Sequence record: NC_031126.1
Direction: 5' to 3' (one strand)
Length of the DNA: 64,000 bases
This document shows positions 1 through 64,000 of this stretch, piece by piece. The translations under genes were made by a program, and so were the position numbers. The notes under the pieces were generated by a model. That model was not told where the DNA came from and did not search any database. It worked only from the letters and a program-made list of their open reading frames with translations. Each line of letters starts with the position of its first letter. The first letter of the stretch is position 1.

Positions 1-2
1 AT

Positions 3-620
3 GCCGATGCGCAAACGTTACTGTATCCAAACGATGCCTGGGGTTACGCCTACGACGTCTTCCTGGCGGTTTTTGTAAAAGCCTTGGGGTTACGTCAGGT
101 TGGGAAAGATATCCGTATCTACCCACACCAGAGGACGAATGTGAAGGACGTGGAAACGCTGTTCTCTCTCATCATCAAACAAGACCCGTTATTCTTGCAA
201 GATGCCAACCGTCCTAATAAGCCGTTCCAGACACGGAGCTTCCGTACACTGCAAGTGGCGAACAATGTGGGATGGTCGAAGATTTTCGTCACCCGTTTCT
301 TCCAGGCCGATATGCCGCTTAACCAGCAGCTGGGTAATTGGGAGCCGTTCACTGCTTTTGAACCGAAGCTATACCCACTGCTCGGCGCAGACGTCCCGCT
401 CTTCAATCCGATTACCTACGACCCGTACATTCTCTCCACAGAGTTTTACAATGGCTCGTATAGCTCGGTGATTGAGTATGCCCTGCATCTGTATCTGAAC
501 AAACAACCGTTAGACAGTGCCATTGCCGCCGAGTTAGGCGCGGAGGTACACAAGCTGCCACGCGACAGTCAATTCTATTACGTGCCGCTGGTCTACGTGC
601 TGTTGAAGTACGCGAGGTAA
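3..620 (+). CDS. conserved phage protein, 5'-truncated (virion gene neighbourhood)
   Basis: Frame is open from base 3 (ADAQTLLYPNDAWGY...) into the ORF-track 84..620 protein; stop is 2 nt before the next gene. Confidence 0.7.
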   Translation, partial: ADAQTLLYPNDAWGYAYDVFLAVFVKALGLRQVGKDIRIYPHQRTNVKDVETLFSLIIKQDPLFLQDANRPNKPFQTRSFRTLQVANNVGWSKIFVTRFFQADMPLNQQLGNWEPFTAFEPKLYPLLGADVPLFNPITYDPYILSTEFYNGSYSSVIEYALHLYLNKQPLDSAIAAELGAEVHKLPRDSQFYYVPLVYVLLKYAR

Positions 621-622
621 TC

Positions 623-1165
623 ATGCCACAGAAACGCAGTGCGGCGTTCTTCCTGTTCCATGCCTGGATTGGTTGGCGTGTTCCTGAATACGTCACCTTG
701 ACACGCTATGCCCGCGAAGAACAAGGTCTCTTCTTGCCGGAAGACAAGGATAAGGCCAAGGCCATTTTGCTTAACAAGAAATTCGTCATGTACCGCCCAG
801 CGGATATTGCCGAATACCTCGCCACCGGTGGGGCACTTGACATTAACGACCCGAACGATGCAATCAAAGTCTACGGGTGGATAATGGAGCATCTGTCCAA
901 TTGGCTACATCATCTGGAGAACCCGCAGATGTTTTTGCGGCACCCTCCGATGGATGGCCTGCGTAAGTTTAACCGCTTGGCGAACCAACTGTTCCCAGTG
1001 GCTAACCGCTACGGCTATTTTAAGAAGCCAGAAATCACCATGTCGACTGCGTTACAGTCGTTGTTCACACCGAATGTCCGAGTAGAGCAAACCCGACATC
1101 GGTTCAATGACACGATAATGCGGAGACTGGAGATGGCTTATCGTCGTCTGGGAGGTAAGAAATGA
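623..1165 (+). CDS. hypothetical protein (phiKZ-like virion gene block)
   Basis: 180 aa ORF tightly coupled to both neighbours (ATGA overlap at 1162-1165). Confidence 0.75.
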   Translation: MPQKRSAAFFLFHAWIGWRVPEYVTLTRYAREEQGLFLPEDKDKAKAILLNKKFVMYRPADIAEYLATGGALDINDPNDAIKVYGWIMEHLSNWLHHLENPQMFLRHPPMDGLRKFNRLANQLFPVANRYGYFKKPEITMSTALQSLFTPNVRVEQTRHRFNDTIMRRLEMAYRRLGGKK

Positions 1166-2466
1166 TTCCGCGTTTTCAGAAAATCGTGAATACGCATATC
1201 GCGCAAGCGATAGGAATGCCCGCCCTTAACTACGACGCCATTGTCACAGTCAAGGGCAAGCCTTTGACGGTCATCAAAGTTCACTCGGTGATTAACAGCG
1301 GTAACTTTGCGAACGACATGACGGGGTTGATTCACATGACCATCGTCTTGCCGTTAACCCAGCAACGTATCGCCACCTCACGCGCCGACGGCGACCTGCG
1401 CGTACAGTTGATAGTTCGTACCAGCAACAAACTGGTCGGTATCTTCCCGTACCGTGGTATCGCCATCAGTAACCGTGAGCAAGACATGGAAGCCCCAACC
1501 GCCTTTATGGGAGAAGCCGGGGATAAAGCCATCGCCATGGTCACGTTCGAGCTAATGGACGAATCCATGTGGTTCATGCGTACGGCTAACGTGCCAGTGA
1601 ACTTCCATGACACCGATGCCCTAACCGTAGCACGCACTATCCTCGCCAAAACCATGCCGTCCTCTGGGGCGGACAAAGGCGAAGTGCAATCATTGCAGTA
1701 TGAAGAAGAAGAGCAGCAGGGGTATCGTGATATCATCCTGCCCGATTCAACGACGTTCCTTGGAGTGTTCGATAAACTCCAGGAAAACTACGGCATTTAC
1801 AGCAAAGGGCTCGGGGTGTATCAGCATCTTCGACGTTGGTATCTTTTCCAGTTGTACGATATGGAGAAGTTCAATACCGCGAAAGAGAAACTGGTCATCA
1901 TGAACCTGCCACGCGAAATGTCAGCGCACATCGACAAAACCATCCACATCACACCGGGGGTACTCTATTTGATTACCGGTGGCGATAGCCGCACGCTATC
2001 CACCCGTGACGAGGATGCGTTGAATGTGGGCACTGGTTATCGTGTAGGGTCGATTCGTGCGCTTGACGGCCGTTCTACGTCGTTTACGCCGGGTGGTGTC
2101 AGTATGACCACATCGGATAAGTTTGTCTCACAGGCAAACCCGGTTGATTACGCGGGTAAGATTCAAAATGCCCCAGTAGTCAAAGACCACTTCACGGATA
2201 ACGATAAACCACTCCGCTCGAAATTGGCGAAGACCCAAGGAACACTCACCAAAGTGACCTGGAACTATTCAATCCACGGGTTGATTAAACCAGGAATGGC
2301 GGTGAAGTTCATGTACGCCAACGAGTTCGGAATGTACGCCCGTTACGGCACCGTGCTCGGTGAAGTTTACCAGGCCGGTCTGGACGGTGGTTCTATCGCG
2401 ACCGGTCGTTACAACACCACCACCGAGCTAACACTCTGGTTGGCGGAACAAAAATTTACGGCATAG
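1162..2466 (+). CDS. probable virion structural protein, possibly baseplate hub (phiKZ gp101-like)
   Basis: 434 aa, beta-rich; size and position upstream of the helicase/capsid block match recalled phiKZ-group synteny; function is inference. Confidence 0.45.
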   Translation: MIPRFQKIVNTHIAQAIGMPALNYDAIVTVKGKPLTVIKVHSVINSGNFANDMTGLIHMTIVLPLTQQRIATSRADGDLRVQLIVRTSNKLVGIFPYRGIAISNREQDMEAPTAFMGEAGDKAIAMVTFELMDESMWFMRTANVPVNFHDTDALTVARTILAKTMPSSGADKGEVQSLQYEEEEQQGYRDIILPDSTTFLGVFDKLQENYGIYSKGLGVYQHLRRWYLFQLYDMEKFNTAKEKLVIMNLPREMSAHIDKTIHITPGVLYLITGGDSRTLSTRDEDALNVGTGYRVGSIRALDGRSTSFTPGGVSMTTSDKFVSQANPVDYAGKIQNAPVVKDHFTDNDKPLRSKLAKTQGTLTKVTWNYSIHGLIKPGMAVKFMYANEFGMYARYGTVLGEVYQAGLDGGSIATGRYNTTTELTLWLAEQKFTA

Positions 2467-2478
2467 CCCTAATCTATG
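2455..2478 (+). promoter_or_regulatory. putative middle/late promoter TTTACG-N-TATG
   Basis: tttacgg-N13-tatg upstream of ORF 2508; same spacing recurs at other intergenic sites; TATG is the known phiKZ late-promoter core. Confidence 0.5.
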
Positions 2479-2507
2479 TCAAAGCAACCATAAGGACTCG
2501 TTAAACA

Positions 2508-3305
2508 ATGAATGCTGTATTTGTTCTCCGTATGCCTGGCCAACTTATCCAGGCAATCGATGCACATGAGTTAGCTCATTTCACTAAACCAGCTCGTCTG
2601 TGGGACCGCGTGTGTAATGTCCTGCCGAAGACCGGTGAAGTGGAACTCATGTACGTGATGGCTTCTAACCGCGACCAAACGGTTTCCATCATCCACCGCC
2701 ACAATGGTGAAGAACAATGCGTGCAGCTGCCTATTGCAGAGAAAGGCTCATTGGGTCAGATTCTGTTCCTGCATTGCCTGACCACCTTACCGGTGTGGAT
2801 GGCACTGAATGGCCAGCACGAATTTGAATACATCTACTACTATCATCAGAAGTTGGCTAATGATGTCATCGTGGGTGACCCAACGACGTATCCGCAGTAT
2901 GTGGCACGTATCACGCCGCAGATGGCTTCCGAAGTAGAAGGCGAAGCAGAGTGGAATATGTTCCGTTTCGTACAAGTCGGTGAATCCCGTGACCCAGAAC
3001 ACACCGTTGCTCTGCGTGCTTGTGTACGCTACGTTGCGCGTTCTGTTGCCCGTGAGTTGTCCACCAACTTCAATGAAGTCTACCCGGTGGTGCAGTTTGG
3101 ACCGTACGTAACGTTCAACTCGTATATTCCACACCCAGCACAAATCCTCGGCCCGTTCGATAATGAGAACACCTTGCCGATCGCTGAAGACTACGGTCTG
3201 TTTGCGAAGGACGCCGTTATCGCCGTTAGCGAACAACGTGTCACCCTTCATGCCCTGCATGGTCTGCAAGAACCGGAAGTGCCGTACATGTCCAGCCACG
3301 GCTAA
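2508..3305 (+). CDS. hypothetical protein
   Basis: 265 aa ORF with aagga RBS, followed by a terminator. Confidence 0.8.
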   Translation: MNAVFVLRMPGQLIQAIDAHELAHFTKPARLWDRVCNVLPKTGEVELMYVMASNRDQTVSIIHRHNGEEQCVQLPIAEKGSLGQILFLHCLTTLPVWMALNGQHEFEYIYYYHQKLANDVIVGDPTTYPQYVARITPQMASEVEGEAEWNMFRFVQVGESRDPEHTVALRACVRYVARSVARELSTNFNEVYPVVQFGPYVTFNSYIPHPAQILGPFDNENTLPIAEDYGLFAKDAVIAVSEQRVTLHALHGLQEPEVPYMSSHG

Positions 3306-3312
3306 GAACTCG

Positions 3313-3347
3313 CCTGACCTCCTTGTGGGGTCAGGTATTCTTATTTT
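3313..3347 (+). terminator. intrinsic terminator
   Basis: cctgacctcc-ttgt-ggggtcagg stem-loop followed by T-rich tract. Confidence 0.7.
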
Positions 3348-3456
3348 AAACGAATATAAGCAACGTTATGTATAACGTAGATGATTCATCGTATTATCCA
3401 TGAAAAGCGCTTAGAGAGCGTCTGAGGGCGTTATAGAGGGTATTACACTGTAGTTT

Positions 3457-3513
3457 GATTAAAAAAGATTTCAGATATATATTACCTAGGTGAGATTAGA
3501 ATATTAATCTTTT
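3457..3513 (+). repeat. 57-nt repeat copy 1 containing early promoter (TATATTAC core)
   Basis: 56/57 nt identical to 54306-54362; contains cagatatatattacctaggtga; TATATTAC is the phiKZ early-promoter consensus. Confidence 0.85.
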
Positions 3514-3539
3514 ACTTAGCCGACTATCAAGGAGCCCCC

Positions 3540-3725
3540 ATGAGCACATTACGCCAGAGTTACCAGCCGTTAGAAGACGGTAGTGATACCAGCAACAAAA
3601 TCATTGCCCAGCTCGACGCCATGGACAAGCGTAAGAAAATCGTCGATGAAATGATGACCGCCGTCAAAGCCGGTGATAGTGTCAAGGCTAATGAATTACG
3701 CAACCAACTGTTTACTTTAAACTAA
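3540..3725 (+). CDS. small early protein (61 aa, helical)
   Basis: gactatcaaggag RBS directly downstream of early promoter. Confidence 0.75.
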   Translation: MSTLRQSYQPLEDGSDTSNKIIAQLDAMDKRKKIVDEMMTAVKAGDSVKANELRNQLFTLN

Positions 3726-3747
3726 TCGACCATCAAGGAATACCATC

Positions 3748-4299
3748 ATGAAAACTACCCCACGCAATGTAATCAACTTCGGTACCAACGTTCTCGAAAT
3801 CATCACTCCTAAATATTCACCGTTCGTGGTCACCGTTACCGACCGTGGCGTTACTATCAACTGGGGCGACAAGGTCATCGCTCAGAAACACATCCACAAC
3901 GTGATGGACAACATCGAGCTGAACGTCCAGATTGCTCTGGATACGGCATACCGTCAGGCAATGTTGTACTTAGCATTCGAAGACCGCTTTACTCTGCAAG
4001 CGCTGTACCGCCACCTGGTACGTGTGACTACAGAAGGTATGGTTGAGCCAGAAAATATTAACGATGTGGCTGGCCAGATTTCTGCAATCGTGAAAATGAC
4101 TAAACGTGCCAATGACATCAATATGGTCATGGTCAGCGAAACTGAACTGGATAACCCAGCGCAGAAAGAATTCGACCTGTGTCTGACGCACGACGGTGAA
4201 ATCTTCACCGCGAACGGTAACAGTTTCCAGATTGAGCTGGCGAACATCTTAACTGGCCTACCTGTACTGGGTCGCCCAGAACTGTCCGAAACCAACTAA
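3748..4299 (+). CDS. hypothetical early protein
   Basis: 183 aa; gaccatcaaggaataccatcATG leader. Confidence 0.8.
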   Translation: MKTTPRNVINFGTNVLEIITPKYSPFVVTVTDRGVTINWGDKVIAQKHIHNVMDNIELNVQIALDTAYRQAMLYLAFEDRFTLQALYRHLVRVTTEGMVEPENINDVAGQISAIVKMTKRANDINMVMVSETELDNPAQKEFDLCLTHDGEIFTANGNSFQIELANILTGLPVLGRPELSETN

Positions 4300-4356
4300 T
4301 TAATCCTGAGGGTCATAAGGCCCTCAAATCAACTTCGACTATCAAGGAATACTATC

Positions 4357-4497
4357 ATGACTACTTTCCACAAACGCGCTATCATCACCATCGCTGTAGT
4401 TGTTGCACTGGCTTGTTCTTACATTACCCTGAACAAAGACTACAACAAATGCCTGGACAACGGCAACTCTGTAGCCCAGTGCACAGGACGCGGCTAA
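4357..4497 (+). CDS. small single-pass membrane peptide (46 aa), not in ORF track
   Basis: gactatcaaggaatactatcATG leader; MTTFHKRAIITIAVVVALACSYITLNKDYNKCLDNGNSVAQCTGRG; stop overlaps next ATG (TAATG). Confidence 0.75.
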   Translation: MTTFHKRAIITIAVVVALACSYITLNKDYNKCLDNGNSVAQCTGRG

Positions 4498-4679
4498 TGG
4501 AACTGGAATTCGATAAACCAAGCGTACGCCTCTCTTCCATGACAGGCTCCTGGGCCAGCGCCCCACATCCAGACCGTATTCCGCAAATCGAGGACGACAC
4601 TGTCCTCGTTACTGCCTGCGTATGCAATCCCGTTGAGAACATCCGCTCAGCGTTACTTCCTTTCCAGGAAATCTATTAA
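4497..4679 (+). CDS. small hypothetical protein (60 aa)
   Basis: Start re-assigned to ATG 4497 (MELEFDKPS...), coupled by TAATG overlap; followed by terminator. Confidence 0.65.
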   Translation: MELEFDKPSVRLSSMTGSWASAPHPDRIPQIEDDTVLVTACVCNPVENIRSALLPFQEIY

Positions 4680-4705
4680 GCCACCTTCGGGTGGTTTTAT
4701 TTTTT
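4679..4705 (+). terminator. intrinsic terminator (UUCG loop)
   Basis: agccacc-ttcg-ggtggtt followed by T tract. Confidence 0.75.
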
Positions 4706-4727
4706 GTTACCCACAAGGACAATTATC

Positions 4728-5456
4728 ATGTTAACTCTCGCTCACTTTAATCCATCAGTCACCTTCCCGAAACTGAAAGGTGAATACGTCGACCTCGTTG
4801 CTACAGAGAACTTTAAAATACAACGCGTGATCACGGAGAACACCGTATACTTCCTCGGCCTGTTGAAAGACGTTGGTGTCGCAGGCTCTAGCTGCCAGAA
4901 CAATGCAGAGAGTTATCCGAAGATCTTCAATGAAGACAACATGCGCGCTGGCTACAGTACCATCAGTCACTTGATGTCGTATGTCGTCTGTATGGTACAT
5001 GATGTTCAACAACGCATCGCCTATTTGGGCGAGCTGATCGAAATGACTCGTCAGTTAAACGTTATGGAAGGCTATGAAGAAGACCGCGTAAAAGCGCGTC
5101 TGGTTGCTGACCCGAAAGACACCAAGCTTACCCCCAACGCCCCTATCTCTGAAAACGAAACCATTATCGTGGCCAGTGAACTTTGGCACGTCCACCCAAT
5201 CATGAGTTCACACTCCGCAGCTGGTAAGTACGAAGGTATCGGTCTGACTGTCACTGCCCTCTGGGGTGTGGAGAAGGTACGCTACTTCATCAGCCTTGAG
5301 CGTAATGATTACAAACTCGGCACATTCATTGACGTCGGTTTTGAAGTCGAAGGCGTTGAGAAATTAGTTAATGCTAAACTGGAAGAGTTTAACACCATCC
5401 AAGAATTTATCCCATTCGCACCTGAGGAAGAAGATGCAACTGAAGAAGAAGTATAA
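4728..5456 (+). CDS. hypothetical protein with acidic C-terminus
   Basis: Start re-assigned to ATG 4728 after aaggac RBS; ends PEEEDATEEEV. Confidence 0.8.
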   Translation: MLTLAHFNPSVTFPKLKGEYVDLVATENFKIQRVITENTVYFLGLLKDVGVAGSSCQNNAESYPKIFNEDNMRAGYSTISHLMSYVVCMVHDVQQRIAYLGELIEMTRQLNVMEGYEEDRVKARLVADPKDTKLTPNAPISENETIIVASELWHVHPIMSSHSAAGKYEGIGLTVTALWGVEKVRYFISLERNDYKLGTFIDVGFEVEGVEKLVNAKLEEFNTIQEFIPFAPEEEDATEEEV

Positions 5457-5748
5457 GACTGTCCTGGCACGCCTAAAGAACAAACTGTTTGGTCGTAAAC
5501 GCTACCATCTGATTGAACCGTACACCGTATGGGTTGACCGGATGATTGATGATGAAGTTGTCAGTTACCGTAAGGTCTATTACTACTATGGTCGGAAGAA
5601 TTCCCCATTCCATCGTAAGTATGGAAAAGGTATTCAGGTTAGTGGTCATGGGATTCAAGGTTACGAGACAATTGAAGCGTACATCGATGACTTGAAGTTC
5701 ACGAAGTATACGGACACGCTAAGTCAAGTTACGCTCGCCTGCGCTTAA
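5434..5748 (+). CDS. hypothetical basic protein
   Basis: Start re-assigned to ATG 5434 (MQLKKKY...); followed by terminator. Confidence 0.6.
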   Translation: MQLKKKYKTVLARLKNKLFGRKRYHLIEPYTVWVDRMIDDEVVSYRKVYYYYGRKNSPFHRKYGKGIQVSGHGIQGYETIEAYIDDLKFTKYTDTLSQVTLACA

Positions 5749-5760
5749 AAAAATATACTG

Positions 5761-5848
5761 GCTCATCCTCCGCAAGGGGGATGAGTTGGTGCTACTTATT
5801 TTTTTTGTCAATACGCATAACTCCCCTGTGCCGACCCGAAGGTCGGCA
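5761..5848. terminator. back-to-back hairpins between convergent genes
   Basis: Plus strand gctcatcctc-cgcaag-ggggatgagt with downstream T run; minus-strand UGCCGACC-UUCG-GGUCGGCA at 5829-5848 after the helicase stop. Confidence 0.7.
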
Positions 5849-5857
5849 GATGGCTCT

Positions 5858-7423
5858 TTAGCCAAACAGGTCGTCGCCCATGCCACCGGTAAAGTGGTTT
5901 ATGCTCGAAGCAGATACTGTCATTTCTTTGTCACAATCCCAAGGTAGGATACCAACGTCAGCAAAAGGTAAAACGGTATAGTGATATTTTTCAGGGGTGT
6001 CAATAATCGTACGGTGTTTCCCACGCTGTACTTCGAGGAAGCTATGGCCACTTACAACGCGTTTGTTGAAGTAGAACTCGCCATCGGCCTCGTTATCCAA
6101 ACTGGTACAGGTGTCGTACAGACCACGACCGGGCAGGTTCTTACAGAAACCAACAGGGTCAGCAGCCTTCAATCGTTTCCCTTCTGGGGAAATCTGGTGT
6201 GGTGCCAGCAGGAAGCCGTGGTTACGGACTACCTGGATGTTACGCGCGATACGGTAGATTTCTTTGATATCGCTACCAACAATACCGTTACCGTGTCCGG
6301 CTTTGTTAATCGTACCGAGGTAGTCAGCACGCATTCCAACCACATGGAAGCCTTCGCGTTTGTAATCACTAATCAAGTCATTCAGGTAGTGCACTTTGAA
6401 ATCGGTGTTGGTGTGTTTCTCGAAAGAGTATTCCCAACCGTTAGCACGAATCTTATCGACCAGATAGTTTGCCATGTAGGTGACGTGTGCTTGACGTTCT
6501 TCTTCCGTGGCAGATTCTGGTAGAGTCATGGTTGGTGCGCGGCCTTCAAAGTGGCCGTAGATTGCCTGGTAAGCGTAGGCAATGTTTACGTCTAATTCAT
6601 TCTCGAGAGACAGGTCGAGAATCAACGGCATCAGGTCACCCTTCACATCCGCCATAACTTTCTCAGGCGTATTGAACAATGGTATAGAGATAGCCGTTAA
6701 CAAACTGAACAGAGATTTACAGTTAAAGGGTAACGCAGGCATCAGCCAAAGTTCTTCGGTAATCCCGTTGTTACAACCGGTCATTTGGTTCACGGCCTTC
6801 CAGCCGGTACGCAGACCATTACCTGCAACCTTCTTGTTAATGTCGCTGAATTTCTTCACAAATGGTGCACGGTTAGTTGTAATTAATTTGCCAACTTGTG
6901 AAGGAATCTTATTATGAGGACGTTCACTGAACGTGGTTAGCGATCCTTGGAGTTCGCCAATCGCTGTTAACAGGTCTACACGAGACTCTGTGCCGTTCAG
7001 AACGCCTAGGGTGCGCCCTAGCTTTTGCTTCAATTGAACGCCCTGTAAAGCCTGGCGCAATTGGAAATAGCAATCCTGCTGCTGCTTGGTGAAGAAGTCT
7101 TCTAACTCTTCTTCCTTGGTTGGGACACCGTCCTCAAGGAATCTCTGTATCGTATCGTATAGAGAGCCGGTTTGCGTAGTAGCGAGTTTAATTCGCTTCA
7201 TGACGGTGTTGTGTTGATACTTCATACCGCCGTCAATGATTAATGTAATAATGTCCTTGATCTCAGCTAACGCTGATCGCTCATCGCTGTCGTCGATATA
7301 CTCCGGCAGCTTCACCTCAAGCAAAACTTTTCTTATGACGTCGTGATCTTTATTCGCGTCAGTTATAAAGCTTTCTGCGTAGAGGGTGGCCAAGGCTGTT
7401 ATCAACATCATTTTACTATTCAT
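5858..7423 (-). CDS. dnaB: DnaB-like replicative helicase (phiKZ gp118-like)
   Basis: 521 aa; LRTGWKAVNQMTG, divergent P-loop ALPFNCKS, DLSLENE, DYLG, APHQIS, EADGE, VQRGKHR motifs; divergent from capsid gene as in phiKZ-group phages. Confidence 0.85.
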   Translation of the reverse strand: MNSKMMLITALATLYAESFITDANKDHDVIRKVLLEVKLPEYIDDSDERSALAEIKDIITLIIDGGMKYQHNTVMKRIKLATTQTGSLYDTIQRFLEDGVPTKEEELEDFFTKQQQDCYFQLRQALQGVQLKQKLGRTLGVLNGTESRVDLLTAIGELQGSLTTFSERPHNKIPSQVGKLITTNRAPFVKKFSDINKKVAGNGLRTGWKAVNQMTGCNNGITEELWLMPALPFNCKSLFSLLTAISIPLFNTPEKVMADVKGDLMPLILDLSLENELDVNIAYAYQAIYGHFEGRAPTMTLPESATEEERQAHVTYMANYLVDKIRANGWEYSFEKHTNTDFKVHYLNDLISDYKREGFHVVGMRADYLGTINKAGHGNGIVGSDIKEIYRIARNIQVVRNHGFLLAPHQISPEGKRLKAADPVGFCKNLPGRGLYDTCTSLDNEADGEFYFNKRVVSGHSFLEVQRGKHRTIIDTPEKYHYTVLPFADVGILPWDCDKEMTVSASSINHFTGGMGDDLFG

Positions 7424-7436
7424 GGAGCATCCTTCA

Positions 7437-7976
7437 ATGCGAATTCGTTTTAGCCCACCGTGGGAAGTTCAACCTAACATAGATAAAGTGGCCAGCGTTA
7501 AAAAGTTAGAAACGCTGCAAGCTGAATTCTTTAACTGGTTATATGACTGCGCTCCCGTACGGTTTAGCTCCGCTATCCTCCCGGACTGCTCCCCAGTTGC
7601 TATCTATAAATCGTTGATGGCTCCTCCGGTGCTTCCAGGTCAATATTATGACCAAGTGTTAAACTTGGTGCAAAAAGGTTCGAACGAATCCCTTGCTGAT
7701 TTATATGGGGAAGCGTTCGCCGGTCGTCTTCGTTGGGTGTTCACTCAGCGTAACGATGTGATTGTGGCGTCGCTCGCCGAAGCGAAGCTGGATAAACCCG
7801 GTTTTACTTTGGACGAACAACACGCTGCGAAAAAGATGTTCTGCGCAGAACTTTTTAAATATGTGCGTACAAAAACCCGCGTTGTCGACGATTCATTCAG
7901 TACATCAACGCAGTTTGCTGCTCATGAAGTGCTGACGCAATTATACGCATGTCATTTACTTAACAAGGTACTTTGA
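7437..7976 (+). CDS. protein upstream of major capsid gene (phiKZ gp119-like, possible head protein)
   Basis: 179 aa from ATG 7437 (alternative ATG 7422); synteny between helicase and capsid genes. Confidence 0.65.
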   Translation: MRIRFSPPWEVQPNIDKVASVKKLETLQAEFFNWLYDCAPVRFSSAILPDCSPVAIYKSLMAPPVLPGQYYDQVLNLVQKGSNESLADLYGEAFAGRLRWVFTQRNDVIVASLAEAKLDKPGFTLDEQHAAKKMFCAELFKYVRTKTRVVDDSFSTSTQFAAHEVLTQLYACHLLNKVL

Positions 7977-7977
7977 A

Positions 7978-10281
7978 ATGAAAGAAACTCGTATCTCCAA
8001 TATGGAGAAGCTGATTGAGCAGGGTAACCAACTCGTTACTAATGCGTCAGTGCAGAACTCCACTAAAGACCTGTGGTCCACTATCGTTGCTGGTGAATCT
8101 ATTCGCGGCAGTAAAGTAAGTCAACAGTTCAACCAAGTTGCAACTGGTGCTGACCAGGCGTTCGGTAATGTGTTCGCTGGCAAAACCCTGTGTCATGCAG
8201 CGCGTACGGCTTCTGCAATGATTCTGGCTGCTGCCGGTAACGAAGAAGAGTTCATGGCGAAACCAGCTCGTGAGTCTAACGACAAGCGCTGGAACAGCTA
8301 TATGGAAACCGCCATCCCTGGCCAGGCTTCCCTGAACGCTGACTACGGCAAAACGCCACTGGTAGCGACCGAATACTACACCAACAAAGACCTGGATAAA
8401 AACCTCGGTCTGACTTGGACTCTGAACGTACGTGCGCTGGAAACTCAGTCTGCTTTCGCAGAACGCCTGTTCCCAACCATCACCGTTGAAACCAACGACG
8501 TTGGTATCACCGTGCGTACCAAAATCACCACCGTAACTCGCGGCGTGCTGAACGCACTGCTGGCTAAAGATTCCGTCATCGACGATCGTAAGCCGCTGCA
8601 CAACGCACTGACCGACCACACTGTACTGCAAGATGACGCAATCCGCATCGTGCCTTACGTGATGGAAACCGGTGAAAACGCCGAGTTCTTCGTTGATGAC
8701 CTGATCATCGACAACGAAACCGTTCGTCTGGGCCGTGTGCCTGCGTACCCAACCAACTTCCTGGACATCAAGAAAGAGAAGGGCAACCTGTTCCGTCTTT
8801 CTGCACATCCAGGTATCGTTGCTGAAGGTTACGACGAAACTGACGAAATCGCGCCGGGTGCTGCGCTGGGTACCATCCTGGTATCTGTTCGCAAACCGAC
8901 CGACGATGTCAAAGACGGTTCTCTGATCAAACTGAACACCCGCGACATGCAGTTCGCAAGCTTCCAACGTCCTCCTGAAGGTGACGGCCGTGAGCTGGTG
9001 CTGCAATTCCGTCGTACTCAGTTCGCGCTGAACGGCAAGTCCCTGGACTGGAAAGGTAACGACATCCCGGCAATCGCCGCGCTGGAGCAGAACAAGTACA
9101 CTCTGCGTTACGTTATCAACATCTCCATGAGCCTGTTCACTAACGGACCGCGTTCTGGCCAGTACGAAATCTCCGGCGCACGCCTGGACGTTGAAGAGCT
9201 GGTTGACGCAGCTGGTAACGAAGTCTCTATGGACACCGGTACCGGTAAAACCATTCGTGACAACCTGAAGATCGAAATGCTGGGCTGGAAATTCGACGGT
9301 ACTCGTACCAACGAAAACCGGAGAACCCAGGGTCTTCTGCTTGACCCAGTTTGGGAACAAGAGAACTACAAGCTGCAATACGGTTCTCCGATCATGACCA
9401 AAACTCCGGTCGGCGTTGAATACGACGACGCTGAGCGTCTGGATGACCTGGTTTCTGCGGTTAACATCCGTAACGAAATGCTGGCCATCACTCAGACTCT
9501 GAGCTATACCGACGCGGTTAAGCAAGCGGTTGATACCCTGGTAACTCAGTGGGACAAATCTGCTATCCGTGGTCTGGGTCGTCACTGGGTGCGTCCATGG
9601 TACGAAGAAGTTGACTTCAAAGTTGACGAAATCGTCCAGTCTCTGGAAACCAAAGACGCGCTGATCAACGCCCGCCAGGCGCTGCTGCAACGTATCGCTG
9701 ACCAGGTAACTCGTGCTATCCAGGATAGCCGTTACATGCCAGCTCTGCGTCTGCTGACTGCAAACCCACAGGCTGTTCCAAAAGTCATCATCGCAACTGA
9801 CGAACCTACTGCCGCAATGCTGTTGCTGCAACTGGGTGAAACTCGTCTGTTGGGCGACCGCTACGAATACGAAGTGGTTACCACGAACGATGACCGCTGG
9901 CGCATCAAGAACGAGGCTGACGGTTCTTGGACTCGTCGTCTGCAATGGGTTCTGAAAGTTGAAGGTACCGAAGAAGGCAGCTACTGCGTTCTGAACTGGG
10001 GTAACCATTTCTGGTCTCCAATCATGGTTACCAACATCAACATCCAGCGTAACGGTTCTACCTCTAAAGAGCTGGCAGTACAGCCGCGTAACGCGCACAT
10101 CTGCCACTGCCCAATCACTGGTCTGATTTGGGTTAAAGGTATCACCGATCTGGTTGCTAACAAACTGGCGTACAACGTCACCACTACCGCTAACGGTCAG
10201 ACTGGCACCCCTGGTGGCAATGCTGGCGATGTGAACGGTTCTGGTACTGACGCAGGCGCTGGCGCGGGCACCACTCCGTAA
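7978..10281 (+). CDS. major capsid protein (phiKZ gp120/SPN3US gp75-like)
   Basis: 767 aa; strong codon bias; ATE at residues 130-132 fits the A-x-E prohead cleavage motif, followed by YTNKDLDKN...FAERLFPTI; YGSPI and PRN.H motifs; strong terminator downstream. Confidence 0.9.
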   Translation: MKETRISNMEKLIEQGNQLVTNASVQNSTKDLWSTIVAGESIRGSKVSQQFNQVATGADQAFGNVFAGKTLCHAARTASAMILAAAGNEEEFMAKPARESNDKRWNSYMETAIPGQASLNADYGKTPLVATEYYTNKDLDKNLGLTWTLNVRALETQSAFAERLFPTITVETNDVGITVRTKITTVTRGVLNALLAKDSVIDDRKPLHNALTDHTVLQDDAIRIVPYVMETGENAEFFVDDLIIDNETVRLGRVPAYPTNFLDIKKEKGNLFRLSAHPGIVAEGYDETDEIAPGAALGTILVSVRKPTDDVKDGSLIKLNTRDMQFASFQRPPEGDGRELVLQFRRTQFALNGKSLDWKGNDIPAIAALEQNKYTLRYVINISMSLFTNGPRSGQYEISGARLDVEELVDAAGNEVSMDTGTGKTIRDNLKIEMLGWKFDGTRTNENRRTQGLLLDPVWEQENYKLQYGSPIMTKTPVGVEYDDAERLDDLVSAVNIRNEMLAITQTLSYTDAVKQAVDTLVTQWDKSAIRGLGRHWVRPWYEEVDFKVDEIVQSLETKDALINARQALLQRIADQVTRAIQDSRYMPALRLLTANPQAVPKVIIATDEPTAAMLLLQLGETRLLGDRYEYEVVTTNDDRWRIKNEADGSWTRRLQWVLKVEGTEEGSYCVLNWGNHFWSPIMVTNINIQRNGSTSKELAVQPRNAHICHCPITGLIWVKGITDLVANKLAYNVTTTANGQTGTPGGNAGDVNGSGTDAGAGAGTTP

Positions 10282-10315
10282 TCACACTCTTCATGTCTGA
10301 AGAAATGTGAAAAGG

Positions 10316-10353
10316 ACTCTACTCCCTTCGGGGAGTAGAGTTTTCTTTTTTTT
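10316..10353 (+). terminator. intrinsic terminator (UUCG loop)
   Basis: actctactccc-ttcg-gggagtagagt, 11-bp stem followed by long T tract. Confidence 0.9.
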
Positions 10354-10374
10354 GTTCTAACTCAAAATTTATTG

Positions 10375-10393
10375 AGATAGATATTATCTAAGG
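10375..10393 (+). promoter_or_regulatory. putative early promoter
   Basis: agatagatattatctaagg matches the repeated AGATA(G/T)ATATTA motif. Confidence 0.65.
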
Positions 10394-10426
10394 GAATGAC
10401 TATCTTATTTTATCAAGGAGTAGCTA

Positions 10427-11128
10427 ATGGAATATGTTTTAACGAAGTCAAAGCTCACCGCTTCGTTATTCGACGGACGTGGTTATCTGGTCACCGTCCG
10501 GGATAACAAAGAACGTCGCGGTATAATGAATTCCCTGTTTAACTCCGCGGAAATGTACATGAGTCGCGATGCGGTTGAGGTTATTCGCCGTTGGGTGCGG
10601 ATGTGGGAGTTGAAGCTAGAAAATGATGATGAGTTTAAATGTCTGGGTGAAGTCCTTCACTTCGGCGATATCGAGTTCGTGATGTTCGACCGTAGTGATT
10701 ACGGCTGGCCAATGAATCTTAGGGAACTTAAAGAGACTCAACCAGAAGCAATTACAGAGATTTTTAATACTATCCGCGAGAATTTTACTACCGGCTACGA
10801 TGAGGCCACCTGGCATAAGCAGAATGATTACCATGTTCCGTATCTTTCTGAGTCTTATAACGTGCCGGGGCGAATGATGCAATTCAACTTCGAGAATGAT
10901 AGCGTAGCGTACGATTATCGTCTGTTTAACCAACCGGTCCCTATCCCGTATGTGTCGCGTGACATGACCATGATTAGAATGGCAGAGTCGCTCATCAATA
11001 TCGCTAACACCAAAACGTACCCTTATAAAGGATATAAGCTCGACCTGCAACTCGGATTCGGTAACATGGAGCTGGCCGAATTGAACCGTGACCAACTGCT
11101 GGAAATAGCCCAACGACTGATACCTTGA
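10427..11128 (+). CDS. hypothetical early protein
   Basis: 233 aa; tatcaaggag RBS. Confidence 0.8.
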   Translation: MEYVLTKSKLTASLFDGRGYLVTVRDNKERRGIMNSLFNSAEMYMSRDAVEVIRRWVRMWELKLENDDEFKCLGEVLHFGDIEFVMFDRSDYGWPMNLRELKETQPEAITEIFNTIRENFTTGYDEATWHKQNDYHVPYLSESYNVPGRMMQFNFENDSVAYDYRLFNQPVPIPYVSRDMTMIRMAESLINIANTKTYPYKGYKLDLQLGFGNMELAELNRDQLLEIAQRLIP

Positions 11129-11133
11129 GGTTT

Positions 11134-11200
11134 TTTACGTGGAGACCAAGTGATATGGGCATTCACTCCACGTAATTTTGGATAGATATTATCCATGTGA
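11134..11200 (+). promoter_or_regulatory. tandem promoters: TTTACGT-N13-TATG (11134-11157) and early motif (11180-11200)
   Basis: Both motifs read directly in the intergenic sequence. Confidence 0.6.
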
Positions 11201-11231
11201 ACTGTTCGTTGGTTTTATAATTGGGTACCCC

Positions 11232-12329
11232 ATGAATTATCAAAAACTGGATGTCGCACCGGTAGTTGTGCCACGACCCATGCAACATGGTGTCATGACC
11301 AAAACAATCAGCTATGCGAATAACACCGGTATCCCTTTGTACGTTACTGAAAGCCATGGCGGTAGTTTTATACTGGAACCAAAGCGTAATCGTGTTGTTA
11401 GTCCAAATGCGATTGAGATTTACGTGACGTACAAAGTGCCAGCAGGAACAGCGAATCTGGCTATGATGGCAGAGTCGTTCTCAGAGGTCGTGTTCCGAAA
11501 CATGGCCAATGAGTTGAGGCAGTATGGTGAAGCCACATTGCTGTACGTGGTGGATGATCCTGTTCCTATTTTACGTGGAGAAGCAGTAGTATTGAGTGAT
11601 TTGGGTTTGGCCATTTCTAGCCGACCGGTTGGGATTAACCGAACTCCGATTACCAAAACTCACGGCGACCGTACCAATATCACGCTAGGTGTCGTGGTGG
11701 TGCAGCGCTATGATGACCCAACTAACTATACGTGGGTAAGGTATTATACCACGATGGTCAAAGTAGACTCTGTGCGCTCTAAGTATTACGAAGAGGGCGT
11801 ATACATGGTGATGATGTCCGGCGAGATTGCCGAGGGTGGTCGACTGTTGCATTTTAAGTTCGATGATCCACTATCACCGTTCCGAGTGTTTGAGAGTGAG
11901 GATGCGGCTCGTAGTTTCCGTTGGCTTTCGGAAGCGATACCGGATCTCGCCAATATGCGTCAGCAGTTGGCAGATAAGATTCGGGATGTGGACCGTGAAC
12001 TTGCTGATCGGAAAGCGCAGCAGGATTTGGAGCATCGACAGCGAATGAATGACTTAGCCTTTAATAAAGAAGAGGTATTGGCTGAGTATCGCACGCTAGA
12101 GCTGAGACAGAAACAGCAGTCCGACGAGCGGAAAGATCATTTAGAGGAACGTTCACTTACTCGTAAGGATGCTTACGATGAGAAATCGTTAATCAGAAAG
12201 GATCAGTCAGAGGAGCGCAAAGAGAGCTATGACCAACGTGCCACGGTGAGGAAAGATGGGTCTGATTTTCTCAAGGCTATCCCCACGTACTTAGCGGCGG
12301 GTATGGCATTACTGGCGATTATGAAATAA
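11232..12329 (+). CDS. coiled-coil protein with 11-residue repeats and C-terminal hydrophobic anchor (phiKZ gp122-like position)
   Basis: Start re-assigned to ATG 11232; S..RKD...E(R/K) repeats; ends AIPTYLAAGMALLAIMK. Confidence 0.75.
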   Translation: MNYQKLDVAPVVVPRPMQHGVMTKTISYANNTGIPLYVTESHGGSFILEPKRNRVVSPNAIEIYVTYKVPAGTANLAMMAESFSEVVFRNMANELRQYGEATLLYVVDDPVPILRGEAVVLSDLGLAISSRPVGINRTPITKTHGDRTNITLGVVVVQRYDDPTNYTWVRYYTTMVKVDSVRSKYYEEGVYMVMMSGEIAEGGRLLHFKFDDPLSPFRVFESEDAARSFRWLSEAIPDLANMRQQLADKIRDVDRELADRKAQQDLEHRQRMNDLAFNKEEVLAEYRTLELRQKQQSDERKDHLEERSLTRKDAYDEKSLIRKDQSEERKESYDQRATVRKDGSDFLKAIPTYLAAGMALLAIMK

Positions 12330-12340
12330 GGAGGGTCGGT

Positions 12341-14110
12341 GTGTTTGCAGATTCTATTAAGCGATTAAAGACGGAAGGTAAAATTGTTCCGTTTAATCGT
12401 GCTGTGGCAGAGGGGATCGGATACACACAAGCGAAAGACGGGATACACGAGCGGGTATATAGCATTCTTCGACGCGAACTAACGTACGACCCGGAAACCA
12501 ATCCGCGCTTACCTATCGGGTTAGCGGTACAACAGTTTCGCTTCATGCAGCCGTTCGAAACATTCGTCTTTAAAGTGGCGAAGGCGGATAACCGCCAGGC
12601 CCGCGGTCGTGCACCAATTTCGATTGCGCGTACTGACCAATACATGATCATGGCTAACTTCAAGATTCCGGGTGAGAACCGCCTGACGCCAAGACCGATG
12701 TACTTACCGTTCATTCGTCGTGGTGGGTTGATGCACAGCTGGGGCACATTGTACCATGTGGCACCTGTTATTCACCAACCGGGAATCTGTCGTGAACACG
12801 GTGGTATCTTCATTAACTTTGACTTCACCCGTAAAGTGTCGTTGAAGTTCTGCAAGAATCCGGCGCGAGTTTTGGTCAATGGGAAAAAGGAAGAAATCTA
12901 CCTGCCGGGTACGAATAACCTGTATGTCCCTAAAACCACCCAAGGCAACGATTCCGATGAAAAGCCACTGATGTATTGGCTCTTCGGGAAATATGGCTTC
13001 AGCGAGGCTGTGAAGCGTTGTACGGGGGCTGATGTGAAGATATGGCCAGCGTATCGTGTGAAAGAACTGGATCTGGACAAGCAAGTGGTGATTTCGTCAG
13101 GCGAACCACAACTGGCGAAGAATATTCAGTACGTGCTGGTCACGGATAAAGAGAACTTCCCGAACATTGACCGTTCCCGTTGGGATCAGAGTGAGCATCT
13201 TCTGTTGGTGACTTGTGCTGCCTTCTATAAAGCTGCGCATTATTACGCTGGGAAACAATCTGCCCGTTCACCACAGCGCACTACACTGACCCCACTCTTT
13301 ACCCGCATCAATGAATTTGATGAAGCGGATGATCTCGCTAACTTGGACTCCCCAGAAATCTGGAAAGAAATCCTGGGCCGTAGCATTCAGGGTACCAAAC
13401 CTTCAGACGTGGATTTACTGAGAAGTATGAACAGTCACTTCATGGAGTGTGAACGTTATGTTAACAATACGTTCCGCGCCGAGCTGATGGTGACCGATCC
13501 GGATATTGACCCGGACATCGACATGTTTGACTTCCTGTATTACACGACCAAACTGATGGTGCGTACCCGACTTACCAAGCAGGATGATATCCCGTCCATG
13601 TACGGTAAGCGTTTGACCGTAGTCGATTACCTGTTGTTAGGTCAGACTGGGTTTACGAGCACCATCTCCTTTATCCGCTGGCGTCTCAGTCAGCTGGAGA
13701 ATCGGAGTGCGGAAACCTGCCACGAAACCATCCGTGATGAGCTGAACAAGAAAATTGTACCAAATCTGGTGTGCCGTGGTATTACCAGTAATGGTGCGAT
13801 TAACTTCTTTAACGCTTCTACGGAATCTATGGTACTGGCTGTCTCGACGCACGCAATAGGACAAACCGAAACGGATAACAAACGTAGCAAGAAAGGTAAA
13901 ACCGTTAACTTGAATGACCGCACTAAACATGCGTCAGCATCACATCTGGAATTGGGTAACGTTTACTACATTCCTAAGTCTGCACCATTCAAGTCTAACA
14001 TTCTCAACCCGTACATGACGACGAACCGAAATCTTGTCATGTTGCGAAATCCAGCCCTCGATCCGATCATTCGAGAAGCTGAGGCCGACATTGCACAAAT
14101 CGGCCGTTAA
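12341..14110 (+). CDS. non-virion RNA polymerase beta-type subunit (phiKZ gp123-like)
   Basis: 589 aa; GTG start after ggaggg; MYLPFIRRGG, G..YHVAPVI, SMYGKRL, HASASHLELG..Y.IPKS.P motifs; synteny downstream of capsid gene. Confidence 0.75.
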   Translation: MFADSIKRLKTEGKIVPFNRAVAEGIGYTQAKDGIHERVYSILRRELTYDPETNPRLPIGLAVQQFRFMQPFETFVFKVAKADNRQARGRAPISIARTDQYMIMANFKIPGENRLTPRPMYLPFIRRGGLMHSWGTLYHVAPVIHQPGICREHGGIFINFDFTRKVSLKFCKNPARVLVNGKKEEIYLPGTNNLYVPKTTQGNDSDEKPLMYWLFGKYGFSEAVKRCTGADVKIWPAYRVKELDLDKQVVISSGEPQLAKNIQYVLVTDKENFPNIDRSRWDQSEHLLLVTCAAFYKAAHYYAGKQSARSPQRTTLTPLFTRINEFDEADDLANLDSPEIWKEILGRSIQGTKPSDVDLLRSMNSHFMECERYVNNTFRAELMVTDPDIDPDIDMFDFLYYTTKLMVRTRLTKQDDIPSMYGKRLTVVDYLLLGQTGFTSTISFIRWRLSQLENRSAETCHETIRDELNKKIVPNLVCRGITSNGAINFFNASTESMVLAVSTHAIGQTETDNKRSKKGKTVNLNDRTKHASASHLELGNVYYIPKSAPFKSNILNPYMTTNRNLVMLRNPALDPIIREAEADIAQIGR

Positions 14111-14140
14111 AGAATACAAATCTAAAGGAGAATCAAGAAC

Positions 14141-15736
14141 ATGGCAATTACCGCACAAGCTGTAGCAAAACTCTGCGAAGCCCGCCTGAACAGTGACGAG
14201 AATCTGGCGAAGATTAACGGGGCAGTCATCAATAACAACGTTGATGTGACCGAAGCCCTGGATATAGCAGTTCGTTTTGGTACCATGGTGGCGTCCCGTC
14301 CCGGTGTGACTGAACAGAAATTGGCAGACGGTATTGTGGCGGCTTTTAAAGCGGCAGCCTACAAGAAACTGCAACAGTACAACATCGGCTTCAACAATGA
14401 CCCGCAACTCCATAATGGCCTGAACAACATGTTCAAGGAAGTGGTTGCGATGATTAAAGCGGGTGAGCAAAGCGCACAAGTCGGTGGTTTGACCGGCGGC
14501 CTGCGTCTGGGTGGTTTAGGTGGCGGTGGTGTTAGTGCAGGCGGATCTCTGTCGATTGATACTACACCAACCCTTAGCAGCCCAGGCTTACCAATTGAAG
14601 TCGGTGGTGGCCTGAACGTAAGTACCGGTATTCCGGTAACCCCTACGCAGATTCCAGCAGCACAACCGACATCGCCGTTGGCAGCTATGCCAGTAGCGAC
14701 GTTAGTACCGGACACCAACCAACCAATTATGGCACTGTCTCAACCTGTGGGCAATGTCAACGAACCTGTCTTTAGCCCAATTGAGGAACTGGCTTTGGAA
14801 AGTTACGCAGAGCACGAACTGGACACGCCAAAGCGTCGTGTATCCATCACCGCGAAAGAAGCTAACGACCGCGTAACTGAATACGCGGAAACGAAGGACT
14901 GGAAGAAACCACTGGAAGAGCTGGTACTGGGCACAGAACCGGCGGTGTATTACAGTGGCGCAGACATCGCCGTGCGTCTGCGTGAACAGAAACGTTCTTA
15001 TCTGGTCGGCATCAATGCAGAAACTAGCGAACGTTTCAAAGCGTTTGTTGGCGAGCACAACACCCACATCCAAACTCTGCGTGCTCTGGTTAAACAGAAT
15101 CACGATGCGGACAAGGTAATGAAGGTGGTGTCCGAAACTGTACAAGCGATGAAGCTGGCTGTGGTTCAACTGTACAGTAATTCCGTAAATGAAACAGAAG
15201 ATGTGACCGAAACCATCGTGTCCGAAGCCGTGCGTTTTACTAACGCATATCTCGGCATGTTGAGCATGACGGTTCACAACGGTTTGTCTCTGGCTACGGA
15301 TCGCTGTGCAGAATTGCCTGGGAAGTTTAAAGGTGTCGAGTTAGAACGTAACATGGACGACCTGAACTTCTTCGCAGGTCAACTGTACCAATCCACGATC
15401 GGTGACAACGGTTACACGAATACGCCGGATTTCTTCCGTGACTTATTCATGACTGTGGCCACCTCTGTCTCAACACTGACCGTGAAAATGGAAGGTAGCG
15501 CGACCGTTACGATTGTGCAGACTGGCTACGATATTTTGATTCCGGGCAACTACCCAACCCTAACTCGTAACAGTATGGTAGGTAAACATTCTCTGGGGGC
15601 TACCGAAGTCCCAGTGACTGAAATCTACGAATACCTGCGCCATGGTATTCCGGACGCCAATATCTATCTGGTGGCACCGCAGGCACGTTACTTGTTGTTA
15701 TCCAACGGTGAGCCGACTGCGGCTATCCGTTACTAA
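14141..15736 (+). CDS. hypothetical protein with Gly/Pro-rich linker; possible protease-processed head protein
   Basis: 531 aa; aaaggag RBS; ALE-S at residues 218-221 right after the low-complexity linker. Confidence 0.7.
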   Translation: MAITAQAVAKLCEARLNSDENLAKINGAVINNNVDVTEALDIAVRFGTMVASRPGVTEQKLADGIVAAFKAAAYKKLQQYNIGFNNDPQLHNGLNNMFKEVVAMIKAGEQSAQVGGLTGGLRLGGLGGGGVSAGGSLSIDTTPTLSSPGLPIEVGGGLNVSTGIPVTPTQIPAAQPTSPLAAMPVATLVPDTNQPIMALSQPVGNVNEPVFSPIEELALESYAEHELDTPKRRVSITAKEANDRVTEYAETKDWKKPLEELVLGTEPAVYYSGADIAVRLREQKRSYLVGINAETSERFKAFVGEHNTHIQTLRALVKQNHDADKVMKVVSETVQAMKLAVVQLYSNSVNETEDVTETIVSEAVRFTNAYLGMLSMTVHNGLSLATDRCAELPGKFKGVELERNMDDLNFFAGQLYQSTIGDNGYTNTPDFFRDLFMTVATSVSTLTVKMEGSATVTIVQTGYDILIPGNYPTLTRNSMVGKHSLGATEVPVTEIYEYLRHGIPDANIYLVAPQARYLLLSNGEPTAAIRY

Positions 15737-15742
15737 GTGAAA

Positions 15743-15772
15743 AGGGGGCCTTCGGGCTCCCTCTTCTTTTTT
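15743..15772 (+). terminator. intrinsic terminator (UUCG loop)
   Basis: agggggcc-ttcg-ggctccct followed by T tract. Confidence 0.75.
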
Positions 15773-15788
15773 GTTTGAGGAGAGTACA

Positions 15789-16013
15789 ATGGAAACGAAC
15801 GAAGTTTTAGCATCAGTAACCGCAGAACGTGATGATCTGGACGCCAAGCTTATCGCGTTAAGCGATTACCGCAACGGCTCAGATTTCAATGCACTGCCTG
15901 AGAAACAACAGGCGTTACTGCTGATGCAACTTAACGCGATGACCTTGTATCTTGACGTGCTGAACATGCGCATCGATGAGATGGAACCGGAAGCTGCGCC
16001 CCCTGAGGAATAA
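15789..16013 (+). CDS. T4 Y16Q/crAss001_48-like two-helix protein; candidate immune-signal sponge
   Basis: 74 aa from ATG 15789; E.D.L..K..AL......F..L....Q.LL..Q...M..Y...L..RI pattern aligns by eye with the recalled T4 Y16Q sequence. Confidence 0.7.
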   Translation: METNEVLASVTAERDDLDAKLIALSDYRNGSDFNALPEKQQALLLMQLNAMTLYLDVLNMRIDEMEPEAAPPEE

Positions 16014-16057
16014 TTATTATAGATAGAAGCTGAATACTCCGTAAATGAGGTACGAGT

Positions 16058-16360
16058 ATGGTGAAACTGTTTGTAATAGAAATGAATCAGTGGCGAGATG
16101 TCTTGCTGCGATTCGAACTCCCGGATAACGACGCTACCACAGCGTTCCTGGAGCGCTTTCAACAAGTGAAGTCAGGGATAAGTGGTGGTAGGCGTTTCCA
16201 CGTCTATTACAACGTACGCCGTGCGCTCATACCGGCATTGGAAGCCGCCCAATTGCCTAAGGCTCTGGAGTTTCTCGCCAAGTACGAGAAAGACCCTTTG
16301 GCCATTGGTATCATGAAGGAAGAGAAGGAGACCGTAGGGAAACCTGCGTCACTGGATTAA
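16058..16360 (+). CDS. hypothetical protein
   Basis: 100 aa; gaggt RBS; ends before bidirectional terminator. Confidence 0.65.
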   Translation: MVKLFVIEMNQWRDVLLRFELPDNDATTAFLERFQQVKSGISGGRRFHVYYNVRRALIPALEAAQLPKALEFLAKYEKDPLAIGIMKEEKETVGKPASLD

Positions 16361-16369
16361 AAATAAGTA

Positions 16370-16412
16370 GTACCTCTACCCGAAAGGGTAGAGGTACACT
16401 TCACTTATTTTT
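16370..16412. terminator. bidirectional intrinsic terminator
   Basis: gtacctctaccc-gaaa-gggtagaggtac, 12-bp stem between convergent genes, A-rich left flank and T-rich right flank. Confidence 0.85.
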
Positions 16413-16420
16413 TTTGTTAC

Positions 16421-19189
16421 TTACTGCGGGATATCTTCTTCTTGCGAAGTGCCGTCACCACTAAGAGTGTCAGCCCCAGACCCATCAGCATTAGCATCAG
16501 CGCCGTCGCCCCCAGTATCATCTCCACCTGCCCCATCATCACTACCCAGTCCATCGTCTCCTCCGAGACCATCGTCATTACCCCCCAGGCTGTCATCACC
16601 ACCTAAACCATCATCGTCCCCGCCTAAGCTGTCATCACCGCCTAGACCATCGTCGCTTCCACCGCCAAGGTTATTCCCACCGAAACCACCGCCGTTTTCA
16701 TCAGCAACGTCAGCTTGTTTCGCCAGAGTTTCAATCTTACCTTGTGCACGTTTCGCCAACTGAATAATAGTTTTACTGGCGTCAGCCACATCATCCGACA
16801 TCATCTTCACATTCTCTGGACGTTTATCATTGTCGTAGATAAGATCGAAGAAGTCGTTTTCAATACCCTGACGACGCAACCAGTTACGTGCGTAGAATGT
16901 TTTAACCATCGATTTAACATTGTTCGGGTCCATCGACACGCCAGCTTCTTGCAGCATAGCAGAGATATCATCCGTAACAACCAAATCGGCCAGTTTCTCG
17001 AAGAACTCCATACGCTTATCGAACAGATCCATCTGGGAGTTAGCTGCCGAAGTATCCGGTGGTGGTAAGCTGACTTTAATCCCGTTGATGAACTGGCCCA
17101 TATACGCGGAAGCTTTCGCTACGTAATCGGTTTCTGGGGTGTCTGGCTCATTCTCTTTGATGTACGTGACGATAGCTTCCAGCATCTCAGCTTGCAGCTT
17201 AGGTGAAGAAAGCGTAGAAGTCACGACATAGCGAGTCAGAGGTTTTTGCAGAATCTCTTGTTTCTTCACAATCTGCTGAGTAACCAGCAAGGACTTAGAG
17301 AAGATTTGAGATGCGAATTCGATGTTATCCGGCGTCAGTACCAAGTCAGGGTCAACCCCAGCAATGTGACAAGTACGACGTAACAGAGATTCATCCAATG
17401 CCTGGTCAGGAACTTTGTAATCCGGTGTGGTATCCGACACAGAGATTTTGTGAGAAGAGTAGTGTTCATTCCCTTCCACGTTAAAGGCAATCCCGGCGTT
17501 GGTGGACATCGCCCACACATCATCCATGTTACCCCACATTGGCTGACGGCGGTTGTAGCTATTGAGAATATCCGACTTGATTTTCGCAACGGCTTCTTCA
17601 CCGTTCATTGCATCTGGTGACAACTGAATGTCGTACTGCATATGACGTGCAGAGTTCAGAATCGCTGAGTTCATGGTTGCAAACAGCAGTGCCATACGCA
17701 CAGACGAGATAATGAATGCACGTTCAGTAATGGACACACCAATACCGTCTTCATCGAAGTCGGTAGCAAAGTAGCACAGGCTCTCTGCCGGAATGTACAC
17801 AACCTGCGTGTGGCGTTTAGCCAAGTGGCGAGTCAGCATAACGCGGCCGAAGGTTTCGGTTACGTTGATATCCAACTCAGCACCACCCAGAGCATCACCC
17901 AACGACAGCGCCAGTTGGTTTTCTGCAATCTCACCGAAACGACTGACCAAACGGTTAGCAATCTCTGGTGTGACTTTAGCGTTACCTTCACCCATGCCGA
18001 TAGCAGCACGGTTAATGGTGGAGTCAATCATCCCGTCGTTATTCAGGTAGTTCATGAAGTTCGCATCACCGTACAGTGAAGAGCGAGCGTTAATGAAGTT
18101 ACCTTGTTCGTCCACAATGGCCAGATAACCAATCGGGTTCATGACATCATCACCCAGAATCAGCGGCAGAGTAGATTCCGCAGGCAGAATACGCTCAACG
18201 TATTCCAGGCGGTTAACATCATCCATCTGCGCTTTCTTCATCTCAGCGTAAAACATCTGCTCAGGTGGGGTGCGATAGGTTTCATTCAGATCGGCGATAT
18301 TAATCTGATTAGGAATCTTGTTAGCTTCCTGGTCACGAACAGGTCGTGGGTCGAACGTTCCGCCTCCCGTTGGCGTAGTTGGCTTTTCATATGCAGCCTG
18401 CTCTAACTGGCCGTAAAATGAACTGCTGGCATTTTCGCGTGCTACACGACGAACCACTTCCGGCATCATGAACACGTTACGGTTATCGGTGAGCATCACC
18501 TTCATTTCAGTGAAGCCAGAGTCCTTGCCGAACATCCCGGACAAATCAAATTTGATTTCTTGTGGGCCGTCTGGTTTGGTATGGCTACTCAGAATACTTT
18601 CGATACCTACTTTCTGTTCACCCGGTTTGGCAATCTTGCGCAGAGCGCCAGTCTGTTCGGTGAAGAAGTTAACCTGCTTAGTACGCAGAGCCGCTCTCGC
18701 AGATTCTTGCGCTACGCGTGTATCGAGACCGAACAGGCTATCGAAGCCAGAGTCGGACAGAAGCAAGACAGGTGTCGCACCTTTTGACTTCAACGCATCG
18801 TAAATCCACTTGTACAGCTTCGTTGGTAACTTACGAACGTTGTCGTGGTATTCGCGCTCAATCCCCAGCAAGGTTTCTTTTAAATCTAACGGTACGTCAG
18901 TGACGCAGTCGTAGATTAAGCTGGTGTTGATCAGGTCTTTCGAAGAGAGCAGAGAGGACGTCGCAATGGTGACAATCGTTTCTAACTCAGGCAGTGCCTG
19001 ATAAATGCGCTGCGCGTTCTTCGTTGTACGAATACGCGAACTGGCAATCCCGGTTAATTCTGACCGGGTGGGCGTCGTGCCGCCTTCCTGACGTTTACCG
19101 CGTTCTTGTGTCGCGGAGGGGCCTGTGGCTTTGCGCAATATTGCGCTTACGGCAGGGTCACGCGCAGTTAATTTACTAATATCGTCCAT
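16421..19189 (-). CDS. portal protein (phiKZ gp129/SPN3US gp81-like)
   Basis: 922 aa; minus-strand orientation divergent from a ~730 aa virion gene as in phiKZ-group phages; AQE-162 and ARE-252 candidate cleavage sites; Gly/Asp-rich tail. Confidence 0.75.
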   Translation of the reverse strand: MDDISKLTARDPAVSAILRKATGPSATQERGKRQEGGTTPTRSELTGIASSRIRTTKNAQRIYQALPELETIVTIATSSLLSSKDLINTSLIYDCVTDVPLDLKETLLGIEREYHDNVRKLPTKLYKWIYDALKSKGATPVLLLSDSGFDSLFGLDTRVAQESARAALRTKQVNFFTEQTGALRKIAKPGEQKVGIESILSSHTKPDGPQEIKFDLSGMFGKDSGFTEMKVMLTDNRNVFMMPEVVRRVARENASSSFYGQLEQAAYEKPTTPTGGGTFDPRPVRDQEANKIPNQINIADLNETYRTPPEQMFYAEMKKAQMDDVNRLEYVERILPAESTLPLILGDDVMNPIGYLAIVDEQGNFINARSSLYGDANFMNYLNNDGMIDSTINRAAIGMGEGNAKVTPEIANRLVSRFGEIAENQLALSLGDALGGAELDINVTETFGRVMLTRHLAKRHTQVVYIPAESLCYFATDFDEDGIGVSITERAFIISSVRMALLFATMNSAILNSARHMQYDIQLSPDAMNGEEAVAKIKSDILNSYNRRQPMWGNMDDVWAMSTNAGIAFNVEGNEHYSSHKISVSDTTPDYKVPDQALDESLLRRTCHIAGVDPDLVLTPDNIEFASQIFSKSLLVTQQIVKKQEILQKPLTRYVVTSTLSSPKLQAEMLEAIVTYIKENEPDTPETDYVAKASAYMGQFINGIKVSLPPPDTSAANSQMDLFDKRMEFFEKLADLVVTDDISAMLQEAGVSMDPNNVKSMVKTFYARNWLRRQGIENDFFDLIYDNDKRPENVKMMSDDVADASKTIIQLAKRAQGKIETLAKQADVADENGGGFGGNNLGGGSDDGLGGDDSLGGDDDGLGGDDSLGGNDDGLGGDDGLGSDDGAGGDDTGGDGADANADGSGADTLSGDGTSQEEDIPQ
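16450..16695 (-). repeat. low-complexity G-G-D-D-(G/S)-L-G repeats in portal C-terminus
   Basis: DDGLGGDDSLGGDDDGLGGDDSLGGNDDGLGGDDGLGSDDG read in the translation. Confidence 0.85.
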
Positions 19190-19204
19190 TGGGGTCTCCG
19201 AATA

Positions 19205-21391
19205 ATGCAGAGGTTCAATATCTTTAGAGACCAGAACATCGAGCTGGCGAAGTCTCTGATTATTAAATCAGATACAATTGCACAGCAGATGAATCTGGCC
19301 ATAACCGAGAATGGCGGTTATGTGTCGAGTGACCGCAACACATGGCGGTATTACCTGCACTTGGCAGGCAGACGACATGATGCCGACCAACCAATCCTTA
19401 TCACATCGTTAGATACACAAGAGTTAATCGAGCTGACGACAGCTAACCTGTCTATTCATAAGAAAACCTCGAATGTGTATCGCTCCAACACCGAGTATAT
19501 TGACCAGCTTATTTTGGCCAACCTAGACTACGCGGTCTATATAAAGGGATGCTTCTGGCCGGTGCCCTTGCGGGTTTCAACTTCGGTACAAGACTGCTCT
19601 ATCCTTTATTACAATCCGGCGTTGGTGGAGTCTCAGGAGCAGTCAATAATCCATGACATGGAGAAGCTGCTTATTGCAGCACACGTCCGTTACATGGCTG
19701 AAGGCTGGAAGGTACACAACGATGCTTTTGTGCTGACCTTCTACAACATACTGTTCCCGCAACTGCCAAGTATGTTGATGCGCTTACGCGCGTGCAAACA
19801 ATTTACGCTGGAAACACACAGCTATTACGTAACGGAGTTCTTGGCCTCGCATCAAGAACTGCATGAATTCATTCCGTACATGACACGTAACCAGATGTTC
19901 ACGGTTTACCGTAACATTCGATATTGGGAACGTAACTCAGGTAAGAAAGAAATCTTCGACTGGATGGTGGAGACCTTCTTTACGGGCTGGAGTATGCCTG
20001 CTGTGGCGTACCGTGTGGGACAACAGATTCATGACCCATCTACGGGGAATGATGAAGACCTGACACCGTTGCCGGTTGGATATCAAGAGGCGCTCAACTA
20101 TACCGAGCGTAACTCAGGGCGTGACTTGGACTTGGTAGCAACCGCTGACATCATTCAGAAAGAGCTGCCGTTGGCCCACAACAACGCCGTTCACCAGCCT
20201 GAGTATCAGAATGACGTTGACCGACGTTTAGGGTTAACGCAGTACCCGAACTTAACCACTAAACTGGTGGAAGTTACTGCGATTGACCCGGAGGCTATAG
20301 AGCGCTGGGAGTTCACGCACGCCATCTTTAATGAATGGCTGCACTTGACAGCGAAAGGCCAGTACAACGTCTCCCATGAGTTCCTGAACCCTACTAACGG
20401 CGACACCATCAAGATATCCACCAAGGAATTGATGGCGTTGTACTTATACGCGGGCTTTAAAGGTTTCTCTGGGGTAGCGCTAGAGAAGATCCCGGCGTTC
20501 CATGCGCTTGGTGTCCAAATCAAACGCTGGGTCAGTGTACAGGAAATGAAGAACTACCTGGTGAACGATAGCTGGGAAGGCCGTTACGATAAAACCATCA
20601 ACTACTATGCCGACACGCAATACGAGGTCGTTGGCGATGTGTTGAGCAACGATGAGTTTTACGATGCGGCATTTGCGATGATTGGCAATAAACGTCGTCG
20701 CTACAACTACACGTACAACCGTCGGAAGATTAAAGACCGAGCTGCGGCAGTCCAACTGTTCGCGTACCACTACCGAGATTACCGCTGTGATTTAGAACTC
20801 CCCTATCGTGACTACGAAGAGTTCTTCCAAAACCTGGGATTTGACTACACGATTATCTCAGAAGAGACCTGGCAAGATATTGCGACCGATGCGTTTAACA
20901 TGGGTACCAATATGGAAAACCGTGCGACCTTGTCACATGGTGAGATCCAACGTGCGATGGTGAAGTTGATGGGGAAACTCTCTTCTTACACGATTCACTT
21001 TGCTGCCAGGATGTCCGCTGACTCTTACGACATTACTGACCCCATTACTCCGATACTTGGCGACATCGCCATGTCAGGAGACATGAGTACCAGTATTGAC
21101 GACCCACACGTCGGTGTAGTGTCAGTGCGTGGCCGCGCGAAGATGACGACCGCTAATCCGCTCGCTATCATGCCAGAAATCACCAAGATGTCCATGCCGA
21201 GGAAGTATAAGTTCTGCATGAATGTCTTCATGGGTGTCCAGGTACGTGTCCATCAGAACATTCGTATTGATGTTGAAACGAATGCCGTGGGTGTTGTTTC
21301 CCAGGAACTGTCGAATACGAAAATCACACTTGCAGATAGAGTGAAGAAATACGCACTGGATGGCTTTCGTCCGGACGAGTTCTTCAGTTGA
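19205..21391 (+). CDS. virion structural protein, probable baseplate component (phiKZ gp128-like)
   Basis: 728 aa; WRYYLHLAG, ITSLDT, YW.RNSGK motifs recalled from this family; synteny with portal. Confidence 0.6.
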   Translation: MQRFNIFRDQNIELAKSLIIKSDTIAQQMNLAITENGGYVSSDRNTWRYYLHLAGRRHDADQPILITSLDTQELIELTTANLSIHKKTSNVYRSNTEYIDQLILANLDYAVYIKGCFWPVPLRVSTSVQDCSILYYNPALVESQEQSIIHDMEKLLIAAHVRYMAEGWKVHNDAFVLTFYNILFPQLPSMLMRLRACKQFTLETHSYYVTEFLASHQELHEFIPYMTRNQMFTVYRNIRYWERNSGKKEIFDWMVETFFTGWSMPAVAYRVGQQIHDPSTGNDEDLTPLPVGYQEALNYTERNSGRDLDLVATADIIQKELPLAHNNAVHQPEYQNDVDRRLGLTQYPNLTTKLVEVTAIDPEAIERWEFTHAIFNEWLHLTAKGQYNVSHEFLNPTNGDTIKISTKELMALYLYAGFKGFSGVALEKIPAFHALGVQIKRWVSVQEMKNYLVNDSWEGRYDKTINYYADTQYEVVGDVLSNDEFYDAAFAMIGNKRRRYNYTYNRRKIKDRAAAVQLFAYHYRDYRCDLELPYRDYEEFFQNLGFDYTIISEETWQDIATDAFNMGTNMENRATLSHGEIQRAMVKLMGKLSSYTIHFAARMSADSYDITDPITPILGDIAMSGDMSTSIDDPHVGVVSVRGRAKMTTANPLAIMPEITKMSMPRKYKFCMNVFMGVQVRVHQNIRIDVETNAVGVVSQELSNTKITLADRVKKYALDGFRPDEFFS

Positions 21392-21416
21392 TGCATTAAC
21401 CCGGTGAGAGAAAACC

Positions 21417-21938
21417 ATGCCATATCGTGTAGACCTATCGAAATCCCCGAAAGAAATACTGTTGAATCGTATTAACTACGTCTTCGGTACATCTTATAGA
21501 CCGGATCAGATTGAATTTAACAGCCGTGGTGCGTGGCCGCTTACTAAGGATGAGCGACGTGCTAAGGGTGTTGAGTCAAAGATTGCCGCGTCCTTTAAGA
21601 ACGGGGTGACGGGTACGCGTGAGTTCTATCTGACGCGTGCTAACCTGACTGAGCTTTTGGATGGGGAAGTGGTAGAGGTACCACAAGGAGCGGCTGAATG
21701 GAGCCACTACTTAGTACCGTATATCCGCGATTCCTTAGGACTGGATTTGGGTGACTATGACTTGGTCGTAGAGCCTATCGACAGCACCAAAGAATTGTAC
21801 CTGGCCAAAATCGAACCACATCACCCTTCTTTTAAAGGGACGATTGTAATCACCTTTATCGACCCGACCCCACGCCGTCTCGCAGAGCTGGTTACATTGC
21901 GCAGCCTCGATGGATTCAATATTGGAGAATTTTTCTAA
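21417..21938 (+). CDS. virion protein; single-module paralog of the 55-62 kb fibre family
   Basis: K.ILL.RIN...G...F...R..L..LL...LGLDL...DL....SFKG.I....LAELV....LDGF matches the N-terminal module of 55326-60572 proteins. Confidence 0.6.
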   Translation: MPYRVDLSKSPKEILLNRINYVFGTSYRPDQIEFNSRGAWPLTKDERRAKGVESKIAASFKNGVTGTREFYLTRANLTELLDGEVVEVPQGAAEWSHYLVPYIRDSLGLDLGDYDLVVEPIDSTKELYLAKIEPHHPSFKGTIVITFIDPTPRRLAELVTLRSLDGFNIGEFF

Positions 21939-22825
21939 TGGCAAACAGTAAAACGTACGACGGGAAACTGTCGACGGCTACCTTGAGCGCGATGCGTTTA
22001 TCCGCTGCGTTGATTTGTGGCGCGCCGGTACAGTATCCGCAGAACTCAACACTGAATGAGTTCTATAAGCTGATGACCGCTCGTCAACCAGACCCTGCCG
22101 ATCGCCCAACGTTAAAATACCTGGCTATTGGTAATCGTGGTCACCGCGCTGAAAGTGATGGTGATATCGATGACTTCGTGCCAGTTGGCAAAAGTCCGAC
22201 CGCCGCCGGGATGTTTTCCGAAGTGCCGTGGGTGCTTCGTCCACTTGACAACGACCTGAGTGACGAGCAGCGTAAGAACTACCGCTTCCGTACCCAGGTC
22301 AACGTTAACGGGCGTAACTATTGGGCGTATTACCTGCGTGTACTGGATATGCGTACGGTGAAGACCACAGACATCGAAACCATTCGTACCAATGGCGTTC
22401 CGGTACCGGACGACTTCGTGTATACCGATGCTGACCTTCACCCAGTTCCAGGCCGCTTGCCAGACTACGACTACGACGATGATGGCACCGTTGAAATGCC
22501 TGATGGTCGTTACGTGGAATCGGGTGCAGACATCTTTATCTCGTGGACAGAGTTCGACGTACAGGAATACCTGAACGTGGCCTCTATCATGCGCGGGTCT
22601 GCAAACAAAGCCCTGATTTCTGAAATCTCCATGTGTTCCGGTATTGATGTTCCGGAAAGTGGCCAGTCTGCAACTGGTTCACCGTTTAGCTACACCGAAG
22701 CTATCGGTGTACAAGCGTTGTACCACATCTCTCTGTTTGTTAACCTGGCACAGACCAACGAAAACCTTGGTCTTACCATCCGCGTGGGTCAGCCTGCACC
22801 GTTCTTCTTAGGGGACGCGTCGTAA
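21938..22825 (+). CDS. virion structural protein (phiKZ gp139-like)
   Basis: 295 aa; NSTLNE, YLAIGNRGH, PWVLRP..NDL, YWAYYL, ISEI..CSG.D motifs; TAATG coupling. Confidence 0.6.
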   Translation: MANSKTYDGKLSTATLSAMRLSAALICGAPVQYPQNSTLNEFYKLMTARQPDPADRPTLKYLAIGNRGHRAESDGDIDDFVPVGKSPTAAGMFSEVPWVLRPLDNDLSDEQRKNYRFRTQVNVNGRNYWAYYLRVLDMRTVKTTDIETIRTNGVPVPDDFVYTDADLHPVPGRLPDYDYDDDGTVEMPDGRYVESGADIFISWTEFDVQEYLNVASIMRGSANKALISEISMCSGIDVPESGQSATGSPFSYTEAIGVQALYHISLFVNLAQTNENLGLTIRVGQPAPFFLGDAS

Positions 22826-23484
22826 TGCTGATTCCTGAACCGCGGTTGCCAGATAGAATGGTGCGGATTGTGGCGGTTGACCCCGGCACAAGTCACCTGG
22901 GCTTAGCGGTTCTGGATTGGGAATACGGACAGCCTATGGCCGAAGTGGTCTGGGCGAAAACAATACATGCGCGTGACCCAACTCACGATAGTGGGTTTGG
23001 GGAATGCGTAGGTCGCCGCGATTCCCGAATGGTGTATCTGGAGCAGATGTGGGAAGAGTTCTTACGCTTGGCTTGCCCCACGTTTGCTTGTACAGAGACG
23101 CCGTTTATGCAGCGCTCCAAGCTTTCCGCCTACGAATCTGGTGTAGAATTGCAATTGATGTTGCGTCGCACGTTGTGGCGTGTCTATCCTGGTATGACGT
23201 TACATGGTTATAATCCCATTATTGTGAAATCCTTTGTGGGCGTAGAGGCTAAGGGAACCGATAAAACGCATATGTTTGCGGCGGTAACCACCCTGTACAA
23301 ACACAGCACTTTAATAGACCTAACTGCCCTAGATGAGCACAGCATCGACGGCGTAGCTGTTGGGAATATCTTTGTAAGGACTTCACTACTCAATTTAAAT
23401 AGTCTGCTCCCTCCGAGGGAGAAAAAGCCCAAGAAACCGAAGTCGGGTAAATCTCGTCGGAAACGTAGACGCTTCAGGGGCTAA
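22825..23484 (+). CDS. ruvC: RuvC-like Holliday junction resolvase
   Basis: RIVAVDPGTSHLGLAVL, CTETPF and DEHSIDGVAVG supply the RNase H-fold D/E/D/D residues; basic C-terminal tail. Confidence 0.8.
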   Translation: MLIPEPRLPDRMVRIVAVDPGTSHLGLAVLDWEYGQPMAEVVWAKTIHARDPTHDSGFGECVGRRDSRMVYLEQMWEEFLRLACPTFACTETPFMQRSKLSAYESGVELQLMLRRTLWRVYPGMTLHGYNPIIVKSFVGVEAKGTDKTHMFAAVTTLYKHSTLIDLTALDEHSIDGVAVGNIFVRTSLLNLNSLLPPREKKPKKPKSGKSRRKRRRFRG

Positions 23485-23488
23485 AACC

Positions 23489-24064
23489 ATGTCACAAACC
23501 ATACAGGAAGCCACCTCCACAGTCTTAGACGTTCTCATCCAAGCAGGCACTAATAAGCTCAGTGCGGATGAAGCAGCTAAGGTTAAAGAGGCGGCCGTGG
23601 TGGCCGTCGGTTCCGCCGCTCAGATTGATGTCACACAACCTGCCAGCGTTATCCTTTCTTCCCTCCGTCCGCTAATCGTTGAACAGGTTGGCAACTTTGG
23701 CAAGACAATGGAGAACTTGGCAGTAGGCGCAATCGAGGGGCTGGATGCCAAGTACGGTAAAGAGACCATCATGACGTTGTGGCCAAGCCTGTCCTTCCCG
23801 GTGAAGGCAATCATCTGGATTCTGGTACTGTTTACTATCGGTACTGATGTTTACATGATGACTGATATTCTTCGCCGTGAAGCCGTGGACCTGTTCGATG
23901 CTGCAACCATCGGACTGTTGCCATTGATTGGGTTGCTGCTCTTTTGCACCGTGCCGATTAAGACACTGGCCTACACCTCACTAAGCGTGGGTGCCAAGGT
24001 AGTAGAGGCGAGACTCCAGAAGTCCACCGCATCGAATCCGTCGAAGTCGAACACACAGAAGTAA
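23489..24064 (+). CDS. membrane protein with two C-terminal TM helices
   Basis: Hydrophobic segments AIIWILVLFTIG and ATIGLLPLIGLLLFCTVPI. Confidence 0.7.
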   Translation: MSQTIQEATSTVLDVLIQAGTNKLSADEAAKVKEAAVVAVGSAAQIDVTQPASVILSSLRPLIVEQVGNFGKTMENLAVGAIEGLDAKYGKETIMTLWPSLSFPVKAIIWILVLFTIGTDVYMMTDILRREAVDLFDAATIGLLPLIGLLLFCTVPIKTLAYTSLSVGAKVVEARLQKSTASNPSKSNTQK

Positions 24065-24067
24065 CAA

Positions 24068-24123
24068 GCTCGCTCCTTCGGGGGCGAGTTTTATTTTTCT
24101 TTTTACGTCATATTGCTTTTATG
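24068..24123 (+). terminator. UUCG terminator followed by TTTACGT-N11-TATG motif
   Basis: gctcgctcc-ttcg-ggggcgagt plus T tract; motif at 24102-24123. Confidence 0.75.
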
Positions 24124-24147
24124 TGTAAACAATAACAGGACCGCACT

Positions 24148-24753
24148 ATGAAACCACAATTGAGAGTCCGTACTCTGTTGATTCCAGCGCTGGCTGTATT
24201 GAGAAGCATCAGTGATTTAGAGAAACGTAAGTTCAAGAAAACCGAACGCCAGTTGATGGTTAAGGTTGTATTAGAAGAACTTATGTACACCTATTACGAT
24301 ACAGTGCCGTGGGATTACAGTTATGATGCGCCGCCCTTCCAGGGTATGGCGTTTGTCAAACTGAAAGAAGCCATTCCGTTTGTCCCTGATGACGATTTAA
24401 AAGGAATCATTGCCCGACTGAAAGCGGCATGCCACACGTTACTGCTTCCTTATACGCTTATCGGACGATTTGATTCAAAAGACGGAGAATCAGTACCGAG
24501 CTTTGCCCGCAGGCTACCACAGATATTCGACCACGGTGTAAGTTTCTCTTGGCACAACGACTTTCTTCAAGCTCGCTGGGTACGCCCAACAGTGGATTAC
24601 AAAGAGATGTCCGTGTTCACGTATTTCCATACTGTCCACGCACACTACGTGAAGCGTGCGAAGGGTGTGGATGAGGCAATGCTTGCAGGTGGTCTGATAA
24701 GGATACCGATGTCTAAATTCTTGACCTCTGAGTACGAGGTTGTTTTCTCTTAG
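24148..24753 (+). CDS. hypothetical protein
   Basis: 201 aa ORF after cagga RBS. Confidence 0.75.
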   Translation: MKPQLRVRTLLIPALAVLRSISDLEKRKFKKTERQLMVKVVLEELMYTYYDTVPWDYSYDAPPFQGMAFVKLKEAIPFVPDDDLKGIIARLKAACHTLLLPYTLIGRFDSKDGESVPSFARRLPQIFDHGVSFSWHNDFLQARWVRPTVDYKEMSVFTYFHTVHAHYVKRAKGVDEAMLAGGLIRIPMSKFLTSEYEVVFS

Positions 24754-24761
24754 GAGCATAT

Positions 24762-25241
24762 ATGCTGATTATCTCTGTCAGTATCGATAAGATATCCCCG
24801 GAGACCTATCCGGGATTACGCAGTTGGATTGAAGAATTAAATTCGATTCGTACTAACCCCGTGAACATTGTGATGGCGGTTGAAGACGATAACGTGATGG
24901 GGATAATGGTGTGGGAACCCGGCCATTTAATTTATCTGGTGGTACCTGAGGCTTCCCGCCACTGCGGCGCAGGAACCTATCTGGTTAACTACCTACTACA
25001 GCAGTCGGATAAGAAAACCGCCTGGTGTAAAGTGCTCCCATCTGCGGTCGATGCAATTTGTTTCTTTCATCGGATGGGCTGGCAAATCACGAGCTGGTAT
25101 ACCGATCACGCAGACCGCCGATACTTTCGTATGACGAATGCAGTTCCGCAAGCGTCAACGATTCCATCGGAGGAAAAGCAGTTAGAAACGTTTGCTTCCA
25201 GCGTGCCTATCTTCCTCTCGATGGCCGGAGGTATTTACTAG
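24762..25241 (+). CDS. GNAT-family acetyltransferase
   Basis: YLVVPEASRHCGAGTYLV (acetyl-CoA motif A) and DAICFFHRMGW. Confidence 0.8.
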   Translation: MLIISVSIDKISPETYPGLRSWIEELNSIRTNPVNIVMAVEDDNVMGIMVWEPGHLIYLVVPEASRHCGAGTYLVNYLLQQSDKKTAWCKVLPSAVDAICFFHRMGWQITSWYTDHADRRYFRMTNAVPQASTIPSEEKQLETFASSVPIFLSMAGGIY

Positions 25242-25257
25242 CCGCGAGAGTACAATA

Positions 25258-25743
25258 ATGATACGTGTTGTGTACGAGACACGAAGCCTGGATGATCTCC
25301 AGGCAAAGCCAGTGCGCTGTGCGGAGGTTGTATCCGGGTGTGAGTTGAATATCGCTAATTCAACTTTACGAGGGGTACCGATACGCATCTTCTCCACGGA
25401 GAGCTGGCGGGAAGAAAAAATTATAAAGACTACACCAGCAATAAGGCCCAGTAATAGAAAATGTTTTACCGAACTTAGGACACACCTGAGTCGGCACTTC
25501 CGACGCAGCAGATGGAAAGCATTAGTCCTTATGGTTGTGGACGATTTCATCCGCGAGTTGGAATGGGAAGAGGTTTTAAGAGAGGCGGGTTTCCGCACCA
25601 AGCCATTTTCTTATCACTGGCATCACTTCAAAAAACAGTTCACTGAAGCTCTACGTTGGTCACCTGCGACACAAAAGATGATTCCACGGTTAGAGCAACA
25701 GGACTGGCTTCAACCCTATATGGTCGAGGATAACAAGATATGA
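25258..25743 (+). CDS. hypothetical protein
   Basis: Start re-assigned to ATG 25258; ATGA overlap with next gene. Confidence 0.65.
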   Translation: MIRVVYETRSLDDLQAKPVRCAEVVSGCELNIANSTLRGVPIRIFSTESWREEKIIKTTPAIRPSNRKCFTELRTHLSRHFRRSRWKALVLMVVDDFIRELEWEEVLREAGFRTKPFSYHWHHFKKQFTEALRWSPATQKMIPRLEQQDWLQPYMVEDNKI

Positions 25744-26135
25744 TGCGAGCTTTATTGACTGCTATTCTAGCAGTAATTTCGTTTACAGTTTCCGCAGCGT
25801 TTGACCCGAGTCAGATGGCAGGTTTTAAACCATCTAATCCGGGAGACGTTCGCGTGGAGTTCAGTAAAATCGACAACCCTAAAACCGTGGTAGAGAACGG
25901 TGGGTTTGCGGTAGTGAACTTCGGTCGTGAGGAGAAATGTCCTAGCGGCGGGTTTTATCTCATCAATATCCAGCGACAAACGTATCAGTTTATCGATGCG
26001 GGTAGTTGCGATGGTAAACTTACGGCTACGCTTACTGACCCCACTATTCTTGGTAAACGTACCGTAGTTACTCAAGTGTTGACGTTCTACTTGGGTAATG
26101 TAATTACCGCCCGGTATCCGTTATACGGCTACTAG
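25740..26135 (+). CDS. exported protein with signal peptide
   Basis: MMRALLTAILAVISFTVSA/AF signal-peptidase-I pattern; one Cys pair in the mature part. Confidence 0.7.
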   Translation: MMRALLTAILAVISFTVSAAFDPSQMAGFKPSNPGDVRVEFSKIDNPKTVVENGGFAVVNFGREEKCPSGGFYLINIQRQTYQFIDAGSCDGKLTATLTDPTILGKRTVVTQVLTFYLGNVITARYPLYGY

Positions 26136-26144
26136 GTATTGACC

Positions 26145-26178
26145 CCTCTCCCTTCGGGGAGAGGTTCTCTTATTTTTT
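26145..26178 (+). terminator. intrinsic terminator (UUCG loop)
   Basis: cctctccc-ttcg-gggagagg followed by T tract. Confidence 0.75.
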
Positions 26179-26212
26179 CCGTAACAGGACAGTGATATAG
26201 GAGGACACACCC

Positions 26213-26812
26213 ATGTCAAAACTGTACCGTATTGCCGTTATTGGTTCCCGTGAAACTGACAACGATACCATGCACGAGATGTACATGACGTTGTTACGTG
26301 GTTTCAATGCCCTGCACCATCGTGGGTATGTTATTGAATACACATCTGGTGGTTGTTGGAAAGGGCCTGACCAACTCCAGTTCCGTTTCGCACGCCAGTG
26401 GCGTACTACCTACGACCAAGACACCGGTAAACGAGTTGTTTGGGATGACAAGTTTATTTGTTATCTGCCGGACGATAAGAAGCTCTGGTTAGCGAAGCAA
26501 CATCCTAACGTAGAGTTCCGTGTAATCCCACAGGACGCACGCTACCGCGATATCGTACGTGAGTTACACGATTACCCTGATAAGTTGAAAGACTTCGCCT
26601 GGGCGCTCCACGGGCGTAATTTGAATATCATTATGGGTGACCAGTTGGACACCCCGGTGGATGCTGTGTATTACTCGGCACCATTGAATAAACGCGGGGA
26701 ACCTACCGGCGGTACTGCCATGGGCGTTAAGTACGCCAAGCAGTGTGGTATTCCTTGTTACAATCATGTTGACGATGGTGCGGCCTGGCTAGAGTCCCTG
26801 CGTTTATTATGA
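26213..26812 (+). CDS. SLOG/DprA-like Rossmannoid nucleotide-binding protein
   Basis: IAVIGSRE, TSGG..KGPD, HGRN..II.G, GGT..GVKYA...GIP.YN motifs. Confidence 0.75.
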   Translation: MSKLYRIAVIGSRETDNDTMHEMYMTLLRGFNALHHRGYVIEYTSGGCWKGPDQLQFRFARQWRTTYDQDTGKRVVWDDKFICYLPDDKKLWLAKQHPNVEFRVIPQDARYRDIVRELHDYPDKLKDFAWALHGRNLNIIMGDQLDTPVDAVYYSAPLNKRGEPTGGTAMGVKYAKQCGIPCYNHVDDGAAWLESLRLL

Positions 26813-26843
26813 CCTGGCCTGCCGCTACACAGGAGCTGCCGCT

Positions 26844-27113
26844 ATGAAACAGAAACCTTTCGCTGTACGTCTTTTCGAATACTTCTTCCCTGATGAAGTG
26901 AAACCGAAGATTCCTCGGATTCGCGAATATCGCGGAGATGAAGAAGAGTTCTGGGAACACATGGAGAAGAACCATAAAGGTTGGACGCCGGTGTACCCTA
27001 TCGAAGAGAATAAAGCCCGCGTGGTGCACTACCACGATGTGGATGGAAATCTGGTAGCCGTCTGTGTGCGCTGGCCGCAACGTAATTACTATTACACGGT
27101 ATCCGTGTACTGA
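26844..27113 (+). CDS. small hypothetical protein
   Basis: 89 aa; caggag RBS. Confidence 0.65.
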   Translation: MKQKPFAVRLFEYFFPDEVKPKIPRIREYRGDEEEFWEHMEKNHKGWTPVYPIEENKARVVHYHDVDGNLVAVCVRWPQRNYYYTVSVY

Positions 27114-27121
27114 GGGTAGCC

Positions 27122-27475
27122 ATGCGCGTAAAAGGAACGTCTGACGGCAAACTGTCGTTTCTCTGCCCAGGCTGTGAGGTTCGCCATACCGTCAACGTAA
27201 AGACGCCGAATGGTCCTCAATGGCAATGGAACGGGAACAGTGACAAACCTACGTTATCTCCGTCGGTGTTGGTTCGTTCTGGACATTATACTGATGGGCA
27301 CACTGGCGATTGTTGGTGTACCTATCTGGCTGAACATCCGGAAGAAGACCCAGCGGATGTCTTTACCTGTGGTGTATGCCACTCGTTTGTTCGGGACGGT
27401 CGTATCGAGTTCTTATCGGACTGCACCCACGCGTTAGCGGGACAAACGGTAGACTTGCCGGAACTGGAGGAGTAA
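27122..27475 (+). CDS. DUF6527-like Cys/His metal-binding protein
   Basis: FLCPGCEVRH, WQWNG...KPTLSPSVL, CHSFVRDGRIEFLSDCTHALAGQTV. Confidence 0.75.
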   Translation: MRVKGTSDGKLSFLCPGCEVRHTVNVKTPNGPQWQWNGNSDKPTLSPSVLVRSGHYTDGHTGDCWCTYLAEHPEEDPADVFTCGVCHSFVRDGRIEFLSDCTHALAGQTVDLPELEE

Positions 27476-27477
27476 CC

Positions 27478-28644
27478 ATGTCGGCTGATTTTGATTTCAT
27501 TACGCTCTGGGAAGACTACGACACAATTGTGGCGTTAGAATCTCGTGGTCGTGGTATTGAAGACCCAATGGTGCGCTCCATTGCACAGCGTTGGGGTGTC
27601 CTCGCCTCTATCGAGCAGGAATGGGAAGAACAGGTAGCGCGTGAATCCCGCGCTATGATGGAGCGTGCTCAGGTGATGGCCGACGCGGCGGCAGAAGGCA
27701 AGACAGCAACACGTTTTGCCAAGAAGTCCGTGAAGCTTGCCGCCAAGGGTACAGCTGGTGCCACTAAGCTTGCCGCTAAAGGTACTGCGAAGGGTGCTAA
27801 GGCTGTGGGTAAAGCCACCGGTAAAGTATCCGTAGCACTGGCCGGTAAGTTTAAAGAGTGGGCTGCGCACTACGGGCCAAAGTTCAAAGCCAAACTTCAT
27901 GAGATGGCTGAGAAGGCTCCAGCGGTTGAGAAGAAACGTCAGAAGCTTGAACGTAAACTCGATGAAACCAAAGAGCTGTCCGGCAATCCGATTAAAACCA
28001 TGGCCTGGGTATCCTGCGTTTGTTTGCTGGATAAGGTTGACTTGGATGCCTGTTTGTACCTGGCGAACCATACTGGTGCGCTGAACGATGCGGTGAAACA
28101 ATACACCGTTAAAGTTCGGCAGTACGAAGGTTTACTGGTGGGGCGTTACGTGGAACAAGCCGATGGTACCTTGTCTAAGATTGGACGTCCGTCTAATACG
28201 GCAATTCACCGCGCTTCAGGGTTCCTTGGCCGATTCACGCAGAACGATGTCAAGGCCCGCCCGATGGCAGGCAACGTCATTATCGTTAACCACGGTAAAG
28301 GCGTGAAAGAAAAGATTGAGTTTGCAGTGGCGCGTGATACAAAGATTGGGGCAACCATTGACCCACTCAGTCACGCCGAATGTAAAACCGCTCTGGATGC
28401 TGTAGGCCACTTAGCGAAAGCTTTGGAGGCACGCGGTGCCCGTCATGGGGTGTTCAGTTATACCGGTATCTATCACGAGATGGAAGAGATGCAGAAGAAG
28501 ATGGACGATATGGAGGGTGATGAACTCCGTGCGGCCATGCTGCTCTACAAAAACTCGATGGCACTGGAAGATGCCTTCACTACCGCTATGGCGCGTGTCA
28601 GTGATGGTCTCCTTAACTGGGTAGCGGCTAGTCTTAAAGGCTAA
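27478..28644 (+). CDS. probable internal head/ejection protein
   Basis: 388 aa from ATG 27478 (ggaggag RBS); acidic N-terminus with ALE-S (19-22), SIE and ARE motifs; Lys/Ala/Gly 11-mer repeat. Confidence 0.55.
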   Translation: MSADFDFITLWEDYDTIVALESRGRGIEDPMVRSIAQRWGVLASIEQEWEEQVARESRAMMERAQVMADAAAEGKTATRFAKKSVKLAAKGTAGATKLAAKGTAKGAKAVGKATGKVSVALAGKFKEWAAHYGPKFKAKLHEMAEKAPAVEKKRQKLERKLDETKELSGNPIKTMAWVSCVCLLDKVDLDACLYLANHTGALNDAVKQYTVKVRQYEGLLVGRYVEQADGTLSKIGRPSNTAIHRASGFLGRFTQNDVKARPMAGNVIIVNHGKGVKEKIEFAVARDTKIGATIDPLSHAECKTALDAVGHLAKALEARGARHGVFSYTGIYHEMEEMQKKMDDMEGDELRAAMLLYKNSMALEDAFTTAMARVSDGLLNWVAASLKG

Positions 28645-28653
28645 GGACACGAG

Positions 28654-29121
28654 ATGGACGTAAAGCTCATTCTAAAAGCCGACTCCCGTCTCGGTAAACT
28701 CTACTACAGTAGTCTATTACAATTACACAACGAACTGTACGCTGACCAGCGTACCAAACTCAATGACCTGACAGGCCGTGATGGGTTTGGGGGTGCAGAT
28801 TCCTTAGATGGGATTTGGACGCCGTACGATGTGATGGCGGTCGCCTTAGATGAGAAGCAGGAAGCCGTGGGTTTCTTGTCGTTCTCTATCAGCGGGAAGA
28901 ACGCGCAAAAATGGTTATGGATTCACAACTTCTACGTCAAAGATTCTCAGCGCGGTAAAGGCGTTGGGTCGTTGCTGATGCAGACGGTGCGTGACTACGG
29001 CAAACAGAAAGGCTGTCGCTTTATGCAGTTGACTGTTCTCGATAACAACGAGGCTGCCCTGGCTATGTATCAGCGGTTGGGTTTCCGAACTGAAATGCAG
29101 GATATGGTTAAGGAGTTGTGA
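28654..29121 (+). CDS. GNAT-family acetyltransferase
   Basis: FYVKDSQRGKGVGSLLM (motif A) and DNNEAALAMYQRLGF. Confidence 0.9.
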   Translation: MDVKLILKADSRLGKLYYSSLLQLHNELYADQRTKLNDLTGRDGFGGADSLDGIWTPYDVMAVALDEKQEAVGFLSFSISGKNAQKWLWIHNFYVKDSQRGKGVGSLLMQTVRDYGKQKGCRFMQLTVLDNNEAALAMYQRLGFRTEMQDMVKEL

Positions 29122-29122
29122 T

Positions 29123-29770
29123 ATGGCGTCAGTTCGTAGCGTACCGCATTCGACCGGTTCGCGATTTACTTTTGCAGTGAAACGTTTCGGCTTCGTCCGG
29201 AGACCGGGTTGGAAAGTGGTGCGCGTGGCTGGCACCTTCTGGCAACTCCCACCGGGTATTGAGAAATACCTGACCATCGAACAAATCCAAACCTTTGTAA
29301 AAGGCGCAGACAGTAGCCAGAAGTACAGTTGGAGTTCTGCTGTGTTACCACGCAGTAAGGGCAAGACAACGAACGCTGCCGAACGTGGCGTGTATTGGAC
29401 AGGCCAGAAAGCATTCCAGGTCGGTATGGAGTGTCCTAAGTGCGTAGTGACGCCATTCAATGAAGAGATTGATGGCGACATTATGACAGGGATTGTTATT
29501 CAGTTCCCTGACTCACCAGAAGACGACTACGTACTCGGTACAGTCAAAGACGTCACGATTGCGACGTTTTATAAATACCTTCTGTTCTACAACCGCCACG
29601 TATATTGGCACAATGTCCAGGATGCAGGTTACAATCGTATGAACCTGCCTTATGGGCGGAATGGGAGACTACTGGGATGTTCTATTCTGAACTCGAAAAA
29701 TACACCGCCGCCTTGCGCGCCGGTACCACCAAACACGACGCCTCCTTCGCAGATGTCGTTAGCGCTGTAA
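29123..29770 (+). CDS. hypothetical protein
   Basis: 215 aa; last ~30 codons overlap the next gene. Confidence 0.65.
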   Translation: MASVRSVPHSTGSRFTFAVKRFGFVRRPGWKVVRVAGTFWQLPPGIEKYLTIEQIQTFVKGADSSQKYSWSSAVLPRSKGKTTNAAERGVYWTGQKAFQVGMECPKCVVTPFNEEIDGDIMTGIVIQFPDSPEDDYVLGTVKDVTIATFYKYLLFYNRHVYWHNVQDAGYNRMNLPYGRNGRLLGCSILNSKNTPPPCAPVPPNTTPPSQMSLAL

Positions 29771-30045
29771 GTGGCATTCCCGGCCTGGAAGTTGACGTGC
29801 ATTATGACAACGTCCGGGCTGACACAATGTTAGCAAACCTAACCTTTAAGAACGAGTATGGGTCGATTGAATTGCGTTATCGTTATAACACGCATTATTT
29901 CCTCACCTTAATGTGTTACGTTAAACACGATGGTCACACCTATCCTGTGAGATGGTGGGATGATAAATCGAAGTTCAAGTATGCGTTGGCTGAACACAGT
30001 CAAACCGTACACGACTTTATGCGAGCCGTAGGTAATGGTTTCTAA
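29677..30045 (+). CDS. hypothetical protein
   Basis: Start re-assigned to ATG 29677 (MFYSELEKY...) after gggag. Confidence 0.6.
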   Translation: MFYSELEKYTAALRAGTTKHDASFADVVSAVSGIPGLEVDVHYDNVRADTMLANLTFKNEYGSIELRYRYNTHYFLTLMCYVKHDGHTYPVRWWDDKSKFKYALAEHSQTVHDFMRAVGNGF

Positions 30046-30057
30046 GAGAGTGAGAAA

Positions 30058-30657
30058 ATGCCTGAGATGATTTTGGATTCTCTGTTTTTGATCACCAACG
30101 CGTATATCGACAAGCACAAGAAGCTGCCGGTTCGGGTTTGTGTTCGCCGTAAAGGGGTGAGCCGCCTGTATCATATTGCGACTGTTTTGGAGATTGCGTG
30201 TAAGGTGACTGGGATGGACAAACCCAAATCCCTGAACAACTTTAAACACGTTCGTGGGATTCTACACAAAGCAGTGTGTGTGATGCACCGTCATCGTCGT
30301 CAGTCCCCATATCGCTTCCTGTTAAAGGAAGGCGTGAATGATACTGAATACCGTGATAACCTGGTTGACCTGCGCGATGCCTTCTGCAACATTGCTGGTC
30401 TGGCGCGTGAGCGTCTGGTATCGGTAGCGCAGGGTAACACCCGCGCACCTACGCAACAAGAAGCCGAAGCGGCCATCGAGATGATGAGACGTGCTGAGCT
30501 GGTAGTCGTGAATGATGAGAAGGAAGCTTTCCGTCTGCAACACTACCTGGCTGAGCGTGCCTTAACCCCGCTGGTTGTTCATGCGGAGGTCGCCGCGCCG
30601 TTAAACCAACCGAGTACGGAAGGTGAATGGTCGGAACCAACGGTCGCGCACCAGTGA
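30058..30657 (+). CDS. hypothetical protein
   Basis: 199 aa; followed by terminator. Confidence 0.7.
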   Translation: MPEMILDSLFLITNAYIDKHKKLPVRVCVRRKGVSRLYHIATVLEIACKVTGMDKPKSLNNFKHVRGILHKAVCVMHRHRRQSPYRFLLKEGVNDTEYRDNLVDLRDAFCNIAGLARERLVSVAQGNTRAPTQQEAEAAIEMMRRAELVVVNDEKEAFRLQHYLAERALTPLVVHAEVAAPLNQPSTEGEWSEPTVAHQ

Positions 30658-30660
30658 GAG

Positions 30661-30719
30661 TACCCACCCTTCGGGGTGGGTTTATCTTATTATTTTTTGG
30701 ATAGATATTATTTAGGTGA
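30661..30719 (+). promoter_or_regulatory. UUCG terminator followed by early promoter
   Basis: acccaccc-ttcg-gggtgggt; then ggatagatattatttaggtga at 30699-30719. Confidence 0.75.
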
Positions 30720-30771
30720 GAGTACAACCTATTCTTTTATCCCACTCTCCCGACCATCAAGGAACATTATC

Positions 30772-31140
30772 ATGATTAGAACTACCTACCTCGCTCGCTT
30801 TGATTTGTGCGATACTTTTGCTGAGCTGTTGACTATTCCCAAGATTGAGAAAACCCTGCGTTGGGCTGACACGCTGGGCTATGAACAATGTGCCCGTGAG
30901 GACATTGGCATTGTTAAATCCAAATACATCGTCATCTACGGTGAAACCGGGAAACCTATCCGCGTGGTGTGGGTGACCGAAGATGAGGGTAAAGCGTTCG
31001 GTCAGTATGTGGTCTACCATTACTGGCACATGAAACCAGAATGGATAGAAGCGATTACCAAACTCGCTGCCCGTGGCCTACGCTGTAAACCTGCTGACAT
31101 CCGTATTCTTGACATGCGTAAAGACTGGGATGAACAATAG
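30772..31140 (+). CDS. hypothetical early protein
   Basis: Start re-assigned to ATG 30772 after gaccatcaaggaacattatc leader. Confidence 0.75.
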   Translation: MIRTTYLARFDLCDTFAELLTIPKIEKTLRWADTLGYEQCAREDIGIVKSKYIVIYGETGKPIRVVWVTEDEGKAFGQYVVYHYWHMKPEWIEAITKLAARGLRCKPADIRILDMRKDWDEQ

Positions 31141-31151
31141 TCTTCGTCTTT

Positions 31152-31175
31152 TTTACGTGACGTCCTAAGTATATG
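31152..31175 (+). promoter_or_regulatory. putative middle/late promoter TTTACGT-N13-TATG
   Basis: Motif read upstream of ORF 31227. Confidence 0.5.
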
Positions 31176-31226
31176 CCGTAGTGAGTCGGTTAAAACTCAC
31201 CAACTTAAACTAAGAGAGAAAATACC

Positions 31227-32129
31227 ATGACTAAAGTAACCAAACCAAACACACTCGTTGAAGCCCCTAAAGAAGCATACTTGTCTATCCCAACCGACGA
31301 TGGACTTTATCGTTACGATTTTCTTCACAATCCTGACGATAAAACTGCTAAGGGTCTACCTCGCGCCGTAAGTCACAAGTTGGTCAATTGTGAGACAGGT
31401 GCCACCCTCGTTGGAGGCAATGTCTTTATGGTGCCTTCAAGCTGGGAACTTCCACAGCTCCAGAAGAAAATGAGCGATGTATTGAAAGATGCATCTGCGC
31501 GCATGTTCTTTAAGGGTATCGCACGTAAGCCAGAACTATGGTCGGCGTGGGAATACCATGACTATGCTGCGTTGCGCGAAGCGGCACCACGTTATGTTTA
31601 TCTGGAAGAGGTCATCAAAACCTTCTACAAAGATGTTCTGGATAAAGAGTATCATTCCCGCACGCCGGATGATAAGGTTGGTTATTTCCACCGTGTGAAA
31701 TCCACTGAAAAATTCCGTGGTAATTTCAACGGCTACGCCATCCATGTCAAACGTACGCTGGAAATGTTCTGTCCTCGCACGCAACTCGGAACGGCAAATG
31801 TGAGCTATGAATTCTCTGCGCCGTCGGTTACCGGCAAAGAGCGTAATCCAGGCAGCATGACACTCTGGTTCGAATATCCTTTGGCTGAATGGCCGCTGCT
31901 GAAAAGCTTCACCGCAGAACCTCGTGTGGCCGCCATGCTAACTGCATGGATTGACTCCACTTGGAACGACAAGCAACGCACGGAAGCACGCGAGCCCGAT
32001 GGTGATCGTCGTGTGAAAGTGAATTCCGGGAATAATAAAAACCCAATGGTACTTCCTAAACCCCATCTGTTTGTTCCGACCCCAGTGGATTCGGCGTTTA
32101 ATGCTCTGCCTCCTGTAGACGGCGAGTAA
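31227..32129 (+). CDS. hypothetical protein
   Basis: 300 aa; followed by terminator. Confidence 0.8.
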   Translation: MTKVTKPNTLVEAPKEAYLSIPTDDGLYRYDFLHNPDDKTAKGLPRAVSHKLVNCETGATLVGGNVFMVPSSWELPQLQKKMSDVLKDASARMFFKGIARKPELWSAWEYHDYAALREAAPRYVYLEEVIKTFYKDVLDKEYHSRTPDDKVGYFHRVKSTEKFRGNFNGYAIHVKRTLEMFCPRTQLGTANVSYEFSAPSVTGKERNPGSMTLWFEYPLAEWPLLKSFTAEPRVAAMLTAWIDSTWNDKQRTEAREPDGDRRVKVNSGNNKNPMVLPKPHLFVPTPVDSAFNALPPVDGE

Positions 32130-32136
32130 GCAGAAA

Positions 32137-32192
32137 GGCATCCTTCGGGATGCCTTATCTTTTTTTTTGTTTTACGTAAGCTGCTCATTATG
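32137..32192 (+). terminator. UUCG terminator followed by TTTACGT-N11-TATG motif
   Basis: ggcatcc-ttcg-ggatgcc plus T run; motif at 32171-32192. Confidence 0.75.
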
Positions 32193-32229
32193 TGAACACA
32201 CTTGCTTAATTTGAAATGGGGATAGAACA

Positions 32230-32895
32230 ATGACGATTACCGTGGCTTTTGATGGCCCGGATTATTCCGGCAAATCCACAACCGTCGCAAAAGTTGCGAA
32301 GATTCTGGAGGGGCTGGGTTTGCGTGTGGGTGTGGCTAATCATCCGCAGGCAGTGACGGAGACTGGACGTTATGCCCGTCTTCAACTGGTGACGGGTAAG
32401 GCGAATGATATTGTCGCTCGTGCCATGTGTCAGGATTTTGAATACACGCTCCATAATTTGGTTCCGCTTTACGATATTGTATTGTGCGATCGTTGGGCAC
32501 CCGTAACCATTGCCAATCAAGGCGATGAAGGGAAACACGAAGTATTCCGTTCTGGTATTTGTAACATGCCTGGAGCACCTTCCATTTACGTCTCAATGGA
32601 GGTGGGTTACGAAACGGCTGTTAAACGCAACCAGAAGCGCCTGGAAGAGAAAGGCCAGGATTGGGATGCGGCAGTAAGCGGAAAGATGTTCGTTTCTCCT
32701 GAAGCGTGGGAGGCGGCCTGTGCGCGCTATCGTTATGCGTTCCAGATACTGACCGAGGGTGGTAGCAAATTTGACTTGATTCAACTCAATGAGAAGTCTT
32801 CTGAGTTTGCCGCGTTAGATGTGGCCTCGAAGATTGCGCAGGCGTATGCCCGCCAATTGCAAGAGAAACAAGAATCCGCATTGTTACTCGCCTAA
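32230..32895 (+). CDS. tmk: thymidylate (dNMP) kinase
   Basis: FDGPDYSGKSTT P-loop, DIVLCDRW, A.KRNQKR lid region. Confidence 0.85.
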   Translation: MTITVAFDGPDYSGKSTTVAKVAKILEGLGLRVGVANHPQAVTETGRYARLQLVTGKANDIVARAMCQDFEYTLHNLVPLYDIVLCDRWAPVTIANQGDEGKHEVFRSGICNMPGAPSIYVSMEVGYETAVKRNQKRLEEKGQDWDAAVSGKMFVSPEAWEAACARYRYAFQILTEGGSKFDLIQLNEKSSEFAALDVASKIAQAYARQLQEKQESALLLA

Positions 32896-32900
32896 GCTGT

Positions 32901-32992
32901 GCCCCTTACCTTCGGGTAAGGGGTTGCTTATTTTTTACGTTTACGACAGGTGGTATGTTCTAAATAATTTCAGATAGATATTATTTAGGTGA
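32901..32992 (+). promoter_or_regulatory. terminator, TTTACGT-N13-TATG and early promoter in tandem
   Basis: Hairpin 32901-32924; motif 32934-32957; cagatagatattatttaggtga 32971-32992. Confidence 0.75.
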
Positions 32993-33040
32993 CATTAGAA
33001 ATTAATGTCGGAAATTATAACTATAACTAAGGAGTTTTAA

Positions 33041-33250
33041 ATGAAAGATATAAAAGTAACCCTACAGAAGTTGAACTGGATTAATAGATTCATCGCACGA
33101 TTACTTGCACTTCACGGATTAAAGCCAGAAGACTTGGGATTATCTCGAGCAGACTTAATGAAGTATGCAGCAGAAGATCGTGATATTGACGAACTCATTA
33201 AAGAGTTGGTGCCAGCACCTGCTCCTAAGCCACGTAAACCTAGAATGTAA
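33041..33250 (+). CDS. small early protein (AT-rich gene)
   Basis: 69 aa; taaggag RBS. Confidence 0.7.
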   Translation: MKDIKVTLQKLNWINRFIARLLALHGLKPEDLGLSRADLMKYAAEDRDIDELIKELVPAPAPKPRKPRM

Positions 33251-33257
33251 ATCCCCA

Positions 33258-33283
33258 GGCACTATTCCTTCGGGGGTAGTGCC
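33258..33283 (+). other. intergenic UUCG hairpin without U tract
   Basis: ggcactattcc-ttcg-ggggtagtgcc directly upstream of next RBS. Confidence 0.55.
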
Positions 33284-33310
33284 TTCTATTGATTATCAAG
33301 GAGTATTATC

Positions 33311-33667
33311 ATGCGTTATCAACACACTGCCACTCGTGCTGCAAAAGAAACTTTCCTGAACCACCTGTCATTCATCATCGAAGAGTTAAACGTCAAAACT
33401 ACGCAACGTGAGCTGGCGATGTTGTGTCAGGTGTCTGTATCTACTATTGGCGCGATTAAGAATGGGCGTGGGAAGAACGTTTCCTTCGAAACCATTCTCC
33501 GTGTAGCCGATGCTATCCGCCTGTCTTACCAAGTAACGCTGACTTCTAAGTTCGGGAAGTCTACTTACAGCGTAACATGTGAAGCGGGTTACGATTACAT
33601 GAAGACCGCTCGTGTGAAAATCACTGAGCAGGGCCGTATCATTCGCAGCGCTAAAGCAAGAGGGTAA
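33311..33667 (+). CDS. XRE-family helix-turn-helix DNA-binding protein
   Basis: TTQRELAMLCQVSVSTIGAIKNGRGKNVSFETILRVADAI. Confidence 0.85.
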   Translation: MRYQHTATRAAKETFLNHLSFIIEELNVKTTQRELAMLCQVSVSTIGAIKNGRGKNVSFETILRVADAIRLSYQVTLTSKFGKSTYSVTCEAGYDYMKTARVKITEQGRIIRSAKARG

Positions 33668-33670
33668 ACC

Positions 33671-34045
33671 ATGAAACCAATCTACTACCATGGGTCTTAC
33701 AAGACGCCTGTGATTATTCACAGTGCGAATCACTGCAAGCATCTCCACGTTGGTGGTTGGGCTTCACGTACCGTCACCCAAATTGTTAACAAGAAGTGCG
33801 AAACCCACTATCTCTGTCGTGCCTGTAACGACGCATTACTGGAAGAACTGTACGGCTCACCAGTAGCGTGTGAAGACTGCGGCAAGATGATGGCGAAGCG
33901 TGACGCTATCCCATGGTCATGCTACGGCCATAACCCAGCAGACCCACAGATTCATCTGTGTGGTGACTGTGTCAATGAACCGAAACATTTCACCCGCATT
34001 GAACAAGATCGTGCAATCTTCGCGACTTACTTCACTGCAAAATAA
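33671..34045 (+). CDS. zinc-finger protein
   Basis: CKH, CRAC, CEDC, CGDC Cys/His clusters. Confidence 0.7.
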   Translation: MKPIYYHGSYKTPVIIHSANHCKHLHVGGWASRTVTQIVNKKCETHYLCRACNDALLEELYGSPVACEDCGKMMAKRDAIPWSCYGHNPADPQIHLCGDCVNEPKHFTRIEQDRAIFATYFTAK

Positions 34046-34070
34046 TCCATCCCACTGAGGAGCATCAAAA

Positions 34071-34718
34071 ATGGCACCACGTACTAGCGCAGTTAAAAAG
34101 AACACCGCACCAACCCAGCCCGGTGCAACCGCAGCGCAGAAATTATCTGACGCCACCGACACCAGAGTCATCGAGCCGGAAGTAAGCATCTTCCCGCCGC
34201 AGGCACCTATCCACGGCAAGTTGTTTATTAACTTGTATCAGGGTGACTTTAAACTGTCTGGTTTCCAGGACAGTACCATGAACACCTTTGTCATCTATCA
34301 CAAAGACGTAATCGTTGGTGTGATTCGTGGCCACCGCCGTGCGGCTATCTCCACTTATGGCTTGCACATCTCGGTAATCGCCCGCCTGGCAATTAATGTA
34401 TCGGAAGAAGCCGCTTCAACGTATCTGGCTGCCGCTGCATTCTTCGATAACAACCTGCGTGCATATACCGCCAAGCAACCGCACTATGTTGACTTGCAGT
34501 ACAGCTATACGAATCCGAATGGCCAACATGCGGGCTATATGTTCATCGCCGGTAAGAACGTCGCGTTCGATGACGAAATTCCGGGTGACGCGAAAGAAAT
34601 CCTCTTCCGCGCAATGGCTTATATCAAGAACTTCACTGACCGTTATGCGAACGTTGAGAACGAGCACGACCTGACGTTGGTCGGTACTAACCTGTCTACC
34701 TCGTTAGACTGGAAATAA
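34071..34718 (+). CDS. hypothetical protein
   Basis: 215 aa; gaggag RBS. Confidence 0.8.
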   Translation: MAPRTSAVKKNTAPTQPGATAAQKLSDATDTRVIEPEVSIFPPQAPIHGKLFINLYQGDFKLSGFQDSTMNTFVIYHKDVIVGVIRGHRRAAISTYGLHISVIARLAINVSEEAASTYLAAAAFFDNNLRAYTAKQPHYVDLQYSYTNPNGQHAGYMFIAGKNVAFDDEIPGDAKEILFRAMAYIKNFTDRYANVENEHDLTLVGTNLSTSLDWK

Positions 34719-34730
34719 TAAAACTAAATA

Positions 34731-34787
34731 AGGGGGCTTCGGCTCCCTTATATTTTTTGTCTTTTTACGTTTGTAATAGATCTTGTG
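34731..34787 (+). terminator. UUCG terminator followed by TTTACGT-N13-TGTG motif
   Basis: agggggc-ttcg-gctccct plus T tract; motif 34764-34787 upstream of the GNAT/Dam operon. Confidence 0.7.
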
Positions 34788-34813
34788 TAGACTACACACT
34801 CTTGGGGTAAAAC

Positions 34814-35761
34814 ATGTATAGCATTGCGCGAGTATTTTGGGGTAGCATTCATGCCCGCAAATTGCGCGAGTTGTTACAGCCGGGCACAGACTCAGCAAAC
34901 CGACTCGATGCATTTTTAAAGAACCCTTCCATCGCTGTCTACGGACTTACGATGAATGGGGAATGGGGCGGTTACTTTGCCACATCTAATGTGCCGGGTG
35001 ATGAAACCTTGGCCTGTCATCATTTCACGCAGTTGAAAGCACACGCTATTCGTCCTACAACGATTCAATTGCTGCTTGACCACACCGGGACTTCTAACCT
35101 CATGATGTTGGGTGAGGACGAGAAGAAAATCTCCCGTTTGGAGAACCTCGGTTTTATTCTGATTGAAAACAATTGGTCAGCTGAAACGAAACCGTATGCT
35201 GACTTAGAAGTTGATAAACGGGTTGTTGATATTTCCATCGGCTTGGCTGATGAAGTTATCAGTGAAGATGACCTGCATGAACTGAACGTGGTGTTGTCCT
35301 GTTCGATTCTGGAAGAAGGCGACTACGACCCATTAAAACGCTACATCCTGCATACTGTCCGTCCTGACCAAGTTATCGAACGGGGTCGCAGTGGGAAGTA
35401 TCGCACACTGATTTGGCGTGAAGAGGGCAAGATTCTGGGCGTAGTCCAACTCGAGTATACGAACTGGGGTGGCGTGTCGTTAACGGGCATGGGCGTTCAT
35501 CCGCATCACCAGAAGCGACGCATTGGTCGAAACCTTGTAGCGGCAGCTATGAAACTGGCCAGTCAGTCCCACGAAGAAATCAGCGCGACGACCTTTGCCG
35601 GTAATATCCCCGCTGAACACTTATTGGGTAATCTTTTACGTTACACCAAGCTGCCGGGTTCCTACGGTATCGGTAAAACCGAAGACGCGGTTTCCTGGAA
35701 ACGTACAAAGGGTCTCAACAAACACATCGACCGTGATCGCGGCCCGGTGTTAGCCGATTAA
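34814..35761 (+). CDS. tandem GNAT protein with intact C-terminal acetyltransferase domain
   Basis: C-domain GMGVHPHHQKRRIGRNLV (motif A) and GNIPAEHL; N-domain ends SRLENLGF. Confidence 0.75.
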   Translation: MYSIARVFWGSIHARKLRELLQPGTDSANRLDAFLKNPSIAVYGLTMNGEWGGYFATSNVPGDETLACHHFTQLKAHAIRPTTIQLLLDHTGTSNLMMLGEDEKKISRLENLGFILIENNWSAETKPYADLEVDKRVVDISIGLADEVISEDDLHELNVVLSCSILEEGDYDPLKRYILHTVRPDQVIERGRSGKYRTLIWREEGKILGVVQLEYTNWGGVSLTGMGVHPHHQKRRIGRNLVAAAMKLASQSHEEISATTFAGNIPAEHLLGNLLRYTKLPGSYGIGKTEDAVSWKRTKGLNKHIDRDRGPVLAD

Positions 35762-35770
35762 GAGGTTGGG

Positions 35771-36595
35771 ATGCAACGTGCAATTTTAAAATGGGTAGGT
35801 GGTAAGAGTCGTGTGCTACCTACCCTTAAAAAAATCCTACCTGAGGGCGATTGCCTGGTAGAACCGTTTGTTGGTAGTGGTTCGGTCTTCCTGAATACCG
35901 ATTATGCTCAGTATCGTTTGTCGGATTCTAATCCAGACTTGGTACTGGTGCTTAAAGTGGCCTCAGAAGCTCCTGATGACCTTATTGAAGCTTGCGAAGA
36001 GCTATGGGGTATGGGATTCGATGAAGACACCTACGCCACACTGAAGGCTAAATTCAATGACCGTAAAAACATCACTATCGAAGACAGCATCGATCGTGCT
36101 GCGTTGTTCATTTACCTTAACCGTCATGGCTATAATGGCCTGTGTCGCTATAATGGAAGTGGGGGTTATAATGTCCCACACGGTAAACCAGAGTCTGCAC
36201 CATATTTGCCGCGTGCTGAGATTCAAGCATTCTGGAAGAAGTGTTCCGAGTGTGAAGTGATTATTACGTGTCAGGACTTCACCGAAGCACTGACGAACTT
36301 ACCAAAAAATGCGGTGGTCTATTGTGACCCACCATACATTCCCCGCTCTAAAACAGCAGCTTTCGCACAGTACCACAAAAGCCCGTTCGGCCAACAACAG
36401 CATCGTGTTTTGGCCAGGCTGTTAAAAACCGCCCACAAAGACGGCGCTAAAGTTGTGCTGTCGAACTCGGATACGTTGTTGACTAAAGACATCTATTACG
36501 GGTTTGATTGGCAGACGGTTGTGGTAGGTCGTTACGTGGGGGCAAAAGCTGACAAGCGTGGGAAGGTTAACGAACTTATCGGGATTCTGAAATGA
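35771..36595 (+). CDS. dam: DNA adenine methyltransferase (Dam family)
   Basis: LKWVGGKSR, LVEPFVGSGSVFL, FIYLNRHGYNGLCRYN..G.YNVP.G, VVYCDPPY. Confidence 0.95.
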   Translation: MQRAILKWVGGKSRVLPTLKKILPEGDCLVEPFVGSGSVFLNTDYAQYRLSDSNPDLVLVLKVASEAPDDLIEACEELWGMGFDEDTYATLKAKFNDRKNITIEDSIDRAALFIYLNRHGYNGLCRYNGSGGYNVPHGKPESAPYLPRAEIQAFWKKCSECEVIITCQDFTEALTNLPKNAVVYCDPPYIPRSKTAAFAQYHKSPFGQQQHRVLARLLKTAHKDGAKVVLSNSDTLLTKDIYYGFDWQTVVVGRYVGAKADKRGKVNELIGILK

Positions 36596-37395
36596 AACTG
36601 GTTCAATACCAAATTGATAACGACCAGATGGCTGTGCAGTTTAACGGCAAGATGGCGCGTATTGATAAAGTCTGGAACGCCCTCTCGCAGTTTAGAGGTG
36701 GGTTGTGTGACCATACCGAGCACTACATGATCCTTTCGAATAGTGACCGGGTGCTGATGTACTTCAACGGCACGCGCAGTGGTCGTCATTTTTATATTCA
36801 AGGGCTCAGCCCACTGTCTGACCAAACATTCAAGCAGTGGAAAGCACTACAGCGTGAATTAGAGGTCAGTTATCTGGAACTGATTGCGGGTGCCGACGGT
36901 GGGAGCGTACGTTCGCAGTTTGAGGCGATGGGCTTGAAGTTTGTAACGAAGCGTGTTGTCTTCACTATCACTGACCCAGACGCGGTTACGTTCCCAACGT
37001 GTGGTATTCAACTGCAAGACAACAGTTCGCTTGAAGAGATTGCGGCCTTGTGTGAACTTGCCAAGAAAAAGTTGGCAGGTGCAGAGGACATTCTGTCTAG
37101 TGCAGCCGTGGGCGCGGTGAGTGTACAGATGCGGTTCACGGGTAACATCTTAACCAGCGCTATGTTCTACAGCGAAGTAGGTACTGAGATGTTAGTCAGC
37201 GAGGCTTTCGTGTCTGTGTACCCGACGGGGAGCACTGAATACGCAGAGGAGTTCATCGAACACTTCCGTGGGATGTTGGGTCGTTGTGCAACAGAGAATA
37301 AGCACTACTCTATTGCATTGGCGGCAGAAGCCAAGATTCCTGAATACGAAGGCATTGAACACGAGGTGCGGTCTCACCATTATACCTTCGCCTAG
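36592..37395 (+). CDS. degenerate tandem GNAT-like protein
   Basis: 267 aa; mid-protein RSQFEAMGLKFV resembles a GNAT terminal motif; no R/Q-x-x-G-x-G motif; ATGA overlap with dam. Confidence 0.45.
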   Translation: MKLVQYQIDNDQMAVQFNGKMARIDKVWNALSQFRGGLCDHTEHYMILSNSDRVLMYFNGTRSGRHFYIQGLSPLSDQTFKQWKALQRELEVSYLELIAGADGGSVRSQFEAMGLKFVTKRVVFTITDPDAVTFPTCGIQLQDNSSLEEIAALCELAKKKLAGAEDILSSAAVGAVSVQMRFTGNILTSAMFYSEVGTEMLVSEAFVSVYPTGSTEYAEEFIEHFRGMLGRCATENKHYSIALAAEAKIPEYEGIEHEVRSHHYTFA

Positions 37396-37403
37396 GAGGC
37401 TGA

Positions 37404-38204
37404 ATGCAACAATTACGCCTGGTAGAAGAAACCGAATATCTCTCTAGCCGTGAATGGCTTATGAGGCATCGGATTGAACAATTTCAGCAACAGATAATCC
37501 GCTACAATCACGACGATGAAGATGACCGTTTTCGTTTAGTGAGTGTATTCGTTGGGGAAGTAAGGGCAATGGCCTTACTGTTACTCGACCGTGGGTTTAT
37601 GGTGGAACTGATGGGACTCAATACTAATCCTGAGATACCCGTCCCGAGTGTCACCAAACTGTTGCTGCGACATCTGGAACGTTCGCGAATCATTGTCTAC
37701 GCTCGTGAATACGAAGACCAGTATGTTGAGATGGGGTTACCTGTAGTGTCTATTAACTACGCCCGGCCCATCATTCCAGGACGTCGCGATAATAAACATT
37801 TCACCGCAAATGTTGCTTCATTATATCACGACAAAGAACAGTTCCGCATTTACGTCCGCGCTACTCTCGGTGATGACCCTGCGGTTGAATCGGTACTCAA
37901 CTCAAATGGGATGTTTTCTTTACTGATTACCGGAGAGGGCGAACAGGTCGCGGCCATTGTTAGTCGTGGTGAGAAACGGTGGGTGATGTCTGATCCCCAG
38001 GTTCTTCGTGTGTCAGGAAATAAACCGGCAACCGACGCGGTCTTTGGCCGCTTTGTCGAGTGCTTGATGGCCTGTTTACCGAAAGGAGATACCCTCGTGT
38101 ATTCTTCGACGATACAGGCAGCTAACAACCGGGTAACGTGGCTGATTATGAACAGCTTCGTCCCTGAAAGCTATTTGCACCATCGTGCCCTAAAGGAGAA
38201 TTGA
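37404..38204 (+). CDS. degenerate tandem GNAT-like protein
   Basis: 266 aa; QYVEMGLPV mid-protein and ANNRVTWLIMNSF at the end; no acetyl-CoA motif. Confidence 0.45.
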   Translation: MQQLRLVEETEYLSSREWLMRHRIEQFQQQIIRYNHDDEDDRFRLVSVFVGEVRAMALLLLDRGFMVELMGLNTNPEIPVPSVTKLLLRHLERSRIIVYAREYEDQYVEMGLPVVSINYARPIIPGRRDNKHFTANVASLYHDKEQFRIYVRATLGDDPAVESVLNSNGMFSLLITGEGEQVAAIVSRGEKRWVMSDPQVLRVSGNKPATDAVFGRFVECLMACLPKGDTLVYSSTIQAANNRVTWLIMNSFVPESYLHHRALKEN

Positions 38205-38962
38205 TGAGAGAGATTACCGAAGAGGTTGTTAATGCGACCTATCCTAAACCGCTTGGTCGTGGCTTATTGAAATGGCGTATTGATGACCTGGATGCGGAAC
38301 GCGCCGAAACTAAGCATATCGTAGAACTCGATAATGGCTCTATTGCTTATGTCCGCAAAATAGAAAACAGTGCGCTCGTGACCGATCTTGACCTGCTCTA
38401 CGGCTTGGAAGGGATTACGCTGGTAGGATTGCCTGAATGTTTGGGTGTCGAACATGTGTTCATGTACACCAGTAATCCAAACGATGCCATGCCCATCACT
38501 TTAGGGTTAGAGCTGCGTACCCAACGGATGCGTAAAGAAGGGGGTAATCCTATCGAATGCCCACCTGGATTCGACGTGGATGTTGTGCTCACGGAAAAAG
38601 AAATGACCGCTCTGCTGGAAATCGCTGACATCAGCCCAGGGATGCGCGTCGCCATCGGTGATATCGGGCGAGGTGATTCTTTCCTCTGTCGTCTGACCAG
38701 CACGCTCGGCGATGGGATTATGATAGTCGACCGTATGGAAGACGGCGGCATCGCCATGAATAGTTATAATGTTCAGGGTAGTCAAGACGCCATACGTTTG
38801 ATGGACGGTTTCGATTACCTGGTTTCGCAGTCCACGTACGGTTATTACAACTACGTACAGAACAATACGACTGAAGAACTACTGGCTGAATACATGGCCA
38901 ACAAAGGCTACAAAACCGTTAGTTCCGTTTATGCAATTTCCGCTACCCCTAAAGGAGAATAA
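38201..38962 (+). CDS. degenerate tandem GNAT-like protein
   Basis: 253 aa; PITLGLEL mid-protein and NNTTEELLAEYMANKGYK at the end; overlaps previous stop. Confidence 0.45.
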   Translation: MMREITEEVVNATYPKPLGRGLLKWRIDDLDAERAETKHIVELDNGSIAYVRKIENSALVTDLDLLYGLEGITLVGLPECLGVEHVFMYTSNPNDAMPITLGLELRTQRMRKEGGNPIECPPGFDVDVVLTEKEMTALLEIADISPGMRVAIGDIGRGDSFLCRLTSTLGDGIMIVDRMEDGGIAMNSYNVQGSQDAIRLMDGFDYLVSQSTYGYYNYVQNNTTEELLAEYMANKGYKTVSSVYAISATPKGE

Positions 38963-38963
38963 C

Positions 38964-39236
38964 ATGTCAATCAATCGTTCCGTATCTCGCTCTAAAGAAG
39001 TTGTGTACACTGTTGAAACCGGCGATGACATGGAGAAGTTCCATGGCGTGATTGATGAAGAGCATAAGCTCCTTATCGCGTATCCCGGTAAAGAAATGAC
39101 AAACCGTCGCCATGTTAATCTACTCGATAAACTCTTGGCTAAAGCCGCACATCGCGACGGCATTAAAGGCAGCCAGGTTCTTTATGGCAAAGTGCTGAAC
39201 CAGGAAGGCAAAGAGTTGGTTATCCATAACGCCTAA
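38964..39236 (+). CDS. small hypothetical protein
   Basis: Start re-assigned to ATG 38964 after aaaggag. Confidence 0.7.
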   Translation: MSINRSVSRSKEVVYTVETGDDMEKFHGVIDEEHKLLIAYPGKEMTNRRHVNLLDKLLAKAAHRDGIKGSQVLYGKVLNQEGKELVIHNA

Positions 39237-39278
39237 CTCGCGGTTATTCTATGAACCTTTAAAAGATGAGGAAAGGCG

Positions 39279-39767
39279 ATGGAAGTTATTGACTTCGAGC
39301 AGTTGCCTCAACATGACTTCGACCTTGACGTTCGTAGCGAAGAAAATGCTGATGCTAATTTGCTAATGAAGCGTTATTACTCGCTAATAACGGGTAGCGA
39401 AAGAGACGAGGTTAGCCTTGGCGATTTCGAGAAGGTGCTGGTCGGTCTGATTGAGACAAACGCTGCCCATGTGGCGTTGCTTAATGAGCTGAACTTCACC
39501 GGGGTTGAACCATCTGATGCGGCTATGATTCTGCGCGACAGTATCGTGCCAAGCGATGAGATTCTCGATAAGGTCGCGGCACTGCGCGGGCCGTTCGATG
39601 AAGCAGTGGAAGATTACGTAGAGCAACTCAAAGAGGCGAATCTGACTCTGTGTGCTCCGGTTGACCCTAATCCTACAGTAGAGCAGGAAGAGGAAGCCCG
39701 TAGTCGTCTTGCACGTTATGTCATTACCAGTGTACTGGTTGACGACCGTGAAGAAACCCAGCTCTAA
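39279..39767 (+). CDS. strongly acidic helical protein
   Basis: 162 aa; about 37 D/E versus about 13 K/R by hand count. Confidence 0.75.
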   Translation: MEVIDFEQLPQHDFDLDVRSEENADANLLMKRYYSLITGSERDEVSLGDFEKVLVGLIETNAAHVALLNELNFTGVEPSDAAMILRDSIVPSDEILDKVAALRGPFDEAVEDYVEQLKEANLTLCAPVDPNPTVEQEEEARSRLARYVITSVLVDDREETQL

Positions 39768-39772
39768 GAATA

Positions 39773-39805
39773 AGCCTATCCTTCGGGGTAGGCTTTCTTT
39801 TTTTA
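39773..39805 (+). terminator. intrinsic terminator (UUCG loop)
   Basis: agcctatcc-ttcg-gggtaggct followed by T tract. Confidence 0.8.
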
Positions 39806-39866
39806 TTTAAAAAACAGATGGGGTTATCTATATGTACAAACCCCCACCAATTAGAGGAATACAAGA

Positions 39867-40202
39867 ATGTGGCTTAGCGCTATTCACCGTGACCTGCCGA
39901 AAGTAGTTGACTTTGGAACGACCGTAACTGGCGACCCACACACTGACCCGGTACAGGTTGACGTTGGACTGGCTCGCTTCGACCGTATGGAAGAAGGCCA
40001 GTTCGTTGTCATGGACAATGACGACAATGAGTTCATGCTGTTCCACCCAGAGGTGGACGTGTCTGATATCAAAGACGGCGTATGGTTGGCATCCTGGCAG
40101 GATAAAGAAACCCAGAAGTGGATGTGGGCGGTTGCAGAATGCACCGCACCTGACTGCTTCACAATTTCGACTAAACACCATGTCGAACCCAAACCCCATT
40201 AA
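39867..40202 (+). CDS. hypothetical protein
   Basis: 111 aa; agagga RBS. Confidence 0.65.
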   Translation: MWLSAIHRDLPKVVDFGTTVTGDPHTDPVQVDVGLARFDRMEEGQFVVMDNDDNEFMLFHPEVDVSDIKDGVWLASWQDKETQKWMWAVAECTAPDCFTISTKHHVEPKPH

Positions 40203-40464
40203 TCTGGCGCACCGTCATTGGTTCATGCGCGGGATGGGTGCAGAGAAAGGCAGTGTGGTTGAGATGCGTGTTGACCGTATCCTGCCACGCCACGTTCGGC
40301 TTGTTAACATAATCGACGGTCGAAGTATCATGATGCCGATAGAAGCCTTTAACTTAATCCCAGCACCAGGGAGAACAGTGTCTATCTATCGTCGTGAGTG
40401 TATCATGACTGTCCCACTCGGCAGTAAGAACCGCCAGCCTATCCGAATTGATTCATTATCGTAA
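40180..40464 (+). CDS. small hypothetical protein
   Basis: Start re-assigned to ATG 40180 (MSNPNPIN...). Confidence 0.55.
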   Translation: MSNPNPINLAHRHWFMRGMGAEKGSVVEMRVDRILPRHVRLVNIIDGRSIMMPIEAFNLIPAPGRTVSIYRRECIMTVPLGSKNRQPIRIDSLS

Positions 40465-40471
40465 TTCTTTT

Positions 40472-40493
40472 CAGATAGATATTATTTAAGTGA
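40472..40493 (+). promoter_or_regulatory. putative early promoter
   Basis: cagatagatattatttaagtga. Confidence 0.7.
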
Positions 40494-40515
40494 GAGTACC
40501 TACTCTTGCCGGACT

Positions 40516-40557
40516 CGTCCTACCCTTAATCGGGTAGGACGTAGTTTTATATTTTTT
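40516..40557 (+). terminator. terminator-like hairpin just downstream of an early promoter
   Basis: cgtcctaccc-ttaatc-gggtaggacg, 10-bp stem followed by ttttatattttttc. Confidence 0.6.
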
Positions 40558-40572
40558 CGAGAGGAAGAATTC

Positions 40573-41025
40573 ATGTTCCAGAACTCCGTTGTGAGTGATT
40601 CTGATTTAACACAGTTTCGCGAACGTACCCAGTTGATGATTGACAACGGCGACTTGGCACGAAGCAAACTGAAAGACGTTATCATCGCCTTGCAAGAAGT
40701 GCCTGATATTGCAACCGTATGGTCGTGTGAAGGATTAGTTCGTGTTGAGAAAGGTCGACCCCGTACTCGACAGCCTCACTACTTAACGTTCGTTGTCAAT
40801 GAGAAAGGTCTTAAACTGTTGGAAGTGATTTGGCAGGTATGGCAAGCAGGCCCCGAAGGGAAGCGAATGTGCCTTACTTTACAACACCAGCAACACCAAA
40901 GTCGACCCACCGCTACTTATCCGGCGTGGACGTTTAAGCTGAATCGTAGGCCAGACGATGATGTCGTCGAGCAGGCTTGTGAGTATTGGTTGATGATGGC
41001 GAAAGTCATGTCAGCCCATTCGTGA
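40573..41025 (+). CDS. hypothetical protein with T-x-x-SC-x-G motif
   Basis: 150 aa; IATVWSCEG...HYLTF; gagga RBS. Confidence 0.7.
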   Translation: MFQNSVVSDSDLTQFRERTQLMIDNGDLARSKLKDVIIALQEVPDIATVWSCEGLVRVEKGRPRTRQPHYLTFVVNEKGLKLLEVIWQVWQAGPEGKRMCLTLQHQQHQSRPTATYPAWTFKLNRRPDDDVVEQACEYWLMMAKVMSAHS

Positions 41026-41027
41026 TT

Positions 41028-41051
41028 TTTACGTCAGCTATCAATCTAATG
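41028..41051 (+). promoter_or_regulatory. putative promoter TTTACGT-N13-AATG
   Basis: Variant of the bipartite motif upstream of the operon containing hslU. Confidence 0.45.
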
Positions 41052-41096
41052 TATACCAGTATAGTAACAGAACACCCCCTAAGGAGAATCTAAAGA

Positions 41097-41732
41097 ATGT
41101 CTAAGTCTAAGAAACCACGTAACAAAAAATATAACCCGAAAATGGCCCATATCGAAACTGCGCGTTTAGTTACTGAGAACGCCCTGAATCGTATTGCCTT
41201 TATTGGTGCGTCTAACCGCCGCTTACAGCCGTATGGCGGGCGTGGTTTCCAATACACCGTAGGTACCAAGGTTCGTGTTACAGTGAGCGCGGCATTGGCA
41301 GAAACCCTCTTTGAGGATGAACGCCATTGGAACCTTTGGATGTGTCATTACTCGAACAGCCCAGAGGGTGTACAGGCGCAATCCGCGTTACTGTCGCTTG
41401 ACGACTATACGCTAGGCGATTTTAACGAGCATATTCAAACCCTGGTGAACCATACCCGCCCAGAAGACATTTCCGATGAAGACTATATCGGTTTTGCTTT
41501 CTTCTGCGCACCAAACGACCGTTGGGATTTCTCTGGCCCGGCAGACGAACGTCTCATCGAAAACTTCATGGCTTCCGGTGTGCTGGAGAAAGAAACCCAT
41601 GTTCCGATGTCAGTCTGGCCAGTCGAGCGTGAAGAGCTTATCATTAAACTGATGGCCGATCACGGTAAATTTGACGTGGCGATGAAACTCCAGGAACGCG
41701 GCGAAGGTGAAGACTATAAACTGGTGAACTGA
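41097..41732 (+). CDS. hypothetical protein with basic N-terminus
   Basis: 211 aa; taaggag RBS. Confidence 0.8.
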   Translation: MSKSKKPRNKKYNPKMAHIETARLVTENALNRIAFIGASNRRLQPYGGRGFQYTVGTKVRVTVSAALAETLFEDERHWNLWMCHYSNSPEGVQAQSALLSLDDYTLGDFNEHIQTLVNHTRPEDISDEDYIGFAFFCAPNDRWDFSGPADERLIENFMASGVLEKETHVPMSVWPVEREELIIKLMADHGKFDVAMKLQERGEGEDYKLVN

Positions 41733-42280
41733 TGAACTTTTGGAAACGCTTTAAACAGCTATGGGTGAAAGAGCGCAAGATTGACTTCACACCCATCGAA
41801 AAAGCCGTTGAGGAATACTTCGACGCTGGGAATCACGATATCATCGCGTTAGCTGATTCAATGAATCTGACACCCCGCCAGCTGTATTTCATGATGTCCA
41901 CTGATAGATTGCGTTGTAACATTCTCCCGGCATTACCGGAGAAAGAGCGCAAAGAACTAACGTCGGAGATTTGTGCCCGTGTTTTCAGTTATAACCCGGT
42001 GTTATTCTCTTGCACTTTTCATGGAAAGCTGGAACCGTACGATTTGAATGAATTGGTCTCTAGACTCGACATGATACGAGCCAACACGTATGCCGTCGGG
42101 GAGCTGGATAAAATGCCGGAGGTTCACATCGATGAATTCACCACCCCGCAGGGAGAACGGGCGTGTTATATCACGTTTGTCTGCGAAGAGTTCGATAAAC
42201 TAATTGGTCGTGTTGTAGGCATGACCGACGTCCAACAAAACATGTTGATGGTGCACTATGGACAATCTAACCCCTGTTGA
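41732..42280 (+). CDS. hypothetical protein, possible HTH
   Basis: 182 aa; DIIALADSMNLTPRQLYFMM; TGATG coupling. Confidence 0.7.
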   Translation: MNFWKRFKQLWVKERKIDFTPIEKAVEEYFDAGNHDIIALADSMNLTPRQLYFMMSTDRLRCNILPALPEKERKELTSEICARVFSYNPVLFSCTFHGKLEPYDLNELVSRLDMIRANTYAVGELDKMPEVHIDEFTTPQGERACYITFVCEEFDKLIGRVVGMTDVQQNMLMVHYGQSNPC

Positions 42281-44000
42281 AATCGTCAAAGTCTTTGACC
42301 AGTTTGTCCACGGGCAGCATATGGCAAAGAAGATGTTGGCGATTGCACTACGCAACCGTTTTCGTGTAGCCTCTTTAGGTTTACGCGATCGGGGTAGCGT
42401 GAAGAAACAAAACCTCCTGCTAATTGGCCCGACGGGTTCGGGTAAGACGGCGTTGATGCGTGTTCTGCGTCAGCGTTTTGGTTTACCGGTGCTTGAGCTG
42501 GACATGACGGGCTTCTCTGAGACGGGTTACGTTGGACGCAACGTTAACACAATCGGTGCAGACTTATCGGAACTGGTAAAAGCCACCCCGTTGCCTGAGT
42601 GGTACGTAAAGCTACGTACCGGAATGGAACTGGAGAAAGACGAAGCGCGTTACACCCGACAAGAGTGGGATGCGCTCCAGCGCAAAGAATACGAAGCTGA
42701 GAAACACGAAGAAGACACGGAACGTCGTGTCATTCGTGAGGCCAAGCAAAAGCACACCCTGCAATTGCAAAGCATGGGCATTCTGCCCGACGATGCTGAG
42801 TATACACAAATTCAGCGTATCTTCTATCTCCGCGCTATGTTACTGGGTTACTCCAACATCCAGGGTATCCCGTACGATGACTTCGATATCCGAACACTGG
42901 AGTTGGCTCCTGGCCAAACAGTTCAAACCATAGTTCGCAAAGTGTTGAGTTTGCTGGAAGGCGTACTCGGAAGAGAAATCACCGGTATGTGCGACTTGGA
43001 TGCCGACACGATGGAAGACATGGATCTCGAATCGGCTATCGAAGAGAAGCCGGAGTTCATGGCGGACGTCATGGGCTTGATGGGTCTGGCAAACACGCTC
43101 GAGGTGTACATGGAGCGTGGGCTGGAGTTGATGGGCAGTAATCCGGTTGCGGCCTGTGTCTCTGGTGGGGATTGGTACGACGCGGCGTATACGCTTGACG
43201 GGGAGAAGCAAGACATTCCGCCGGGGATTCTCTGGAAGTACAGTGACTCTACCGGACACCTCCTGCACTGGATTTTCCAGATTGCGTTCGAGTACGAAGC
43301 GATGATGGATGAGTTCTGGTCAGTTGAAGACTTCACCCGATTCGCCGATGAGAAACTCTGGACGTTTGAAATCCCTAAAACGAAACCAGAGTTCACCAAT
43401 AAAACTGGTGTCATCAGCAAGAAGGATTTGCTGAAGGTGGACAACTGTAATGGGCGAGACTTCATTGAGAACTTCGCGGTAGTTTTCCTGGATGAATTCG
43501 ATAAGTTGGTTGAAGGTGACCGCTCGAATCATACGCAGGTATCCCGTAGCGGCGTTCAACGTAGTCTCCTGAAAATGGTTGAGGGAGGGTTATACGGTGC
43601 CATCGATACAACCAACGTGCTTTTTGTCGCTGCTGGGACGTTTGCTGAAGCGCCTCTTTCTAAACTCCTTCCAGAACTCCAAGGGCGTTTCCCGTTAAGG
43701 GCTAACTTAGAGCCGCTGGACAAAGAAGCCCTTGAAGCTATCTGTCGCCTGGACAGTAGTGACTTCCATGGCATGATTAAACTGCTGTCCTTAGAAGGTG
43801 TGAAGGTGTTGTTTGATAAAGACACCTACGCTTACATTGCGGAACAAACGATTGAAGCTAACCGGGAGAACAACCTAGGTGCCCGTCGTTTAGACGCAAT
43901 CGTAGAACGTATCTTCCAGGCTGCACTTTACGAACCGGAGAAATATCTTGAACACGGATACGACGTTACCGGAGCAACCCTCCGCAGAATTAGTGATTGA
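42258..44000 (+). CDS. hslU: HslU-like AAA+ ATPase with divergent I-domain
   Basis: GQ..AK..LAIALRNR.R, LLIGPTGSGKT, F.ETGYVG, VFLDEFDK, SRSGVQR.LL..VEG, LFVAAGTF, LLPELQGRFPLR, NLGARRL. Confidence 0.9.
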   Translation: MDNLTPVEIVKVFDQFVHGQHMAKKMLAIALRNRFRVASLGLRDRGSVKKQNLLLIGPTGSGKTALMRVLRQRFGLPVLELDMTGFSETGYVGRNVNTIGADLSELVKATPLPEWYVKLRTGMELEKDEARYTRQEWDALQRKEYEAEKHEEDTERRVIREAKQKHTLQLQSMGILPDDAEYTQIQRIFYLRAMLLGYSNIQGIPYDDFDIRTLELAPGQTVQTIVRKVLSLLEGVLGREITGMCDLDADTMEDMDLESAIEEKPEFMADVMGLMGLANTLEVYMERGLELMGSNPVAACVSGGDWYDAAYTLDGEKQDIPPGILWKYSDSTGHLLHWIFQIAFEYEAMMDEFWSVEDFTRFADEKLWTFEIPKTKPEFTNKTGVISKKDLLKVDNCNGRDFIENFAVVFLDEFDKLVEGDRSNHTQVSRSGVQRSLLKMVEGGLYGAIDTTNVLFVAAGTFAEAPLSKLLPELQGRFPLRANLEPLDKEALEAICRLDSSDFHGMIKLLSLEGVKVLFDKDTYAYIAEQTIEANRENNLGARRLDAIVERIFQAALYEPEKYLEHGYDVTGATLRRISD

Positions 44001-44724
44001 TTACGTTCTCGACGTAAAGGTTGAAGTTTCTGACAATGCTTGTGGTTCAACCCACACCAGAAAAGAAACGGTGTATGCTGAGGGCATTGTTTTCCAGATT
44101 CCGGAAAGTCAGTTGTCCCTCGGCTTTGAACCGCGGGTTATCTTCCAGCGATGGCAGCGTCAATCCGTAATGGTGGGAATGAGCCCGGTTACTGGCCCAG
44201 CACCGTATAACAATCCAACGGCATTGGAAAGTTATCGCCGCGTAAACATGAGTCAGGTCTGCGGTAAATTCCACGGCGGGTCGTTGTGCACATTCGACAG
44301 TAAGGTTGTACTGGAAACTAACTTCATTCCGGATGGCCCATACGGCGAACGGGTTCGTCGTTACATGAAGGTGGTGCCGCACATCACACTGCGTGCCCGT
44401 TGTTTGGTCGATGAAAATGGACGGTTAACAGGCGTTCCAGGTTGGGATATCGTCCTGCCGGATAACTGGCAGCTGGTTGGGCGAGAACGTCAGTCGACTT
44501 ACAATACACCTACGCACCCAGACTTCATTAAATCTCTCGGATTGATTCATGAGAAATGTAAAGAAGACGGTCTCGATTTCTCTCTCCATTACGAGGAAGG
44601 CTCCGATATGTGGAGTATCGGTATTCGTCCGATGGAGTATGAAAAACGGTTCATGACCGGTGACTGTGTATTATCAAACGCTGTAGAAGAAGCTTTAGAT
44701 CATTTAAATATCGTTGGGGATTAA
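43993..44724 (+). CDS. hypothetical protein
   Basis: Start re-assigned to GTG 43993, overlapping the hslU stop. Confidence 0.65.
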   Translation: MIDYVLDVKVEVSDNACGSTHTRKETVYAEGIVFQIPESQLSLGFEPRVIFQRWQRQSVMVGMSPVTGPAPYNNPTALESYRRVNMSQVCGKFHGGSLCTFDSKVVLETNFIPDGPYGERVRRYMKVVPHITLRARCLVDENGRLTGVPGWDIVLPDNWQLVGRERQSTYNTPTHPDFIKSLGLIHEKCKEDGLDFSLHYEEGSDMWSIGIRPMEYEKRFMTGDCVLSNAVEEALDHLNIVGD

Positions 44725-44725
44725 C

Positions 44726-45199
44726 ATGGAAAAGAATAACGACTTGCGCGGATTACAAATCACGGGACAAGGCGAAGACAACAATGGTAAGTTCTACAGT
44801 GTTGTGTTGTTGGATACTGCTCGCATGTCTGCTGACGGGCGTCAGTATAACGGCGATATCGCTCATTTGATTCGTGGCATTAAGCGTCAGCCGCGCGTGC
44901 TGTGTGAAGTTGACCCGTACCACGACTACCGTTTCCAAATCCCGATGTCCGATGATAAATACGCCTCGGCGGTCTGTACCATTGACCAAAAGAACGTGTG
45001 CGCATCTATCGAGAACATTCGTCATGATAAGATGAAAGGAACGGTGAAGGCAGAGTTACGTCCGTTTGGCCCACACGCCCGTATGGTGAATGAGTTGATG
45101 GGCGATCGTAATCAAAACATTAAGTTTGGGATGCGGGCGTTGGCTACACCGGGCGGTGCGATCGATAAAGTTATCTGTTGGGACTTGCTACCAGAATGA
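44726..45199 (+). CDS. degenerate paralog of phiKZ gp175/T4 gp21-type prohead protease
   Basis: GKFYSVVL, CEVDPY (for GE.GHP), IDQKNVCASI, ELRPFGP, NIKFGMRA (for N..FSIRS), ICWDL (for VTWD.V). Confidence 0.6.
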   Translation: MEKNNDLRGLQITGQGEDNNGKFYSVVLLDTARMSADGRQYNGDIAHLIRGIKRQPRVLCEVDPYHDYRFQIPMSDDKYASAVCTIDQKNVCASIENIRHDKMKGTVKAELRPFGPHARMVNELMGDRNQNIKFGMRALATPGGAIDKVICWDLLPE

Positions 45200-45396
45200 G
45201 CATATCAGAACTGTTCTATTGGGTAATGATGATACTGGCTGGGTACTATCTCATCCACTGTGTTATTGACGGTATAAAGGATTTGTTCAAGGGTGACTTG
45301 ATGGGAATGTTTGTGGCGTTTGTTTTCGCGATTATCGCGTGGAACATTCACAAATGGGCCTTCATTAAGCTCGCGCCATTACAAACCTTGTTCTAA
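45196..45396 (+). CDS. small two-TM membrane protein
   Basis: 66 aa from ATG 45196; two hydrophobic segments. Confidence 0.65.
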   Translation: MSISELFYWVMMILAGYYLIHCVIDGIKDLFKGDLMGMFVAFVFAIIAWNIHKWAFIKLAPLQTLF

Positions 45397-45408
45397 CTAA
45401 AAGAAGCT

Positions 45409-45430
45409 CAGATAGATATTATCTTGATGA
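45409..45430 (+). promoter_or_regulatory. putative early promoter
   Basis: cagatagatattatcttgatga. Confidence 0.65.
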
Positions 45431-45465
45431 GCTTCGGTTATTTCTTTTTTTCGAAAGGGAACATT

Positions 45466-45663
45466 ATGGTCGCGGTCTATTGGGTCGTATTTTTTATCTC
45501 AGCGCTATTCACTGGGATGAAAGGGGCGCAGCTTCATGACTGTTGGAAGAAGCGTAAACGTTTGGGCGTTGATGGGAAACAGAAACTCATCGGCGTGATT
45601 ATCGCCTTCATTATCGGTGTCGGTTTATTAACCTGGCCACTGTATCGCATTTGGCATCTGTAA
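45466..45663 (+). CDS. small two-TM membrane protein with basic loop
   Basis: 65 aa from ATG 45466; WKKRKR between two hydrophobic segments. Confidence 0.7.
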   Translation: MVAVYWVVFFISALFTGMKGAQLHDCWKKRKRLGVDGKQKLIGVIIAFIIGVGLLTWPLYRIWHL

Positions 45664-45687
45664 GTTACCATTAAGGAGTATTAACTA

Positions 45688-46746
45688 ATGACGCGTGTTG
45701 TGACATTAACCGGCGGTTTAGATTCTACCTGGGTGTTGAACAAGCTAATAAATTTGCCTGACGATATGCCTGCGGAATTTATTCGTCCGGTGTACCTGGA
45801 TTTTAATCAGGGGATTCGGGCCGCATTCCTAGAGTATATACTCAGTAGTGAGTCCGCGTTGCGCATGCTGAAGAAATCACATTTCTATCAGCGAAGTTTG
45901 GATTGGCGTTCACCGCCACCAAATACCTTTAACCACATCCGTGGAAAATATCTAACGCGACTGGTGCAACAGGGTAACGTCATTACGTCTTTGGCATTGG
46001 TGATGAATGATGAACTGTGCCGCGAAAACGATGCGGTCACGGCGTACGTTGGATGGAACAAAGGCGATTGCATCGAGCGTAACTTTACTCGTGGCGAGTG
46101 GAGCGAGGCGGATTACGAACGTTTGCGTGTGATGTACGAAAGCCTCATTTATTTCCAAGACCACGCCCCGCGTGTTCATCCGCTGATGACCCCCGCTTGG
46201 GATAAAACCAAGTTCGAGATGTGGAAGGAACTACAGCCGGATATCCGCGAGCTGATTACTGTGGCGTCGCACTATTCCATTGAATACATACCGTGCCCAG
46301 AAATCGACGTTATGTACGTTGAAATAAACCTGGGGAACTCAGCAAAGCATGCGCGGTATCATGCGATGGGTATCGAATTGTCTGTGGCTTGGCGCTTTGC
46401 GCTGAACGAGCCGTTCTGGAAACGTATACAGAAAACCACCTGTCCGCTGGATGGTATTGGTCCATCGTTACCTGGCATCCTGTTCAATGTTCCCGAAGAG
46501 TTTAAAGTTAAAGATGGTTGGAAAGGAGCACTGTGCCTTGAACCGAAAGACGAGCCGTTAATCATTAAATCGTTCTCCCGTGAAGAATGGGCAGAATATC
46601 GCCCTAAACTGGAAAGTTATCTGCGGGAGCGTGATGAGCATGACCGAGAGCGCCGAGCTGCTGAAACCCCGTCTGGAAATCTGGACAGTACAGATGGCGA
46701 AGTGGCGGAAAGTGTGGGAGATTCAGCCGTCGGTTCGGCTGGTTGA
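45688..46746 (+). CDS. QueC-like PP-loop ATP pyrophosphatase-fold protein
   Basis: VVTLTGGLDSTW (SGGxDS-like PP-loop), VYLDFNQ, AYVGWNKGD, TPAWDKTKFEM; no C-terminal Cys4 zinc motif. Confidence 0.65.
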   Translation: MTRVVTLTGGLDSTWVLNKLINLPDDMPAEFIRPVYLDFNQGIRAAFLEYILSSESALRMLKKSHFYQRSLDWRSPPPNTFNHIRGKYLTRLVQQGNVITSLALVMNDELCRENDAVTAYVGWNKGDCIERNFTRGEWSEADYERLRVMYESLIYFQDHAPRVHPLMTPAWDKTKFEMWKELQPDIRELITVASHYSIEYIPCPEIDVMYVEINLGNSAKHARYHAMGIELSVAWRFALNEPFWKRIQKTTCPLDGIGPSLPGILFNVPEEFKVKDGWKGALCLEPKDEPLIIKSFSREEWAEYRPKLESYLRERDEHDRERRAAETPSGNLDSTDGEVAESVGDSAVGSAG

Positions 46747-47050
46747 CATCACAGTCAAAACGGGTAATAAATTATTAGCCCCGACCTGGGACTTCCTGAT
46801 GGAATATAAAAACTCCAATAAGGATGCCGAGGCCGAGGCTGTTTATACCCAAAAATACCGTGCGAAAATTAAGCAGCTCTATAGGACGGAACCCGATGTT
46901 CTGTTAGAGCTATTGTACGCAGGGCGTATTGCCCTGATGTGTTTCTGTCCGGCTGGCAAATTCTGTCACCGTCATTTACTTATCCAAACCTTCCAAGCAC
47001 TCGGCGTACGTTATGACGTCGAAATTGTCTTGATGGGTGAAATTACCTAA
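46640..47050 (+). CDS. DUF488-like protein
   Basis: IWTVQMAK, DITVKTG...LAPTWD, IALMCFCPAGKFCHRHLL; start ATG 46640 (or 46634) after gggag. Confidence 0.65.
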   Translation: MTESAELLKPRLEIWTVQMAKWRKVWEIQPSVRLVDITVKTGNKLLAPTWDFLMEYKNSNKDAEAEAVYTQKYRAKIKQLYRTEPDVLLELLYAGRIALMCFCPAGKFCHRHLLIQTFQALGVRYDVEIVLMGEIT

Positions 47051-47062
47051 AGGAGTATTGTC

Positions 47063-47917
47063 ATGTTTAAAGCCCCTGTTCATCACATTGGACACCTGCT
47101 GGCAACTGCTGGTCGCATTAACAAACTAGCCGAAATCACCCAGCTGAAACACACCATCGAATTAATTCGCTGCATCAACGTCAGCAAGAATCCAGAATTC
47201 GAGTGGAACCGTTTCTTGCGTAATGCGTACCTTGCCCTGAACCGCTTGCCGGAAGATGATGTGGAAGCACACCACATCAAGAACATGCTGACCAAAGCAG
47301 TGGATATGTTTAACAATGAAATTCCATTCCATCCGTTGGAAGCTTCCACTACCATGCAGATTTGCGATAAACTGGAAGACTGGGAAGCCGATGTATTGAC
47401 TGGTAAGGTACATGCAGATGATGCATTGGCGAGATTCAGCCCAGAGGAAACAACAGCACAGAACGCTCTGCGTCTGAAGTTCCGTTTGGATGTCAGTCGT
47501 GAAATTGGTTTGGTACCGATGCAAGAGTTACAACGCGTATTAGCATCTCTGCCGTTTGACATCGAAATCACCACACCAATAAGTCGTGCCACGTTGTTCG
47601 ATAAGCCAGTAAAAATTGTCTACGTGGGTGCGAAGCGTACCAGTGCTTCTGGCGCTTTGGATTTCGACCGTATCCAGTGCACCTTTACCTTTGACCAACC
47701 CATCACCCCATTAGCCCGCGACCTCATCAAAGAACGGATGCTGGAACGTAAAATTGGCGGCGGTTTCCACTGGGAAGAGGACTCGTTGATTGTAACGTGT
47801 ACCTGTTCTTCGAAGGACGAAGTGGGTACCGCGTTGAAATGGCGTAACACGGTTGAAGACGAGTTGGGTGAAGTGCTGCGTAGTCTGAACACTACGTCTG
47901 ACGGCTTCATCCGTTAA
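47063..47917 (+). CDS. hypothetical protein
   Basis: 284 aa; aaaggag RBS. Confidence 0.8.
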   Translation: MFKAPVHHIGHLLATAGRINKLAEITQLKHTIELIRCINVSKNPEFEWNRFLRNAYLALNRLPEDDVEAHHIKNMLTKAVDMFNNEIPFHPLEASTTMQICDKLEDWEADVLTGKVHADDALARFSPEETTAQNALRLKFRLDVSREIGLVPMQELQRVLASLPFDIEITTPISRATLFDKPVKIVYVGAKRTSASGALDFDRIQCTFTFDQPITPLARDLIKERMLERKIGGGFHWEEDSLIVTCTCSSKDEVGTALKWRNTVEDELGEVLRSLNTTSDGFIR

Positions 47918-47928
47918 GTGGTGGCAGC

Positions 47929-48324
47929 ATGGCTAAGATGACACTGGTCATTAAAGAAGGCCGTAATGGAACTAACGTGGAGATTATGTCCACGTTACAA
48001 TCCATGGTCGAGCCAACGGGTAAGTACAGTCCAGAAAACTGCATTGCTCGTTTCCGTAAGTTAATGTTAAGTCATTCGTACATCTACTACCACTGTGGTG
48101 AGAACGCTATCAGTGACCACGAGTGGCAACGCTGGGCTTATATGCTGATGGTCTTACAGGACAGTTTCCCCGACGCTTGTACTCAGGGATTCTACGACGA
48201 AGCATTTGTTAACTGGGATGGGTCGAGCGGTTACGACCTTCCAGTTGATGATGAGATTCGTAGTTGGGCTGAGAAAGACTTCCGCATTTATAGACAGGCG
48301 CAATTAGTACACCCAGAGGGATGA
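47929..48324 (+). CDS. stand-alone NAD+-dependent DNA ligase domain Ia-like protein
   Basis: HSYIYYHCGENAISDHEWQRWAYML..LQ..FPD matches the LigA Ia pattern H-x-Y-x-YY...ISD-x-EYD...L..LE..FPE. Confidence 0.7.
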   Translation: MAKMTLVIKEGRNGTNVEIMSTLQSMVEPTGKYSPENCIARFRKLMLSHSYIYYHCGENAISDHEWQRWAYMLMVLQDSFPDACTQGFYDEAFVNWDGSSGYDLPVDDEIRSWAEKDFRIYRQAQLVHPEG

Positions 48325-48716
48325 TCATGACCATCGACTACACTGTGAAAGTAAAGTTAGTTTTCCCCGCCGCAGACCCAGACTTCTACACAACGGTTTG
48401 TGCAGTACAAGCCCGTTTACGGGAGCAAGGTTACACCAACACGGAAATCGTAGAACGTCCGTTTGGTTTCTTCCGCCATGCGAATCTGGATGAGGTTGTG
48501 CGTAACCGCATGATTGCCCAGTACCGATTAACGTTGGCGGGTTGTTTAGACCTGCATGTAACCGAACCGGAAACCTGTAAGCATATCGGAATGATTAACG
48601 TGTGGCACGATGTATTCACGCATGTTATTCCTACCGGAACATCTATCGAATTCTCACCGACGTTAGCCATGCTGAATGTTGCCGCATTGAAAAACGTCTA
48701 CGATACCCTTAACTAA
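48321..48716 (+). CDS. hypothetical protein
   Basis: 131 aa; ATGA coupling. Confidence 0.7.
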   Translation: MIMTIDYTVKVKLVFPAADPDFYTTVCAVQARLREQGYTNTEIVERPFGFFRHANLDEVVRNRMIAQYRLTLAGCLDLHVTEPETCKHIGMINVWHDVFTHVIPTGTSIEFSPTLAMLNVAALKNVYDTLN

Positions 48717-48739
48717 AATACCCCAGAAGGATAATCACC

Positions 48740-49633
48740 GTGAATAAAGAACCACTAATCATCGTCCCACTGTTTGAAGAACACATTCCTGTTCGTGACC
48801 CTATCGTGCATGCCAAAATGTGCATGTTGCGTAAAGCCTATACCCTGGCGTACCGTAAGCGCCACCGCATTACCATTGGTCTGATTCCGGCAACTCCGAA
48901 CGCTGTCAAGTTTGTCTGCGACCTCGGCATGTACGGGTATATGGCCCTGCACAAGCTCAAGAAGGATGCGCCAGAAGCACTGGAAATTATCCAGATGCTG
49001 AGCGATATGTACAAAGAGTTCACCACAGGTGAGAAATTTGAATATCACCACACGGACATGATGTATAAGCTGGCGGTAGAAGACGAAAGCTACGGCATCC
49101 CTGAACGCTCACTCATCACCTCGAAACCACAGCCAACTGGCGAGAAGGTCACCAACTCCGGTTTCTGCGGACAGCAGAACTTTGGGGATATTTTCCTGAC
49201 CACCACTAACAATTTACCAGAGGCGATGAAGCTGGAACTGGCGCGTGTCTTAGACCGTTGGAATTCCGGACAGAATCACGTCCTCGACCAATCGGAGATG
49301 GACATTATTCCGTCAGCCACCCAAGTTGTTGTGGACTACCAGGGCAATGGTATCTATCGAGTTAACCTGCATGCCGTTGGGCATGAAATTACAAACACGG
49401 CCATGCGCATGGTGGTTGCTCGTTTGAAAGGGAAAACGGAGCGTGGTTGTTCGTACCACCTCGAAGGAAAAGGTCAGTTGTTCGTTGAGATTGACAGCCT
49501 CAAGAATGAAAAACATCAGCTGGTTATTGACTTGGTCAAGACCGGCATCCAAAACAACGTGGTTCACACGGTACTCGACATTTGCGCTAAGCGTTACGAA
49601 TGTGAGATTGTGTTGAAGCCTCGCAAGAAGTAA
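48740..49633 (+). CDS. hypothetical protein
   Basis: 297 aa; GTG start after aagga. Confidence 0.75.
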   Translation: MNKEPLIIVPLFEEHIPVRDPIVHAKMCMLRKAYTLAYRKRHRITIGLIPATPNAVKFVCDLGMYGYMALHKLKKDAPEALEIIQMLSDMYKEFTTGEKFEYHHTDMMYKLAVEDESYGIPERSLITSKPQPTGEKVTNSGFCGQQNFGDIFLTTTNNLPEAMKLELARVLDRWNSGQNHVLDQSEMDIIPSATQVVVDYQGNGIYRVNLHAVGHEITNTAMRMVVARLKGKTERGCSYHLEGKGQLFVEIDSLKNEKHQLVIDLVKTGIQNNVVHTVLDICAKRYECEIVLKPRKK

Positions 49634-49654
49634 GTACCCCATCAGGAGAATCAA

Positions 49655-50182
49655 ATGCACATGAGTTTCTTTACGAAGCGCGAACGCGGCTTCTTGACTA
49701 AATGTCTAACACAGGGTTTGAGCATTGCCACTAACGCTCAGGCCGAAGCATTAACCATCGAACCCATTAAAGAAGTGATTGCGAAGCGTTACCCAGAAGA
49801 GAACTGGGACGACTGGTATCGTGAAGCTCTGCTGGTTCACGGTTCTTTAATGGCATTGGCGGAGTATAACACCTGCAAGCGTCTTGATGGTTGGACGTGG
49901 TATGTGCCGCGTACACCGGACCGCTTACATCTGGCCGACAACCCAGATGAACCGTTTACGATTATGCCGATTGCCCACCCGGAACGTTTGGATGAGCATC
50001 TTCGTGTTATCTGGGATAGACCGCGTCAGGAACTGATGATGATTATCGAGTTACTGACGGACTCCGGTAAGTTCAAAGCCATCGAAGTGGACTCCCCGGA
50101 TAAGAAGCATGTCTATTGGCGTTTGACGTGGACAGCAGGCCCATTCCATAACCGTAACATCATCTATCTGCACCGGAGATAA
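49655..50182 (+). CDS. hypothetical protein
   Basis: 175 aa; caggag RBS. Confidence 0.75.
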   Translation: MHMSFFTKRERGFLTKCLTQGLSIATNAQAEALTIEPIKEVIAKRYPEENWDDWYREALLVHGSLMALAEYNTCKRLDGWTWYVPRTPDRLHLADNPDEPFTIMPIAHPERLDEHLRVIWDRPRQELMMIIELLTDSGKFKAIEVDSPDKKHVYWRLTWTAGPFHNRNIIYLHRR

Positions 50183-50184
50183 TC

Positions 50185-50541
50185 ATGGCGGTCTCTTTAC
50201 GTGCTGTAAACGAGCGTATCCGTAAGTATTTCGGACTTCCTCCAAAACCAACTTATCAGGAGCTGGAGGAAGAAGTGACTCGACTCCGCCGAGATAATCG
50301 CTCGCTGGTCAATATCGCACACGATGCGCTTAAACGATCGGAAGATTCCGATTCTCGGGCGTTACGCATGGCGGGAATGAAAGCCACCGAATTCCGCTGG
50401 CCGGGTTCCCGACAATTGATGTTAGGTAGTATCGTGAACTACGGCAAGGCATTGAGGAAACGTCGGGATAAAACCCGTTACAAGTTACTCTCGTTCTGCG
50501 TTCGTTTCAATGTTAAACCGCCGGAGGTTTCCAGTGATTAA
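50185..50541 (+). CDS. small coiled-coil protein
   Basis: YQELEEEVTRLRRDNRSL heptads. Confidence 0.7.
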   Translation: MAVSLRAVNERIRKYFGLPPKPTYQELEEEVTRLRRDNRSLVNIAHDALKRSEDSDSRALRMAGMKATEFRWPGSRQLMLGSIVNYGKALRKRRDKTRYKLLSFCVRFNVKPPEVSSD

Positions 50542-50818
50542 GAAACTCTTAAAGCATATCTTCCAACCGCAGAAAGTGATTGATGAAATGGATTTAAGTC
50601 TGCGTCTGGAAACGGCCATTAAGCATATCGATTCTTTGGAAACGATGGCAAATGGACATGCCGAGGTTCTGGTTGATTTGGTGAACCGGATGGAAGAATC
50701 GACCGATCCTGAAATGCGGCTACTGGCTGGTAACATCAAAAAGAATACCGTCGGTGCAATAAACACCATGAAAGAAATGCATAACTTCCGTGTCATCTTC
50801 AATATCGATAAGGTGTAG
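50534..50818 (+). CDS. small coiled-coil protein
   Basis: Start re-assigned to GTG 50534 after ggagg. Confidence 0.65.
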   Translation: MIKKLLKHIFQPQKVIDEMDLSLRLETAIKHIDSLETMANGHAEVLVDLVNRMEESTDPEMRLLAGNIKKNTVGAINTMKEMHNFRVIFNIDKV

Positions 50819-50820
50819 TC

Positions 50821-51162
50821 ATGTTGAACTGGCTGATAGCGAAAATCAACAAGCGGCAGAAGTTTCTCCTCGAGGAGAATTCTCGGCTGCGTAAGCAGTT
50901 GCGTAACGAAAAGGAAAAGGCCGAGGTACTGCAAGACTGTCTGAATGACCTCAAGTCTGCGGTAACTAAGGCACTTAATACTATCCAGATGGGCGACACG
51001 ACCATTGAAAACGGCCGTCGGCAGATTCAGGTAGTTGACCACGATCTGGGTATGGAATATATCCGCACTGGTTGCGGTGAACTGAACGGTAAACTCCGCT
51101 GGATTGACCGTGAACTTGAAACTCTTAAACGAAAGGATGATCCCCGTGAACAACGAGTCTAA
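50821..51162 (+). CDS. small coiled-coil protein
   Basis: LLEENSRLRKQLRNEKEK heptads. Confidence 0.7.
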   Translation: MLNWLIAKINKRQKFLLEENSRLRKQLRNEKEKAEVLQDCLNDLKSAVTKALNTIQMGDTTIENGRRQIQVVDHDLGMEYIRTGCGELNGKLRWIDRELETLKRKDDPREQRV

Positions 51163-51493
51163 TGAAAGTCTGGCTTTGGCTATTGAGCACATGAAAGTTG
51201 ACCAACTCACCCGCTTGCAACATAAGACCGCAAGTGATCTTCAGGCCGCTGTGACGATGGCCCGCCATACTGTCGCCCGCAACAAAGAACTGATTCAGCA
51301 GTTGAGCGACATACAGACAGACTGCCTCACTGAATCGGCGCGTGCTACATTCGAACGTATCGGTGACGTGATGCGTGAGCATGAAAGCTGGGCAGAGAAG
51401 TTTGCCGATGAACTGTCGTGTTCGTTGGGCATCAACCCACGTAATACCGACGAACCGATGGCACCGCTGGTGTTCCTCAAAGCGAAGGAGTAA
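51137..51493 (+). CDS. small coiled-coil protein
   Basis: Start re-assigned to ATG 51137 (or GTG 51146). Confidence 0.65.
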   Translation: MIPVNNESNESLALAIEHMKVDQLTRLQHKTASDLQAAVTMARHTVARNKELIQQLSDIQTDCLTESARATFERIGDVMREHESWAEKFADELSCSLGINPRNTDEPMAPLVFLKAKE

Positions 51494-51496
51494 TCG

Positions 51497-51820
51497 ATGG
51501 GCGAATTGGTGAATCTCTATACTGACCTCACAGGTAAATCACCCCAGGAAGTTCTGGAATCATTACAACGTGGGGAACGTGTGCAAGATACCGATGCCAA
51601 CGCCGATGCGATTCTGATGACGCTCGTTCCTCTACGGGGCGAGCATTACCAAATCGCACTGTTAGGTAGCGAATATGTGGTACGTACGCCAGGACGCGAA
51701 TACGAGGCTTTTAGAGCCCCTCGCACAATAGGTGGTGTTGTACTGGTGGTTTGTGGATTAGAACGCGCTATACGGGAATGTGCTATTTACATTGCCAGTG
51801 GCGGGAAGGGGCATTTCTAA
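51497..51820 (+). CDS. hypothetical protein
   Basis: 107 aa; aaggag RBS. Confidence 0.7.
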   Translation: MGELVNLYTDLTGKSPQEVLESLQRGERVQDTDANADAILMTLVPLRGEHYQIALLGSEYVVRTPGREYEAFRAPRTIGGVVLVVCGLERAIRECAIYIASGGKGHF

Positions 51821-52242
51821 TGGGTTTACTGCGTTGGATAAAAAGAAACGAATTACGGCGTATCAAGTATCTGGAAAAAGAACTTGAGGCGAAAAAGAAA
51901 GAAGCGTTTGATGCATGGGTGGTGAATAACCAAAACGGCAATCGTTTGTTCAACATCATGGCGCACTTGAACGTTTCCATGCAGGGTGGGCGTGACTGGG
52001 CTACGGTGTTTAACGAGACCATTGCCCAATTTAGTGAGGATGAACAGACCGGGGTTCGTCAAGCTGTATTGGAAACGATGCATCGATTTCAACTCGAAGG
52101 TAAGAATCTCAATATGATTCAAGACCCGGTATTTGAGTTCCCTGAACCACACCGGGTAGTATTCCCGAATGGCACCGAAGTAATGGGTTTGTCAGATAGA
52201 CCCGCCGATAACGATTGGTGGAAAACACATTCCGGCCGTTAA
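51820..52242 (+). CDS. hypothetical protein
   Basis: Start re-assigned to ATG 51820 (TAATG coupling). Confidence 0.7.
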   Translation: MGLLRWIKRNELRRIKYLEKELEAKKKEAFDAWVVNNQNGNRLFNIMAHLNVSMQGGRDWATVFNETIAQFSEDEQTGVRQAVLETMHRFQLEGKNLNMIQDPVFEFPEPHRVVFPNGTEVMGLSDRPADNDWWKTHSGR

Positions 52243-52266
52243 TAGTAAACCATTAAGGAGAATCAC

Positions 52267-53217
52267 ATGTCAGTAAAACAACGTAAGCTTCGCGCCGCTA
52301 AACGCGCACACCACGCCAAGAAAAGTAAACAAGAGCGTGTACAATACAATCTTTCTCGAGTTGGGATTAACGCACACCTTGACGCAGGTAAGCTGTCGAC
52401 TATGGACAGAATTCTGGCACCAGGGGCATCGTTGAGTTTGAACCCACCTCCGTCTATCCAGGACATTGAAGGACTACTTCACACATCGAATATGCATGCC
52501 ATCACCCGTGCTTTAGAAGAACTGGATGTCGGGTATGTTAAACCGAAACGGCGAGATGAAGTAATTAAAGCGGTGAGCTATGCTCTCGAGCGTGATGACT
52601 TTGATGATTTAGACGACCTGGCGAATCACAGTATCTTGCAACTCCAGCTTGGCCGATTAACACACCAGGGTGAGATTGTACTGGTTGACGCGATGACCGG
52701 CTTCCCGCCACCGTCGCAGGCAATCGAAATGATTGTGCTGCAAGCCCGTGCGGTTTGGGAGAAAAGTGAAGAGAAGTTGATTACCCCGACCACCGACAAC
52801 ATCGTTGACTGGCTGATTACTTTCGGACAGAAAATCTGCAAAGTTAAAATCCAGGATTATTTAGGTATCCTCAATACCGGAACACCTCGTGGGTGGTTTG
52901 ACGATATCGATCCGGAAATGTTTTCTCGTATTCGTGCACTGGCTGGCAATACCACCTTCTTCCCCCACTTCCCGCAAATGCAGGCTGACGTCCCTAACCC
53001 TGGGGACTTGGTGATTGACATGGAAGATAACGTGGGTGAAGGTATCTTCAAGATTATCAAGGGTCGAATTGGTGAGTTAGGAGATGAGCGATTCGTTATC
53101 GATTCATTATCTGGTTTAGTACCCGACGCGCTGAAAGATATCGATGTCGGTGAACCAAAGAAATCACCGTACGGTAACATCTTCCTAACTACCCCGAAAG
53201 GAAAAGACGATGCTTAA
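52267..53217 (+). CDS. hypothetical protein with basic N-terminus
   Basis: 316 aa; taaggag RBS. Confidence 0.8.
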   Translation: MSVKQRKLRAAKRAHHAKKSKQERVQYNLSRVGINAHLDAGKLSTMDRILAPGASLSLNPPPSIQDIEGLLHTSNMHAITRALEELDVGYVKPKRRDEVIKAVSYALERDDFDDLDDLANHSILQLQLGRLTHQGEIVLVDAMTGFPPPSQAIEMIVLQARAVWEKSEEKLITPTTDNIVDWLITFGQKICKVKIQDYLGILNTGTPRGWFDDIDPEMFSRIRALAGNTTFFPHFPQMQADVPNPGDLVIDMEDNVGEGIFKIIKGRIGELGDERFVIDSLSGLVPDALKDIDVGEPKKSPYGNIFLTTPKGKDDA

Positions 53218-53437
53218 ACCCCGCAAGCAAAACAGGATGACGAAGGTTAAACGTCACGTCGCCAACACCCCGTACTTTGGCTATTACCTTTACCGTGGGA
53301 AAAGCTGGCGTGGTAAGTGGAAAGTTCGTTGTGCCCCGCCTGTGGCGTTCTGGCCAACTGGTATTGGTCACATCATCCTGATGGATGAGCAAGGCAACCC
53401 CATTAAAGGAGAATCAGAAAATGTTAAAACCGCGTAA
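53210..53437 (+). CDS. small basic protein (MLKPRK N-terminus)
   Basis: 75 aa; aaagga RBS; overlaps both neighbours. Confidence 0.6.
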   Translation: MLKPRKQNRMTKVKRHVANTPYFGYYLYRGKSWRGKWKVRCAPPVAFWPTGIGHIILMDEQGNPIKGESENVKTA

Positions 53438-54251
53438 ATGCCGTAAGGCGTTATTAATCCTGTCACCACGTTTGAAAATCGCTGTGGGTAAGAAACTGTA
53501 TACGGTTAATGGCCCGTGGGCTGCTAATCAATTCCAGTTGTACACTACGACCAGCATGAGCAACGCCATGCAGGGTATGCACAAAGTGAAGCCACGTCGT
53601 ATGACGCAGCAGTTAGGGATGGTGGCTCGTAAGCTCGGCACCACTTACAAACGTCACATGGAGAAGGTATTCGCACCTAAGCTTACTTTGAACATGATTA
53701 ATGAAATGGACTTTACTCGTGCTAAGCCGACCGAACCCGGTGGGTCATTTCCACTAAACCGATTTGGTTGGGCTAATGCAGGCGCAATGAATTCCGATGC
53801 ATATCTGGATATCATGAAGATTTGTGGTACGCACGTTACCACTCGCCCTGAGTTCAACTACCATGACCATATTCCGAACAAAGACCAGAAGCATTACTTC
53901 GCGACACCGGTAGCCAAGTCAGGCCATAGTGTTTTGACGTCTGAATGCCGTACGGAGCTTTCCCGCCAGAAAGAAAGCCCGTGTGCCAGTAAAGCGATGA
54001 TGACTATCCCAGAAGCAAAAGAAGGAACGTTGCTTGACCCGGAACTGGAAATAAAAGGTGTTCATCTGAAACAGTCTCGACTGACTACTGACCAAATCAC
54101 TACGCTGATCGGCGGGTTTGGTGAACAAGAAGATAAAGACCTCCTGGCGCGCTTGAGTGCACCAGGCGCAGTAATCACACCAGAAGACGATGCTAAGTTG
54201 CAGAAGGTTGCAAAACAGTGCCTCTTCCGTGAAATCGAGCACATGGGCTAA
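53421..54251 (+). CDS. hypothetical protein (MLKPRK N-terminus)
   Basis: Start re-assigned to ATG 53421 after aaaggag. Confidence 0.75.
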   Translation: MLKPRKCRKALLILSPRLKIAVGKKLYTVNGPWAANQFQLYTTTSMSNAMQGMHKVKPRRMTQQLGMVARKLGTTYKRHMEKVFAPKLTLNMINEMDFTRAKPTEPGGSFPLNRFGWANAGAMNSDAYLDIMKICGTHVTTRPEFNYHDHIPNKDQKHYFATPVAKSGHSVLTSECRTELSRQKESPCASKAMMTIPEAKEGTLLDPELEIKGVHLKQSRLTTDQITTLIGGFGEQEDKDLLARLSAPGAVITPEDDAKLQKVAKQCLFREIEHMG

Positions 54252-54258
54252 GTAGCGG

Positions 54259-54296
54259 TACCCACTCCTTCGGGAGTGGGTATTCTTCTTTTTTTG
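54259..54296 (+). terminator. intrinsic terminator (UUCG loop)
   Basis: tacccactcc-ttcg-ggagtgggta followed by T tract. Confidence 0.85.
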
Positions 54297-54305
54297 TCCA
54301 GATTC

Positions 54306-54362
54306 GATTAAAAAAGATTTCAGATATATATTACCTAGGTGAGATTAGAGTATTAATCTTTT
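54306..54362 (+). repeat. 57-nt repeat copy 2 containing early promoter
   Basis: 56/57 nt identical to 3457-3513. Confidence 0.85.
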
Positions 54363-54402
54363 CTCCTAACCTTATTTTAATTGACTATCAAGGAATACTA
54401 TC

Positions 54403-54825
54403 ATGGCTACTATCACTCTGAACGATTCAATCCGCGCTGCCGCTAAAGCTAACCCAGCATCACTGATGATGATTGTTGGACTGTATACTTCCACCGGCAA
54501 GGTCAACAATATCGACCGTTGCATGATTGAACGCGAATCTGAAAACTTCATGCGTAAAGCGCAGGAAGACGTTACCTTCGAACGTAAAGACTTTGACACC
54601 GACGAAGCTTACACCGACCAGGTTAACCACCACATCATCATGAAAGCCCTGGCTACCGAACTGAACGAACGATTCCGTAGCAGCACCATCCCAGGCATGA
54701 TTAAAGAAATGTACGGCCGTATCAAAGGTAACGTGGAAACTCGTGAAGCGTGGAATGGGCTGACCGAGTCTACCCGCGCCCTGGAAGATGCATTCATCAA
54801 TAAAGCACTCGCTGAGCTTTACTAA
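54403..54825 (+). CDS. hypothetical early protein
   Basis: 140 aa; gactatcaaggaatactatcATG leader identical to that at 4337-4359. Confidence 0.8.
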   Translation: MATITLNDSIRAAAKANPASLMMIVGLYTSTGKVNNIDRCMIERESENFMRKAQEDVTFERKDFDTDEAYTDQVNHHIIMKALATELNERFRSSTIPGMIKEMYGRIKGNVETREAWNGLTESTRALEDAFINKALAELY

Positions 54826-54834
54826 TCGCAATAC

Positions 54835-54858
54835 CTCCCTACCCACATGGGTAGGGAG
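54835..54858 (+). other. intergenic hairpin without U tract
   Basis: ctccctaccc-acat-gggtagggag, perfect 10-bp stem. Confidence 0.6.
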
Positions 54859-54892
54859 TCAACTCTAATAAACTTAAATTAAGGAATTCACC

Positions 54893-55120
54893 ATGCGCAA
54901 CTTATTCACTAAAACTAACGCAGTACCAGTGGCTCCAGCAACTAAAACTGTAGCTAAGAAAAACGAAGACATGCTCGACATCCTGCTGAAGCTCTCTCAC
55001 ACTGAGCGTGAAGCAGTCATGAAAACCATCAAAGAAGGTAACAAGATGGTTGATGAGCTTGAGGTAATCTATGGAAAAAAGGACAAACCAAAAAGTAGTG
55101 GGCTGGTCTGGGTCTGCTAA
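54893..55120 (+). CDS. small early protein
   Basis: 75 aa; taagga RBS. Confidence 0.7.
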   Translation: MRNLFTKTNAVPVAPATKTVAKKNEDMLDILLKLSHTEREAVMKTIKEGNKMVDELEVIYGKKDKPKSSGLVWVC

Positions 55121-55154
55121 GGACGTGGTTATCTGTAGGTATAACTTACGATGT

Positions 55155-55197
55155 TAGCGTACAGGAAATCCTGTACGCTACGTCTTTCTTTTTTTTG
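55155..55197 (+). terminator. intrinsic terminator
   Basis: tagcgtacagg-aaat-cctgtacgcta, 11-bp stem followed by T tracts. Confidence 0.8.
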
Positions 55198-55238
55198 TCT
55201 TCTTCTTTTTTTGTCTATTTGACTTGAGCTATAGCTGA

Positions 55239-55259
55239 ACGTGGTCAACCTTTAATATG
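55239..55259 (+). promoter_or_regulatory. putative late promoter ACGT-N13-TATG
   Basis: Motif upstream of the tail-fibre paralog array. Confidence 0.5.
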
Positions 55260-55325
55260 CTGGCAGGGGGTTATCGCTACCAAAGTAGCGTTGGCCTTAG
55301 GAAACCTAATAACCGAGTTAACGCG

Positions 55326-56120
55326 ATGTCTTTTCAATCTAAACAGAATCTGCTAAAACTCATCAACAAAGAAAATGCCATCACTCCGGTGTTGACGTTT
55401 GACGATGTTGATATCTCTCTGCCGGAGGTGGTTTCAGTCGACGGTCGTGATTCAAAGGTAACACTTACCTCGAAAATCAAGGGCGACGAAGGATCGCAAA
55501 TTGACGTGACATACCACCGTCGCGATTTGCCTGACTATGTCAAAGACGATCTGTCGTTTGATGCAATCGGTGTGGTTTCTACCCACGATTATATTCCCGC
55601 GCTCAACGATCGTTTCAATCTGAACCTGCTTCCGGAAGACCTGGAAGACGCCCCGGTCTCGGGTGATTCGCATACGGTTGTCGCCGTACCGACTTCACAC
55701 GAATGGCGCGGGAACGTCACATTACAAATCATACAAGCGGTGCCATTAGCGTCTATCGTCCCGTTGACCGAATTAGATGGTCTGAAGTATCCCGACCACC
55801 AAATTACAGCCGTTGGTCAAGCATCCACGTACTCGTACGATTTGGATGCTACCAAACTGGCAAGTTGGATTCCTCAACTCCGTGCTGGTACTGCTGACAT
55901 GACAGCCTTTGCGAAGGACTTGTCTACCGTAGTACCAGAGTTGTGGGTCAATAAACTCGATGTAGCACCGTACAACTTACAGCAGGCGTCCTTTGCGTTC
56001 TACGGTTCACCGTCGACCATCCCAGGGACTAATCCTGAATTCGCCAATGTGCTCGGTTTAAACCTGAGTGTATTGTGTAGTAACTTCCAGGGTACCTTGC
56101 TGCTCCACTTTAACAACTAG
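55326..56120 (+). CDS. tail/baseplate fibre paralog 1 (phiKZ gp131-135-like family)
   Basis: Start ATG 55326; K..LL..IN..N module, LDGL.YP, GQASTYSY, C-terminal CSNFQG.LLLHFN. Confidence 0.7.
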   Translation: MSFQSKQNLLKLINKENAITPVLTFDDVDISLPEVVSVDGRDSKVTLTSKIKGDEGSQIDVTYHRRDLPDYVKDDLSFDAIGVVSTHDYIPALNDRFNLNLLPEDLEDAPVSGDSHTVVAVPTSHEWRGNVTLQIIQAVPLASIVPLTELDGLKYPDHQITAVGQASTYSYDLDATKLASWIPQLRAGTADMTAFAKDLSTVVPELWVNKLDVAPYNLQQASFAFYGSPSTIPGTNPEFANVLGLNLSVLCSNFQGTLLLHFNN

Positions 56121-56129
56121 GAGGGCTGA

Positions 56130-56972
56130 GTGTCTATCTACAATAAACCCTCACGCGAAATGTTGTTGGATGCCATTAACAAGCAGAATAACTTGTTGGC
56201 GAATCCATTAACGTGGAACCAAATCGCCTCAGGTTATCCTGAGACGGTATCGACTCCTGGTGCTGACCGTAATACCCGCGTATTGTTGTACGGGCTGAAC
56301 GGGATGGGTTACAAAGGCAACGTAAACATCGAATACGACCGTATTCTGATGCCTGTGTTGTTCCGTAACGTCATCCCGGTGGTTATCACCAACCCGGTGA
56401 ATAAGCTCTCTGAGCTGCTACCGTTTCTCAACAAGAAGTACGGCCTCTCGCTGATTGCTGAAGACGTTGAAGATTTCTCCGTTGCATCGATGGGGGAAAG
56501 TTGGATTGCGGACGTAGTTATTAAGCCGGGTTGTCTGGCTTGGCAGGGCACCTTTAAGTTACGCTACGCGAAGTTCTTCCCGAACCTAGCTGACGTAGTA
56601 ACTGATGTTGACTTGTCTGCGATTATCCCGCCGTTCACAATGGGGGCTAAACCGCAAGCTGAGTACGTCACCTACGGCTACGACTGGACGGAGATGAAAA
56701 AGCAGTTCACCGAGGACTGGTTGTTTGGACGTTCCATCACCGCCGCCGATGTCGAACTCCTTAACGGTGTCGTGCCGTTGAAGTTTGTCTACGCTACCGG
56801 TGACGTAGCGCAACCGGGACAGATTGCTTTGCAAGGGGCGCGTTTCCAAGGTGTCGCATCGGTTACCCCAGGTGACCAGTACGACCCGCTGTATTCGCGT
56901 GTGGCGGCCATCCGATTAGCGGCGAACAGCAACTATACCGGCGACCTCATCCTTCACTATCAGCCGATATAG
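56130..56972 (+). CDS. tail/baseplate fibre paralog 2
   Basis: Same N-module (YNK.SREMLLDAIN, NTRV, GYKG...YDR); YG.DWT; C-terminal G.L.LHY. Confidence 0.7.
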   Translation: MSIYNKPSREMLLDAINKQNNLLANPLTWNQIASGYPETVSTPGADRNTRVLLYGLNGMGYKGNVNIEYDRILMPVLFRNVIPVVITNPVNKLSELLPFLNKKYGLSLIAEDVEDFSVASMGESWIADVVIKPGCLAWQGTFKLRYAKFFPNLADVVTDVDLSAIIPPFTMGAKPQAEYVTYGYDWTEMKKQFTEDWLFGRSITAADVELLNGVVPLKFVYATGDVAQPGQIALQGARFQGVASVTPGDQYDPLYSRVAAIRLAANSNYTGDLILHYQPI

Positions 56973-56980
56973 GGATTACC

Positions 56981-57826
56981 ATGCCACTCTTAGCCACAGC
57001 AGAACAAATCATCCTAAAAGAAGTCAACACGGAAAACCACCTCGACTTAAAAGTCACTGACGTGGTCTTCGGGGAGCCTGCGATTCCAACCGAACCAGAG
57101 GACGTTACTAAGGCTAACGGCCATAACTCCATGGTACGAATCCAGGCATTGGCTACCGCAAATGCGATCGGGGCAACCAAGGTCTATTACGACCGTGTCG
57201 ATTTTGCAGAAATGTTCACAGATATCGACGGCATTCAGCCGCTGCGCATCCCTGCCCGTTTAGATACGGTGTACCATGCTCACGATATCGTGAATCTAAT
57301 TAACCAGTATTACGGACTGAGTCTACGGGTCTCGGATGTGGAAAACACCGAGATTGACCGCAAGACCTGGGTTGTTGATCTTGTTGCAACACCAACCTCT
57401 CTCGGGTGGATTGGCCAACAACAAGTACAGCTCCTGCCGGGTGACGCCCTACTGCCGAATAACTTCGACCCAGTAGAAGTCACACCGTATGCGTATCCGT
57501 ACTTCAACACGAAAGTCGGTCAGGGTGCGGTATATTCGTATCCATGGCGTTTTGACAATTATGCGGCGGAGTTTAAGTCAGCGGGCCTCGGTCTTACGAC
57601 TGACCGCTTGGCAGCCATCTTGAAAACGGTTACAGGCGACGGTTGGTCAGTGTACCGAAACCCGATTAACTATAACGTCAAAGAGGCGATTGTGGTTTAT
57701 AACGGGGTGAACAAAGCTGAGTTCCCAACCAACCCATCCGTGGACAATGTCGTGATTGTTGAACTGTCGCTCTATTGTCTCAACCTTGGTGGTCGTTTGT
57801 ACCTGCATTACAACGACCCTGATTAA
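56981..57826 (+). CDS. tail/baseplate fibre paralog 3
   Basis: N-module, GQGAVYSYP, C-terminal CLNLGGRLYLHYN. Confidence 0.7.
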   Translation: MPLLATAEQIILKEVNTENHLDLKVTDVVFGEPAIPTEPEDVTKANGHNSMVRIQALATANAIGATKVYYDRVDFAEMFTDIDGIQPLRIPARLDTVYHAHDIVNLINQYYGLSLRVSDVENTEIDRKTWVVDLVATPTSLGWIGQQQVQLLPGDALLPNNFDPVEVTPYAYPYFNTKVGQGAVYSYPWRFDNYAAEFKSAGLGLTTDRLAAILKTVTGDGWSVYRNPINYNVKEAIVVYNGVNKAEFPTNPSVDNVVIVELSLYCLNLGGRLYLHYNDPD

Positions 57827-57847
57827 TCCTGAGTAAAGGAAGTTAGA

Positions 57848-58759
57848 ATGAAACCTTTAAACAAAACGTCCGATCTGCTGGTTCTTGACCTCATCAATGA
57901 AAAGAACCCAGGTGCTGACCTCGAGCTGGGTAAAGTTAAACTGGGTGACCCAACGCCAGTAGCTGGCGATGACCCTGAACGCAACACTTCTATGGTGCTG
58001 ACAGCGCGTAAGAACTCCGGTTACATTGGTGACCAGACTGTAACTTACGATCGCCTAGACGGCGTAGCGCTGTTCCGTAACGTGACTGCGTATCTGGACG
58101 TTAAGTCTCCGAAGAAAACCGAAGACTTGTTGGCGACGCTGAACACTCAGTATGGTCTGAAACTGACAGAAGAAGATATTGTCTCTGCCGCCATCCCGGA
58201 CGGTACTAACCCACCGTTGTCTGACCCAGATGCTCCAGACCCGGTTCCTGTTGACCACACCATCACCTTCGATGCGGGCTGCTACGCTTACCTGGGTACT
58301 ATCCCAGTTAAAATCGGGCCTAAACCACAAGTCGGTGAGCGCCTGAGCCTGGTGGTTACTGAAACCAAACTGGACGGCCTGGTGTATCCAGACGGCCCAA
58401 GCGATACCAAAGGTCAGGGTTACATCTACTCCTACGGCGTAGACTGCACCGCAATTGCCGACTTCCTGAAAGTTCAGGCTGACGGTATCATTGCAGAAGA
58501 CTCTGCATTCCCGGTTGAACTGAACAAAGTGGTTCCGGAACTGTGGGTTGACAGCGAAACCGCTGCCGACTACAACCTGCACGGTGCAAACGTCCTGTAC
58601 GTTGGCCTGACCGCAGATGACGGTACTGCAACTGGCGATGAGCCAAAGAAACCAGTGGAAGGCGCTAACACCGCGTACAACCAGGTTCTGAAACTGCAAC
58701 TGTCTGATACCCTGTGCACCAACTTCCAGGGCGTCATGTTCCTGCACTTCAATGCCTAA
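57848..58759 (+). CDS. tail/baseplate fibre paralog 4
   Basis: N-module, LDGLVYPD, GQGYIYSY, ELWV, C-terminal CTNFQGVMFLHFN. Confidence 0.7.
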   Translation: MKPLNKTSDLLVLDLINEKNPGADLELGKVKLGDPTPVAGDDPERNTSMVLTARKNSGYIGDQTVTYDRLDGVALFRNVTAYLDVKSPKKTEDLLATLNTQYGLKLTEEDIVSAAIPDGTNPPLSDPDAPDPVPVDHTITFDAGCYAYLGTIPVKIGPKPQVGERLSLVVTETKLDGLVYPDGPSDTKGQGYIYSYGVDCTAIADFLKVQADGIIAEDSAFPVELNKVVPELWVDSETAADYNLHGANVLYVGLTADDGTATGDEPKKPVEGANTAYNQVLKLQLSDTLCTNFQGVMFLHFNA

Positions 58760-58773
58760 TTAAGGCCGCGCTG

Positions 58774-58816
58774 GGAGGAGGGATTCCTCCTCCTGGCACA
58801 CTCCTTTCTTTTTTTA
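58774..58816 (+). terminator. hairpin within fibre array
   Basis: ggaggagg-gatt-cctcctcc with T run about 12 nt downstream. Confidence 0.5.
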
Positions 58817-58832
58817 GGCCGAGGAGGCTATT

Positions 58833-59672
58833 ATGGCTTTATATAGTCTGTCTCAGCGACAATTCCTGTACGATGCGATTAACGCCGAAAACCCTGGGGC
58901 GATTATGCCCATGGAGTTGGAGAATGCCAACATTGGTATTCCCCGTGCGATTGCTGTTACAGCGAGCGGTGCCAATACGGAGATTACCATTCGTGGTCGT
59001 CAAGGTCGCGGCTATGTGGGCGCACAGACGTTCCGCTATAAACGCTTGTCGCTGAACGACTTGTTTAAGAACATGACACCACAGGTAACGGCACCGAATG
59101 CGTATGGATGGCTGAACGTTGTCTCTAAGCGTACCGCGTTTGCCCAGAACCTGAATGGCCGTTATGGTCTAAACCTGGTCGCGGACGATATCCCGGAAAA
59201 CTACATTTACTTAAACGTGCTCAACACGTTGCGTGTGAATGCTTCCTGTATTCAGTACACCGGGACCATCACCTTTATGTCTATCCGGGGCAAGAACAGC
59301 CTGGAAGAGTTGGTGTTAAACGACATCCTACCGGAATTGAAACATCCAATTGAGCCATCGAAAGGTAAGCGTTCATTGGGGATGTTGCTGTACGGGGAAG
59401 ACTTCACGGACGAAGTGCAAGTCATGGCTGCATTTAAGAACGGGCGTCTGGACGTCGGGAGTAACTTCGACAACGGCTACACCGATAACTTAATGGCAAC
59501 GTTAATCGCGCGTGGGCTGCCTGCATTTGATCCGACTAGCGCAACGATTACTCGCATGAAAGCGAGCGATTACCAGTTTGCGAATAAGATGTTCGATAAC
59601 GTGTTGGTCATCACCAATGTGATTAACGACCCGGACGTCAGCGGCGACTGCATGTTGCACTACAACAATTAG
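58833..59672 (+). CDS. tail/baseplate fibre paralog 5
   Basis: N-module, LPEL.HP, YGEDFT, C-terminal G..MLHYN. Confidence 0.7.
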   Translation: MALYSLSQRQFLYDAINAENPGAIMPMELENANIGIPRAIAVTASGANTEITIRGRQGRGYVGAQTFRYKRLSLNDLFKNMTPQVTAPNAYGWLNVVSKRTAFAQNLNGRYGLNLVADDIPENYIYLNVLNTLRVNASCIQYTGTITFMSIRGKNSLEELVLNDILPELKHPIEPSKGKRSLGMLLYGEDFTDEVQVMAAFKNGRLDVGSNFDNGYTDNLMATLIARGLPAFDPTSATITRMKASDYQFANKMFDNVLVITNVINDPDVSGDCMLHYNN

Positions 59673-59684
59673 GAATAAGAGCGA

Positions 59685-60572
59685 ATGGCTATCTATCTAG
59701 CTTCTAAAGACGTCCTTCTGTCGGCGGTGAACCAGGCGAACTCATTAGCTATTAAGGCAACTGATATCGTTTGGTCTACGCCAAAGGACATTCGTGGTAC
59801 TGATAAAGGTACAACGACTGGGAAGAACACCCAGATTAAAATCACGGCAGACGGGGTGGTCGGTTCTACCTGGTCTAGTAAAAAGAATCTGTACTACGAC
59901 CGACTGAAAGTGGAAGACCTAGTTATCCTGCTGGGCGATACGCTGGCTATCGGTCCGTCTAACGATACTCTGTACGAAGCGATTCCGGGTTTGAACCAAC
60001 GCTACGGTTTTGTGTTTGAAGAAGCTGACCTGGTCGATGCAGAAATCGTCTGGGACACCGATCGTCTAACGGGTACTGTCAAGGTAGCCGCTAACACTAA
60101 CTGCGTGGGTTGGATTGGTCAACAGGTATTCAAAGTTGTACGTGGTGACGAATCTCTGGTATCGGTTGTAACCACCAACATTCTGACTGGTCTAAAATAC
60201 CCGAACGGGCAGATGGGCTCCGAAGCCGTCAATGGTATCATTGCGCAGGTGTACTCGTATCCGTTCAACTTCACCAAGTACCGTGACCAGATGCTGGCCT
60301 ATACGCCAGGCATTCTGTCCGGCCAATCGTTGACCGATATGACCAACCAGCTGAAAGATATCACGGGTAATGCGTGGGTATCTACCACCGCAGCAGCGTG
60401 GGGTCTGGCGGGAGCAGAAGTTATCAGTGTAGGGCCTAACGACCCAGTGGCGTTGCCGACCTCTGCGAAGTACAAGTACGTGCTGGTACTCAAACTGCCT
60501 GCAACTACAACCAACATTGTAGGTACCATGTACCTCCAGTTCAACGACCCGGAAGATCCGGACGAGGTGTAA
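59685..60572 (+). CDS. tail/baseplate fibre paralog 6
   Basis: N-module, LTGLKYP, AQVYSYP, C-terminal G.MYLQFN. Confidence 0.7.
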   Translation: MAIYLASKDVLLSAVNQANSLAIKATDIVWSTPKDIRGTDKGTTTGKNTQIKITADGVVGSTWSSKKNLYYDRLKVEDLVILLGDTLAIGPSNDTLYEAIPGLNQRYGFVFEEADLVDAEIVWDTDRLTGTVKVAANTNCVGWIGQQVFKVVRGDESLVSVVTTNILTGLKYPNGQMGSEAVNGIIAQVYSYPFNFTKYRDQMLAYTPGILSGQSLTDMTNQLKDITGNAWVSTTAAAWGLAGAEVISVGPNDPVALPTSAKYKYVLVLKLPATTTNIVGTMYLQFNDPEDPDEV

Positions 60573-60575
60573 TCG

Positions 60576-61403
60576 ATGCTCAATTATGCTAAGCCGTCGA
60601 GCGAGCTGGTCTTTGACCTCATTAACCGAGATAACCCAACGTTACCGGTTAAGTTGACGCCGTCTAACTGCTTCATCGAGAAGATTACAAATGTCCCGGT
60701 GAATGCTGCGTCTAATCAACGCAATACGCAGGCTCGTCTGCGCGGGGTGCAAGGTTCCGGTGTTCGCGATTCAATTACGGTGTACTACGACCGTGTAAGC
60801 CTGGCGCGTTTGCTGCCGTGGGGTACAGGTGTACCTTCCCAGTTCGTGACTTATGATGCAGCTAACACCCATGCGGCGTTAGCGGTGTTGTTGGAAACCT
60901 ACGGTGTCAACTTCTCACAGATTGATATCGTCAACGCGAACATGCCTGGTGCCAACAGCCCTAACTACACCAACACAGTTGGTATCACTGCGTTGGGTAC
61001 ATCCCCAGCGTACGTGAGTGCCGCAACGTTGCGTTACAGTCGTGGACTGCCGGTACTGGATACCTCGATTAAGCAAGACACACTTCCCGAACTTCAGCAT
61101 CCGGTTGATCCGACTCTGAATAAGAAATGTGTGGATTTGCTGACGTACGGTATCGACTTTACTGCGTACAAAAACCTGTTAGTGGTAGATGCTTCTGGCC
61201 TACCGCAATGGGCGGGGTTACGCAAAGTGCTGGATGACCTGGGTGTGCCTGCCTATTCGGGCCCGCTGAACAGTAACACCGTGCAAGATGTCCCAACCGC
61301 TACCGCTGGAATGGCTAACAAAGCATACGACCGCGTAGTTATTCAAACGGGTATTGACGAAACCGGTGCGAAGGGTCGTGCTTATTACCACTACAACAGT
61401 TAA
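60576..61403 (+). CDS. tail/baseplate fibre paralog 7
   Basis: N-module, LPELQHP, YGIDFT, C-terminal G.AYYHYN. Confidence 0.7.
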   Translation: MLNYAKPSSELVFDLINRDNPTLPVKLTPSNCFIEKITNVPVNAASNQRNTQARLRGVQGSGVRDSITVYYDRVSLARLLPWGTGVPSQFVTYDAANTHAALAVLLETYGVNFSQIDIVNANMPGANSPNYTNTVGITALGTSPAYVSAATLRYSRGLPVLDTSIKQDTLPELQHPVDPTLNKKCVDLLTYGIDFTAYKNLLVVDASGLPQWAGLRKVLDDLGVPAYSGPLNSNTVQDVPTATAGMANKAYDRVVIQTGIDETGAKGRAYYHYNS

Positions 61404-61406
61404 CGT

Positions 61407-61433
61407 AAGGCCCTCCGGGGCCTTTTTCTTTTT
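61407..61433 (+). terminator. intrinsic terminator
   Basis: aaggccc-tccg-gggcctt followed by T tract. Confidence 0.7.
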
Positions 61434-61451
61434 GTAGTGTCGGGAGCCAAT

Positions 61452-62870
61452 ATGCAATTCTATTCCAAAGCGGCGCTGGAATTGGTCTACGACCAGGTGA
61501 ATCGAGATAACCCTCATTTGCCGGTAACGTTGACACCGGCAAACGCAGCCCTCACCAGTGGGCCTTCTGCTGTTTCTTCAAACGGCCGAAATACCAGAGC
61601 AGTCTTTACCGGGTATCCTGGGAGCGGAGTACAAGGGAATGTGACCCTGTACTACGATCGCGTGAACCTGGACGCCTTATTTAATTTTGTCCCGGCTGTT
61701 TTCCTGCCCGATGATGTCTTGACCTATCGTGCTGCGCTGCCGTTTATAAACGAAGCCTTGGGGTTATCTTTACTGCCCGCTGACATTACCACGCCGGATG
61801 CAGCATTGAAAAAATCCAGTGGCGTGGCGCAGAGCGGTAAGCTGACCATCGTGTCGGGATGTCCAGCCTTTACTGGCAATCTGAATTTTACCTACATGCT
61901 TGAGGGCGCGGGGTACTATCCAGATTCAGGACCTGGCCCTAAGCAGTTGCTACAAGGCGATACGATCATGGGTTACTTTGGTCGCGTCGCTTCCTCGGAT
62001 TTGTTTACGCATGCCGAACTTGTCACGATGCTGTTAACCGGCACCGGGGCGAAGTTAGTCAGTGGAACCGAGGGCTGGTATAAGTTCTTTTATCAGGGCA
62101 CTATCATTTATCTACCGGTCACGCCGGTGGCAAACACCATCAGTTGGAGTCTGCTTTACGGGGCAGGTATCGTTTATGGTGTTGATGGGGTCGGGACCTA
62201 TCCGATGTCGCCTGCGGTTAATCAAGGCAAAATCTTAACAAAAGATACAGCCAGTGACGGGCGTATTTATCTTCGACCAAAACTACCCACCGCCAGCAAG
62301 AATGACCCTATGACAACAGCCACTGGGACACTTCCAATAGCGGACACTGCTGGTAGCGTTCTTGATTTGATGTTGAAGGTTCGTGATGGTACCTGGGAAA
62401 GCAACTCGTACAGCGATTGGTCGCAATGGGTGCAGATGCGCAATAGCGTGCAGGGGCAGACGCAGAACAACAAACTGATTACGATGTTGGGGCAAAGCGC
62501 TACTAACGTCAACAAAACTACAGCGGGCGCGGGGTATTACTGGTGGCCTGTCTTAGAGTTAGTTGACAAAAATGGCACCACTTTAGGATTGGAAGAGCTT
62601 CGGGGTAACGTTGATCGTACTCTGACACCTATCACCTTTACGCCACAACTGACGCTACAAATTGCGCCGATTGCGATGACTAACGCAAAGACCGTTGAGT
62701 ATTCACCGATACTCTTTGGTACCGAAAACAGTCTAGCGATATCACCGACTGCGTTTGCGTTACCGAAAACGGTTGACTTCACGCCAATCACCTTCTCCGC
62801 AGAAATCTATACCCCACCTGCTAAACCATCGTTATCGACAATGAATGGTGAATTAGACGGGTTCAAATAG
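61452..62870 (+). CDS. fibre paralog 8: N-module fused to a second virion domain family
   Basis: Start ATG 61452; N-terminus like 60576; central YFGRV...WYKF...SWSLLYGAGIVYG shared with 62882. Confidence 0.7.
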   Translation: MQFYSKAALELVYDQVNRDNPHLPVTLTPANAALTSGPSAVSSNGRNTRAVFTGYPGSGVQGNVTLYYDRVNLDALFNFVPAVFLPDDVLTYRAALPFINEALGLSLLPADITTPDAALKKSSGVAQSGKLTIVSGCPAFTGNLNFTYMLEGAGYYPDSGPGPKQLLQGDTIMGYFGRVASSDLFTHAELVTMLLTGTGAKLVSGTEGWYKFFYQGTIIYLPVTPVANTISWSLLYGAGIVYGVDGVGTYPMSPAVNQGKILTKDTASDGRIYLRPKLPTASKNDPMTTATGTLPIADTAGSVLDLMLKVRDGTWESNSYSDWSQWVQMRNSVQGQTQNNKLITMLGQSATNVNKTTAGAGYYWWPVLELVDKNGTTLGLEELRGNVDRTLTPITFTPQLTLQIAPIAMTNAKTVEYSPILFGTENSLAISPTAFALPKTVDFTPITFSAEIYTPPAKPSLSTMNGELDGFK

Positions 62871-62881
62871 AGGTATTCATC

Positions 62882-63877
62882 ATGTCATTTACATTGCGTT
62901 GGAAGAACCCAAACGTAATCTCCACGGTGGTCAACATTTACCGTGATACCAAAGATATTTTAGTCACTGCTCTACCTGCCCCTATCGCAACACTGACTAA
63001 CGGCGAAACTGAGTGGCGGGATAATACAGCCTTACCGGGCGGAACCTACTGGTATTTAGCCACTGTGACCGCCAATGGGAAGACGGTAGCCACGTCTAGT
63101 CAGAAGTACGTCATTGAGGTCAAGCGCGGCATCGGGCCTATGAACTTCTTGTATGGCGATGACCGTCTGGGATTCTTAGGGCAAGTGCCTTATGAGGAGT
63201 TGTGGTCACCGCAACAGATGCCTGCTGGGTTCTTGTCAATGTTCCCCAATTTACTGACCGACCGTGTGGCGGTATATAAGTTTTCCCGCAACGGGAAAAT
63301 GTTGTACCTTATGTCAAACCCTAGCCAGTTCCCTGGATTTGCTAACTGGTCTTCGCTGTACCAAGCAGGTCTCGTATACGGTACAGACGACTTTGGGCCT
63401 GCGGGTGGACATGGTACACTACCCGATACCAAACAAGACGCGAAGATTATTCACAACGGTGATACCTACCGTATGCGTCTCGTTCGTGGTATCACTTCGG
63501 TAGGCACGCCTGCTGCCTTCCCGTTTAACGATGCGTATAACGCGAAAGATCATGATGCTGTGTCAGAGCTAACGGGTTCTTGCGAATTCAATGATCTGTT
63601 CTACACCCTTGTCGATCCCGTCCCCAATAAACAGCGTTGGGGAAACTGGAATGCCCTCAGTTATACCTACATCGGTCGCAGCGACATCGCCGCAAACCAA
63701 CCCTACTACTTAGGTGGTACGCTGTGTATGGAACATGATACCGTGGGTGATAGAGTTCTGCATCGTGGTATTTTTAGTACATCGTCAGCACAACCGGTGT
63801 CTGTTATTCAACGCATCAATTATGTTTCGCCATCTCAACAAGGCCGTTATTTGCCTGTGTTTGAATTGGTTGAATAA
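62882..63877 (+). CDS. virion structural protein (Ig/FN3-like N-domain plus W..LY.AG.VYG domain)
   Basis: L.W.NP....NIYR N-terminus; FLGQV, YKF, NWSSLYQAGLVYG; ends PVFELVE. Confidence 0.65.
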   Translation: MSFTLRWKNPNVISTVVNIYRDTKDILVTALPAPIATLTNGETEWRDNTALPGGTYWYLATVTANGKTVATSSQKYVIEVKRGIGPMNFLYGDDRLGFLGQVPYEELWSPQQMPAGFLSMFPNLLTDRVAVYKFSRNGKMLYLMSNPSQFPGFANWSSLYQAGLVYGTDDFGPAGGHGTLPDTKQDAKIIHNGDTYRMRLVRGITSVGTPAAFPFNDAYNAKDHDAVSELTGSCEFNDLFYTLVDPVPNKQRWGNWNALSYTYIGRSDIAANQPYYLGGTLCMEHDTVGDRVLHRGIFSTSSAQPVSVIQRINYVSPSQQGRYLPVFELVE

Positions 63878-63886
63878 GGAGCGGTC

Positions 63887-64000
63887 ATGACCATTCGTTT
63901 AAGTTGGCCGACGCAGGTTGACAAAGCATTAACAGGCATTGAGATTTATCGGAAAACGGGGTGGGATGCAACGATTGATGTATACAATCCAGGCGTCCCA
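63887..64000 (+). CDS. virion structural protein, 3'-truncated paralog of 62882
   Basis: taaggag RBS; MTIRLSWPTQVDKALTGIEIYRK mirrors MSFTLRWKNP...VNIYRD. Confidence 0.65.
   Translation, partial: MTIRLSWPTQVDKALTGIEIYRKTGWDATIDVYNPGVP

What the first reader, a model, noticed from the sequence alone, without database searches (positions are those of the whole stretch)
34814..38962. Dam methylase embedded in an operon of four tandem-GNAT paralogs, only one with an intact acetyl-CoA motif
Seen: five tightly coupled ORFs (gaps of 8-9 nt or 4-nt overlaps) behind one terminator and promoter motif: a 315-aa double GNAT, Dam, then three 253-267 aa proteins. Each of the three appears to have two GNAT-like halves (x-x-(L/M)G(F/L) near the middle, and an N...(G/S)(F/Y) motif at the end in 37404 and 38201) but lacks R/Q-x-x-G-x-G. 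Known: GNAT folds include phage Mu Mom (adenine modification), the anti-CRISPR acetyltransferase AcrVA5, aminoglycoside acetyltransferases and CoA-independent aminoacyl-tRNA transferases (FemABX type). Inference: this could be a multi-subunit acyl-transfer complex (one catalytic subunit plus pseudo-enzyme specificity subunits), a GNAT-Dam DNA hypermodification system, or a host-protein acetylation counter-defence module. I do not recall such a system being described.
Basis: partly seen in the sequence, partly recalled or inferred. Interest (0 to 1): 0.72.

Follow-up and report, generated by a model that had tools for sequence, protein, structure and literature searches.

The report
Degenerate tandem-GNAT gene array with inserted Dam
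A jumbo Erwinia phage carries a row of four related two-domain acetyltransferase-fold genes, only the first of which keeps its acetyl-CoA site. An ordinary E. coli-type Dam methylase gene appears to have been inserted into this row rather than to work with it.

Summary
The window is Erwinia phage vB_EamM_ChrisDB (Machinavirus, Chimalliviridae).

**Observation: holds.** gp120 to gp124 are tightly coupled ORFs behind a terminator and a recurrent intergenic motif.
- gp120 has a Pfam GNAT C-domain with a variant CoA loop (RRIGRN).
- gp121 is an E. coli-type Dam.
- AlphaFold models of gp122 (pLDDT 92) and gp123 (pLDDT 83) hit almost only tandem-GNAT structures (VipF, Orf14, MshD, FemX). Both lack the Q/R-x-x-G-x-G/A loop.
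- gp124 was not folded. It is linked only by profile matches that lie above an empirical noise floor.

**Interpretation: partly holds.**
- The module GNAT–Dam–X1–X2–small protein is conserved in Seoulvirus, Machinavirus, Wellingtonvirus and metagenomic relatives.
- Erskinevirus lacks the gp120 homolog but keeps Dam–X1–X2.
- Derbicusvirus has three tandem-GNAT paralogs plus the small protein at the same site. It has no Dam anywhere in its genome.

The GNAT array is therefore probably ancestral and Dam a later insertion. This weakens both the GNAT–Dam hypermodification reading and the obligate-complex reading.

All five genes are under purifying selection (dN/dS 0.03–0.20), and the GNAT-like genes diverge faster than Dam. 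The likeliest role is a diversifying host-interaction family. This is a new variant of a known kind, of moderate interest.

The parts
34728..34751 (+). Intrinsic-terminator-like hairpin that closes the upstream unit (after gp119)
   Evidence: 10-bp stem, 5 GC pairs, T-run; sequence read
34762..34770 (+). TTTTTACGT, a recurrent intergenic motif and candidate promoter element, 44 nt before the gp120 ATG
   Evidence: 6 exact copies in the window, all + strand and intergenic, against 0.84 expected; contexts read
34814..35761 (+). gp120, 315 aa. Two-domain GNAT: the C-domain is a bona fide GNAT (aa 192-270) with CoA loop RRIGRN at aa 235-240 (nt 35516-35533). The N-domain is inferred to be a degenerate GNAT.
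   Evidence: 129 PDB GNAT hits, all through the C-domain; N-domain
35771..36595 (+). gp121, Dam-family N6-adenine DNA methyltransferase (E. coli type), with FxGxG and DPPY motifs present
   Evidence: TIGR00571, 247 bits against a cutoff of 115; E. coli Dam 2g1p, E 1e-61; T4 Dam only 1e-7; sequence
36592..37395 (+). gp122 (X1, family A), 267 aa. Tandem-GNAT fold with no CoA loop. It follows Dam directly in every Dam-bearing relative examined.
   Evidence: AF2 pLDDT 92, pTM 0.82; Foldseek against PDB: VipF 9e-10, MAB_4324, Orf14, MshD, FemX
37404..38204 (+). gp123 (family B), 266 aa. Tandem-GNAT fold with no CoA loop. It is the X2-type protein of Seoulvirus and Erskinevirus.
   Evidence: AF2 pLDDT 83, pTM 0.59; Foldseek against PDB: Orf14 1e-6, VipF 1e-5; BFVD
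38204..38962 (+). gp124 (family C), 252 aa, acidic (pI 4.5). Inferred tandem-GNAT paralog. It is the X2-type protein of Machina, Wellingtonvirus and distant relatives, and the fastest-evolving member.
   Evidence: hhalign A-C E 6.7e-5 over 144 columns and B-C 7e-4, against a noise floor of 2e-3; not folded
38964..39236 (+). gp125 (S), 90 aa. A small basic protein that follows the last tandem-GNAT gene in every relative, Dam-less Derbicusvirus included.
   Evidence: no Pfam or PDB match
39279..39767 (+). gp126, 162 aa, last gene before the terminator. Same transcription unit, but not linked to the array in Derbicusvirus, where its homolog lies about 8 kb away.
39772..39795 (+). Intrinsic-terminator-like hairpin that closes the unit

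Best explanation
**What it is.** The locus is an old array of tandem-GNAT paralogs that sits after the thymidylate-kinase/HTH genes in the SPN3US-like and Derbicusvirus branch of Chimalliviridae. It is always followed by a small conserved protein, gp125.

**The members.**
- gp120 keeps a working-looking acetyl-CoA site in its C-terminal domain. It is probably an active N-acetyltransferase of unknown substrate.
- gp122, gp123 and gp124 keep the two-domain GNAT scaffold but have lost the CoA pyrophosphate loop in both domains.
- They are maintained by purifying selection yet diverge and change in copy number faster than their neighbours.
- They therefore most likely act as CoA-independent binding or adaptor proteins (pseudo-acetyltransferases) in phage-host interaction, not as acetyl-CoA enzymes.

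**Dam.** An E. coli-type Dam gene was inserted between the first and second paralog in the ancestor of Seoulvirus, Machinavirus, Erskinevirus and Wellingtonvirus. It is co-transcribed with the array and probably does ordinary GATC methylation of phage DNA.

**Status of each step.**
- Shown: the folds of gp122 and gp123, the motif loss, the paralogy signal, the synteny, the Dam-less relative and the selection values.
- Inferred: the fold of gp124, the direction of the Dam event, the catalytic inactivity and the host-interaction role.
For: **Fold**
- gp122: AF2 pLDDT 92. Foldseek against PDB gives 225 hits at E<=1e-3, and the top 50 are all tandem-GNAT, Fem or MprF folds.
- gp123: pLDDT 83. The top 35 PDB hits are all GNATs, and the best-ranked are tandem GNATs.

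**Motif**
- [RQ]xxGx[GASN] is conserved only in the gp120 family.
- The A-G profile alignment places STEYAEEF of gp122 where gp120 has QKRRIGRN.

**Paralogy**
- In an all-against-all hhalign of 17 syntenic families (136 pairs), A-G (2.5e-5, 174 columns), A-C (6.7e-5) and B-C (7e-4) rank 2 to 4. The best unrelated pair scores 2.3e-3.
- The top 8 of 28 half-domain pairs are all N-to-N or C-to-C.
- The gp123 model's best non-self BFVD hits are 314-317-aa phage GNATs at TM 0.5.

**Evolution**
- Derbicusvirus gp102, gp103 and gp104 are BLASTP-visible paralogs at the same site. The first two have canonical loops and the third has none.
- The Derbicusvirus genome has no Dam.
- Dam-X1 adjacency holds in every other context examined.
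- The nearest non-jumbo Dams are in temperate enterobacterial phages, at 42-47% identity.

**Selection**
- dN/dS is 0.03-0.20.
- ChrisDB against SPN3US identity is 29-31% for the GNAT-like genes and 55-56% for Dam, gp125 and gp126.
Against: - gp124 and the N-domain of gp120 were never modelled.
- The profile links have modest probabilities (26-75%).
- Loss of the sequence motif does not prove loss of CoA binding or of catalysis.
- Family B keeps many invariant polar residues (E11, D62, E68, N118, Y119, R192, Y257, R261), which would suit an enzyme.
- Dam is tightly or translationally coupled to X1 in four genera and in all metagenomic relatives examined. That could reflect a functional tie acquired after the insertion.
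- The direction of the event (Dam gained, rather than lost in Derbicusvirus) rests on parsimony and on Dam's affinities, not on a rooted tree.
- No expression, localisation or interaction data were found for any homolog.
Confidence: 0.6

Rival explanations
1. Heteromeric acetyltransferase. gp120 is the catalytic subunit, and gp122-124 are pseudo-enzyme subunits that give it substrate specificity.
For: - All the genes sit in one operon with tight coupling.
- They are paralogs, and only gp120 keeps the CoA loop.
- The number of X genes varies from 1 to 3 between relatives.
Against: - Erskinevirus (phiEaH2, Asesino, Stratton) keeps Dam-X1-X2-S. None of these phages appears among the 55 phage records with a gp120 match at E<=1e-3.
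- In SEGD1 the gp120 homolog is split and unannotated.
- Other single-domain GNATs in these genomes (gp102, gp109) could stand in for gp120, so the model is not excluded.
Confidence: 0.15
2. DNA adenine hypermodification module. Dam, or Dam-marked GATC sites, and the GNAT-fold proteins cooperate to put an acyl-type group on adenine, in the manner of Mu Mom.
For: - Dam sits directly before X1, often with overlapping stop and start codons, in Seoulvirus, Machinavirus, Erskinevirus, Wellingtonvirus and five metagenomic contexts.
- Published comparative work predicts GNAT-fold DNA-base acylases in other jumbo phages (PMC7824862).
Against: - Derbicusvirus has the array plus gp125 and no Dam in 223,935 bp.
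- No Mom-family or other DNA-modification family was returned by Pfam, NCBIfam, PHROGs, PADLOC, PDB or BFVD searches.
- The X proteins lack an acyl-CoA loop.
- The Dam is a plain E. coli-type enzyme.
- GATC is already about 4-fold depleted with or without Dam.
Confidence: 0.1
3. gp122-124 are CoA-independent aminoacyl-tRNA-dependent transferases of the FemABX, MprF or Sba18 kind. They would add amino acids to a peptide, lipid or small-molecule acceptor.
For: - They have a tandem-GNAT fold with no CoA loop.
- Foldseek hits for gp122 include FemX (1e-6), Sba18/Sbb17 (2e-6 to 3e-6) and L-PGS/A-PGS (3e-6).
- For gp123, Sba18 scores 1.5e-3 and a phage FemAB protein scores 8e-3.
Against: - These hits rank below the acetyl-CoA tandem GNATs.
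- There is no Pfam FemAB or DUF2156 match.
- The proteins are shorter than Fem proteins.
- The 64-kb window holds no tRNA gene.
Confidence: 0.1
4. The downstream genes are decaying duplicates with no function of their own.
For: - They have lost the catalytic signature.
- They diverge fast, and copy number varies.
Against: - dN/dS is 0.06-0.20.
- Reading frames are intact in every relative examined.
- Family A is conserved from 20% to 88% identity with a confident common fold.
Confidence: 0.03

Closest known systems
Tandem-GNAT acetyltransferases with one degenerate domain: mycothiol synthase MshD (1ozp, 2c27), Legionella VipF (6wqb, 7wx5), clavulanate Orf14 (2wpw), MAB_4324 (7q3a)
   Same: - They have two GNAT domains in one chain of 270-340 aa.
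- They are the best Foldseek matches of both models.
- gp120 matches the pattern of a degenerate N-domain plus an active C-domain. The C-domain of VipF aligns with the C-domain of gp120.
   Different: - gp122-124 have no CoA pyrophosphate loop in either domain, whereas these enzymes keep at least one.
- There is no detectable sequence similarity.
- Global TM-scores are only 0.3-0.5, which reflects a different packing of the two domains.
- Here four such genes stand in a row.
FemABX, MprF and Sba18 aminoacyl-tRNA-dependent transferases
   Same: They share the tandem-GNAT scaffold, work without acetyl-CoA and lack the Q/R-x-x-G-x-G/A loop. Foldseek E-values are about 1e-6 for gp122.
   Different: - They rank lower than the acetyltransferases.
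- No family-level sequence match was found.
- The phage proteins are shorter.
- No link to tRNA was seen.
Single-domain phage GNATs with known roles (phiKMV Rac, AcrVA5) and Mu Mom
   Same: They are phage-encoded GNAT-fold proteins used against host functions, or to modify DNA adenine in the case of Mom.
   Different: - None came back as a hit in any search here.
- They are single-domain and retain a cofactor site.
- Mom is not adjacent to a phage dam gene (from my own knowledge of Mu).
Orphan Dam methyltransferases of E. coli and of temperate enterobacterial phages
   Same: - gp121 matches E. coli Dam at E 1e-61 over its full length.
- It scores above the TIGR00571 cutoff.
- It is 42-47% identical to the Dams of P2-like and other temperate phages.
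   Different: Here the gene is embedded in a GNAT array in a nucleus-forming jumbo phage whose genome is itself about 4-fold depleted in GATC.

Membership tests
GNAT superfamily (fold) | Mixed alpha/beta topology b1-a1-a2-b2-b3-b4-a3-b5-a4-b6 | tested here: met
   - gp122 and gp123: the DSSP strings of confident AF2 models show two such units each, and the Foldseek top hits are GNATs.
- gp120 C-domain: Pfam PF00583, E 2e-10.
- gp124: profile links only, so inconclusive for that protein.
GNAT superfamily (acetyl-CoA-using enzymes) | Q/R-x-x-G-x-G/A pyrophosphate-binding loop between b4 and a3 | tested here: not met
   - The loop is absent and not conserved in families A, B and C in both domains.
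- It is present only in the gp120 family: RRIGRN in ChrisDB, and RKRGIG or QRKGIG in relatives.
GNAT superfamily (acetyl-CoA-using enzymes) | Binds acetyl-CoA and transfers the acyl group | not testable with these tools
   This needs ligand-bound structures or biochemistry.
Tandem-GNAT proteins (MshD, VipF, Orf14 type) | Two GNAT domains in one polypeptide, at least one of them catalytically competent | tested here: inconclusive
   - Two domains: met for gp122 and gp123 and inferred for gp120 and gp124.
- A competent domain by motif: only in gp120.
FemABX / aminoacyl-tRNA transferases | Family-level sequence membership (Pfam FemAB, DUF2156) | tested here: not met
   - There is no Pfam or NCBIfam hit.
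- Only the fold is similar.
Dam family DNA-(adenine-N6)-methyltransferase | D12-class domain with FxGxG and DPPY motifs, scoring above the family cutoff | tested here: met
   - PF02086, E 1e-52.
- TIGR00571, 246.7 bits against a cutoff of 114.85.
- The motifs FVGSG and DPPY are read in the translation.
- E. coli Dam 2g1p, E 1e-61.
Dam family DNA-(adenine-N6)-methyltransferase | GATC specificity | not testable with these tools
   Inferred from the closeness to E. coli Dam and DpnM.
Mom-like DNA adenine acyl-modification system | A Mom-family GNAT, and dependence on or linkage to adenine methylation | tested here: not met
   - No Mom-like hit was returned by any library.
- The array exists without any Dam in Derbicusvirus.

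The most novel reading that the evidence does not exclude
gp122-124 together with the small protein gp125 form a CoA-independent acyl- or aminoacyl-transfer, or ligand-sequestering, machine. It is peculiar to nucleus-forming enterobacterial jumbo phages. After Dam was captured, the module became coupled to GATC methylation, for example by marking or reading phage DNA inside the phage nucleus.
Probability: 0.1. Interest if true: 0.8.

Novelty: new variant of a known kind. Interest (0 to 1): 0.45.

Why it matters
- **Annotation.** It gives a fold and an evolutionary history to three 'hypothetical' protein families, plus a fourth small one. These are conserved in SPN3US-like jumbo phages, which include phages studied for control of fire blight and Salmonella.
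- **Pseudo-enzymes.** An acetyltransferase gene family has expanded and shed its cofactor site while staying under selection. This is typical of arms-race genes.
- **A caution on gene neighbourhood.** The tight Dam linkage looks like the start of a hypermodification system but is best read as an insertion.
- **An open question.** It is unclear why a nucleus-forming phage with a GATC-poor genome captured a GATC methylase.

Tried and rejected
**Searches that found nothing**
- Pairwise BLASTP among the five proteins found nothing.
- Narrow-family hhalign was uninformative.
- phmmer and profile searches of families A, B and C against PDB sequences found no GNAT.
- NCBIfam and PADLOC returned nothing for gp122-124 or gp119.
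- The word-indexed homolog searches found only close relatives, 5 to 9 clusters each.
- The exhaustive profile search for family A found only 11 representatives among 1.84 billion, so the family is narrow.
- The profile of the small protein gp125 found nothing meaningful in PDB.
- No tRNA gene lies in the window.
- Literature searches found no description of the module, and no mention of SPN3US gp104-107 in the virion and essential-gene study.

**Leads dropped**
- gp119 (family U) showed no link to the GNAT families.
- gp126 was dropped from the module because it is unlinked in Derbicusvirus.
- A longer promoter pattern (TTTTACGT-N6-TAGAT) was not enriched. The 9-mer TTTTTACGT is enriched.

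**Limits set by the tools**
- With two structure jobs and three fold searches, gp124, gp120 and gp125 could not be modelled.
- BFVD accessions could be matched to genes only by length, identity and accession block. Their assignment to families A, C and G is probable, not proven.

Full report
**Identity and layout**

The window is bases 62001-126000 of Erwinia phage vB_EamM_ChrisDB (KX397366.1, 244,840 bp), at 100% identity. The finding covers gp120 to gp124. The ORFs and their spacing are as described:
- gp120: 34814-35761.
- gp121: 35771-36595, after a 9-nt gap.
- gp122: 36592-37395, with a 4-nt overlap.
- gp123: 37404-38204, after an 8-nt gap.

A terminator-like hairpin at 34728-34751 precedes the block. 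Eleven bases after it lies TTTTTACGT (34762-34770). This 9-mer occurs six times in the window, always on the coding strand and always in an intergenic region 40-110 nt before a start codon, against 0.84 expected. The next terminator-like hairpin is at 39772-39795. The unit therefore probably also contains gp125 (38964-39236, 1-nt gap) and gp126 (39279-39767).

**The two annotated genes**

*gp120.* It has a Pfam GNAT domain at residues 192-270 (E 2e-10). A profile of its family hits 129 PDB GNATs, all through positions 185-280. Its CoA loop reads R-R-I-G-R-N in ChrisDB and RKRGIG or QRKGIG in relatives. The N-terminal half has no sequence-level GNAT signal.

*gp121.* It is a Dam-family enzyme:
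- PF02086, E 1e-52.
- TIGR00571, 247 bits against a cutoff of 115.
- FVGSG and DPPY motifs present.
- E. coli Dam, E 1e-61; DpnM, 1e-36; T4 Dam, only 1e-7.

**The three unknown proteins**

None has a Pfam, NCBIfam, PADLOC or PDB sequence match. Each has its own PHROG of unknown function.

Each family is narrow. The word-indexed search found 5 to 9 clusters per family. An exhaustive profile search for the gp122 family found 11 representatives in 1.84 billion.

I collected relatives from phage records and metagenomic contigs and modelled two proteins.
- **gp122**, with a 24-sequence alignment, gave pLDDT 92 and pTM 0.82. Foldseek found 225 PDB hits at E<=1e-3. The top 50 are all tandem-GNAT folds: VipF 9e-10, MAB_4324 4e-9, Orf14 6e-9, MshD 4e-8, FemX 1e-6, Sba18 and MprF about 2-3e-6.
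- **gp123**, with 14 sequences, gave pLDDT 83 and pTM 0.59. Its top 35 PDB hits are all GNATs, led by tandem-GNAT proteins (Orf14 1e-6, VipF 1e-5).

Both DSSP strings show two b1-a1-a2-b2-b3-b4-a3-b5-a4-b6-like units. Global TM-scores are only 0.3-0.5, so the domain packing differs from the solved proteins.

Its fold is inferred from the evidence below.

**Paralogy**

Pairwise BLASTP sees nothing. As a control, I clustered all ORFs of 16 related loci into 17 families and ran all 136 profile-profile comparisons.
- Rank 1 is a trivial fragment pair.
- Ranks 2 to 4 are gp122-gp120 (E 2.5e-5, probability 75%, 174 collinear columns), gp122-gp124 (6.7e-5, 64%, 144 columns) and gp124-gp123 (7e-4).
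- The best clearly unrelated pair (Tmk-Dam) scores 2.3e-3.

Splitting each family into halves, the eight best of 28 pairs are all N-half with N-half or C-half with C-half across families. By my count this would happen by chance about 1.6e-4 of the time. It argues for duplication of a whole two-domain gene.

The gp122-gp120 alignment puts the gp122 C-domain on the gp120 GNAT domain, with STEYAEEF opposite QKRRIGRN. So the loop is lost at the equivalent position. The gp123 model's best non-self matches in BFVD are 314-317-aa phage GNATs (TM 0.5, about 295 columns). Further down the list are entries whose length and accession block fit X1 proteins and gp124. Those identifications are probable only.

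**Distribution**

| Lineage | Gene order at the site |
|---|---|
| SPN3US and other Seoulvirus | Tmk – HTH – … – GNAT – Dam – X1 – X2 – small protein |
| Machina group | same order |
| Wellingtonvirus | same order |
| Distant metagenomic relatives | same order |
| ChrisDB subgroup | same order, but both family B and family C follow X1 |
| Erskinevirus | no gp120 gene at the site; Dam – X1 – X2 – small protein kept |
| Contig L017 | X2 missing |
| Derbicusvirus | Tmk – gp102 – gp103 – gp104 – gp105; no Dam |

- X2 is of the gp123 type in Seoulvirus and Erskinevirus. It is of the gp124 type in the Machina group, Wellingtonvirus and the distant relatives.
- No Erskinevirus record appears among all 55 phage records that match gp120.

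Derbicusvirus (Phobos, EarlPhillipIV) is collinear with ChrisDB across the region. Its array has these features:
- gp102 and gp103 are full-length gp120-family members (hhalign 1e-18 and 9e-16). Both have Pfam GNAT C-domains and canonical loops.
- gp104 has neither, but is BLASTP-related to gp102 (1.8e-6) and gp103 (1e-3).
- gp105 is the gp125 homolog (1e-17).
- The complete EarlPhillipIV genome has no Dam. The best tblastn E is 0.15, and no methyltransferase is annotated.

The jumbo-phage Dams form a tight group at 53-65% identity. Their nearest relatives are the Dams of temperate enterobacterial phages at 42-47%.

**Reading**

The simplest history has four steps.
1. An ancestral three-gene tandem-GNAT array plus the small protein.
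2. Insertion of an E. coli-type dam between member 1 and member 2 in the SPN3US-like lineage.
3. Loss of the CoA loop in the downstream members. The third Derbicusvirus gene already shows this loss.
4. Later losses (gp120 in Erskinevirus, X2 in one lineage) and a gain (both X2 types in the ChrisDB subgroup).

All five genes are under purifying selection: dN/dS is 0.03 for Dam, 0.05-0.09 for gp120, 0.06 for gp122, 0.12-0.15 for gp123 and 0.20 for gp124. The GNAT-like genes nevertheless diverge faster. Identity to SPN3US is 29-31% for them, against 55-56% for Dam, gp125 and gp126. gp124 is only 49% identical between ChrisDB and Caitlin, where its neighbours are 72-86%.

Maintained, fast-evolving genes of variable copy number in an accessory region suggest host-interaction proteins. 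I take gp120 to be an active acetyltransferase. I take gp122-124 to be CoA-independent binders or adaptors built on the GNAT scaffold. This functional step is inference.

**Rivals**

- *Obligate gp120-X complex.* This is weakened by Erskinevirus.
- *GNAT-Dam hypermodification system.* This is weakened by Dam-less Derbicusvirus, by the plain Dam and by the absence of any Mom-like hit. The invariable Dam-X1 adjacency elsewhere keeps it alive at low probability.
- *Fem-like aminoacyl-tRNA chemistry.* The fold and the motif loss are compatible with it, but nothing else supports it.
- *Pure decay.* This is excluded by selection.

**Comparison and novelty**

Tandem GNATs with one dead domain are well known (MshD, VipF, Orf14). 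CoA-free tandem GNATs are also known (Fem, MprF). I found no description of a phage array of such paralogs, or of these families, in the searchable literature. A comparative survey of jumbo phages mentions GNATs and Dams only separately (PMC7824862). I file the finding as a new variant of a known kind.

**Limits**

- gp124, the gp120 N-domain and gp125 are unmodelled.
- No coordinates were available for mapping conserved residues.
- BFVD identities are inferred.
- The direction of the Dam event is not rooted.
- No expression or interaction data exist for any homolog.

Noticed in passing
whole window; also L002-L004, L015, L018 and EarlPhillipIV (L025-L029): GATC is the most depleted palindromic tetramer in the window (85 observed against 295 expected, ratio 0.29). 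The ratio is 0.15-0.36 in all relatives, including Dam-less EarlPhillipIV at 0.21 over its whole genome. GATC avoidance therefore predates Dam and does not depend on it.
   Followed up: partly
window 11132, 24100, 31150, 32932, 34762, 41026 (+ strand): TTTTTACGT occurs six times, against 0.84 expected. Every copy is on the coding strand and intergenic, mostly just after a terminator T-run and 40-110 nt before a start codon. It is a candidate phage promoter element.
   Followed up: partly
window 38964-39236 (gp125): A 90-aa basic protein follows the last tandem-GNAT gene in every relative, Derbicusvirus gp105 included. Its invariant residues are I3, R5, Y15, K60, R64, D65 and G66. It has no match in Pfam or PDB. 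It is more conserved than the GNAT-like genes.
   Followed up: partly
window 38204-38962 (gp124): This is the fastest-evolving gene of the unit: 49% identity between ChrisDB and Caitlin, where the neighbours are 72-86%. It is also strongly acidic (pI 4.5, net charge -17).
   Followed up: partly
Enterobacteria phage SEGD1, KU726251.1 (H306): The gp120 homolog matches in two separate places in the record and has no annotated CDS, so it appears to be interrupted once. I did not examine the nature of the break.
   Followed up: no
window 55326-64000 (gp155-gp164): A run of ten adjacent genes of about 265-470 aa is annotated as virion structural proteins. A matching run is present in EarlPhillipIV (gp136-gp150). 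It looks like another paralog array.
   Followed up: no
window 24762-25241 (gp102) and 28654-29121 (gp109): Two further single-domain GNAT acetyltransferases lie upstream. Both are conserved at syntenic sites in Derbicusvirus (gp85, gp97). gp109 has the canonical loop QRGKGVG.
   Followed up: no
BFVD hits of the gp123 model (ranks 8, 10, 11): A family of 213-214-aa proteins from these Erwinia phages (one from Huxley) matches the tandem-GNAT model at E 2e-5 to 1e-4. I could not tell which gene this is. It is not in the finding's operon.
   Followed up: no
protein clusters: Many members of the SPN3US-type X1, X2 and GNAT clusters are deposited as Salmonella enterica or E. coli proteins on contigs of about 240 kb. 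So whole jumbo-phage genomes sit in bacterial assemblies, through carrier state or contamination.
   Followed up: no
NC_042018.1 (Erwinia phage RisingSun), 150615-151397: Another Chimalliviridae Erwinia phage has a Dam only 36% identical, at a different locus and on the other strand. This suggests an independent acquisition.
   Followed up: no
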